Notes under the pieces: model-generated
Database searches by the model: none
What the model was told of the DNA's origin: nothing
What the model saw: only the letters and a program-made list of their open reading frames with translations
Shown: one piece after another, positions 1-64,000 of the stretch
How the letters are laid out: each line of letters begins with the position of its first letter
How positions within the stretch are numbered: the first letter of the stretch is position 1
Program-made: the position numbers and the translations under genes
Assembly (NCBI RefSeq): GCF_021028975.2
Contig: NC_059429.1
Coordinates: forward strand, 139,314,001-139,378,000
DNA length: 64,000 nt
DNA from: Sphaerodactylus townsendi
Lineage: Eukaryota
Direction: 5' to 3'

Positions 1-1430
1 GAGGCTGGAGAACGTGTGCCAAGCGCTCGCATCCACGCCCTGCTGCCCCCCCCCCCATTAAACCTCTGCAGAGCAGTCGTCCGCCCCCCCCCCCGCTTTG
101 TCTGGAGAGTCTTGGCTGGCGGGGGGGGGGAGTCTTGCTGGGCGCCTCCTGGGCTTCTCCTGCCCTTCAGCGCCCAAAGGGCGGGGGGGGGGCACCTGCG
201 AGGCTTCAGCTCCGCACCCAGCGCAAGAGGCGCCCCCTGCCGGCCGGCCGGCCTGCCACCATACAGGTGGATGAAGACGAGGCTCGCGGGGGGGGGGGGT
301 GCCGTGCGCAGAAGGCCCTGCAGGCGGCGCTGCGGAGGCGGCTCAAGGCACGAGGCCGGTCGCCGGGCTGCGCGCGCACCTTCCCCGTTTCCCGCGCGGG
401 AGAGGCAGGCGGGCAGGGAGGGAGACGCCATCATGTCGCCCTCCGCTTCGGGCCGCCGCGCGCGGGAATCGCCTCGGGACGCCGCCCCGCCCCCGTCCCC
501 GCCCCCTCGCCGCCGCCCGCCCGCCCAGTGAGTGGCGACCCCGCGGGGGAGGGGAGGGGAGGGGAGGGGCGGCGGCCTCCGGGGGCCCCGATTCATCCCC
601 CCCCTCCCCCCCTCCGCCAGGGACCGGCCCGACAGCAGCAGCAGCAGCAGCGCCGAGGAGGAGGAGGAGGAGGAGGAGGAAGGCTGGAGCGGCTCCGGCA
701 GCGACTTCGAGGAGACCCTCCGCGGCCAGGCCGGCAAGCGGCGCCCCCGGGCGGCCCTCGCGCCGCAGCAACGGGTGGGTGGGTGGGCGGGCGGGCGGGC
801 GGGCGGGCCCCGGGGGGGGAGTGGCAGAGGCAGGGGGCTCCCGGGACCCCAATGCAGAGGGCGGCAGCCGGCTCCCGCCCCCCTCCCGGCTGCGGAGCCC
901 AGCGGTTGACTGCGCCTGGCTGTGGAGGCTCGCCTGAGGGTGGTCGCGTGGAGCAGCAGCAGCAGCAGCAGCCCCGGAGGAGCCGTCTCTGGCCTGGGGC
1001 ATCTGCCCGACGAGGCCGCCCCACAGGAAGGAAGGAAGGAAGGAAGGAAGGGGCAGGGCAGGCCTCGCCCCCGGCCCCGCTGCTGGACTCCCCCCACGGG
1101 GCCCTCGGCCGGCCTTCCCAACACAGACTGTCACTGAGCGCCGCAGGAACACGTCATCTCCATCCCCCCCCCCCCCTGGCAGCGGCAGGGAAGCCCCCGA
1201 GGGGCCGGGAGGGGCCCCCAGGCCTGGCAGCGCGGCTGCCCCCCCCCCGCGGCACCCGGGGAAGGGGGCTCCGGCCGTGACACCCTGCAGAGCTTCCCCA
1301 CTGCCCCAGCCCCCCCCCCCCCCCCCCCGGGGGGGGGGGGGGGGGCCCCGCGGCGTCGGCAGCCCTCGCGTGCAGCAGTGCAGGGAGGTGTGCTGTCGAG
1401 GGCTTCCGCGGCCGCAGTCGCCGGGGGGGG
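1..1430. promoter_or_regulatory. CpG island spanning the STAG3 promoter and first two coding exons
   Basis: Very GC- and CpG-rich. TTTCCCGC at 388-395, palindromic TCCCGCGCGGGA at 390-401, Kozak-like GCCATCATG at 427-435. Confidence 0.7.
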
Positions 1431-4400
1431 GGGGGTTTTCCGGGTTGCGTGGCCGTGTGCCGGTGGCGTTCCCTCCTGACGATCCCCTGAAGATGCTGCC
1501 AGCCACGGATGCAGGCGGAACGTCAGGAGGAAATGCTACTGGGACACGGCCACCATGCAGCCCGGGAAACCCACAGCTCCTTGGCGTGGGGAGAGGGGTG
1601 GCTTCTGCTGCTCAGCCCCCCATTCCCTCCCCCTCGTTCTCCAGGGAGCCAAGCGGCTGCGCAAGGATGCCCCCCACGGCGTGGGAGCTCAGCCACCCAC
1701 TGGAGCCGGGAACCTCTTTGAGGCGGTGAAGCTGGGCAGAAGCGTCATGGAGGTGAGGCCACGGGTGGAGCAAGAGCTCTCCTGGTGGGGGGGGGGGGGG
1801 CTGGAGCCACGTGCAGTGGGAGTGGGCCCGAATGCCACCCCCTCAAGACTGTGCGGAGAGTGGTGGGCTGTGGGAGCTGCCCCTGCTTGCAGGCTCAGCC
1901 AGGAATGCCGTCCTGCCCGCTCTGGCCAAGGGCCCCGCAGAGACAGCCCTGCCTGGACTTCCTTCCCTGAGTCCGCCTGCAAGAACAGCGGGAGGCGGGC
2001 CAGGTCTTGCTCTGAGGGCTGCAGCCACTGGCGTTCCTCTGTGCTGGGCGCAGGGCTGGAGAGGAGAGGGGGGCCCTGGCACCCAACCTTTGCAGTGCTG
2101 GCCAGGGGCCCCTTCCCATTTTGGCTGGCAGAGGAAAAAGGGGAAGTCTTGCGTGCAGAATGACCTGGAGCCGCTGGCCTGCTCCTGCCCCCCCCCCCCT
2201 TTCATCACTCTGCGCTGTTATGTGACTGTTTCTTGTTCCAGCTTTCAGAGGGCCGCAGAGGGGGCGAGAGACCACCCTGGATGTGTTCTGGGAAGAAGTG
2301 CCAAGCTTAAGAGGACAGCACAAAGGGGAGGGGGTGGGTGGGCTGCAGAGCAAAAGGGGCAGAAGCGGAAAGGATGTGGGGACACAGAGGTAGTTGCAGG
2401 CAGGACTCCCTTGGGCACGTCGCCGCCGTGCTCTCCCCACCCGTTCCTCTGTTGCCTTCTTTCCTTTCCCCAAACAATTCCAGACTGTGGTTGACGAGTG
2501 GCTGGAGAGCTACAAGGAGGACCGGGAATTGGGTTTCTTGGAATTGGTCAACTTTCTGGTGCAGTCCTGTGGCTGCAGAGGTGAGTCCTGGGCGTGGCGG
2601 GTGTGTCCTGCTGCCGTCTGCTCTGCTTCCTCCCTGCTTGCAATCTCAACTTGTTTGCAGTGTTGCTCTCTCATCTTTGAGGCATCAGGTCTCCTGGATG
2701 AAGAAGCTCTTCTCAAGGGATTGATTCAGGACAAAGGACAAAACTTCGGAGCTGAATGTGTGAAATTAGTGCTAAGAGACAGACAGCGAACGCATAAGGA
2801 GGCCGCCTCATCCTGAGCCAGACCCTTGGGCTGCCAAGGCCAGCGCTGCCCACTCTCTCGCATCAGCTTCTGCCCGGCCCTTTCAGCTGGAGAGGCTGCT
2901 GGGGCTTGAACCTGCGGCCTTCTGCAGGGCCAAGCAGAGGTTCTTCTGCTAAGCCGCAGCCCCTCCCCCGTGGTGGCTTCCTTTGTCTATTTTTGCAGTC
3001 AGGTCACAACTGACTTGCAGCAGCCCTGTAGGGCTTTCGAGGCAGGAGATGTTTGGATGCGCGGGACCACGGCCTGCCTCCGCATCACAACCTTGGCATT
3101 CCGTGGAGGTCTCCTTTCCAAATACTAACCAGGGTCAGGGTGGGGAGGATGTGGCTGGCCCACGGTCAAGCTTCCAGAGTACAAATGGGGTTTTTGAACT
3201 GGGGCTTCCCAGGTTCTCACCCAGGGCCTTGACCACTACACCACCTGGCTCTCGCTGGCGGCTGTTAATCCCGCTCCTCTTCTAGAGAACAGGGTGCTAG
3301 TGCTTTCCTTTCACATCAGGCTTGTGTGGGGAGGTTAGGCCGAGAGGATACCTGGCCCAAGGTGAGCCTTGCAGCAGAGTGAACCTGGCCCGTTCTGATT
3401 TGGCTGAGCTGCATCCCAAGGGTGGGGCACACGGCCCCAGGATGTGGAAGAGGCCTGAGGACATTCTGGGAAAGCCCTTCTGTCTCCCTTCCATTTCTTT
3501 CTGGAGCTTGGGTGTGCGGCTTGTGCCTGCCAAGTGCCATTTTCTTTATTCAAATGTGTGTATGGTACTTTCCTCCCTAGCTCCCAAATTGTTGCGGCTG
3601 ATATGCCAACGTCCCTGCGTGACAGCTTGGTTGTATCAAATGTAGAAACAAAGGGCGGGACAAACTTAACTCTTATCAAACTAGAATTAGTACCTAATTT
3701 AAGAATTTTCTACAACCGAGGCATGGTAGGATTTTTCCATAGTAGAATTGGGCATGATTGGCACATTGCATAATATTCTTTAACAGGATATGACTGCGTG
3801 AAAGACCTAAATGCCAATTTTAAACAGCTCTGTTAACAGTTGGTCTCAAAAAACGTTATAATTGTAATTTGTGACCTGGTAGCTAAACATTGTATTATTG
3901 TATTACTTTTGACCACTGAGAAAACCAGTTGGCTGAAATGTATCTGCTTGTAAGGGTCAAAAAAGTGTCCCATAGGATCCTGTGGCCGTAATGGTGATTT
4001 TGTGAGCATATGGCAGGCTATCATGGTCTTTTTATAAATGTAGATGATTTTAATTTGAAATAAAAACATGTGTTTTTGATACTTAGCAGTTTTACATGTA
4101 GTGGCCCCTTGAATTACTTCTTGACCTTTAAGGTACTTAATGTATCAAGTGCAGCTCAAGGAATTTGGGCCGGCATTGAGCTGTGTCTCTCCCTGGCAGG
4201 GGTGGTGACCCACGAAATGCTGAAGAGCCTCCAGAACTCCCAGATCATCCAGCAGCTGACACAGTCCTTTCATGAGGTGAGAGCCAACGGAGCAGATAAA
4301 GTCCAAACAGATGCACTTTGTTGTGGTTCCATCCCATGGAGACCCAGCTGAGCCCCCTCCCCCTTCTCCCCCCAGGACTCGGCAGAGTACCCGCTTTCCC

Positions 4401-7400
4401 TGAGCACCTTGGTCTGGCGGCGCTTCCAGAGGGGGTTCTGTGAGCTGATAGCCGTTCTCATCCACCGCACCCAATATGATGTTGTGTATGATGAATACCT
4501 GATGGACAGCCTCGTTGCCCTCCTGACTGGCATGTCCGACTCTCAAGTGCGAGCCTTCCGCCATACCAGTACCCTGGCAGGTAGGAGCTGGGTCTCTGTC
4601 GAGCTGGGGTGGGCCACGTGGCTCTGGCGAGCTGGAGTTGGTTGAGAGGACTTGGGTTTGCCTGTTTTCCTTCTTCTGCAGCCATGAAACTGATGACAGG
4701 CCTGGTGCGCGTGGCTCTGAGTGTCAGCCTGCAGAAAGACAACAGTCAGCGGCAGTATGAAGCCGAGCGGGCCAAGGGGCTTGGCCGCCGGGCCCCGGAG
4801 AAGCTGGAAGGGCTGCTGGAGCAGCGCAGGGAGGTGACTTGGGGATGAGGGAGCAGGAGGGCCACTCTGCAGTGGGTTCTGGGGACATGCTGGGCCCTGC
4901 CAGTGTAGCTCTTGGTCTCAAGAGGGGGTGCACGTTCTTGATGCCCCTTGTGATCTCTTCCAACTCTATGATTCTATGCAATCCAGAGAGTGCTGCCTCT
5001 GTTCTACCTATTGCTAGTGTTTGTTGCTCTGGGCTCTTCCGTGCACACCCAGCAGCATGCACGCTGTCCCCCTGAGGGGCCGTCACAGGCCACTGGGGAG
5101 CCCATGAGTGCTGTCCCAGTGGAGTAGTGCTGACTGAGTGGGACTGGCATGATTAGCATTGTCCACTGAGTACGTTCTTCAGTCATGTGAGGGGTGCTGA
5201 TAGGAAGGAGGGAGAGAGCGAAGGACTATCTCAGGTGTTCCTCTGAAACCATCTGAGCTGATCACCCCGCCTGTCTCTTCTGCCATGGAATTGGCCAGCC
5301 CAGTCTCGAGGGCCTGCTGGCTACCATGCAGCCGTGCCGCACTGCAGGCACCTCTAGTCGCCATCCTGAGTGCGTTCCACAGAGAGAGGAAGCTTACAGC
5401 CACACCCCTCCCTCCACTAGGGCTGGACTGCCTAGTGAGCATGTCAGAGTCCCTGCCAGCACCCACCGATTTGTGGAGGGGAGCGCTCTCAGTGGCTGAA
5501 GTGAAGCCCCGTATCCATTGGCATCAAACCTCTGGTTCCCAGGGATTGGAGAAGTGTCAGATTTATTTATTTTAAACATTTTTATACTGCCTTTCCACTC
5601 AATCAGAGTCCAGAAGGTTGCACGCATAAAAATACTGAAACCATTGAAAATAAAGTCTATCGGTATGAAATAATTCGGACAAAACACATTAGCTGCACCA
5701 GAAGGAGAGCCAGTGGCTGTTATTGGGAGGATGCCAGCCACAAGGACAGAAAACTAATCTCCATCTGCTGGCCAAATGCGCTGCGGGAGGGAGACCAATA
5801 GATTTCCCTGGGGAGGGAGCTCCATGACGGAGGAGGCCCTTTCCCAGGTGGCTGCCTGTCCAGCCTCATATCGGCCTCACAAGTAGGTCCTCCAACGGTG
5901 ACCGGAGTGAGTGGGCAAGTTCCTACGGGACAAGGCAGCCCTTGCGATATTTTGGTCCCAGGCCATTCAGAGCTTTAAAGGTCAGCCCTGGCACTATCAA
6001 TTGGACCTAGAAGCAAACTGGAAGCCAGTGTAAGTCCTGTGTTACAAATTTACTAGAGTTCTTTGAGGGTGTAAACAGGCATGTGGATAAGGGGGAACCA
6101 GTGGACATTGTCTACTTGGATTTCCAAAAGGCTTTTGACAAAGTTCCTCACCAGAGACTATTGAGAAAACTCAGCAATCAAGGAATAAGAGGGGAAGTCC
6201 TCCTATGGATTAAAAACTGGTTGAGGAACAGGAAACAAAGGGTGGGTGTAAATGGATGTAGTGAGTGGGGTCCCCAAGGATCCGTTTTGGGACCAGTGCT
6301 CTTTACCCTACTCATAAATGACCTGGAAGTAGGGGTGGGTAGCATGGTGGCCAAGTTTGCAGGTGATACCAAATTATGTAGGGTGGTGAGAACCGCAGAG
6401 GATTGTGAAGAGCTCCAAGTGGACCTTGATAAATTAGGTAAGTGGGCTAAGAAATGGCAAATGCAGTTCAATGTAGCAAAATGTAAAGTGATGCACATAG
6501 GGGCAAAAAAATCCAAACTTCACATACACACTACAGCGGTCAGTGCTATCAGTCACAGACCAGGAAAGGGATTTGGGCATTGTAGTTGATAGTTCCATGG
6601 GAATGTCAACTCAATGCACGACAGCTGTGAAAAAGGCAAACTCTATGCTGGGGATCATTAGGAAAGGAATTGATAATGAAACTGCAAAGATTGTCATGCC
6701 CTTATATAAAGCAGTGGTGCGACCGCACTTGGAGCACTGTGTTCAATTCTGGTCGCCACATCTCAAAAAGGATATCGGAGAGATAGAAAAAGTGCAGAGA
6801 AGGGCAACGAGGATGATTGAGGGACTGGAGCACCTTCCTTATGAGGAGAGGCTGCAGCGTTTGGGACTTTAGTTTGGAGAGGAGACGTCTGAGGGGGGAT
6901 ATGATTGAAGTCTATAAAATTATGCATGGGGTAGAAAATGTTGACAGAGAGAAATTTTTCTGTCTCTCTCACAATACTAGAACCAGGGGGCATTCATTGA
7001 AAATGCTGGGGGGAAGAATTAGGACTAATAAAAGGAAACACTTCTTCACGCAACGTGTGATTGGTGTTTGGAATATGCGGCCACAGGAGGTGGTGATGGC
7101 CACTAACCTGGATAGCTTTAAAAGGGGCTTGGACAGATTTATGGAGGAGAAGTCGATCTCTGGCTACCAATCTTGATCCTCCTTGATCTCAGATTGCAAA
7201 TGCCTTAGCAGACCAGGTGCTCGGGAGCAGCAGCAGAAAGCCATTGCTTTCACCTCCTGCCTGTGAGCTCCCAAAGGCACCTGGTGGGCCACTGCGAGTA
7301 GCTGGACTAGATGGACTCTGGTCTGATCCAACTGGCTTGTTCTTATGTAAGTGGACAAGACTGGTGTGGGATGACCTGCTGCACTCTGGCTGCAGCTTTC

Positions 7401-10400
7401 TGTTCCAGTTGTAGCGTCTGTACATCTTCAAGGGCAGTCCCACAAGGAGCACGATGCAGAAACCTAATCAGGATGTTACCAGCATATGCACCACAGTGGC
7501 AAGATCTTCTCTGCCGCTTGAGGGGGAGAGCAACCTCATCCAGAACAGGTGCAACACATTTCCTGAGTCAGACGTTCCTCCCACTGGTAGCACCTCTGTC
7601 TTGCTGGGATTACATTTCAGCTCAACCCCAACCTCAGTCTATTTCAAAACTGCCTCCAGCCCCCTGTGCCCAGTGCTCACAGCCAGCCTCCCTGGGATCT
7701 GCGGGTAGCGTGAGATAGAGCGACTTGTCATCTGCATATTGATTGACAGCTCAGATCTCTGAGTGACCTCTTCAGGTTTGTGGGGCTCACTCAGCCTCTG
7801 TCCTTTCCAGTGGCCCTCCAGGGTAAATGGGGGGCTCCTGTGCAGGACGGCCTGCTGGCCTGTATGTTCTGGGACCCATATCCCCCCAGTTTCCTTCTAC
7901 CAGTCTGCGCAGTTGTGTGTGTGATTCATTGAAAAGGACGTGTGTGTCCCCCCAGTCGACACGGCTACGGCTCTTTGCAAGGGGCAGTTCCATCCTTTGC
8001 CCTGTACATTTCCCCTCAAATCAATCCTCTGCCCCTCCCTTCAGTTTTGTGGGGCGGGGGGAGAAAGGCACTCTTTTGCTTTAGGAAGATGGCATGGGGG
8101 AATAAATAGTTCAGCTCCCCCTTCTTTCAGCACTGTGGCAAAACAGTATGTCCCCCCCTCCCCCAACCCTCCCTGCTTTTAGATTAACGTGACAAATGAA
8201 AAGGTGATCACCAGTTTTCTCAAATAAAGAGCTGGGTTGATCATTCTTGGCTGGATTCATGTAGGAGAAATTTAAAGGTATATTTTTAATTCCTGTTTCA
8301 CATGTCTTGTCTTCCTGTAAATTTGTATTCTGTTCCGCTATAACTGGACAGTTGGTTGGTCAATGTCTGTCTCTTCTTGCAACCTGCCTCATCTTCTAGT
8401 TCCAGGAGAAACAGGAAGAGCTGGAGAACTTGATGAATGCCATCTTCAAGGGGATATTTGTTCACCGCTATCGGTGAGTTGGGCGGGGCTGAGGGCAGAG
8501 CAGGAGTCCAGAGAACCAGCCTCAACACTCACACCTGGCTGTCTGTCTGTCAAGGGACGTCATACCTGAAATCCGCTCCATTTGCATGGAGGAGATGGGC
8601 CAGTGGATGCAGCACTATAGCGCCTCCTTCCTGACTGACGGCTACCTCAAGTACCTCGGCTGGACACTCCATGACAAGGTGGGCATTCCCTATTGGACAG
8701 AGGGTGCTCTGAGGGGCCTCTGGGTGGGGTGTCTGTCACGCTGGTGTGGGCAGGGTTTTGTCTGGGGCTGCCTGCTTGTCGACAGGTAGCTTTTAGGTGC
8801 AGGTACTTGCCTCTTTGCCACCACTTTCTGTGGTCCACGCAAGGTCCAGCCAGAGAAGTTTGTCTTTCACGTGTTTGGTCGTACTGTCATTCGGAGGAAG
8901 TGATAAACCGCAGGAGGGATTCCAGCTGCTCATTTTCTCCAGACTTAAGCACAAACGAGAGCTGGACTTCTTACTTCCCAAGGGCAGGGGTGCCTGGCAA
9001 ATAGGTTTGGGGACAGTTGCATCAGAGGTGATCTGCTAACCTTTTCAAGAATGTGCGTCCTTTGGCTTCGATCTAGCTGCTGCATGGCGCACGAAACAGG
9101 AATAGTGTGCCTCTCAATGTCACATACAGTGCGGCTTTGATTAAAGTGTGGACGGCAGGCACGGTCACAGGGGCCATTTCTGTAGGCAGGAAAATAACTG
9201 TAGTTGCCTATGCTTGCTCCCTTAATATATTTTAGTCTACCTTTATGTGGAAATGGGTTTGAGGCAAGACATATTGCTGGCCATGGTGGATAGGCGCTTG
9301 TCTAGGGTGCTGAGGGCAGAGACTCGTGTCCCAGGGGGCCACCAGCGCCAGCCACCACACCTGCATGCCGCATCCCACAGCTGGTAATGGTGGCAGCAGC
9401 CCCGAGGGAGAGGGGGCAGGGAGAAAGAGAGCCACGAGCAGCTGCTTGCCCTGCTGAGCGCCGGAGAAGCCCGGGGGGGGGGGGGGCACAAGTGGAACTG
9501 GAGGAGAAAGCCTGTCTGCTTAGCCCGTCTGCCTGCCACTGAGCCCCAGCCCTGCAAGCACCCTCTTCACCCCCTCCTTCATCCTGGCGCAGCTTTTGGA
9601 CACAACAGCAGCCCCGCTGGGGAGGCTGCCATCCTCCCACCACCCCCCTTGAGCCCCCCTCCCTCGAGCACAAACCGGCTGAGCCTGCCTCCTTCATCTG
9701 TCTGATGCTCTGATCGCCCCAATTCTGCCCCCTCCATCCCATTGTGTGCCCAACCCTGCTCTCTGCCTACTTCGCCCTTCTTGATTAACTCTTCTGCTCC
9801 GTCACTGCATGTTTCCTCCTCCACGGGTGACACTCTTCTTCGCTTTCCCCAAAGGCTGATGAAATTATCCCATAAACCTGCCCTCTTGGCAGTGCCAGCT
9901 TTATCAGTGCCTGACCTAGAGCGGGGCATGGGGTGGTGGGGGAAGCCGCAGCCTGGCTCTGCCCAGACACTCCCTAACCTATTCCCCTCCCTAGAAACTG
10001 GATTGTTTTCTGGAGTATCTTTGCAAACTAGAAAAGGGTCTTTTGCCACGTATCTTTGTTGAGTAGTTTTTCTTCCATCTCAGACTAGTTGCTAACTCCC
10101 AGTTGGGGAATTCATGGTGAGTCGCTGTCACAGCCTGAGGAGGAGGGGATTTGGGAGGGAGGTGAACTCAGCCAGGTACAATGCTGGAGAGCCCGTCCTG
10201 CACATAACGCTGTTTTTATCAGGGGAACTGATCTCTGCAGTCTAGAGCTCAGTTGAATTCTGGGGGATCTCCAGCCCCACACCTGGGGCACCACCACCTA
10301 TTCCGCCTGCCCGTGTTCTTTAAGGGTGCTGATCTGGGTCACATGGAGATCAGGCGTAATCCTGGGAGAGCTCCAGGGCCCACCTGGAGATTGGCAGCCA

Positions 10401-13400
10401 AATCTCAGGTGTACTGTGTCATAGGCAGGGAAGTTTCTTCCCAGAGGGCAGGGGTTTTATACGCAGACATTGCGCTAGTGTGTCCGTGTGGAGCTAGGCT
10501 TTGGAAACCTGTGTGGAGGTATCTCCTCCCAGCCGTGGCTCAGGCTAAGCGTACCCAGAGGGGAGGAGCCCAGATTCCCCGTCCTTTTCATCATCATCAG
10601 CAGCAGGGATTGGGACCCTTCTCCGTGATGTCATTCTCTCCACAGGGTTTTTTATCGCCCATAATCTCTCCCCTCCAGACCCCTCTTCTGACTGTCCATA
10701 AAAAACACTGTGGGTCGTTTCCTGATGTTTCTTTTCCCGCAGTGATGGTGCCGAAGAGGGTCATGTGGCGCGCACGACTGCTCTCAAGTGCTGTCTGCCC
10801 ACAGGGAAGGGAGGAACGCATCTCTGTGTAGCTTCTGAACACTTTTTCCTTGCTGTAATATTGGGGATATATCTGCCTCTGAAGCTGACCCCAGCCGGCA
10901 GTCTAACTGTAGCTGGATCTTCTGAAAACTCTTTCAGGGTAGCCACAACTGGAGCACGTTATAACCGAGGTGTGCATCACTGTGGCTAGATCTGACTGCC
11001 TCATGAATGGATGCACTTGGCAGCCAAGCCGGAACTGGGCAAACACCCTCCCAGCCACAGCTGCCGCCTAGTGTTTTCCGATGACTGCTGGGTCAAGCAG
11101 CCCTCCCAAACTGCAAACCCGGCTTCTTGACGGGAGCAGAACCCTGTCCAAGAGAGAGGAGGCCCGAAGTCCCTGGTCTGCCTCTCTAGCAACCCAGAGA
11201 ATCTCTGCCTCTGTCACCCTTATCCAGCCCGTAATTGACTCCAGGCAGTGGTTAGGAGCATTAACAGCATCCTGGGAACTGAGTGGAAAAGAAAGGCAGA
11301 CCTGGGTAACATCTGCCTATTGGTAACATTGCAGCCCATCACTCCTGATGGCCTCTCCCAGTCGCTTCAGAGATATTTAAATGTGCGTGCTGCGTGACCT
11401 CAGGTTGCTTCCAACTCAGGGTGGCCTTGTGAATCAGTATCCTCCTGCAAAGCGTTCTCTCCATAGCAGCCTTGCTCGGGTCTTGGCGACTGTGGATGAG
11501 GCTTCTGCTGTAGTTCTCCTTCCGTGCGGCCCCAGCATTCAGTGTCGGCTCGGTCGCGCCCTCGACTGTCCAAGCAGGGCTGTGGAAGCTTCTGTTCCTC
11601 CCGGAACTCCGGGGGGCTCCGTCCTGCCCCTTCTCTCCAATTCTCACAGCCCTGCACCCCAAGTTGCTCCATGATGAGATTGTTGATATGGGTGAAGAGA
11701 AAGCGAAGTTGCCTGCCTCGATGGCTGCAGGGGCAAAGCTAAAAACAAAATGAAAACCAAAGGACAAGCCTCCTCACCCTGGGGAATTCAGAGGGCAGGG
11801 GGCAACTCGTATGGGCTTGTCTGGGGTGACGGGGGTGGGACACTTGGTTCTTTTGGAGCAACTCCAACTCATTCCTTGTCACCAGGACTGGGAAGAGCGT
11901 ATTGGGACCTTCCTGACCTGCTGATACTGCGGCCAGCTGTCAAATCATCCCCTGGATGGGACTGGAGCAGCCGGGGTGGGGGTGGGGATGGCAAACTGGC
12001 TTAGCATTTGACAAGAATGCAGCTGAAGGAATTGGGGGTCCCTAGACCCCTGGAACTTTGGCCCAAGGGCCCACTGTGTGGCCAGGAGTCAAAAACCTGT
12101 TTTGGCGGGAAGCCTCAATATGGGCACTGCCACCATTTGTCGTGCTGCAGTCACTGTCCCTGCCCGCTGCCCCCCCCCCCACCATCTCCTGATTGGGCGA
12201 GAGCATTTCCCTGGGCTCCATCATAGTTAGTCCTGGGCTAGCAGATTCAAAGGGGAGTGGCGAATAGCCCAGAAACAGCCTCCCCACCTGATAGCCCCGT
12301 GAGTTGGGTGGCCAAGCGAGTGACGGAATATTCCGAGGGCAGAGCCACGGCACCCACTGTGAAGTGAGCAAGGAGATTCCCTTCACCAGATGACGATGCA
12401 GATTGTGTGTGGGGGGGAGGATTCGGGGTCCTTCTGGTCAGTTTCTTCTCCCCCCCCCCCCCACAGGGGCAAAATACTGAAAAAAGGGTCGCCACCATCA
12501 GGAGTCTGAGCGTGAGGCAGGTGTGGAGGGGGGGTCCTTCTCCGGCTGCTCTGAGGTCTGTGCCTCTGATAGGAAGGACGGAGCGTGGCCAGGAGATGGG
12601 CAGGGATCACAGGACAAAAGGCAGTGAATGTTTATGGAAGGAAGTCATTGGCTCTCCTGATTACAAAACAAACAAAGGTGGCTCTTCAGCTCCACCTGAT
12701 GACACAGCAGCATCCAAGCAAGTGGCTGGTCCTGTTCAAGGCTGCCCTTTCTCAGAGCGCTGCCCTTTCCCAGAGAGTTATCCAATGGGAGTGGACTTCT
12801 CCTGGCTACGGCCCTTTTGAATGCTGTCACTGAATGGCACTGCGCCTTGGCGGAAGAGGCCTTCGATGAGTGAAAGGGGCCCCCCAATGGTAGCCCAGTG
12901 TCCGCCTTGCAGTTTGGGGGCAGTTCTCCCCACGGCCGGTGAAAGTGCACCGAAGGACTCCTCTGACCAGAAAAACGAGGTGATGCTGAAAAGGGCCTTT
13001 GGAGCAGCCTTGCTGACCGTGCGATGATCGCTGGGCGTTCTGGCCAGCGTCTGGCCAGACAATCTGGCAAAGAGCCTGAGGTGGATCCATCTACTCCTAA
13101 GAGCTCCTCTTGAAAATTCAACGCAGTTTCCAGTTCATTGCCAAGGCATCCCAGAATGCCGTGCAGTTCTGGGCTAGGTCCCAGGCGGGGGGTCTGGGTT
13201 GGTGCGCAGGAACTGTGGCTCGAAGTCTGGAAGGCTGATAACAGGACCGAGGGCCATCTGTCGGCTTAAAGATTCCCCGGAAAACTACTCTTCCAGGACG
13301 CAGCGCTGGACAGAGGAGACAAGAAAGACGATGCCCTCGTCTTCTTCGGCTTCCTACAAGGACCGGGATCAGAGGGGCAGAGCATCGTGCTCTTTTATTT

Positions 13401-16400
13401 CCTTTCATCTGCGATACAGATCAAAGGATTCCAAGACCATCAGATCAGGGGAGGGGCATCTACTCCCTCATTCAGAGGCTGAAACCCCGGCCGACAGTTC
13501 CAGTCCAATTAAACAAACAGAAGAAGAGGAGCTTGGATTTATATCCCCCCCTTTTCTCCTATAGGAGACTCAAAGGGGCTTATAATTTCCTTGCCCTTCC
13601 CCCCTCACAACAAACACCCTGTGAGATAGGTGGGGCTGAGAGAGCTCCGAGAAGCTGTGACTAGCCCAAGGTCACCCAGCTGGCGTGTCTGGGAGTGCAC
13701 AGGCTAATCTGAATTCCCCAGATAAGCCTTCACAACTCAAGCAACAGAGCTGGGAATCAAACTGGGTTCCTCCAGATCAGAGTGCACCTGCTCTTATACA
13801 CTACGCCACTGCTGCATAGTGGCTAAGCCAGGAACTCCACCCCTGAGCTTTTATCTACCTGACTACATTGTAGGGGGTTAATTAAATCAATTCCAGGACA
13901 GGTTGGTGGAGATGGTAAATGATCAGTGGGCCCCGGCATCATCAGGAAAGGGTGTAGGATAGAGTTTTCTTCACCGCCACCTCCCCCCCCCCATTTCAAA
14001 AGGTTCTGATACCAAAATCACCAGAAGAGGCAGCCATGCTTCAGGAAGTGGCACAAAATAGTCATTGATACCAGGGCTGTCACACTAATCCCTGCAGAAC
14101 AAAGGGGTCAGGGGGTCTACTCTCCACTTTTCCCAAGAAGTCAGGGGAGTGGAGGGTGATCCGGAATCTGAATTGGCTGAGCATGTGGGTGGCTAAGAAA
14201 CCACACTGCAGGCGATCCAGTCATGGGATTGCTTGACCCCACTGGATTTAAAAGAAGCCTATCAGCCTATTCCGATCCACGTGTCTTCCTGTTGCTGCCG
14301 ACAGTTCTTCTTGTATTGACACTGTCAATACCAAGCATTGTCCTTCAGTCCCTCATCCGTCCCCGGGGTGTTTACAAAAGTCTTGGTCACGGTGGTGGTG
14401 CATTTTTGACAGCAGGGGATCCATATCTACCCTTATCTGGATGACCTACTCATCAGAGCCTCCTCCTTGGAGGCTTTACACCAGCACACGCGAACATCCG
14501 TCCAGATACTGGAAAACCACAGACTCCTTGTGAGCAAAGACAAGAGCTGCGTAGCCCCATCGAATATCATCACCCCATCAACGGGAAAGTTTTCGTGCCC
14601 AGAGACAGTAGGAATGACGAGGGGTAGTGCGCGAAGTCTGCCAACTCACAGGGCCAGTGTTCTGTTTCTGGCAGGGTTGTTGTTGGGATTGCTCATTTCA
14701 GCCATCAGTTTGGTCCCCTGCCTGCGAGGAGGGCCTGTCGACACACGGCGCTTCCCTTTCGGAGGGATGTTGGAAATCGTCGCCATGAGATGATTCCACT
14801 CCACAGAGCCTTGAAGAAGGTCCTCAGGGGGTGGCTGAAGACAAACCACATTGTTCAGGGCACCCTGTTTGACCCTCCAGAACAGATGTTAATTACCACA
14901 GATGCCAGCAAAAGGGGCTAGAGAGCCCATTGCCAGAACCGCGTGGCTCGGTGCCCGTGGTCCCCAGTCGAGAAGAACCAAAGCATAAACTGTTTAGAAC
15001 TTTTGGCAATAAGGCTGGGCCTCTCGGCCTCTCAGGACACACTTTGGGGCCATCATATCCTGTTCTAGACAGACAATGTCACAGCCAAAGTCAACGAGAC
15101 TCGTCGTGTGGCCAGAAAGAAGCCTGGCAGGTCTCCACGTGGAACGTCTCCGAGGAGTAACGAATGGACAGCCAGACATAGGCTAGGACGAGTGGGCTCT
15201 GAATCCAGTAGTTTTCCGCAGGACAGTCAGGAGGCTCCTCCTCTCAGTGCTGCCTCTCAGCGCCTCCCACAAGAATCACCAGGCTTTTTCATGCCCATTG
15301 CCAGGATCCCCTCGCAGAAGGAGCAGACGTGCTCAGACAGGCCTGGCCCCAGGAGGTGGTGTCTGCCTTTCCCTCCCTTTCATGGTTAGGGAGGCTAACC
15401 AACAAGATCAGGCAGGAGGGGCATCAGTCATCATGGGGCTCCCTGTTAGCTGCAGAGGCTGTGGTCCTCTGACCTGGTGCCTCTGCCTGTATGGGACCCA
15501 CGGGAACCACCCAACTGCAGGAGCCTATTAATGCAGCGTCCCGTTCTCCACCCGGATCGGGTCTGGCTGCGCCTGGTGGTGTGGAGGCTGAGAGGGCAGG
15601 TGTGATGTCTCTAGGTCTGCTAGGGAGGTCGTATCAGTCATCCTCAGGACCGGACAGGACTCTGCCAGTAGAATTTACAGTGCCACGTGGCAGACTTTCA
15701 GAAGGTGGGTGTATGCTAACAAGGTAAACTCTGTCCCCGCTTTACACAAAGATATTCTATTGTTTATGTTTGAGAAGTGGAGGATGGGTCTGCTTCCAAA
15801 TACCCCCCAGGAGGCAGGTTGTTGCTTTAGGTTTTGGGAGCAAGAGATCAGCTCATTACAAAAAAGTTTCTAAGAACATTATTACGGATGGCTCGACCTG
15901 TGGTACCCAGGTTCCCATCCTGGAGTCCGGATAGGTCTCTAAAGGCCTTGTCTAAACACCCCTTTGAACCACCAGGGAAGGTGGGCGTGCGTTCCTGACT
16001 TGGAAGGGGGCGTGCCTAGTAACAGTAAACTCTGCTAGAGGAGTTTCAGCACTGGGAGCACCATCTAGGAGAAAAGAATTGCGCACTTATACCTGGGATT
16101 TGATTATTTTGAGACTGGATCCTCCTTTTGTTCTGAAGACAATTGCTAAGCCAAACAGTGGCGCTACCATCCTTTTGTCCCAGGCCAGAACATGAAAAGG
16201 AACAAGAGTGGCACCTGCTAGATGTTCATAGGGTGTTAAAATGTTACTTGGCCAGAACGGAACCATTTCTAAAAACTGATGTCTTGTTTATTCTTTGGGT
16301 GGAAAAACCAAGGGTAGAAAAAGCTTCCAGATCTTTGATAGCCAGGTGGGTCACTCTTTGCATACGACGGGCATATGAGGCCCAGGGGTGGCAGCAGCAG

Positions 16401-19400
16401 TGGCGGCAGCTTCCGCTACCAGAGCTCTGGTGGTAAAGCTCTGCTGAGCCACAGCTTAGATGTCATTCTCGGCGAATGTGCTGCATTGCAGACTAGATGG
16501 GCAGGTTTCAGTGGAACAGCCTTTGCTGGAGAACCCTGCAGCTGGTGGCATACCAGTTGCAAGTTGTTTCCCTCCCACAGCATATAACTGTCAATGAGTG
16601 GCAGAGCCCCAGTGAAGAAGAATGATGGATTGGAACCTACTGTGAAGGTGTCTTCTCTTCAGTGGGGCAAAGTCATTCACTTTTCCCCACCCTAACGTTG
16701 TATTTTTAAGGAAGATAACTTTTTTTGTAGGTGGAGCAAAAAGTCATACTCCTGGGGAGAAGGGGAAGGACAACCCCCTGGAATTTCAGGGCGATAGTTT
16801 TCGCAGCCTTGTTCAAACGGTGACCTAATCATCACTGAATGACCCCACTGAAGATATGACACCTTTTCAGGAGGGTCCAGTCCGTCAATTCAGTCCATCT
16901 CATGTTGGGTCATCCTCTTATCCCACTTCCTTCAACCTTTCCTAGCCTTGTTTTTTCCAATGACTCTTGATCTTCTCATGATGTGTGTCTGCAACCTGTG
17001 GCTCTCCAGATGTTCATGGACTACAATTCCCATCAGCCCCTGCCACCATGGCCATGTGGCCATGCTGGCAGGGGCTGATGGGAATTGTAGTCCATGAACA
17101 TCTGGAGAGCCACAGGTTGCAGACTGTCAGGGTGCTGGGAGCTGCTTGCTGTTCTGGGCTTTGGGGGGATGGGTATCATGTTGTGTGCCTCTTGTATTGT
17201 TTGCCTTTTTTCCACCGGCAGGTGCTGGTCAAGGCCAGCTCCAACGGACTCTTGCTCTTATCTAACTGTCTGCATATTTCTTCACACTGTTCACTGGGGC
17301 TGGGGGTGGACTCTGGTTGATATTACCACTGTATGCGTGGGAAAAGGCTCAATTCTGGCTTTTCCGAGCTATCCTCAGGATGAATAAACCTCTGTTCTTT
17401 ATAAGGTGTTGTTTCAATCTTTGGGGATTTCACACAGACCCCCTCTCTAGGGGCAATTCAGGCTTAATTTGATCTAGAACACACTGATGTGGGTTTTTTG
17501 GTGGTCCCCAGTCTCTGTAACACCCTCTTCCAACACCACATTTCAAAGGAATGCACTTCCCTTCAACTCTCTTCACATCCACGCGTAGTGATAGGGTACT
17601 CCCTATTACTCCCGAGGGTACTTTGGCATGAATGAACTTGGGTTTGCTTGCCAGTGAGACACCCTTCGGAATCTTTTCTAGCTCCTTCCCGTTCTCAATC
17701 TCCTTCTGGCTTCTTGGTGGCTTTTGGCTGATGATGGAGCCGAGGAAGAAAAGTCTTCAGCTGTTTGAGTTTCCTTATTTCTCCAGTAGTCGCTGCTTTG
17801 CTTTCTTGAGGTTCATCTGTAGTCCTGCTTTAGCATTTTCTCGTTTAACTTTTCAGCAGCAGCCATTTCGGGTCTTTGCCATGTTCTGTCAGTAATGCAT
17901 CATTTCCACATCTCTGATTGTTAAGGTTCCTCCACCCAGTCTTCACTCCACCTTCATCATTTAAATCTAATCCAGCTTTCCTTATGATACGTTCTGCATG
18001 CAGATTGAAGAGATGGGAAGATAAAATACATCCTTGTCTGACACCTTTGCTAATTGTAAGCCGTGCTGTTTCTCCGTGTTCTGTAGCCTCTTGTCCAGAG
18101 TACAAGTTGTACATCGAAACGATCAGATGCTGCGGCACACCCATTCTCTTTTAAACCAGCCGTAGCTCTTCATGATTCACACAGAAGCTTTGCTGTGATC
18201 TGTGAAATACAACCTGATTTCCTTCTGCACTCTGGTAGGATCTAGTAGCCAGCATTAATTTTCAGTGCGATCTCTTGTGCTCCTTTTCTGAATCCAGCTT
18301 GAACATCAGGCTTTTCTTGTTCCATATCTGGTAACAGTCTTGGTTGTAAGACTTTCAACATCCCTTTACTAGCATGAGAAATTAATGCCATGATCTGATA
18401 AAGTGCTGCAGCCTTTGATGTCTCCCTTTTTTGGGGAATTGGAATGTGGATGCATCATTTTCCAGTTTGTGGGCCATTGTTCTGTTTTCCTTATTTGTTG
18501 GCCTGTTCTTGTCAAAATTTTGAAGAACTCTGCAAATAGCTCTATTGCTGCTATCCAGAAGTGCATCTCCCTTCGTCTCCATGGCCGCAGGGGTGGGGCA
18601 GTTTTAGCAGGTCCCGTGTACACCCCACTCTGTCTCGGCTTCTGCAGGTTGGCAGTCCTAGTAGTTTCAAGGCAACGCGCCTGTTTCCTAAGGGTCCAGA
18701 GCTCCAGGCAGGGAGGGCCATGCGTAATTGCTGCCCGTTGGCCATATAATGGAAAACAATGGATGGTGCCCTCCAGCAAGTATTGTTGTGTAGAGGTGTT
18801 GAGTGGGTAAGAAACGCTGCTTAACTGAAACTAGAAACTATCAAGAGGGATACTGTGTCATACTCAGACTTTTTCTCCCCAACACTGAACTTGAAAGAAG
18901 CTGTATTCAACTGTCCTTCAGAAAAGCTTTGCCTCTGTGGATGTCTCACGTGGAACATCTCTGCTGAACTCCCGCTCACCAGCACGTTCTGTCTGTGATC
19001 TCCAGGAACAGCTGCCTGACTTCTTATCCTTGCCTTCCAATTAACTCTGTTTACTTCCTGCTCTTCCCCAAGCCTGCAACAGCAGCCGGCTGGTTCAGAT
19101 GACTCATCTCAGTGAAAGGTAGCCCCTGCCGTTCAGTCCACACATGCCATAACTCTGATGCCCCAAACCAGTGACCCCGCTGGCCTGCCGTAGCTCTGAG
19201 CCTGTGTAAGGGTCATCATGTGATCAACTTGACTGCATAAAGGTTTTGTTCTGTCTTTGATAATTGAAGCAGTTACAGAAATATAGTTTTTACCTCCATT
19301 TAATTAAGAGTTAAATTGACTTGAAAAGGATAATGAAGATGTATCTTTAGATGTGCTTCTTCAGTTATCTCTGGTTTAGTTAAGAATCAGTCTCTTATCT

Positions 19401-22400
19401 AGATAATGATACTATGTTTAAAGCTACAGAGATTTGGCATGAGATAAGGTTTTGGTTGTGTGGTTTTTATGTGATCCATTTATTTTATTAATATTTTAAG
19501 TTGCCTCGATTCCCCTAAAGCGGCTGATAAATACTTTAAATAAATGTCCAAAGAGCCCGGCTGGGGACACAAGTCTCTTCTGCCCCTGCTGCCCCCCAGC
19601 CTTGAAGAGCTGCTTTTATAAGCACTGAGCCTGGAGGTGGGGCTCAGGGGCGGGGCCATGCCCCCACCCACCCCTGGGGGCATGGCCACACTTCCCAAAG
19701 CCCCACCCCCTGGCCTCAGTGCTTATAAAAGCAGCTCTCCAAAGGCCGGGACGGCTGCCAGCTGGGTTCCCAGCTGGAGGGGGGCCAGGGCCAGAAGAGA
19801 CTGCCATCCTTGGCCAGGGGGCGGGGCTTAGGAAGGCGTCACCACGCTCCAGGGGTGTGTGGCCCTGCCCCCTGAGCCCTGCCCCTAAACCCACCCCACA
19901 ATAAATCTATACCTACGTCACTGCCTAATGGTGAGAGCTCAAAGAGCAGAATTCACAGTCTGTTCTCAGATACCATCAGAATTAAGGATCGCAAGCAGCT
20001 TTATGAGATGGAGTCTTAGAATTAATTGGTCCTATTTCTTTTTCTGGTTGCAAGGGCACTTTATCCCGAGCACCAGGAGCTAGAAACAAACTTCAGAAAC
20101 AAGGAAACTCCCAAAGAGCAGAACCACCAACCATCCCAAACAGAAACGGCCTCCCTTTGTCTCTTGCGTCTGTTTCACTTGCGACTCCCCTGCATGTCTT
20201 ATCATCATTGTCACACTTTATGTTTTTAGTTTTACATCCAAGCAGTTTACCTGTCCAGGGGGAATGTAATGCGTGAATCACCCCTAAGTCATTGCTGTTG
20301 CAAAAAGATGGCCAGTGGTGAGAAGGAATCCTCATAAACCTAGCATGTAATGGGCAGCAGCATAATGCTTCTTGTGCATGATCTGTCTAAACACGCAGCA
20401 GAATACAACGGTGGAGGCCTGAAATGGCAATATGGAGGTCTGTGAACAGTTGAACGAATAGCGAGGATGGAATGTCTAGCTGGGCTGCTTGTCCATTATA
20501 TCTCACAGCAGGGGGAGGTCCGTCTCAAGTGCTTACTCGCTTTGCAAGGGTTGTACCGCAACCAGGAGATGGCTTCTCGCATGGAACTCTTCACGAGCCG
20601 TTTCAAGGTAAGATGCCCATCCCTCTGGGACCTCCTCCATGCCTAGCAGATGTTGTACCACTGAGCCGAGGCCCCATCTCCAGGGCAGAATGGCCAGCCT
20701 CTGTGGAATAGTCGCCGTCGTTTGAATCTCCCTCCACGTTTCACAGAGAAGTTAAAGATGTTAAATGGCGTGAGGTGTGAGGTGAAATTGTGACCCAGTC
20801 CTTCAGCATCCCAAGTTCTGGTGAGCCCTGCCGCTGCCCACGCTGCCACGCACAAACTTCCTCTGGCTTCCTCTTGGGTACCAGAGCGTTGGGTGACCCA
20901 CCTTCCTCTAAGAAAGCGTGAGAGATTCTGTGTTGATTAAAGAGAAGGGCAGTTTGTTTGTTTGTTTGTTTGTTTGTTTGTTTGTTTGTTTGTTTATTAT
21001 TTCAATTTCTATACCACCTGATCCCCGAAGGGCTCCGGGCGGCGGACAACATAATATAAAACATAAAACATTAAACAGGAGCGAATCCAGTACACAATAC
21101 ATGGGCTCCATCAATAGAACGTCTTAAAATACTTAAAACCAGCGGTTAATAATTATTTATTTATTTTTATTTATTTTTTAAACTTTTATACCGCCCCATC
21201 CCCGGAGGGCTCTGGGCGGTGTAAGGCAGAGGGAAAACAATATAAGTAGTTAAAACATTTAAAAGCAGCGACAACCATAAAAAAAACGTTCCTAATAAAT
21301 ATAATAAATTACAGTAAAATAGATGGCGTTCAATAGTCCACTATTGTAATTCCCTCCCCTCCCCCAAAAGGGGGGGAAAGGCGTCCAGTATTCTAATCTA
21401 AAAATTCCCTCCCCCCTCCAAAAGGGAGGAATGGTGAGTCTGAGATGACAGATGGCCCAGATGTCAGGGCCGGGCCGAGGGCGGGGGCACCAACCCTTAG
21501 CATTTAAACAAAGGCGTCCAGCCTCAATTTCAACCCACCCCAAAAGAGGGAGGGGACGGCAGGCCCCTCAATATGAGGGGCTCTGATGTACCAGTGCCAG
21601 GGCAAGGAGCAAAGAGGGGGCACCGTATCAGCGGCTGGGCTCTCCAAAGGCCCGGTGGAACAACACAGTCTTACAGGCCCTGCGGAACTCGCCAAGGTCC
21701 CGCAGGGCCCGGACAGCTTCGTGTTCCACCAGGCCGGGGCCAGTGCTGTAAAAGTCCTGGCCCGTGTGGAGGCCAGCTGCATCATTGAGGGGCCGGGGAC
21801 CACCAGCAAATTGGCCTCTGCTGACCGCAGAGGCTGAGTAGGGACATATGGGGTAATGCAGTCCCGAAGGTACGACGGTCCCAGGCCACGTAATGCCTTA
21901 AAGGTCAAAACCCACACCTTGAAGACGATTCGGAATTCAACCGGGAGCCATTGCAGCTGGCGCAGCACAGGTTGAATGTGCTCTCTAAAGGCTCCTCCTG
22001 TGAGCAAGCGTGCCACTGCATTTTGGACCAGTTTTAATTTCCGAATCAACCACAAGGGAAGGCCCGCGTAGAGCGAGTTACAATAGTCCAGCCTGGAGGT
22101 GACCGTTGCATGGATCACAATGGCCAGGTCTGTTTGGGAGAGGAAGGGGGCCAACCGCTGGGCCTGACGAAGGTGGAAAAACGCAGTCCGGGTTGTAAAG
22201 GCCACCTGGGTCTCCACTGAAAGAGAAGAATCCAGGTGGACCCCCAGGCTGCGAACAGAGGAGGCCGGCGCCAATGAGACCCCCTCCCACACCGGCGGCT
22301 GGAAGTCCCCAACCTTTCCCTCACGGCCAAGCCAGAGGATCTCCGTCTTCGATGGATTCAGTTGCAATCTGCTCTGCTGTAACCAACCAGCTACCGCCTC

Positions 22401-25400
22401 CAAACAATGCTGGAGACCCGCAGGGGCAGTTCTGAGTAGGGCAGGTCTCTTCGGAGTTCAGCATTCCTGTGCTCCGGCAGCTGCTTCTGGGCTCCCTGCT
22501 TTCATTCTCTGAGGCTGTTCCAAAGCAGGGTGGGTGGGGGTGGGGAGGATTAATATCACTCTTCTGGTGCAGAGCTTGGGTCTCCCTGGGCACGCGGCCT
22601 TGTCTGTTGCCTGTCCTCTCTTACGGGCTCTGCTCCGACGCAGAATCCCACGGGGGAACCTGGGGCTAAAGTAGTTCGGGTCAGCTCCTCTGGTGGACCG
22701 CTGTTTTCCCTCTCAGCTCTTTTGGCAGCGGCAGCAGCATTTTCTCCTGAGATGATGAGAGCTACCTGAAGTTTACTCGTTTTTCTCTTTCTGCTGCTCT
22801 TTGGTTGGCCTTTCAAAGTGCTTATGCTGTGGAGGAAAACAGCCTCCCAGAGATGGCGGCTTTCGCTGCATCATCCCTGTTGAGTGAAATGATGGAAGGA
22901 CCCCCAGGGCAACTGATGCTAGAAGCTTGAATGGCACGGGGTGTAACTCTGACTCTTCTGCATGTCTTCTGTTCAAGATGGCTAATTCGGTATGTGTGGC
23001 TGCTTGTCAGTAATTTGTATGGGGAATATGCTTTCTTCTCTGCTGGGTCATCTTCAGCACGTGCATCTGGGAACGTGGCTGACTTGCCCAAATGTGAGAG
23101 AGGCAGAGCACAGCAAGCTTGTCCTTTTAAGGCAGTTGAGTCTGCCACCACCTTTGACCTCCACAGACCAGCACAGTCTACCCTCGATGGTGAATGGTTG
23201 CTCAGCAGCAGAATGAACAGTGCGTTAGGACCATGTGCTTAAGTGCTCAGATCTACAACTCTGCCTGGTCTAGATTAGAGAGAAAATGACTCTGTTTCCC
23301 CCTTCCATTTTCCCTAAGGAACAGTCATAGAATCGTCGAAGGCTTTCACAGCCGGATTCAACTGGGTGAATGCAATCTGGGCAAGCAGAACTTCTTCCTT
23401 GTCTAGCACTATCTTTGCTAGTTCCTCGGATTCGCCTCCTAAGAAGCTTGGTTCAGGTGCAGGAATTTTCCTCACCTCCTCTTGGGTGAAGACAGATGCA
23501 AAGAATTCATTCAGCTTCTCTGCAATCTCCCTGTCATCTTTTAGCACACCTTTTGTTCCTTTGTCATCTGACGGGCCTACCGCTTCCCTCGCTGGCTTCC
23601 TACTTTTGATGTACTTGAAGAACTGTTTGTTGCTGGTCTTGATGTTCGCAGCCATGCGTTCCTCATAATCCTTTTTTGCCTCCCTTACAGCTAAGTCGCT
23701 TCTCTTTTGCCACCATTTGTGTTCCCCCTCATATTCTTCATCAGTCAAACTGGACTTCCATTTTCCAAAAGACATTTTCTTTTTTCTGATAATTTCCTAA
23801 GCTTCTCTTGTTAACCATGGTGGCTTTCTTTTTGACTGGGCCTTTCCTTTCCTAACCTGTGGAACACATTCCAGCTGAGCTTTTATAACTGTTTTTAAAT
23901 AACCTCCAAGCATCTTGGATAATTTTGACTCTGTTGATTTTCCCTTTCAGCTTCCTGCGCACTATCCCCCTCATCTTTGAGAAATTTCCCTTTCTGAAGG
24001 CAAATGTAACTACATTAGTAGTTGTCACTTGTTCACATGCAGAGATACTGAATCTGACAGCATTGTGGTCGCTGTTCCCTATTGGCTCAACAACACTGAC
24101 TTCCTGCACCAGTTCCTGGGTCCCACATAGAATTAGATCGAGCATCTCCTCTCCCCTGGTTGGTTCCACAACCATCTACTCTAAGCCACAGTCATTTAGC
24201 ATATCCAGGAATGCTCTCTCCTTACTATGACCTGAACATGCATTTTTCCAGTTTATGTGGGGATAGTTAAAATCACCCATTACCACGACATTTTTGCTTT
24301 TGTTGGCCTCTCTAATTTCTTTTTCCACTTTGGTCAGGGGGACGATAATATATTCCTAATATTAAACTGTCCTTCACACCTGGTATTGATATCCACAGTG
24401 ATTCTGTAGGGGAATCAGCTCCCCCAGATATACGATGTGACACCTGGCTTTACAACAGGATACGTGAAAGGTATCTGGGAATCTTAGTAGATGACAAACT
24501 GAACATGAGTCAACAGTGTAATATGGCAGCCAAGAAAGCCAATGCAATTCTGGGATGCATCAATAAGAGTGCAGTGTCTGGACTGAGGGAATTGTACCAC
24601 TCTGCATTGATCAGAACTCACCTAGAGCAGTCCTGTGTTCAGTTCTGGGCAATACCCTCCCAATCTTAAGGAAGGAAGAACTGCTCATAACAATAATAGT
24701 CAGCAAGAGACTCAGTCTAAGTAAGGTGCACCTGCTCACCCCATTCACGGAGGTCTTCTGCTTCTCCAGATTTCCCAGTGCAAAGGATCCTCCCTCTGAG
24801 ATAAGCAGAAGTCCTGGATTCAAGTATATTGGATTGGGATTCTTAGGAAAAATTGGAAAGGGGAGAGCCAGGTACGCCTCACTGAACTCCTTCACTGGAG
24901 TGCAGCATCCAAATGGGCCAGGTGAATAGGCTGAGCATCCAGGCATTCCCTGGCTCTGGGTCCCTGCACTGCGCAGCAAAGGACTAGCGGGCCTGGGGGT
25001 CCCTCCCAGCTCCATTTCAGCTGAAGTTATTTCAAGATTTCAGTGTTACTTTTTTATGACTGTCTGTTCTCGTTTTAATGAGCTTTATGACCTCTTGTCC
25101 CTTTTGTTTACTGCTATATTTATTATTATGGAACCAGGTATAAATATTTCAGATCAGTCTGCTAGTCTCCTGTGTTTCTTAACTGGAGGGTGGCAGAGAC
25201 GCAGAGGAGAGGGCTGGGGATAGCCTTTCTTTTGCACCCTCCTCCTTGCCTCATTCCCCAGGAGCGGATGGTGTCCATGGCTCTGGACCGAGACCCCCAG
25301 GTTGCTGTGGAAACGGTCAGACTCCTGACGCTCATCCTCCAGTGAGTAGCATTCAGGTCATGGGACGGCGCGGCCGTGGCTGCAGCTGCCCTGCTTGTGT

Positions 25401-28400
25401 GCTCGACTGACTGACGCAAGGAAGCCCTTCTCTGCAGGAACACGAAGGATGTGCTCACGGACGCTGACTGCGAAGGCATCTTTCCACTTGTCTATGCTTC
25501 CAGCCGCCCCCTGGCTGTTGCTGCTGGTGAATTCTTGTACAAGAAGTGAGTGATCTTCCCTGCTTCCCCCCACCCACCCACCCACCCACCCACCCACCCC
25601 CAGTTGGCTGCAGCAGGCAGTTGTGCTTGAGTTCCCAGCCCCACTTGTCCTCCTGTCACTCAGTGCTGCCAAGGGTTCTGGCTTCTGCCCTCCCTTCCTG
25701 AAGATGGCAGTTTGCCTTGCAGGCTGTTGGCACCAGAAGCACCAGCTGGGGGAGAAGAGGAGCCCTGTGAGGGGGCGCGGGCCTTCCTGCGGCGGCTCCT
25801 TTCCTTCTTCATCGAGAGTGAGGTGAGAGGGGGCCGGCGATGTCCTGCCAGGCACCGAGGGGCTGGGGGGAGTCACGCGGGCCTTTGCTCTCCCTCGCTC
25901 TGCTCTCCGCCCTTAGTTCCACGACCACGCAGCCTACTTGGTGGACGGCTTGTGGGACTGCGCTGCCGCCCTGCTGAAGGACTGGCAGGCGCTGACGGGG
26001 CTGTTGCTGGAGGAGCCTCCTGCAGGGGGTGAGTGACTCAGGGGTGGCCTTACTTGCAGGGGGCTGGTTCTTCTGCTTGGGATGGCACATGTGTTTCTGT
26101 GGTACCAAGTCAGTGCTGGCAGCCGGCCCCTGCGGGCTCCGTCCAGTCGCACATACCCGAAGCAGATGGAAAACTGAACACCACTGAGAACTTTGCTGGT
26201 GGGCTCTGAGTGGAATTGGAGAACGGCGTTATTCAGGGAAGGGGCATGAATGTTCAACATCCCTGGGAGAGATCCCCGCCCCCCCCCCCCAAGTGCACGT
26301 TGTGGGCAGAGGGGGGAATCAAGATCTTGACTGTCCCAAGGTACTTTTGAGTCGAGGAAGGGAGGATCCCTGCCACGGCACAGAGAACCCCTCACAGAAA
26401 GGCTGGATGAGACTGCGTAGAGAAGGTCATGCAGGTGTTGGCTTTGTGGAATGGTTGCCCTCCATAGTGGAGCAGTGAGCCCACAAGGGGCTGTTCTCCC
26501 TTCACAGGTTTTGGTGACCAACAGGAAAGCACCCTCATTATGATCTTGGTGGCCAGCATACGGCAGGCTACGGAGGGACAGCCGCCTGTCGGCAGAATCT
26601 CTGCTAAAAAGGTAACAGAAAGAGGGTGGTCGCTGCCTCGTTCTGTCGTTGATCTGCTAGCCAGGGGGCATTCTCTCCTGCCTCTCTTCTGCTTGTCTGG
26701 CAGGGATTAACGGCCCAAGAGCGCAAGACGCAAGCAGAGGACCGCTTGAGACTCACCCAGTACTTCATCCCACTGCTTCCCCAGTTGTTGGCCAAGGTAA
26801 GCCCAACTGGAGATGGCCAAGGGGGTGGAGGCCAGGCGGTGGTGGAGACAGACTCAGGGGCTTTGCTTGGCAAACATACTGTTCTCCCGCACCAGCTGGG
26901 CAAGAGGGAGCATACAGATGTTAAATAATATTGGAAAGAGGGAGAGAGACCCCTTGTGCCAAGGAACAGCATGGTGATGACCTGCTGCTATGCTCTGTCC
27001 CCAACCCCAGGGAAAGGAGACCAGCCACTGTAAGGCTGCCCCTTGTATACCAGCGTTGGCAAGGCAGCGAGACAGAAGCTCACGTTGTCAGGCCAAGAAG
27101 TCCCAGCAGTGCTGGCCTGCCTTGGTCCAGTCGCCTCCAGCCGCCATCTGCGAGAGCGACCAAAGCGGTCCCATCCCTGTGGCCACATCAGAAGCTGGGT
27201 TGGAATGGACCCGGCACCAGCGCGTCCTTCAGGACTGCCCGAAGCTGTTCAGCCAAATGCAGAGCTGGGCTGTTTATTCTCTGGATCCAAAGGATCCAGC
27301 AACGGGTTTTTCAAGGTTAGATGTGCCACCTCTTCTTTTGGGGCCCCTGGAAAGACCCTTGAACTCAGGGACAAATTTATAATGCCCCACCGGAGTCCCT
27401 GAACTCACCGCCACTGCTGGCTGCCACCAGCCATGATGAGCCCGGATGAAAGGGGAACCTGGTCGTCTCACAGCATCCGTCTGGGAGAGATGGCTGGATG
27501 GGTCCGTTTGTGAGGGTGCTCAGTGGCCGAATAAGCCTAAATGATGGTGTCGGGCGAGAACTTGCAGATGTGATGGGGACCGTCTGGATGTTCTTCTTGG
27601 CAGCCTCCATTGGCCCCTCACACAACCTCATAGCTGACCTAGAAGATATTCTTTCTGCGTTGTCACAAGTCTTTCTAGAAATTTGCTCTAGTCAGTTGAG
27701 TTCCCGCTTCTTCCTTTGTAGCTCCAAGGCTGACCAGGGAGCTAGTTTGGAGTGGGGATGGAGAGTGCGCTGGGCGGGATCCTGTTAGTGGCACCAGCAA
27801 GGTTGCAGCAGTTCATCTAAGGCATTTCAGGGAGCCCTCGGATCTCACAGAGCGTTCTGGAAACCAGTTGGATCCATGAATCTCTGTGGGTGAGCCAGAT
27901 CTGCCCTCCACCTACACGGGGAGGGGCTGGAGCCCTCAGTGGGCCTCCAGAGCAAAAGGGTCCAACCCTCGCACTGTATCAACAGGAGTCGTACCAATAT
28001 CCGCCCCCAGGCCAAAGGTCAAGTCCAGGGTGTGGCTTGCTTCGTATGTTGGACCTGATGCAAATGGAGAGCGTCCCAGAGCTGCCATTAAGAACAACAG
28101 GCCCACATGGGCCTGTGTGGATATTAAAGTCCCCCGGGACTATTTGCCCAGAGAACTCCAAGGCCCAAACGGACACCACCTCCAGGAGGCTCAGCTGGGT
28201 GTCAGCTGGTGCGTTAGGAGGATGGCCCACCAGCCAGAACGCCAGAACCTCTTCCGTGTCCCAGACCAAAGCAGTCAACCACTGGTGTCTTTAGGACGGG
28301 GAGTTCCCTAACGGAGAAAGACTCCCAGATGAGCAATGCCGCCCATCCCCCGGCAGCCCTTTGTCTGTGACTGATCAGGGGCCAAGAAACCTGGGGGAGC

Positions 28401-31400
28401 GAGTACTTTCATGGTTCTCTCCCTTAACATGCACCCCCACCCCCCAAGCAGACAGAGCGGCAAAAAGGGAAAGGGCTTTGTCCAGGTATCCTGTGTCCAC
28501 CAGCCTCGCGCTTCTTTCTCAAGTGCAGCAGTGTGAGAGCCCCGTGTGTCCATGTGGCTCAGCCGGATGGATGCCCCAGAAGGCCTAACGGAGGGGTGGC
28601 TAATTCAGGTTCAGAGTTCACCTAGGACTGCCGGTAGGAAAATGCAGATGTGGAATAGACCGCAGCTGGCAGGCAGACGGCAGTCACTAGAACTGCTGCT
28701 CCCTGGTGTGGTGAAAAGCCTCAGGGCGTGGTCTCTCCGAGGGGTCCGCAGGCAAAGCTGAAGGCTTTAGACAAACACACAAGTCTCCCTTCTGGATCCT
28801 AGGCTGTTCCACCTTCAGACTGTACAGGGCTGCTCTTTCTTGTGGCCGGAGTGGATTTGATTAAATCACTAGTCAGTAATACTTGATTTAAATCATGGTT
28901 TTCTACACGCTTTTATGATCTGCTGCCATGATAGGTTTTCTCCTCCAGGGCGAGAATGATGTGATAAATCTCAGGCTATACACACACGAAGATCCCAAGA
29001 CTTGCAGAGTATTCTGCTCAAAAGGTTTCCCTTTCATCTTTACTGCTTGCTCCTCACACTTAGGTCCTCCTTGCGTAGATCTACTCCACATGAAACTGCC
29101 TTCTATTCAATTAACTTCTTGAAACTTAGCGCTTAGGAGTTCAGGGCTGATTCTGTGCACGTAGATTGCAAGGGGGCAGCGGGACTAAGGTCTTTTTCTC
29201 AGCTCCGCAGGTTACTTCGTAACGCTTTTGCTTGGAACTGAAGGTTATCTCTGCAGACGCATATTCAGAATTTTGTGAAATGCACTTGTAATAATATCTT
29301 CCAGGCATAAGAGTTGTATGGCAATTGTGAATGGACTGATGGAACTCAGTGACCCCAAAATGTAAACTTTGAATGAATGTATAGCCTTATGCTATTTAAT
29401 TAAGAACTGATCCTTGTTTCATGATGAATAATCTTTGGACTTCAATGTATCTTAAAGAGAAAACTATCTTTAGGTAGATTGTACCTGAAATAGCATTTTA
29501 TTTTTTAAAAAATCTGATTTATATAAAAAACCATGTTTTTATTTTTTAGGAAAAAATCATTGATTTTTATCCACCTTGTTTGTGGCCCTGGAGTTCTCCC
29601 TTGAAATGTTTTTTCATCAGTTTTCCCATTCAGTTGGTGATTCCATTGATGTTCTGTAATAAGACCTTCCCTTTGGGGAGGCTGTTTTCTCTCAGTTTTA
29701 TAGCTCTTCTGATTTCCATTCAGCTATAAAACCAGGCTATAAAACTGACACGCCTGCTTTTGAGTCTTCTTTTTCCTTTCCTTCCATTTTAAATTATGAG
29801 GCATTAAAGAAAAGTTTTTTCCCTCACCCAAAAAATTGTTACGTTGACTGCAGGAACCAAACTCCTCTTAATTATTAAGACTGATGATCTTGCCCTGATA
29901 AAGCAGGGGGAGGGGAGGAGGTAGGCGTGCTTCAAGTCCAACTATTCCTATGCAGTGGAGTGTTGTGGGGTTTCCGGGCTGCATGGCCGTGTTCCAGTAG
30001 CATTTTCTCCTGATGTTTTGCCTGCATCTGTGCCTGGCATCTTTAGAGTGGGTCAAAGATCCATACAACCCGGAAACATCACAACACTGCAGTGATTTCG
30101 TCCGTGAAAGCCCTCGACAATATATTCTTATGCAATTGCTTGCCAAAATATCCAGCCATGAGCTCTCAACTCTCGGGTGAGATTCAAAAGCCTTCATTTT
30201 TACCTCTTTACCCACGAGGAGAGCTGCTTCTGGCCCCATCTCTCAACCTACCCCACGGAAGTTCAACTGGTGATTTATAGCCAGCAATTGTAAATTCAGT
30301 TCCTCGGCCCAGCTCCATCCACTGGAAGTCCCTCACATGCCTGCCTCTTCGTCACACACAGAGCTGCCCAGAAGTGGATGCACGCTCCACATTTGCGTTA
30401 CTCGGATGTAGAACTCTGCCCTTGTCCTTGTTGAACGGCACCTTGTGTCCATCTGCCCACTTTCCCAGCATGTTCAGATCTCTGGTTCTGGTGGGTTTTC
30501 CGGGCTGTGTGGCCGTGGTCTGGTGGATCTTGTTCCTAACGTTTCCCCTGCATCTGTGGCTGGTGTATCACAGAGGAAAGTCTGTTTCACACTGTGTCTA
30601 AATGAGAAGGGAAAGTTTAGTGTGGTATATTGTCCATTTCCCAATGATTGGTTCCCCACCCTGGAACATGGACAATATACCACACTAAACTTTCCCTTCT
30701 CACTTAGACACAATGTGAAACAGACTTTTCTCGGTGATACACCTCTGAAGATGCCAGCTACAGATGCAGGCGAAATGTTAGGAACAAAATCCACCAGACC
30801 ACGGCCACACAGCCCGGAAAACCCACCAGAACCAGTTGAATCCGGCCGTGAAAGCCTTCAACAACACATTGTTCAGATCTCATTGAGTTCTGGTGCGTTC
30901 ACTGGTGCTGCTCCTCCCAATTGGGTGCCATCTGCAGATGTAGTGAGCAGGGCTTCCACCTCCCTCAACCAGGTAATTTATAAAAATATTGAAAAGTCCT
31001 GGGCCCAGATCCGAACCACTGGACACCTCCCTCCAATCAGACGACTGCTTTTCGGGTGAGCTCCTCCCACCAGCTCCCTGCCCATCTCGCCTAGAGTCGG
31101 TTCAGCATTCCTGCGTTCGGTTTCTGCCCGTTGCTGGCTGTGGGTGGCAGCCGCTGAGAGTCTCTCCCGTCTGTTCCCTCCTGGCAGTTCTCTGCTGATG
31201 TGGAGAAGGTGGTGCCTTTGCTGGAGGCCCCGCGCTACTTTGACCTGCGGCTGTACAGCACTGGCCGCCTGGAGAAGGTAAGGGTGGGGATGGGTGCCTG
31301 TTCGCTTTCCCTGGCCCTCTGAGGGAGTCTCCCCAGCCGTGCCCTCTGACGGTGCCGCTTGTCTCCCTCTCTCCCGGCCCCTGAAGTATCTGGAGCTGCT

Positions 31401-34400
31401 GGTGGCCCAGCTCTGGGGTGTGGTTGAAAAGCACACGGGCAAGGAAGTGCTGGAGGCGGCTGCCAGGACCCTGTCTGCTCTTTGCCATCCGGAATTTGCC
31501 TTTCACACGCGGGTGGATTCTGCCCGCAGCCGCTTCGTGGACTACCTTGCTGACAAATTCCAGCATGAGCTTACTGAGCTGCTCCAGGTATTAAGAGCTG
31601 TTCATGAGTGGCACTTGAGGGTTCTGGGTGGATCTGGGGGCGGGGGGGCTGTTCCCATTTCTGTGTGCAAGAACAAAGATCCCACGGGGCCATTACCAAG
31701 GGGCACTGAAGAAGGACAAGAGTCGGGGCTTTACAACGCCGGGAAAGTGCGGATGTACTTGGGAGAACGTGGTTGGTGAGTGAAGTGGCTGGTAGTGGCT
31801 TGGACCCAGGCCATTCCCGCTGCTGGGAGGCATTTCTGTCCGTGGAGGCCAACCTTTCCAACTCCCCCCCTCCCCTGCAAGCTGAGTGCCTCCCCGGCAA
31901 TATTTCGGGGGGTGGTTTGGGCTGCAGTGAGGAGACGGGGAGAGCAGTGTTTTGCAGCAGGCAACGGTTTCCATCTGCAGACATCCTCAATTCAGTCACC
32001 GAGTACAGTATCCTTGCCTTGCGCTTTTCTTTAGACTGAGGATGGCTGAAGAGCTTCTGCTAATAGGACATTTAAACTGTGAAAGGCACTGTCCGTGGGC
32101 GTGGCAGTGGAGGTGGTGGCTAATGTGGACAGTTCTTAAAAGGCCGTGAAGACTCGGGTTCTTTAATGGCTGCTGGGCAGGGATTGCTCAAGGGAACTTC
32201 CCTGTCGGGCAGAGGCAGCTCCAGGGAACGCCTTGGACTTCCTGACCTCCTTATGGGTGCTCCGGGGTTGCTGGACTTGAGGGGCCCCCAGTGCTCTGAC
32301 CCAGCAGGGGGTGCTGCCCTCTGTCTCCACCCGCATCCCTGCCTGACGCCCACCTCTTCCTATTCAGGCCTCGCTTGTGGAGGAAGACGATACCTACAGT
32401 CTGGCTGCCACTCTTAAGCGCATCGCTGCCTTCCACAAGTGAGTCTGAGATGGGGAAGGTGAGCTCAGAGACCACCACCGACCCACAGGTGGTGCGGTTC
32501 TGGGTGCGGTCGTGCATCCCAGTTCTGACCCATAAACTCTCCATTCTGGGCTGGCTGCTTGCACATACACACCGCAGGAATTCAGGCCTCTCCGCCAGTT
32601 TTGGGTGGGCTGAAAGGAACGTGTTGCCCCTCTGGTGACTGCCCTCTGCTGTTGCACGCAGCTCTCACGACCTGACGCCATGGGGCTTCTTTGAGCCCTC
32701 CGCCCGCCTCCTACGCCACGCAGTGGACACAGGCGAGGTCCCCAGACAGGTACGGGGGTGTTGAGAGGAGGAGTGCGGTTTGGACCTGGGGACAGTTCTG
32801 ATGGGCTCCTTGGTGTGGTGGTTCTGTTGCGTGATTGCGGTGCCTGAAGGTCTCCCTGTTGCTGTGCTGGACAGTCTTGCAGCTGCAGAGCAGGCGCTAT
32901 GCTCTCTCTCCCCCCACCCCCCAAGCCCCCTTCCTCGGGCATCCCGTGGGGCTCCTGGAGAGGAGGGCCTTCTCCCCCTGCCTGACCTTGATATGGGGAC
33001 GGGGGAGAGATCTGTTTCCGTGTCCTCCTGTATCTTTGCTGCAGGTGGTTCTTCCGGCCATGGCCTGCTCACACTTCTCGCTCCTCTGGGAACTGGCCCA
33101 CTTGCCCCATCTGGCCTCTTCTGGGCCTCATCCCAGCCAGGTAAGCAGCGCTCTGGGGCCTCTGGGCGCCTCCCCTTTGGGCCCGATCCTCACTCCGGCC
33201 ACCCTCTGCAGGCACAGGTGCTTACCCTGAAGGAGAAAGTGGCGTCGTTTTGCTCCCTCTGCCAAAGCTGCCTTGCGGACAACGATCCCAGCATCCAGGA
33301 GCAGGTGAGGCCTCGTTGGCCCGCTTTGTGAATCTGCGTCACGGGGGGAGCTTTCACAGGAGGTCGTCTCCAGCATTCCTTCCCCGCAGGGATGCCTCCT
33401 GGCTCCTTTTGGGGCGGGGCAGCTCCCCCAGCAACCAGGCAGCAGTGCCGCGAGGCTTTGAAGACCGGCCAGCCTGATGTGGCTCAATCACAAGCCAGGG
33501 GAGGGAGGCACGGTTGTGTGACGACCTCCTCCGCAGGAAGGTGCCCGTGGCCCCCTCGCTTCCCCTCTTCAGGAGGCAACGGAAGGGGGCTTTATTTAGG
33601 ACTGCACTGAATTAAATAAGTCCTGCGTTGAGCTTTCAAATAATAACCATTTTACAGTTATTACATAACCTATGTGAAGTACTTTATTAACATTGTCAGC
33701 TGCCTTGAATTCTGTAAGGAAAAAAAGCATCCAAGAAATATTGTAAACAATGATGATCATATACATTGAAAACAGAGAGGGCTGGTGGGAATGAAAACCA
33801 CCGTGCTGAGCAGTCTCAGTGATTGCTGTACAGAGCTCACAAAATACTGAGCGTTGGCACCTGACCTGTCCCAGGGCAGCCTATCACAGTGGTCCATGCA
33901 ACAGCCACCTGTAGGCTGGACAGCCGCAACTCTCGCTGTGCAGGGCTGCCTTTGGGCTTATTCCAGCTGGCATGGAGTGCGGCACAGAGGCTCCTTCCGG
34001 GGGCCCTCGTGGCAGGCACATGTTCAGCTGGTACCTGGCACGGGCTCTGGACCCAGCTCTTCTTCTGAGGACTCCTCACAGTCCTGAGGCTGATCCGTGA
34101 CACACCAACTGTGGTTTGGCCTGCCCCTCCCGCACACCTGTGGCCGAGACCACATTTGTTCCTGAGAGACGCTCTGGCTTTGTTTCTCTTTGCTCTAACA
34201 CAGCTGTGGTGACACATCAGGGAGCTCTTGGTGATTCAAGGCAGATGCATGACTGGGTATTAACAGCCAGCAGGGGGAGGCCCTGAGCAGGAGCGAAAGG
34301 CTTGGCATCATGCAGAGGAGCCCAGGAGTTGGGGGGGGAGGGGGGGGGGCTCCCTGGAAAAGGCTTGAGCAAGAAGCAGGGGCATCCTAGGCAAAGAGAC

Positions 34401-37400
34401 TGGGGATCCCTGTGTGGGGTGGGCAGGCCCCTCTGGCTTTCAGCTGGGCTGGTTCCTCGAAGACCTTGGATCTCACCTCCCTTGTGCTTCTCTTCACAGT
34501 GATCCCTGTGAGCCAGTTTACACTGGGAAAGGTTTGTGGCCCCAGGCGAGTGGGGTGGCTGAGCCTAGGTGTGAGCCTGGGCGCCCTCAGTCCTAGTGCA
34601 GTCCTCCCTTCCCCTCGCTGCCGCAGTGTCTGGTTGTTGATGCGTTCCTCTGCCTCCCCCGTGGGGCGCTCCCCTCTGGTTCCAGGCCTTTGTGCTGCTG
34701 AGCGACCTGCTCCTGGTCTTCGGCCCGCAGCTGACGCGAGGGGGGGAGGGCCAGGAGGCGCTGCAGCCCTTGGTGTATCAGGCGGAGGCTGCTCTGCAGT
34801 CCCAACTGGCCGGCTTCCTTGTGGACCACGTCTTCAGCCACCCCCTGGCTTCCGAGATGGGTGGGTATCACCCTGGGGGTGGGGGGTGGCCATGGGTGGT
34901 GGGGCTGCCTGGGGGAGGAGGCTACTGGGAGGGCAGGCCTGACCTTCCCTGGCCTTTTGCCTCAGGGGACGAGGAGCTCCAGATTGAGCAGCTGCACCAG
35001 CGCCGCCGCCTCCTGGCCGGGTTCTGCAAACTCATTGTCTATGGAGTGGTGGAGCTCAGCGCCGCATCGGACGTCTTCAAGCACTACTCCAGGGTCTGTG
35101 CGGGGCAGAGGAGCCTGGCGGTGGCGGCGGCGGCCGTGCTCCAGTGGCTGGGGGAGGGGAGCTCGGCAGGCGCCCTTGTGGGAGGTGGGAGCAGCTTAGG
35201 AAGCCCCCTCAGTGGGGCACCTCCTGCCTGGCCAGCACTATGGATGGATCGGCTTTGGTGTCCACCGTCACCCCGGATGGGCGTGGGGTTTGCATTCAGC
35301 AGCGCCCCTTCCGGGCCCTTCTCATTGTTCTGTCGCCCACCAGTTCTACGGTGACTACGGAGACATCATCAAGGAGATGCTGAATCGGGCCCGTCAGATT
35401 GACCGGACCGAGTGGGCCCACACGCTGCTTCTCAGCCTGCAGCAGGTACCGGCGAAGAGTGGAGGCAGGCCAGGGAGGCGCCGGGGGGGGGGGGGGGGGG
35501 GGGCTAAAATCAGCCCTGTGAAAATGAGTGCTGGGCCTTAGAGAGGCAGGTAAAGTCATGCTTGGTGTGGAGGAAATGGGATGGAGCCGTGTTCCCTCTC
35601 CCAGAATATTAGAAGAAGAAGAGGAGGAGGAGTTTGGATTCATGCTCTGGCTTCCTCTCCTGTAAGGAGGCTCCAGGTGGCTGACAAGCTCTTTTCCCTT
35701 CCTTTCCCCGCAACAGAGGCCTTGTGAGGTAGGTGGGGCTGAGAGAGTCCCAAAGAACTGTGACTAGCCCAAGGTCACCCAGCAGGAATATAGGAGTGCA
35801 GAAACACATCTGGTATACCAGATAAGCCTCAGCCACTCAGGTGGAGGAGGAGTGGTGATCAAACCCAGTTTTCCAGATTAGAATCTACCTGCTCTTAACC
35901 ACGACACTTAAGCCTGGCTCTCCCTGGGTGCACCCAGTAAAGCTGATAGGCAGTAAAATCTGGGAGAGTTAAAAAGAAGCGCTTCTTTGCAGTCTACAGT
36001 AATTGTGAGTTGCAAAAGGGCTTAGGTGACTTTAAAAGGGAATTAGACAAATTCATCAAAGAAGATGGGTGTACCAAAAGTTATGAGGGATGCTTGTGTG
36101 GAACATCTGTGTTCAGTGATAGTCTACCTCAGTAGCAGTGGTTGGAGGCAATGGCGGAAGAGCATAGTCTTCACATGTGGGGGCGCTGAGAGTGCTAAAC
36201 AGGGCCTTGATGGCTGCTAGAACGGAGCTCTCCTGGGAGGCAGAAGTGGCTCTCTTCCACTCTGGGCACCAAGCTCCCCTTCCTGCTCCCTCGCTCTGCT
36301 GGGAGGGGACACAGATGATGATGAAGAAGAAGACTTTATTTACAGTCAATGACCAAATAGGGACACAGATGGGGGACCACTGTTGTCCCTGCTGGTGGGA
36401 CCAGCCCTCCCCAGTGCCTTCTCCTTCCTTTGCCAAGGGCAGCTCATTTAGTGAATGTCTAAGCTATTTTCCTGTGCAGGAATTCTCAAGGTAGCTTTAT
36501 AATTGTAACGGGTTGTTACTCTGGTCATCAGTCAAGACTCAGGAAGGTTTCAAGAGCTGTATTGGAACCGTGTCATCCCAAGGCACAGGTGGCCGAAACT
36601 GAAGTTTGACTGGCCTTGGCATATACCTGGCAGTTACAGAAAGGTTCAGCCCATGATCCCCTTGCATTCCCATGATGTCAGCATTTGAAAGGACGGTGGG
36701 AATAGCGGCGTTGTTTGGGACAGGCAGTTCACTCCCTCGAAGAAGGCGGATAAGAATGAACGGGAATTTCTGCTGACCAGGTTTGCACAAGCAGGGGGAG
36801 GCCTCCTGAGCCTGGGGCGATGACAATGGCAAGGACATCTGTGGCCTTGGAGTGGACGTGCTGGCTGCCAGGCCAGGAATGGCGCAGGCCTGACCATAGG
36901 TTTATTTATTTTGAAGTCTACAAAATTATGCATGGGGTAGAAAATGTTGACAGAGAGAAATTTTTCTCTCTTTCCCCCAATACTAGAACCAGGGGACATT
37001 CATTGAAAATGCTGGGGGGAAGAATTAGGACTAATAAAAGGAAACACTTCTTCACGCAACGTGTGATTGGTGTTTGGAATATGCTGCCACAGGAGGTGGT
37101 GATGGCCACTAACCTGGATAGCTTTCAAAGGGGCTTGGACAGATTTATGGAGGAGAAGTCGATCTATGGCTACCAATCTTGATCCTCCTTGATCACAAGA
37201 GTTACCGCAAATGCCTTTAACAGACCAGGGTGATGGGAACCCAACAACGTTTCCAAGAAGGCCATTGCGTTCACATCCTACATGTGAGCTCCCAAAGGCA
37301 CCTGGTGGGCCACTGCGAGTAGCAGAGAGCTGGACTAGATGGACTCTGGTCTGATCCAGCTGGCTTGTTCTTATGTTCTTATGTTCTTATGATGCTTACA

Positions 37401-40400
37401 CTGCACTGTATTGTCGAAGGCTTTCGCAGCCTTTCACATGTAACGCACTCCTCTCTGTGAGACACCTCTGAAGATGCCAGCCACAGATGCAGGCAAAACG
37501 TTAGGAAAAAGATCTACCAGACCACGGCCACACAGCCTGGGAAACCCACAACAGCACTTATACTGCACTGCTCTTCCCAGCAAGGACCCAAAGCAACTCA
37601 CAACTTTCTCCCTGCCTCCAGTTCACTGTTACTTTTTATAAATAATAAACATGACATGTTAATGCAGATCACGGTATTACCGCAGTACGAGCACAGCGCA
37701 TTTTTCTGGGCCAGCCCCTTATGACATAGTCCTGTTTCCTTCATGAAAATGCTCTCCTGAGAAATTGGGTTTTATGTAGTTTGTAACTTTCCTGGGAGCC
37801 TTCGTGACCTCCTTGGGCCGGCCGTTTCTCAGGGTGGGGGCCCAGTTCAGAGAAAGCAGATGGGTGGCTGCTGATCTTGCCCAGTTGCACGGCGGCTCTT
37901 GCAGAAGGCCCTGCTGAGACAAGCGTGTTGGGAGGTGGTTGGAGGTGCTCTTGTGGAAGTGAGTGTCCAAGTTCATGAAGGCCAGTGCCCTTGACTGATG
38001 GGCAGCCAGTGGAGTGCCTGCAGAACGTGTGTGCGTGCTCCAACCAGCTCCTGAGAATCACTGAGCTATTGGTGTTTTGCACCAGCTGACGTCTCCAAAT
38101 TGAGGGAGGCCCATGTAGATNNNNNNNNNNNNNNNNNNNNNNNNNNNNNNNNNNNNNNNNNNNNNNNNNNNNNNNNNNNNNNNNNNNNNNNNNNNNNNNN
38201 NNNNNNNNNNNNNNNNNNNNNNNNNNNNNNNNNNNNNNNNNNNNNNNNNNNNNNNNNNNNNNNNNNNNNNNNNNNNNNNNNNNNNAAGCTGTTCAGTGCT
38301 GCTCAGAAGGACCATTCCCAGCTAGCCCAACGTTCCTTTCTAGTTGCTGACGCAGCTGCTTCTGGAGCAGGGGCCGGCAGGCATGGAGTCCAGCGCCTTC
38401 CTCGAGATCCGAGACCTGGCCCGGCGATTCTCGCTGCTGTTTGGGCTGCATCGGCTGCAGAACCGCTCGGCCCTTGTCAAGCTGCACAAGTGAGGCTGCT
38501 GCCTTCTCCTGAAGGGGGGTGGGGGAGGGTGGCCTGGCGCCAGGGAGGCGGTTTCCGGGGAGAGACGGAGCAGTTCTACAGCTGGGTAATGCCGTGCTTG
38601 GCGGTCTCTTCCTTATGCAGGGATGGGATCAGGTTTGCTTTCCAGGCCCCCGCATCTCCCAGTTCCAAGCTGGGACTCGTCCACTTGCCATTCCTGGAGC
38701 TGCTGAGTGAGTTTTCCCCACGGCTGCTGAATCCGGACAAAGCCTTCCTGTGAGTGTCCTGACGGCGACGGCACTTTGAGCTTAGCCGTGCGGGGCTCTG
38801 CCTTTTGAAGTCTGGTGGGTTGGTGGGGTCAATTGATCGGTTGGGCTGCTTGAATTCCGTGGGTTTTTTGGTTTTCCTTTTAAATCTTTTTGGGATAGCT
38901 TCAGGGTGGGTGGAATGAGAGGGAGTGGGTTGGCTGGTGGGTGGGTGGCAGGTGGACATACGAGGGACACCTAGGCAGGATTTGGTGGTAGGAATTGAGC
39001 CAGTGAGATTCTGCAGGGATTGATGTTCAGGCCCTCTTAAATTGTGTGGCACCGGAGATCGGCTGCAAAATGCCCAAGTTCGGTGGATGTTACCCAGTTG
39101 TTGAGAATGGTGAGAGCAGAAGCTGATGGGGGGGGGGGGGGCTCCAAAAGGATCCCTTCAAAGTGGATAAGTGGACAACAGAGTGGCAAATAATGGTACA
39201 TAAGTGCAAAACGATGCACACAGAATTGCCACACATGTTGTGTCTGTGGGCCCTCAAGGCACAACTCACTCGTGGGAGCCTCGCGGGGCTCCTCAGGTGC
39301 AGGGGACACGCCGAGATGGTTCTCCATTGCTGGCCTCTGTGTAGCAACCCAGGAGTTCCTCGGTGGCCTCCCATCCCAGGCTGACCCCGCTGAGATCTGG
39401 CCAGGCTGGGCTCCCCTGGGCATCCAGGTCAATGCAAACGGCAACATCCTGACTCTAAAAATCTGCTGATGGGATGTGGGCCAGATCGGCCAGAAGAGAT
39501 GTCGCGGTTCTCTCTGTCCCATCCCAGGTCAGAGCAGCTGTGGAGCTGCCTGGAACAGATGGGGTTAATTGGATGGAGCATCCATGCTGGTGTCTGGAAA
39601 TGAAACATGTCAGTCACCCAGGAAAGGTGTTTTTTCTCCTCCCTGTGGCTGTTTGTGCCTCATGCCTTCCTTTTTTGTGCATTTCCTACTACCTGGGAAC
39701 GATGCTGGGCATTCCAGATGTGCACCTTGGGAGACAAGAGTCCTGTACCACATACCCTATCGTCTGAACTTCAGGCCTCCTGTGTATGTGTGTGTGTGTG
39801 GGGGGAGGTTGACTCTCTTGAGTTGCAGTTGGGAAGGGGTGTCACTGACTGTGGCCAGAGTCGGCACTTTGGGCTATGCTGGGGATGCTGCCTCAACCGA
39901 AAGCCCAGGCTGGAGCCCCCCTGTCTTGCAGGGCCTGTTGAACTGGACTGCGTCCCGCAGGGCCCTGGTCTCAGCTGACAGAGGCCCACCCTGACTCTCT
40001 TGGGGCTAGGGGCCACAAAGGTTGCTTCTGGCAGAATGGGGGGAATATGGAGAGAGGCAGTCCTGTAGGCACAGCGGTCCCAAACTGCTCAAGGCCTTAC
40101 AGGTTAAAACCTAAACCTTGAACATGACCCAGAATTCAACCAGTAGGCAGTGCAGGTGGAGAAGCGCAGGATAAATATGTGCTCTGACTGGGGTCCCTTC
40201 TGGACCGGTTGTAGCTTCCGGAGTCGGCCTGCGAGCTCCCGCAGTCCAGCCTGGAGGTGACTGTTATGTGCATCATTGTCACCAGGTCTGGCCAAAGAGG
40301 TAGGGAGCCAACAGGCTAGCCTGGGAAAGGGGGAGAAAGCCCACCATCTGGACCTCTGTTGACAGGGAGGACACCAGGATCACGCCCAGCTTTTGACAGG

Positions 40401-43196
40401 AGTGGCAGGTGTATTTTCAGCAGCTGGCCCCCCCCCCCCCCCATAGCCCAGCCGTGGAACCTCCGTCTTTGATGGATTCAATGTAATGTTAATTTTGTTT
40501 CTGCATAGATTTTCTGTACTGCCAGAGTCACAGCAAAAGGGTGGCCTCTGAATGAAACAAGCAGGCCAGGTGCCCTCTTCCTGATCACGTGTGCCTCCTC
40601 CCCAAGCAGCCTGTCCTATTTAAGGACCGTGAGCCACGCCCACGCCAGCCATCGAGGGGAGCTCAGCTGGGCATCCGTCGCCGTGTATCAGCACTCTCTC
40701 AGCCCCCAACCGGACGCAGCCTCCCAGCCCGGCTCAGCCGCCAAGAAGAGACGTGGATCAGCTGCCAAGAGGAGGCGCCTGGACGGTGAGGAGGGCTGGA
40801 GGAATCGGGCCTGGGCAACGAGTGAGGGGTGCCAGTCGCCAGCACGGCAGCCAGGAGTCCGGCCTGAGGGCTGCTCTGTCTTGGGGGGGGGTGGGGGGCG
40901 GGGCAGAATAACGGCCGCTGCTTCGGTCTCTTTTGCCAGAGTCACCCGAACTGGGCAGTTCCAGCCTCCCTTCCGGCAGCCGCTTGCAGACCCCTCTGCT
41001 GACCTCCACAGCTCTGAAGGGGAAGCAGCTGCTCCTCACGGGTCCGGCGGAATCTGTGGAGTCCAGCTCTGAGTCGGAGTTTGTGCAGAGGTGAGGCGTG
41101 GGTGGAGGGCAGTAGCCCAGGCGGCTTCCAGGTGGCCCTTTGCGGGGGCTAGCAAGGCCGATCTGGGAGGCAAGGGGCTCCTCCAGGACCCTCTAGGAGC
41201 AGACGGGACCCCAGGGATGCTGCCGGTGCCTTTGGGATGTTTTTTGGGGGAGGTGGCAGTAGACGAAAACGACACAGGGTGGTTCCCCTCCCACCAGTGG
41301 TGGCCAGAAGCAAACAGGTCCTGTGAGAGGCTGCTTCGCGAGAGAGTCTCCACCTGCTTCTCTCCGTGTCCTTTGCAGCCAGCCAGCCCTGGGCTCCCAG
41401 TCTTCCCTCCGCGAAGCCCTTCTGAGCCAGAGGCAGCCGGAGGAGAGCGGCCTGGGCAGAAGGCTGGATCGGTAAGGGTGGCTGGCGTTATGTTTTTATT
41501 TGCTTGCAGAATTCCTGATTCGTGTGTCTGCCCAAGCAGGGCCACTAAGATGGCTGAGAGTTTAAAGCAGATAGTTCTAAAACGATCATGAACCCCATGT
41601 AAAATAAGGGCATTTTAATGTTCTTAATTGTTGTACTTATTTGAATGTTTTATGTGCGTCGCCTTGAGAACCCGATTGGGTGGAAAGGCAGTGTAATTTG
41701 TAAAAAAATAAATCACATTGTAATATTCCTGATCCCAGATGACTGAGGACTCTGCCCACATCTCGGAGAGGATCCATGCTGCTGCTGCTGGGAGTTACAC
41801 CCACCTCTCGCGCAGCCTAGGAATGCTCTCTTTGGTCCATCCCATAGATTGGCTCTAGATCTGGCTTCTGCAGTGTTCTTTGCCTTTGGAGCCAGAACAG
41901 CTGGGCCAGGTGCAGAACCATCCTTCTGTCTGAAAAAGCCCTCTTTCTTTTGTCGCAAGAGAAGGGACTCTTAGAGAAAAGAATCAGGACTGCCCAAGAT
42001 GCTGGTAATACAATGTCACATAGTTTTGGCAGAGGGAACTGTATGTTTTCTTCAATTAAGAAGAGAAACAACAAGGAAGTAAACAAGGAGTGCCAGCATG
42101 GTGTAGCAGTTAAGACCAGTAGAGCCTGTTCTGGAGAACTGGATTTGATTCCCCACATGTAGCCTGGGCCAGTCCCAGTTCTCTCAGAACTCTCTCAGCC
42201 CCACTGACCTCACAAGGTGTCTGTTGTGGGGAGAGGAAGGGAAAGGAGTCTGCAGGCTGCCTTACGGTTGAGAAAAAATCCAAATTCTCCTTCTGATGAG
42301 TCTAGGGTCAGGCGTCACATCTGAGTTGGCCTCCAAGCTTCCCTGGGGTGAACGGCCCTCCGGGCTCCATCAGATTGCTGCCAGACTGACATGAGGAATG
42401 ATCATGCCCAGTTGTCCCTCCCCCCCACCCCCCATGACCGAAAACTGCCTGGAGCTGAGCTGCCCACGGGCCTGTGCTGCAAAGAAGGACGGACGTGTCT
42501 GGGTCTGCCCAGAGTCCCCGGCTGTGGCCTGAGCAGTAAGAAGACGAAGAGTTTGGATTTATATCCCCCCTTTCTTTACTGCAAGGAGACTCAAAGGGGC
42601 CGACAAACTCCTTTCCCTTCCCCCCTCACAACAAACACCCTGTGAGGTGGGTAAGGCTGAGAGAGCTCCAAAGAACTGTGACTAGCCTAAGGTCACCCAG
42701 CTGGCGTGTGTGTAAGTGCACAGGCTAATCTGGTTCACTAGATAAGCCTCCACAGCTCAAGTGGCAGAATGGGGGAATCAAACCCGGTTCCTCCAGATTA
42801 GAGTGCACCTGCTCTTAGCCACTCCGCCACTGCATAGGATGTGAAAATGACCAGGGAGAACTCTGGAGGGGTATTGGTTGGTTGCCCTTTTCTTCTCGGA
42901 GTACTAGGAGGGAACGTAGCAGAAGGCCCAATCCTGGAGTTTGCTGCGTCTGAAGATGGTGTCTGGGAAGGGAGGGGCAGGGGAGAACTTGCAGCACTGG
43001 AGAACATCTAGCCTGAGGCCTGGTTGTGACTGCCGATGAGGGACCCATGTGGGTTGTGGAGGCCAGGGCGTCCTGCTCCCCCTTCCTTGCCTCTGATGCC
43101 AGAGGGCTGAAACCGGTTTGTTCTGCTCATGCCTTCAGGCTGCTTCTGATGGAGGAGGAAGAGGAGGAGGAAGAGTCTAGTGAGGAGGCCGAGTAG
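433..43196 (+). CDS. STAG3: Cohesin subunit SA-3 (meiotic stromalin), 31 coding exons, ~1192 aa
   Basis: Exons (all GT-AG, frame-consistent): 433-527, 621-774, 1645-1752, 2484-2580, 4200-4276, 4376-4580, 4682-4833, 8400-8473, 8555-8678, 20509-20607, 25262-25341, 25438-25545, 25723-25822, 25917-26028, 26508-26611, 26704-26796, 31188-31277, 31387-31587, 32368-32438, 32662-32749, 33045-33140, 33212-33304, 34686-34860, 34966-35093, 35344-35445, 38344-38489, 38621-38749, 40610-40785, 40940-41090, 41379-41471, 43139-43196 (3579 nt). STAG/SCD motifs include [56 protein letters not shown] and [11 protein letters not shown]. The C-terminus ([16 protein letters not shown]) and linkage to MCM7/AP4M1 favour STAG3 over STAG1/2. 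The first and last exons are the least certain. Confidence 0.93.
1432..1577. mobile_element. Penelope-like element terminal-repeat fragment (inverted pair) with degenerate hammerhead motif
   Basis: Similar to the repeats at 30483-30869 and 37409-37556. 1433-1480 is inverted relative to 1520-1572. CTGAAGA at 1487-1493. Confidence 0.65.
2795..2968 (-). mobile_element. tRNA-derived SINE with CR1-like tail (degenerate)
   Basis: Minus strand begins GGGGAGGGGCTGCGGCTTAG and carries a GGTTCAAGCCCC B-box-like element. Confidence 0.5.
2995..3140 (-). mobile_element. 5S rRNA-derived SINE fragment (5S-Sauria-like)
   Basis: GGTCTCCTTTCCAAATACTAACCAGG matches the reverse complement of the 5S rRNA internal region (GGTCTCCCATCCAAGTACTAACCAGG). 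Confidence 0.5.
5565..7770 (-). mobile_element. Old L2 LINE 3' fragment interrupted by a CR1 insertion
   Basis: (TTTA)n tail near 5565. L2 RT-like sequence lies on both sides of the CR1. Minus-strand TATGCAGATGAC (YADD) at 7727-7738. Confidence 0.6.
6036..7345 (+). mobile_element. 5'-truncated CR1 LINE (RT C-half and 3'UTR), frameshifted
   Basis: [63 protein letters not shown]. Ends in TTCTTATG and is flanked by TGTAAGT at 6029-6035 and 7346-7352. Confidence 0.92.
10085..10400. repeat. Non-autonomous DNA-transposon-like squamate repeat
   Basis: GTTGCTAAC and TTGGCAGCC termini with duplicated 'ctgatct...ggagatc...ctccag...cacctgg' modules. A related piece lies at ~55325-55395. Confidence 0.4.
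12300..16892 (+). mobile_element. Decayed DIRS1-like tyrosine-recombinase retrotransposon (gag, RT, RNase H, YR) in STAG3 intron 9
   Basis: gag-like [19 protein letters not shown] (~12950-13010); RT PRVFTKVL...[13 protein letters not shown] (YLDD at 14434-14445); RNase [21 protein letters not shown] (14890-15090); YR-like [14 protein letters not shown]...[13 protein letters not shown] (16143-16436). Many stops and frameshifts. Left boundary unresolved. Confidence 0.85.
13520..13813 (-). mobile_element. MIR/Ther1-derived CORE SINE (Squam3-like) inserted in the DIRS element
   Basis: ccctgtgagataggtggggctgagagag...gcccaaggtcacccagc...gggaatcaaactgggttcctcc. Near-identical copies at 35611-35920 and 42541-42832. 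Confidence 0.75.
16893..18545 (-). mobile_element. RTE/BovB LINE remnant
   Basis: ORF 17845-18144 (-): [21 protein letters not shown]...[16 protein letters not shown]...IIRKAGLD, typical of BovB RT. BovB-like 3' sequence near 16893-16980. Confidence 0.8.
16987..17124. mobile_element. 138-bp near-perfect palindromic MITE
   Basis: Two 68-bp inverted arms with one mismatch; core ggactacaattcccatcagccc / gggctgatgggaattgtagtcc. Confidence 0.85.
19545..19923. mobile_element. GC-rich non-autonomous DNA transposon fragment with internal inverted repeat
   Basis: GAGCTGCTTTTATAAGCACTGAG (19607-19629) is inverted at 19715-19737. The segment ends in CTACGTCACTG, a TIR-like terminus. Confidence 0.5.
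20951..20996. repeat. (TTTG)n microsatellite at a LINE tail
   Basis: About 11 TTTG units. Confidence 0.9.
21150..22430 (-). mobile_element. 5'-truncated L2 LINE with an intact RT C-terminal ORF segment
   Basis: ORF 21504-22403 (-): [61 protein letters not shown]. (TTTA)n tail at ~21150-21180. Confidence 0.9.
23328..23364 (-). mobile_element. Penelope-like terminal fragment abutting a CR1
   Basis: gtcgaaggctttcacagccggattcaactgg closely matches the reverse complement of 30833-30863. Confidence 0.55.
23365..24425 (-). mobile_element. CR1 LINE fragment (APE endonuclease and linker)
   Basis: [60 protein letters not shown]. Confidence 0.88.
24465..24670 (+). mobile_element. CR1 RT fragment
   Basis: [28 protein letters not shown]; HLEQ..VQFW. 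Confidence 0.7.
26950..28330 (-). mobile_element. Old L2 LINE internal fragment (endonuclease to RT N-terminus)
   Basis: Minus-strand VPGDFNIH (ORF 27979-28278) and [12 protein letters not shown]...[11 protein letters not shown] (~27270-27385). Confidence 0.6.
28848..29578. mobile_element. AT-rich hAT-like DNA transposon remnant
   Basis: Repeated GATTTAAATC-type subterminal motifs and a terminal TTGATTTTTATCCACC. Confidence 0.45.
29960..30125. mobile_element. Penelope-like terminal repeat fragment (inverted pair)
   Basis: gggtttccgggctgcatggccgtg...gcctgcatctgtgcctggcatc followed by ccgtgaaagccctcgacaa, as in the other copies. Confidence 0.6.
30483..30869. mobile_element. Penelope-like fold-back element with hammerhead-like motif and 12-bp TSD
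   Basis: Long inverted arms meeting near 30640. TGTTCAGATCTC at 30471-30482 and 30870-30881. Inserted in a decayed minus-strand CR1 RT fragment. Confidence 0.8.
35611..35920 (-). mobile_element. Squam3-like SINE
   Basis: Homologous to 13520-13813; (GAA/GAG)n tail. Confidence 0.75.
36911..37391 (+). mobile_element. Young CR1 3' end with (GTTCTTAT)3 tail
   Basis: Near-identical to 6905-7347 ([18 protein letters not shown]...). Confidence 0.9.
37409..37556 (+). mobile_element. Penelope-like terminal fragment with hammerhead-like motif and 14-bp TSD
   Basis: CTTACACTGCACTG at 37395-37408 and CTTATACTGCACTG at 37557-37570. CTGAAGA at 37468-37474. Confidence 0.7.
38121..38285. other. Assembly gap (165 N)
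   Basis: Run of n inside STAG3 intron 25. The flanking exons join in frame, so no coding exon needs to lie in the gap. Confidence 1.
42090..42295 (+). mobile_element. MIR-like/Squam3-like SINE (degenerate)
   Basis: gccagcatggtgtagcagttaag...tctctcagccccactgacctcacaagg...gggagaggaagggaa. Confidence 0.6.
42541..42832 (-). mobile_element. Squam3-like SINE
   Basis: Near-identical to 13520-13813. Confidence 0.78.
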
Positions 43197-45334
43197 GGTA
43201 AGGATGAAGCCTAACACGCCGCTTTAGTCCTGGGGGGGGGGGGAGTGCAGACCGGCTAAGCCCCCTTTCTTGCCAGCTGCAGAGTATTCTGCCCCCCATC
43301 AGCTTTCTGATGCTAATGCCCCCCATCAGCTAATGATGCTAATGCACATAGAACATCTGCCATCCGGAGCACCTCCCCCCCCCCCCCCCGTGGCCTCCTG
43401 GTCGGTCCTCACAGCCACCTGAGGAGGGGGGGCAGCACTTTCTTCATGTCTTGCCTGGGGCTGCCCAGGAGAGCTGTGATCCCCGGGCGACTTCCCCACT
43501 CCTTTCCTGAGGACGTGGCGACTTGTCTGGGTTAGCTTTTCAACCTCTGCCTGGCAGACTCTTTCACACAGTCTGAAGTGCCGCCAGGTACGAGGGTGGA
43601 AAAGCTCCGTTACAGACAAAATGCTTGTGGACGTAGACAGGGGAAAATGGCGCATGGCTTTTTAAAAAGGGGGAGTCCTTCTCCCTGCCGCTCACCCTTT
43701 TCAAGTTCCTGGAGAGAATTCAGAGGCCCGCTGGATCATGTGGATGGGGCAGTGGATTAAATCTGATAAAGAAAGAAGTGCTGTGCAACTTCCCAAAAGC
43801 TTTTGCCAAACGCACCATTCAAAAGCTCTTGCAAGGCGGGCAGGGGGCTAATGGGAGGGGTCATCCCATGGCTGGACGAGGTAACAAGCGGCGCGTGGGG
43901 GTGGCCCAGAGGACTGGTTGGGCATGATCTGGGATCAGAGGTGGGTCCCAGCTTGTGAATGAGGCCAACTCACTCCTGCTGGCTTTAAAAACAAACAAAA
44001 CAGGCCCGGCCACGAAGAGCATTGATTGCACCGCACTGGAGCTGGACAGCAGGCTGTTGGGCGGGCCCCTGTCCTTGCCTGGGGTGGGGCCGGGGGGGGG
44101 ATTGGCCACGAAGAACTGGATGACCACTCGTCAGGGCTCCTCTAGGCTGATCTTGCACTGAGCAGGGGGTTGGACTAGATGGCCTCTCTGGCCCCTTCCC
44201 ACTCTGGTTCTAAGCGCATTCGGATCCACCCTCTCCTCCTCCTCCTCCTTGCAGCTGTCTGTTAGGTCGAGAGAGGCTGGCTGTCCCCAACTCACCCAAA
44301 GAGCGTGATGAAAAGCCAGGCTCAGCCAGGCCCCAGTGTGGAACGGGAGGAGCCGGAGGGGTCGGCCTTAAGGGAAAAGAAGCTGGTAGCTCAGCAGACT
44401 CAGACATGCCGGGGGGGGGGCGGGGGGGGGATCGTCTTCTCTGTTCCCAACCCTAGTAAGTTCAATGACAATTTCTGGGCGGGAGGCTCCGTGGAGAGGA
44501 CTGGCTACCGGCCCCCGTGGCCCCAAAGCAGCCTGGGCAGGAGGGAGGCCTGGGTTTCATTGTGTTGCCAGCTGGTCTCACAGCACAAGCCAAAGGCTGC
44601 TGGACTAGGTGGCCCAGGGGCTCCAGCAGGGCAAGGCCACCTGCCTGCGATGGTCGAGCTGGGCCAGGAGCAGGAGGAGTCTGGTGCAGGGTCTGCTCTT
44701 CAACTCCCGGGGGGGGGGGGGCACGGACACCTGCTTCCTCAGCCGAACCTCCCTCCCTCCGTGGAGCAAGCAGGCCAGTGGACAGAAGCTCTTCCGCCAC
44801 TTCCAGGGACTGCTCGAGGGAAGGAGGCCGGCTGCTGGGGCCTGAGGTGCCTCTGGTCTGACCCGGCACTCTTGGGCTTTGCTGCCACCTGGAGGTCCAC
44901 CCAGCACACCTGGTCTGCCCTCGTGCAGCAGCCCCCCCTCCCCAGTGCCCAGTGGCTTTCCTTTGGGCCTGGTAGCTGCAGGGCTACCCAAGCAGAGGAC
45001 TGCTGAGCGGGCCGCCTCCGGTGTGTCTGCTGGTCTCCAGTTTCTTTCTCTTTTTACCTGGGTAGGACCCTGGATGCGGCTGGCTGGACGCAGAGCCCTT
45101 CCACCGCGTGAGTTTTCTGCGCACCGTTTCCATGGATGCCGGGGAGCACCATGCCTGTTGCGTTTGTTGTCGGTTCTGTCTCTGGATCTCGTTTAGCAAG
45201 AGAATGCTGTTTAATTCTCATTTCCCAAAATCTGTTGATGCCAAGTAGGAGTCCCCCAACTGCTGCTTCTTGGCTTCTACTGGTTCTCCCACCCTCTAAA
45301 GGAAGCCTCCTCAGTGATTCTTGTAACTTAATTC

Positions 45335-45340
45335 TTTATT
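45335..45340 (-). terminator. AP4M1 polyadenylation signal (AATAAA)
   Basis: TTTATT on + strand, ~135 nt downstream of the AP4M1 stop. Confidence 0.6.
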
Positions 45341-45368
45341 AGCCCAGCATTACTAATGTTTCCTTGTT

Positions 45369-45378
45369 AATAAATAAA
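45369..45378 (+). terminator. Candidate STAG3 polyadenylation signal (overlapping AATAAATAAA)
   Basis: Followed by GT-rich TGTTTTTGGTTG. It is the first AATAAA I found after the candidate terminal exon at 44255. Confidence 0.5.
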
Positions 45379-45473
45379 ACATGTTTTTGGTTGAAGCAGC
45401 CTCCCTGGGTCCAAAAGGAAACTGCTTTCAGGGCGGAAGAGGCGCATCTTCAGGCCGCCGTTAGAAAGAAGCG

Positions 45474-48400
45474 CTACCCCGCATGGAGGCGGATGACGTA
45501 GGACTCGCTGTGGGTCACGTACCGCACCCAGCGATACGGGAGGTTAGGCTGTGGCCCAGAGAAGCGCAGGAAGCGGATCTGCAGGCCAGAGCAGGTGTGG
45601 GCTGGCACCTCAAAAGACAGGTTGAGGGGTCCCAATTCCCGCAGCAACGCCTGGCTCAGCCCGGGCACCTCGAGCTGCAGAGAAGAGGACAAAGGTATCC
45701 CTGAAGCTCTCTTGGGAAAACAGGCAGCCGTTGCTGAGTCCACCCGCAGGGGGGTGGGGCTGCTGCCCCCTCTTCTCCCAGTATGCTCTTTACCTTAAAA
45801 AGAGCAGAGAGCTGGGAGCCGCCTTGTACTCTGGGGACCAGCCACTCAATAGACTTGGTGCTGGGCTGCAGGGCAGCCGTCTGCTCAGGACTGCTCAGCT
45901 CTTGCGCGAGGCTGCGGAGAAAACCCAGGTGGTGAGTGGACGGGGGGGGGGGGGGGGGTGCCGCCATACAGCTCTTTCTCTCCCCAGGGCCGCACAGCCC
46001 CTGCGTGCACCACCCGAAGGCAGTAGCCATTCCTGCCCCCTCTCCCCTGCAAGGGAGGCTTTTTTCACAAAGTCCTGGAAGAGGCAGCTGTGTTGGCCAC
46101 AGCTGGGAACTGTCTCTCTTCCCCCACCCCCACCCCCCTTACCTCAGGGAGGCCCTGGGGACAGGTAGGTGAAGGCAGACGTTCACAGCATGGCTGCAGG
46201 ACAGATAAACGACAAAGGCATCACAGAAGGCGGGGAGAGGATGTTTTAGAAAAGGGGTGGTTTCTGCTCCCCCTGCCATTCTAGGACCCCAGCGGAGGGC
46301 TCTTTACCTCTTAGGGGGCAAGTCACAGCGCAGCTTCAGGTACACCTGCAGCCTGCATGGGAGGGGGAAACATGTAAAGTGAGACCGTGTGGACAGCCCA
46401 TTCTGTGCCCATTCCCTGTGCCTTCCTGTGGCACCCTCACCTGCCGCTGGCGTCGTGGCTGATGGTGGGGAACAGGTGGAAAGGCAGAGCGGAAGGCACG
46501 TCGTCTGCCAACTGGTACTGCATCAGGGTCAGCTGAGAAAGAACGGCAGACCTCAGAAGTGGTGACCCTTCTCTGCCCCCCTCCCCCGGGGCAAAACTCT
46601 CCTGCTGTCCGGTGCCCTTACCTCCCCTTGGGCGGGGGTCACACGGAGGATGCGGCTGCGCTCAAATTCGTCCAGCTTCACAGAGCTATGGAAAGAGCAT
46701 TCATCCACGCGGACGGCCGTGCCGTAGCCTGCGGGAGAGGGGCGGGGGTGTCACAAAGGGGTCCTGCTGCCAAAAGGGCCACGCGGGGGGAGGCCAGCAG
46801 CGCTCACCTCGCAGCTCCGTCTTGCCCACGCAGAACTCCTCTGTGAGTCCGATCCGCATCTCTGCCAGGAGGACGAGGGGGCAGGTCAGAGGAGGGACCC
46901 TTCGGCTCTCACTACGCAGCCCTCGGCTCCATCCCCCTCCCCTCCCTGGCTAGTGGCCTCGTCTCTGTGAGCCCTGGCTCCAGGGCTACCCCAGCCGGGC
47001 ACTCCTCAGTGGGGGACGGAGAGTGGTGGCAGCACGCTTCCCAGCATCCACTTGTGCCTCCCGGCCTCCACTGCAGGGCTGGGATACACCCCAGCAGGTG
47101 CTTGCCTTGCGGAGCCTCCCTCCCCCTCCCCTCTATGGAGGTGGGTGGGGCCAGCAGCGGTGGACCTATGTGAGGAGGAGGAGTCTAGGGAGGGGCCCTG
47201 CGCTGACGTCCGCCTCTGAGTTGTCTACCCAGCTGAGGAGACCCCCGAGCACACCTGAGCTGCTGCCTCCACTCCTGTGTCAGGTCTCAGGGCAGGAGGG
47301 GGGAGGGAACATCCCCCAACACTTTGGTCTTTGCACAAGAGCTGGCAGGGCCAGCGGCAGCTGCGCCTCTCAGCCCGGCAGTGGCCTGTCTACTGCTCTG
47401 GCCAATCCCATCCGTGAGCCGGGCTCCCAGGTAAGAGCTGCCTGCTAGAGGCTCCATGCGGCCAACACCCAGGGACAGAGCTGGCCGCCATGAGCCCTCC
47501 AAGCCAGAAGCCTTCAGCGCATCTTGTGGCAGGGAGTCCCACAAGTACATTGGCTTCCGTTTCTGTTTCTCTAGTTGTGCAATTGTGTAGACCTCTGTGA
47601 TGTCACCCCCACCTTTGCCTGATCTAAGAAGCACTTCCTGGGACTGGTGTTCTGGTCCCAAAGCAGCCCTCAGCCTCGCAGGAGAGCACGCCGGGGGGGG
47701 GGGGGGGCTCTTCTGGTCCTGGTTCCCAGACAAACGCCGCCCACTGGACCTTTTGCTTACCGGAGAAGCCAGGAAAGAAGCTCTTCAGCCGGATTTCCCC
47801 CTGGACGTCCGTCTTCATGGGCGTGCCCTAGCAGAGGAGGGGAAATAAGCAGGAAGACCCCATCCCTCCGGGGGGGGGGGGGGGGGAAAGAGTCTACAGA
47901 TTTGCGAGCAAGCAGCACGAGGGGGGTGGAGAGGCTTCCCCCCCAGGAAATGCCTGAAGCATCAACTCACGTTTGCCGCAATAATGACGGAGAGACGCTC
48001 AACCACATCCAGGAAGACCTCTGGCCGCGCTCCCTGGAGGAAGAGGGGATGGCGGAGGGCCCCTCAGCACCGAGGCACTCTGCACACAGCTTGTCACAGG
48101 GGCCCAATCCTGCCAGCCCATCAGGCTGCGTGTGTGTGTGTGCCTTTCTCTTACCTGCTCTCCCCGCAGAGGCAGGACAGGACGGGCGGCGGCAGAGCTG
48201 GGGGCCACCTTGCTTTGTTGCGTGTCGGCTCCAAACTGAGATGACATGGAAAGGGAATCATGGGAACGTGGCAGGCAGGAATAACAACCGTCTCCCGGGA
48301 TGGGGGCTCTAGTGCATCGGGCCGAGGCAGGCCCAGAGGCACCGGAGCCCAGGAGAAGGGCCCAGGGGAGGGATTGAAGTTTCAGCACTGCATGAGTCGC

Positions 48401-49545
48401 ACCGCCTGCACCCCCTCTTGCTTCTGCAGCCCACGTTTTCGGACGGGGCCTAATCCTGACCCAGCACAGCCTCCGGGCGAGGGGCCAGCCTCTCCAGGCA
48501 GGTGGGCAGAAAGGGAGGGAGCAGCCCCCCTCCCTGCAAACAGTGTCCAGCTCACCAGGCCCACGCTGCTGAGGTCCAGGAGGCTGAAGGGCTGGCTGAC
48601 CACGGGCTCCATCTGGATGAAGTTCTTCAGCACGTCAGGCCTGGTCGTCTGAATGTAGCCAAAGTCCTAAGGGAGCAGGAAATCAGCCCCCCCCCCCCCA
48701 ACCAGGTGGGTGTCAGCCAGCCCACCTTCCCATGCTGGGACTAAGGCCTCCAGGGCCAGGGTGGGGGCTGCACCTGGGAGCCTTTGGCAGCAAAAACGGC
48801 ACCCCCAGTTGGACCCAAGGGTGGCTGGGAATCCCTGACCGGACGCTGTCGCCCCCCGCCCACCCCTCCCCAAGACCCTCCACCCACCAGCAGCTCGTCC
48901 AGCAGCTCGTAGATGAGGGCGAAGTTGAGGCTGACCGTCTGCTCGTGGAGGGCGCCGCAGTAGTCGCGCAGGAGGGAGGCCAGCCTGCGAAGGGGGGAGG
49001 GCACGGGGCCGGTCAGACCGCGGCTACCCCCCCCCGCCCGCCCCGCAGCCACGCCCCCCGCGGCTCACCTGTTGAGGAACTCGACGGCGCCGAAGGGCGA
49101 GGCGCCGGGCAGGAGGGTGGCCACCAGGTAGAGGCCGGCGTGGCGCACGTGGGCGAAGGGCCGCCCCTGCCCGTCCGGAGCCTCCTGCGGGGCGAGAGAG
49201 CAGAGGGGCAGTGGGGGGGGGGGCGCAAGGCGAAGCGAGGGAGTCCCCCTCCCCACGAGGGGGGAGGAGCGGGAGGAGGCAGCCCCGCCCCACCTACCAG
49301 GAAGACGGGCGCCCGGACGCCGGGCAGCGCCGTGATGCGGCGGAAGAAGGCGCCCGGCAGGTCTGCTCCGCCATCGCCGCGGACTGCGCTCCGGAGGGTC
49401 AAGGAGTCACCCGCGGGGCAGAGACCCCGCCCCCGCCCCGCCCCGCCCCCCCATATGACCCCCCCCCCCCCGCTCCGGGGCGGATACGGTCCTTGTAGAG
49501 CAGCCGGTCTCCCTGCGCCGAGAGGACGAAGAGCTGCGCGAACAT
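45474..49545 (-). CDS. AP4M1: AP-4 complex subunit mu-1, 15 exons, ~448 aa
   Basis: Exons (-): 49545-49488, 49383-49298, 49184-49069, 48984-48888, 48666-48556, 48235-48155, 48033-47971, 47827-47761, 46861-46808, 46728-46622, 46532-46441, 46352-46308, 46193-46143, 45911-45794, 45674-45474 (1347 nt). Motifs include [59 protein letters not shown] and [10 protein letters not shown]...[15 protein letters not shown]. Confidence 0.96.
49384..49487 (-). other. U12-type (minor spliceosome) candidate intron 1 of AP4M1
   Basis: Donor GTATCCGC. Branch site CTCCTTGAC (49406-49398) with the branch A 15 nt from the acceptor CAG. No polypyrimidine tract at the 3' end. Confidence 0.7.
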
Positions 49546-49704
49546 GAGCCCGCTCTGCGCATGCCCCGCTCCCCGGGGCGGGGCCCTTCGCGCGTCACGC
49601 GGCAGGGGGCGGGGCGGGGCCGCGTTTCGCGCCACTTTCCGAGGAACCGGCGGCGGGAAGGGAGAGCGCGGCCAGCGGAGGAGCCCGACTACGGCGGCGG
49701 CGGC
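49546..49704. promoter_or_regulatory. Bidirectional CpG-island promoter shared by AP4M1 and MCM7
   Basis: 159 bp between divergent ATGs. E2F TTTCGCGC at 49625-49632, NRF1-like TGCGCATGC at 49556-49564, several GGGGCGGGG boxes. Confidence 0.85.
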
Positions 49705-56634
<6,930 letters not shown>

Positions 56635-56715
56635 GCCCACCAGGGGAGGACCCCCCTGCTCTCTTCCGAGCTGGGCTCCGACCCCCACTTAAAAAAATTG
56701 GTTTTGTTTTCCTGC

Positions 56716-56721
56716 AATAAA
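56716..56721 (+). terminator. MCM7 polyadenylation signal
   Basis: AATAAA ~80 nt after the TAA. Confidence 0.75.
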
Positions 56722-56984
56722 GTTTCTCATAGTCTGTAGCGTGCTTGCCTCTCCTGGGGGGAAGCAGAGGAAAGGGGCAAAGGTCACCGTTGGCGTTACA
56801 GCCACCTAGGACGGGCGTCTCCTGGGCCTTTAGTCTTTGCTCACCTTCCGTCTCCTTTGCATGTTCTCCCTCCGTCGTCTGATGGGCACCAACACTCCCA
56901 ATTTCTAATACTTACTTGGAGGGCCCAGCCCACCAATCCAGGCTCCGGGTAAGGAGCTGGGTGCATAAGGTCCCCATAAGTTGT

Positions 56985-57273
56985 AATGCGTGATTGGGGT
57001 TTGGAATATGCTGCCACAGGAGGTGGTGATGGCCACTAAACTGAATAGCTTTAAAAGGGGCTTGGACAGATTTATGGAGAAGTCAATCTCTGGCTACCAA
57101 TCTTGATCCTCCTTGATCTGAGGTTGCAAATGCCTTAGCAGACCAGGTGCTTGGGAGCAGCAGCAGAAGGCCATTGCTTTCACATCCTGCATCCCGGGGG
57201 CACCTGGTGGGCCACTGCGAGTAGCAGAGTGCTGGACGAGATGGACTCTGGTCTGATTCAGCTGGCTCTTATG
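56985..57273 (+). mobile_element. CR1 3' end, same family as the 6036 and 36911 copies, in the MCM7-COPS6 spacer
   Basis: gtgattgg..tttggaatatgctgccacaggaggtgg...ggactctggtctga..tcttatg. Confidence 0.85.
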
Positions 57274-57344
57274 TAAGCAGCCCTGGTTTCTTATTCAGCT
57301 CCCCACTAAATTCACTTGCAACCTGATGCCAGGTTTCAGGGAAC

Positions 57345-57475
57345 CATCTAAAAGGCATCTGATTTTGAGTGACCGAGATAAGGGCACAGGTGCAGGTAAA
57401 ACATCAGGAGAAAATACTACTGGAAACCCAACAACACACCCTAGTGATTCCGGCCATGAAAGCTTTAGACAATAC
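57345..57475 (+). mobile_element. Degenerate Penelope-like terminal fragment
   Basis: cacaggtgcaggtaaaacatcaggagaaaat...gattccggccatgaaagctttagacaataca. Confidence 0.5.
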
Positions 57476-58082
57476 AGTACAGAGAGAAGGGTAGTTAGCC
57501 CTTTCCTGGAAGCAGCCAGATCAGATGCAAAGTGTAAGACAAGCACCCTTCAGGGAGGTCACAGGTGGCCACACGGAGGATCAAAATTTACCACTGGAAT
57601 CTACCATAAAGAAGAAAGGGGAGAGCAGTGGGTTTTCTTAGTGCTATTATAGAAGAGACCATAAGAGCTATTTCAGGTCTCCTGTGTGACTTAAAGATGG
57701 AAAACTTCTGATCTGGTTTCTGACTCTTCCGGTGCCACACGAGAGAAGCAGCAGCATGAAGTGGAAAGAGCCATGACCGAATTTAACAAAACGTCTTGAG
57801 CTCCAGAAGGGACATGAGTGGCCTCCCTCATGACAGGAACCCCCACGCTGGCCTTGCTGGCAACTTGAAGCCTTCCCCTCCCCCCCCAGGGGGGCAATTT
57901 AAAGTCTTTATAGAGAGTCCAACTGAGGTGCGATTATTGTGCCCAGGGAATAAGCCCCTGTGCCCAGAAACACATCACCCTCAAGCTCAGCTTCCTGTGA
58001 ACCTGTGGCAGGGACAGATCTCACTGCCTCCCTCTGTGGCAACAGCAAAGATGCAAGGCCAGGCGTGGGCACCACAATATCT

Positions 58083-58088
58083 TTTATT
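58083..58088 (-). terminator. COPS6 polyadenylation signal
   Basis: AATAAA 18 nt after the TGA, followed on the minus strand by a GT-rich stretch (TTGTGGTG). Confidence 0.6.
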
Positions 58089-58106
58089 CTGGGAGGCCGG
58101 CAAAGC

Positions 58107-60879
<2,773 letters not shown>

Positions 60880-60885
<6 letters not shown>

Positions 60886-61420
60886 CTTGGCCGGGTTTGT
60901 CCCCAAGCGGCCTCCATAGAAGCCGCCGCCGCGACTCCTGGAAGCACGCATGCGCCGCCGGGCCCCGGCGATTGGCTGCTACCTCGGCCGAAGCTGGGCG
61001 CTCCCCTTGGGGCGGCCCAGGCCGTGCTGCGGGGGCGGAGCCGGCCACAGGTGAGGTCGGAGCTCCTCCCCATCCGGGCCCCCGGGGGCGGAGAGCGGGC
61101 GGGGCTTGGGGGCGGGGTCTCCTCAGGGGTCCTGCTGATGACTGGCTGAGGCGGGGCGGCTGGTCTCGAAGCGGCTTCTCCGGCCCCCTCCCCTCCCCTC
61201 CCCCCCCGCCACACCTAGGAGGGAGGGAGGGAGGGAGGGCATTTGGGCGGGGGGAGCCCGCCCGCCCGCCCGCCTGGCAAGGTGGAGTCCGAGGATCCGG
61301 CCGGGGGGCTGCAGCAGTTCCGCGACCCGCCGCCCCCCTTGCCCCCTTCCCGAAGAGCCCCCCGCCCGCGCCCGCGCCCGCGCCCGCGCCATCCCCGTGG
61401 CTCCAGCCGCGCAGTGTCTC
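60880..61420 (-). promoter_or_regulatory. COPS6 CpG-island promoter
   Basis: YY1-type AAGATGGCGGC overlapping the ATG, NRF1-like GCGCATGCG near 60946-60954, CCAAT at ~60971-60975, GC boxes. Confidence 0.7.
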
Positions 61421-61691
61421 TTAGTGGGGACGGCGACCAAAGGCTTTGAGGATGCTTCTGAATGTCGCCTCGGACGGAGCCCAGCAGCTGGCGGCGGGCA
61501 GGCGGCGGGCTGGCTCCAGACCCGGGGAAATGGGCGCGGCTCGGTGGCGCTTTTGCACCAACCGGAATCTCCGAGCAGTGAGACCTTGACAGCGAGGAGG
61601 GGGAATGGGAGGCGGATCTCTGAAGAGCTCTCGAGCGAGCTGACATTTCGCCAGCACTGCCAGGCCCAGCAACTTCCTCGCTTGCCTTGCA

Positions 61692-62862
61692 GACAGCCTC
61701 ATGGTCCAGAAGGTGGACGAAGCAACAAGGAGATCTTCGGCTATTCTGGATCTGCTCCTCACCAACAATGATGACCTGGTGAATGGGGTGGGAGTGGGGG
61801 GGTCCTTAGGTGGGAGTGGCCACGTTCTTTCTCCTGGAGCTCGTTATGCAATGGAAAGGGGATGCCAAGTCGGACGCGTGTTCTAGACTTTAAGAAAGCA
61901 GATTCCAGTAAACTTAGGAGAGTACTCGGTGTGATCCCAGGGTTAAGAATACCTTGTGCATGGTTAAGAGAAGGGAGTACAAGATGAATGGGAGTTTCTT
62001 ATAAGTGAAACCTTGAATTTCAAGCAGTTTCAATGAGGAGAAAAAATGGGAGGTGTCTAAAGAAACCAGGACAGATGTCTAAAGAAGTCTCAAGTGAGCT
62101 AAGATACAAAAGGGACATGTACAAGAAATGGAAAAGAGGGGAAATTACTAAAGAGGAATTCAAACAAATGGCCAAGACAGTAGGGAGAAAGTCAGAAAAG
62201 CTAAAGCTCACAATGACCTCAGACTTGCGAGAAATGTTAAAAACAATAAAAAGAGATGTTAAAAACAATCAAAATGACTTTTTTGGTTATATCCATAGCA
62301 AAAGAAAGAAAAAGGATCCGATAGGGTCACTCCATGGAGAAGATGGTGAAATTCTGACAGAGAAAAGGCAAAACTGCTCAACACCTTCTTTGCCTCGCAT
62401 TTTCCCCAAAAGAAAAACAGTGCTCAGCTGGGGGGAAATGGATCAGAAGATACAGTAGGGAAAATTCAGCCCAGAATAAATAAAGAGCTAGTACAGGAAT
62501 ACCTGAATACTTTACATGAATTCAAATCTCTAGGGCCTAATGAATTACATCGCAGGGTATTAAAAAAACTGGCAGAAGTAATCTCTGAACCACTTGCTAC
62601 AAGCTTTGAGAACTCCTGAAGAACAGGAGAAGTCCCAGTGGACTGGAGGAGAGCTAATGTTGTCCCCAAGTTCAGAAAGGGGAACAAAAAAAAAAGGGGG
62701 GGGAACCCATACAACTACTGCTCAGTCAACCTGACATCAATACCAGGAAAGATTCTAGAGCAGATCATTAAGGAGACAGTCTGTGAGCACTTGGAAGGGA
62801 ATAATGTGATTGCTGAAAATCAACATGGGTTTCTCAAAAACAAGTCATGCCAGACTAATCTT
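61692..62862 (+). mobile_element. Decayed CR1 LINE (endonuclease C-terminus to RT N-terminus)
   Basis: SAILDLLLTN, WRRANVVPKFRKG, SVNLTSIPGKILEQII, NQHGFLKNKSCQTNL. Confidence 0.88.
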
Positions 62863-62879
62863 CAGAGACGGAGCTTCCA

Positions 62880-63894
62880 CAGGGACGTATGGGGTCAAAT
62901 GTCCCAGGTGGTCCCCATTCAGTCACGGGGGTGGGGCTGAAACTCCTGGGGAGTAGCTGAGAAGGGAGGGGAAAAAACTCCCTCAAATTTTGGCTCAACC
63001 CCCCAATAGCTGAATCCTTTCCCGGGGCCGGTGGCATCTCACGGGCGCCATCCTATCGCTGTTCGCCCCCCACTTCCACTGCTCCCGGCTCGCCTCCCAC
63101 TTCAGTGTGTGCGCCCGCCTGGGGGGGAAGGGCAAGCGGCGATGGGATGGCACCTGCAAGACGTCGCCAACCCAGCCCTGCTCACTTTCCCTTTCAGCAT
63201 GGCCGCCCCGGGGGGGGGGAGGAGGGAGGGAAGCACCGATAGGGTGGCGCTGCTGATGGGCCCAGCCGACACAAGAGCCACTGCCATTGCAGTGCTTTCT
63301 CTTTTTGGGCAGCCCACTCCACTGCCCCCCCCCCCGCCTGCCTCCAACTGATGCGTTGGAGGGCTACATCCCTGGCGGCAGCAGCCCCCTGCAGGGCCTC
63401 TGGATGAAAGTGGGTGCTGCCCCCGCTCCGCCATTCAGGATGGGCAACGTGGCCAGCGTTGTGGAAGCCTCTCCAGCCAAGGTGGGCAAATGCCAGCCTG
63501 CCGCTTCAGCCCCGCGGCCCCCCAAGCAGCCCATGCCCAGTGCTGGCGATCTGGAGGAGCGCCTCACCCACATCCTGGTAAATTCCAGCTGCCCTGAATG
63601 TGCTCAGCTGGGGCAAAAAGGGTGAATTCCCCCTTTCACCCCCCCCCCCCGCACACTTCTCACTCTTCTGCACCCGGTGGCTGGTGGAGTGCCAACTGAG
63701 CCAACAGCATCGGGGTGGTGTGAAGGCATGGGGGGGGCTCTTGGTGTGCTTGGGGGCGTCCCGCAGATGCCATCCCATCGCCACTTGCCCCTGCCCCCCT
63801 TGGGCGGGTGCACATATTGAAGGAGGAGACAAGCAGGGCCGGGGGGGGGGGGGCGGCTAGTGACGATGGGATGGCATCAAAACCGGAGTCACTG
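62880..63894. mobile_element. GC-rich non-autonomous DNA-transposon-like element with internal inverted repeats
   Basis: Starts CAGGGACGTA. ~63115-63172 is inverted at ~63748-63812 (GGCGATGGGATGGCA core). Confidence 0.45.
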
Positions 63895-64000
63895 ATGTGA
63901 AGAACCAGGTGGAGTTAAGCTACCAGAGCCTGAAAGAAATTCTTCTGGAAAAGGTGTCCACAAACCAGCTCCAGAGGTGTGTAGATCAGGGGTCCCCAAA

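What the first reader, a model, noticed from the sequence alone, without database searches (positions are those of the whole stretch)
30742..30783. Minimal hammerhead ribozyme rebuilt from several repeat copies inside STAG3 introns
Seen: 30742-30783 CCT-CTGAAGA-T-GCC-agctacagatgca-GGC-GAAA-T-GTT-AGG; 37465-37505 has AAAA-C-GTT-AGG; 1484-1527 has GGAA-C-GTC-AGG; the antisense arm at ~30534-30561 has GAAA-C-GTT-AGG but lacks CTGAAGA. The consensus is CCT CUGAAGA U GCC[loop]GGC GAAA C GUY AGG. That gives the CUGANGA/GAAA/NUH core, stem I CCU:AGG, stem II GCC:GGC and a palindromic AACGUU in place of stem III. Known: Penelope-like elements carry minimal type I hammerheads thought to cleave as dimers. 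Inference: each of the three sense copies has a different lesion in or next to the core, consistent with CpG decay or selection against cleaving STAG3 pre-mRNA.
Basis: partly seen in the sequence, partly recalled or inferred. Interest (0 to 1): 0.7.

Follow-up and report, generated by a model that had tools for sequence, protein, structure and literature searches.

The report
Decayed Penelope retrotransposon hammerhead ribozyme copies
The motif is a real minimal hammerhead ribozyme sequence carried by a Penelope-type jumping gene that has tens of thousands of copies in this reptile genome, and the damaged copies inside this cohesin gene most likely decayed by ordinary mutation rather than being disabled to protect the gene.

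Summary
The motif is real at all three sites. It is the minimal type I hammerhead (HHR) at the pLTR/ORF junction of a Poseidon-type Penelope-like element. RT and GIY-YIG lie upstream in long copies. The ORF's ATG starts at core A9, as in Anolis PAc, whose HHR self-cleaves with protein help (PMC11167929). The genome holds 2,791 exact and 48,756 near copies, so broken copies are the norm. The focal copy is one arm of a TSD-flanked inverted insertion in a 4.4-kb intron and is predicted to be locked in a hairpin. Two lesions are CpG transitions, and only one of them hits the catalytic core. The third copy drifted AT>GC. The antisense copies here are equally broken. In 1.4 Mb of oriented introns there was no depletion (37 versus 37.7 expected) and no sense bias (core intact 17/31 sense, 19/34 antisense). 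Side finding: 32 of 32 inverted pairs carry exactly one tail. Verdict: known kind, low interest.

The parts
30742..30782 (+). Minimal type I hammerhead motif, subfamily A: stem I 30742-44/30780-82, CUGAAGA 30745-51, bulged U 30752, stem II 30753-55/30769-71 (extended by 2 bp past an A.A mismatch), GAAA 30772-75, predicted cut after U17 at 30779. Differs from the family at 30759 (loop, C>T) and 30776 (position 15.2, CpG C>T)
30751..30753 (+). ATG of the element ORF (A9, bulged U, G10.1 of the ribozyme); here only the first ~39 codons are present
   Evidence: the ORF runs from this ATG into the RT-protein N-terminus in L216, L209 and L212
30645..30869 (+). Sense arm: 5'-truncated pLTR with the ~33-nt tail (30836-30869), ending at about ORF +118
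30482..30643 (-). Antisense arm, tailless (ends at about ORF +85); a 12-nt deletion removes the CUGAAGA strand; C11.1>G
30471..30482 (.). Left copy of the 12-bp target-site duplication
30870..30881 (.). Right copy of the 12-bp target-site duplication
37395..37570 (+). Second insertion: 14-bp TSD (1 mismatch), inverted tail-only arm at about 37408-37432, tailless sense arm with HHR 37465-37505 carrying G12>A at 37495 (CpG). Lies in the intron between the donor at ~35446 and the exon at 38344
29943..30134 (-).
1391..1575 (+). Old subfamily-B inverted insertion: tailed antisense arm 1391-1475, sense HHR 1484-1527 with A13>G, a 3-nt duplication and a broken stem I; substitutions almost all AT>GC. 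No clear TSD
57383..57475 (+). Decayed 3' fragment of the same family (partial HHR plus tail)
26795..31186 (+). GT-AG intron of the cohesin SA gene (likely STAG3) that holds the focal and the 29943 insertions
   Evidence: contig of run X4 joins 26794 to 31186 (cut +2)

Best explanation
These are 5'-truncated, dead insertions of a Poseidon-type Penelope retrotransposon whose terminal repeat carries a minimal type I hammerhead motif, which likely works only for the active element and likely decays neutrally once inserted. Shown: the motif lies 3' of an RT plus GIY-YIG ORF and overlaps the ATG of the next ORF copy; it has tens of thousands of genomic copies; it is kept between subfamilies while its flanks diverge; the insertions are head-to-head pairs with TSDs. 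Inferred from Anolis PAc and from folding: on its own the RNA prefers an inactive register (core CUGA paired to U-H-A-G, 1.5-2.3 kcal/mol below the ribozyme fold) and lacks a monomeric helix III. Cleavage after H17 would therefore need two copies pairing through the ACGU palindrome, with the element protein as chaperone, as in tandem element transcripts. A lone intronic copy would rarely cut. The focal copy is also predicted to be zipped into a ~170-bp hairpin with its own antisense arm, so it is probably harmless to the host pre-mRNA. The lesions are what methyl-CpG deamination (30776, 37495) and probably GC-biased conversion (1484 copy) would leave.
For: RT (FVDD) and GIY-YIG upstream of the motif in long copies (PF01541 E=2e-4 at 22.1 bits, just under the 22.6 cut-off); 28 of 30 long copies carry the motif at the 3' end. 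The ORF starts at the ribozyme ATG; the cut site lies 26 nt after the start codon and tailed ends fall at +114..118, matching PAc (26 bp; RT start +111-118; PMC11167929). Subfamily A versus B: 30 nt upstream 23-30% identical, motif 93-98%, 30 nt downstream 60-67% (2 A x 3 B copies). In 59 intronic A+B copies, non-CpG core positions differ 22/586 versus non-core motif 83/1561 (p=0.15), and CpG sites differ 14-30%. Orientation in 1.4 Mb of six + strand genes: 37 near copies versus 37.7 expected, 17 sense and 20 antisense; core intact 17/31 versus 19/34; fully intact 10 versus 10. The ribozyme fold costs 45 kcal/mol in the whole focal insertion. An intronic hammerhead cut is reported not to block splicing (PMC2995048, passages citing Dye 2006 and Fong 2009).
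Against: No cleavage was measured here. The three subfamilies show no compensatory changes in stems I or II, and 32 of the 41 nt are also protein-coding, so part of the conservation could be protein-level. Solo copies lean antisense (23 versus 12, p=0.09) and solo core-intact copies are 2/8 sense versus 7/12 antisense (p=0.20). Xenopus retrozyme copies are reported as under-represented in introns (10.64898/2026.07.22.740005, Results). The orientation test used six long genes, not STAG3-like germline genes where the element protein may be present.
Confidence: 0.87

Rival explanations
1. Host selection removed or crippled sense-oriented ribozymes because they would cut the STAG3 pre-mRNA.
For: All three sense HHR copies in the gene carry a change. 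Among solo intronic copies, 12 are sense and 23 antisense, and core-intact solos are 2/8 versus 7/12 (neither significant). Mild intron avoidance is reported for Xenopus retrozymes (10.64898/2026.07.22.740005).
Against: 94% of near copies genome-wide are inexact. Both antisense HHR arms in this gene are broken too. The focal copy keeps a full catalytic core and is hairpin-locked instead. Ten fully intact sense copies lie in the 1.4 Mb of introns tested. A contig of organism B joins the tail of the focal insertion to its right flank, so the insertion was likely tolerated since before the two species split.
Confidence: 0.08
2. In this lineage the motif is no longer a working ribozyme; it is conserved only as the ORF N-terminus, translation start or protein-binding site.
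For: No covariation across subfamilies; the inactive fold is predicted as MFE; subfamily A has a GUU site whose U17 can pair with A14 (6-bp duplex). In PAc, HHR mutants did not affect insertion in vitro and no RNA-seq read ends mapped to the cut site (PMC11167929).
Against: The 9 non-coding nt CCU-CUGAAG are shared by all three subfamily majority lines while the sequence just upstream is unrelated. Third codon positions in the motif are fixed between A and B. The near-colinear Anolis homologue cleaves, with C3G/G8C rescue (PMC11167929).
Confidence: 0.15
3. One copy has been co-opted as a regulator of STAG3 splicing or RNA level, like the CPEB3 intronic ribozyme.
For: The focal copy keeps the catalytic core and the insertion appears shared with organism B.
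Against: It is 96-98% identical to dispersed family members with ordinary changes, has lost helix III strength (self-duplex -1.2 versus -5.5 kcal/mol) and is sequestered. No evidence of locus-specific conservation was obtained.
Confidence: 0.02

Closest known systems
PAc / Poseidon_Ac of Anolis carolinensis (PMC11167929)
   Same: HHR at the pLTR-ORF junction; ATG at the start of stem II; cut site 26 nt after the start codon; tail ending at about +111-118; RT plus C-terminal GIY-YIG. The PAc RNA 3' of the HHR printed in its Fig. S1 is colinear with subfamily B, about 80% identical by my eye count over ~90 nt.
   Different: Different squamate genome with at least three subfamilies; the young subfamily A has GUU rather than GUC at the cut site. 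I could not see the PAc HHR letters themselves (figure and gbk file unreadable). No activity was measured here.
Metazoan min-HHR of Penelope-like elements (PMC4209133)
   Same: Type I; no monomeric helix III; unpaired nucleotide between 9 and 10.1; G10.1-C11.1 pair; palindromic 15.2-16.2; thousands of dispersed single copies, with opposite-strand pairs 100-700 bp apart; reported in turtle and snakes.
   Different: Stems are shorter here: helix I 3-4 bp versus 4-5, helix II 3+2 bp with a mismatch versus 7-8 in Schistosoma.
Non-LTR retrozymes (10.64898/2026.07.22.740005)
   Same: pLTR-derived HHR repeats in reptiles; a tandem array of 109-nt units with intact HHRs exists elsewhere in this genome (L037).
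   Different: The window copies are dispersed head-to-head insertions with TSDs, not head-to-tail arrays.

Membership tests
Minimal type I hammerhead (min-HHR) | CUGANGA, GAAA and NUH core in type I order | tested here: met
   Family sequence (2,791 exact copies) and the focal copy; not met in the 37465 (G12A) and 1484 (A13G) copies
Minimal type I hammerhead (min-HHR) | Helix II closed by G10.1-C11.1 with a bulged nucleotide after A9 | tested here: met
   P(stem II) 0.96-1.0 for isolated motifs
Minimal type I hammerhead (min-HHR) | Helix I flanking the core | tested here: inconclusive
   3 bp (A) or 4 bp (B) are possible, but predicted P is only 0.09-0.18 and an inactive register is the MFE; no covariation
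Minimal type I hammerhead (min-HHR) | Palindromic 15.1-16.1 allowing an intermolecular helix III | tested here: met
   ACGU in the family; duplex -3.1 (B) and -5.5 kcal/mol (A); weakened to -1.2 in the focal copy. The MFE of two tandem units of L037 forms it
Minimal type I hammerhead (min-HHR) | Self-cleavage after H17 | not testable with these tools
   Shown only for the Anolis homologue, with protein (PMC11167929)
Rfam hammerhead families | Covariance-model match | tested here: not met
   No hammerhead hit at E<=10 in the window
Penelope/Poseidon PLE | Single ORF with RT and C-terminal GIY-YIG | tested here: met
   (GIY-YIG 0.5 bit under the Pfam cut-off; RT recognised by its motifs, no Pfam RT hit on the 323-aa piece). 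All copies read carry stops or frameshifts
Penelope/Poseidon PLE | pLTR overlapping the ORF start, partial tandem arrangement | tested here: met
   L207, L216, L209, L212: HHR ATG runs on into the ORF N-terminus
Penelope/Poseidon PLE | Inverted 5'-truncated copy, 30-40 nt tail at one end, TSD | tested here: met
   32 of 32 pairs have one tail; TSD>=7 bp in 24 of 32 versus 23 of 300 random
Penelope/Poseidon PLE | RT phylogeny inside the Poseidon clade | not tested
   No reference RT set on hand; assignment rests on similarity to the PAc RNA and on layout
Non-LTR retrozyme | Head-to-tail tandem HHR repeats | tested here: not met
   Window copies are dispersed and head-to-head; met only at L037 elsewhere

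The most novel reading that the evidence does not exclude
The tail is not optional but obligatory on exactly one arm. Every head-to-head Poseidon insertion is made by priming both ends of the cut target once each, one at the distal RT start (about +117) and one at the proximal start (about +75 to +90), possibly by a dimeric RNP. The resulting hairpin switches off both ribozymes in any host transcript, letting tens of thousands of hammerheads sit in introns unpunished while solo and tandem copies remain visible to selection.
Probability: 0.35. Interest if true: 0.55.

Novelty: new member of a known kind. Interest (0 to 1): 0.24.

Why it matters
The ribozyme class, its host element and its activity in a lizard are published, so the finding itself adds one more genome. 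Two by-products are useful. First, a test showing that intronic min-HHR copies are broadly tolerated in sense orientation. Second, a strict one-tail-per-inverted-pair count (32/32, then 17 clear plus 1 ambiguous of 18) that gives a concrete, testable constraint on the unsolved Penelope integration mechanism. The literature describes the tail only as optional or often at one end (PMC3846280, PMC8557442).

Tried and rejected
Rfam scan: no hammerhead hit; the miRNA-type hits are hairpins of other repeats. RNA holder search: no RNA holder listed. One run of unknown kind gave a spliced contig, which I used only for intron borders; contigs cannot show cleavage ends. Laying contigs on the focal stretch gave no empty-site joint, and the joints listed came from paralogous copies. 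Inferring host orientation from T/A skew around exact solo copies was uninformative (12 loci, three of them one array; mean -0.047 +/- 0.041). A loop II / upstream pseudoknot was considered (6-nt complement in subfamily A) and rejected because the upstream sequence is unrelated in B. The 8 C>T at 15.2 among the top-scoring loci was not used, because those loci were picked by likeness to the focal copy and one row was mis-anchored. The intact-status lines had an index error and were redone. One search timed out and was redone. TAL-effector hits are short HEAT-like chance matches and were ignored. The oriented-intron set stopped at 1.4 Mb, all + strand genes. Paper searches 'hammerhead+gecko+Penelope' and 'Helitron+Penelope+captured+squamate' listed nothing relevant by title; the library lacks most subscription papers.

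Full report
Observation. The three sense motifs and the antisense arm read as described. Against the family sequence, the focal copy (30742-30782) differs at 30759 (loop II) and 30776 (position 15.2), and the 37465 copy differs only at 37495 (G12>A). The 1484 copy has A13>G, a 3-nt duplication and a mismatched stem I. The window also holds an antisense copy at 29965-30048 with G5>A, G12>A and G16.2>A, and a fragment at 57383-57475. Rfam finds no hammerhead. The host gene is a + strand cohesin SA gene (PF24571), about equally distant from human SA1 and SA2 over one exon, with an MCM gene downstream. Calling it STAG3 uses recalled synteny. A contig of run X4 is spliced at GT-AG joints and skips 26795-31186, so the focal and 29943 insertions are intronic; its loose end places the 37465 copy in a later intron. 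The 1484 copy is intronic by exon inspection only.

What it is. The 41-nt motif occurs exactly 2,791 times and within three mismatches 48,756 times in the 1.81-Gb genome, evenly on both strands, with 0 in the reversed control. Longer copies carry an RT with the FVDD motif and a GIY-YIG domain upstream (PF01541 E=2e-4); 28 of 30 such loci have the motif at their 3' end. In L216, L209 and L212 the frame that begins at the ATG formed by A9, the bulged U and G10.1 runs on into the N-terminus of that protein; L207 does the same with a frameshift. This is the layout of Anolis PAc. In PMC11167929 (parts 1-2 of 4 of the text read; supplements 1-2 gave little text; figures and the gbk file not visible) the ORF begins at stem II, the cut lies 26 bp after the start codon, RT starts at +111-118, and the HHR cleaves only with protein, with C3G/G8C rescue. 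Here 26 nt separate the start codon from the predicted cut, and tailed ends fall at +114 to +118. The PAc RNA in its Fig. S1 is colinear with subfamily B at about 80% by eye. PMC4209133 (parts 1-2 of 4 read) defines this min-HHR class, reports it in turtle and snakes, and finds no monomer and weak dimer cleavage. The genome is inferred to be a squamate from this likeness.

Anatomy of the focal insertion. A 12-bp TSD (30471-82 and 30870-81) frames a tailless antisense arm (30482-30643) and a tailed sense arm (30645-30869). Folded whole, it forms one long hairpin; stems I and II have probability 0 and the ribozyme fold costs 45 kcal/mol. The 37465 and 29943 insertions are also TSD-flanked inverted pairs; the 1484 one is an inverted pair without a clear TSD. 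Isolated intact motifs form stem II (P about 0.97) but prefer an inactive register in which core CUGA pairs with U-H-A-G, 1.5-2.3 kcal/mol below the ribozyme fold. This prediction fits the protein dependence of PAc. The 30776 change weakens the dimer helix from -5.5 to -1.2 kcal/mol (self) or -3.7 (with an intact partner) but leaves the catalytic core.

Conservation. Between subfamilies A and B the 30 nt upstream are 23-30% identical, the motif 93-98% and the 30 nt downstream 60-67% (five copies). The motif was therefore kept in the active lineages, although 32 of its 41 nt also code for protein and no compensatory pairs were seen. Among inserted copies it decays without regard to function: non-CpG core 22/586, non-CpG non-core 83/1561 (p=0.15), and the four CpG positions 8/57 to 17/56 (subfamilies A and B, 59 copies, 6 C copies left out). 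The lower rate than downstream (230/2392) is confounded by subfamily mixing. The 1484 insertion differs from a close B copy by 10/10 and 12/12 AT>GC changes (6/8 to 20/21 against two other copies), with its CpGs kept. The window lies about 53 kb from the end of a 139.4-Mb contig, so GC-biased gene conversion is the likely cause (inference).

Test of selection. I located six long + strand genes by Sushi and LDLa exon clusters and fetched 1.4 Mb inside them. They hold 37 copies within three mismatches against 37.7 expected from the genome average, 17 sense and 20 antisense. Of 99 profile hits, 65 span the motif (34 partial hits dropped; about five of the 65 align poorly): 31 sense and 34 antisense; core intact 17/31 versus 19/34; fully intact 10 versus 10. 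Paired arms are balanced by construction, so solos are the sharper test: 12 sense versus 23 antisense (p=0.09), and core intact 2/8 versus 7/12 (p=0.20). In pairs with both arms scored, only the sense arm was intact in 4 and only the antisense arm in 2. A 2026 preprint (10.64898/2026.07.22.740005; abstract, passages and part 1 of Results read; its supplements not available) reports mild intron avoidance of Xenopus retrozymes (44% still intronic). Passages of PMC2995048 cite in vivo work showing that a hammerhead cut in an intron does not stop splicing, whereas a fast HDV ribozyme does. With 94% of near copies inexact, and both antisense HHR arms in this gene broken, the three lesions need no special cause.

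Side result. All 32 head-to-head pairs in the intron set have exactly one tailed arm (20 antisense, 12 sense); TSDs of 7 bp or more flank 24 of 32, against 23 of 300 random sites. In 30 loci picked by exact motif, 18 were paired: 17 clearly one-tailed and one (L039) ambiguous. The four pairs in the window also have one tail each. Passages of PMC3846280 and PMC8557442 describe the tail as optional or often at one end; I saw no strict count in them. One priming event at each of the two RT start sites would explain the rule (inference).

Verdict. A real motif of a known kind. Interest 0.24.

Noticed in passing
L091-L190, L221-L260; L031-L060; window 1391-1575, 29943-30134, 30471-30881, 37395-37570: Head-to-head inverted pairs carry exactly one ~33-nt tail: 32 of 32, then 17 clear plus 1 ambiguous of 18, and 4 of 4 in the window.
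   Followed up: partly
L191-L204, L211; L067, L070, L072, L074: A near-full Poseidon ORF plus HHR sits inside an element with Helitron-like ends (recalled hallmarks: 5' TC, 3' hairpin plus CTAG), flanked by a short direct repeat. 15 of 30 loci share the 5' junction region, so the retroelement was probably copied as cargo of the host element.
   Followed up: partly
L037:1328-2893 (G000:C1 about 4.70 Mb): Tandem array of 109-nt tailless pLTR units (about 13 copies), several with exact hammerheads; two adjacent units are predicted to form the dimer helix III. A retrozyme-like, possibly active array.
   Followed up: partly
window 1391-1575: Old insertion with almost purely AT>GC substitutions near the GC-rich 5' end of the gene, close to the contig end; likely GC-biased gene conversion.
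   Followed up: partly
window 30882-30884: ATT directly follows the right TSD, matching the 5'-ATT-3' cleavage preference reported for PAc; single observation.
   Followed up: no
window 16987-17124, 19595-19750, 54738-54777: Palindromic MITE-like hairpins that give sub-threshold miRNA-family hits in Rfam.
   Followed up: no
window 6011-7351, 21504-22457, 23314-24230, 36911-37376, 56990-57277: LINE-type RT fragments (CR1/L2-like by recalled motifs) in introns; the 37465 insertion lies just after the 3' end of one.
   Followed up: no
window about 44000-62000: Neighbouring genes: MCM P-loop exon (PF00493); AP4M1-like and COPS6-like ORFs recognised from recall.
   Followed up: partly
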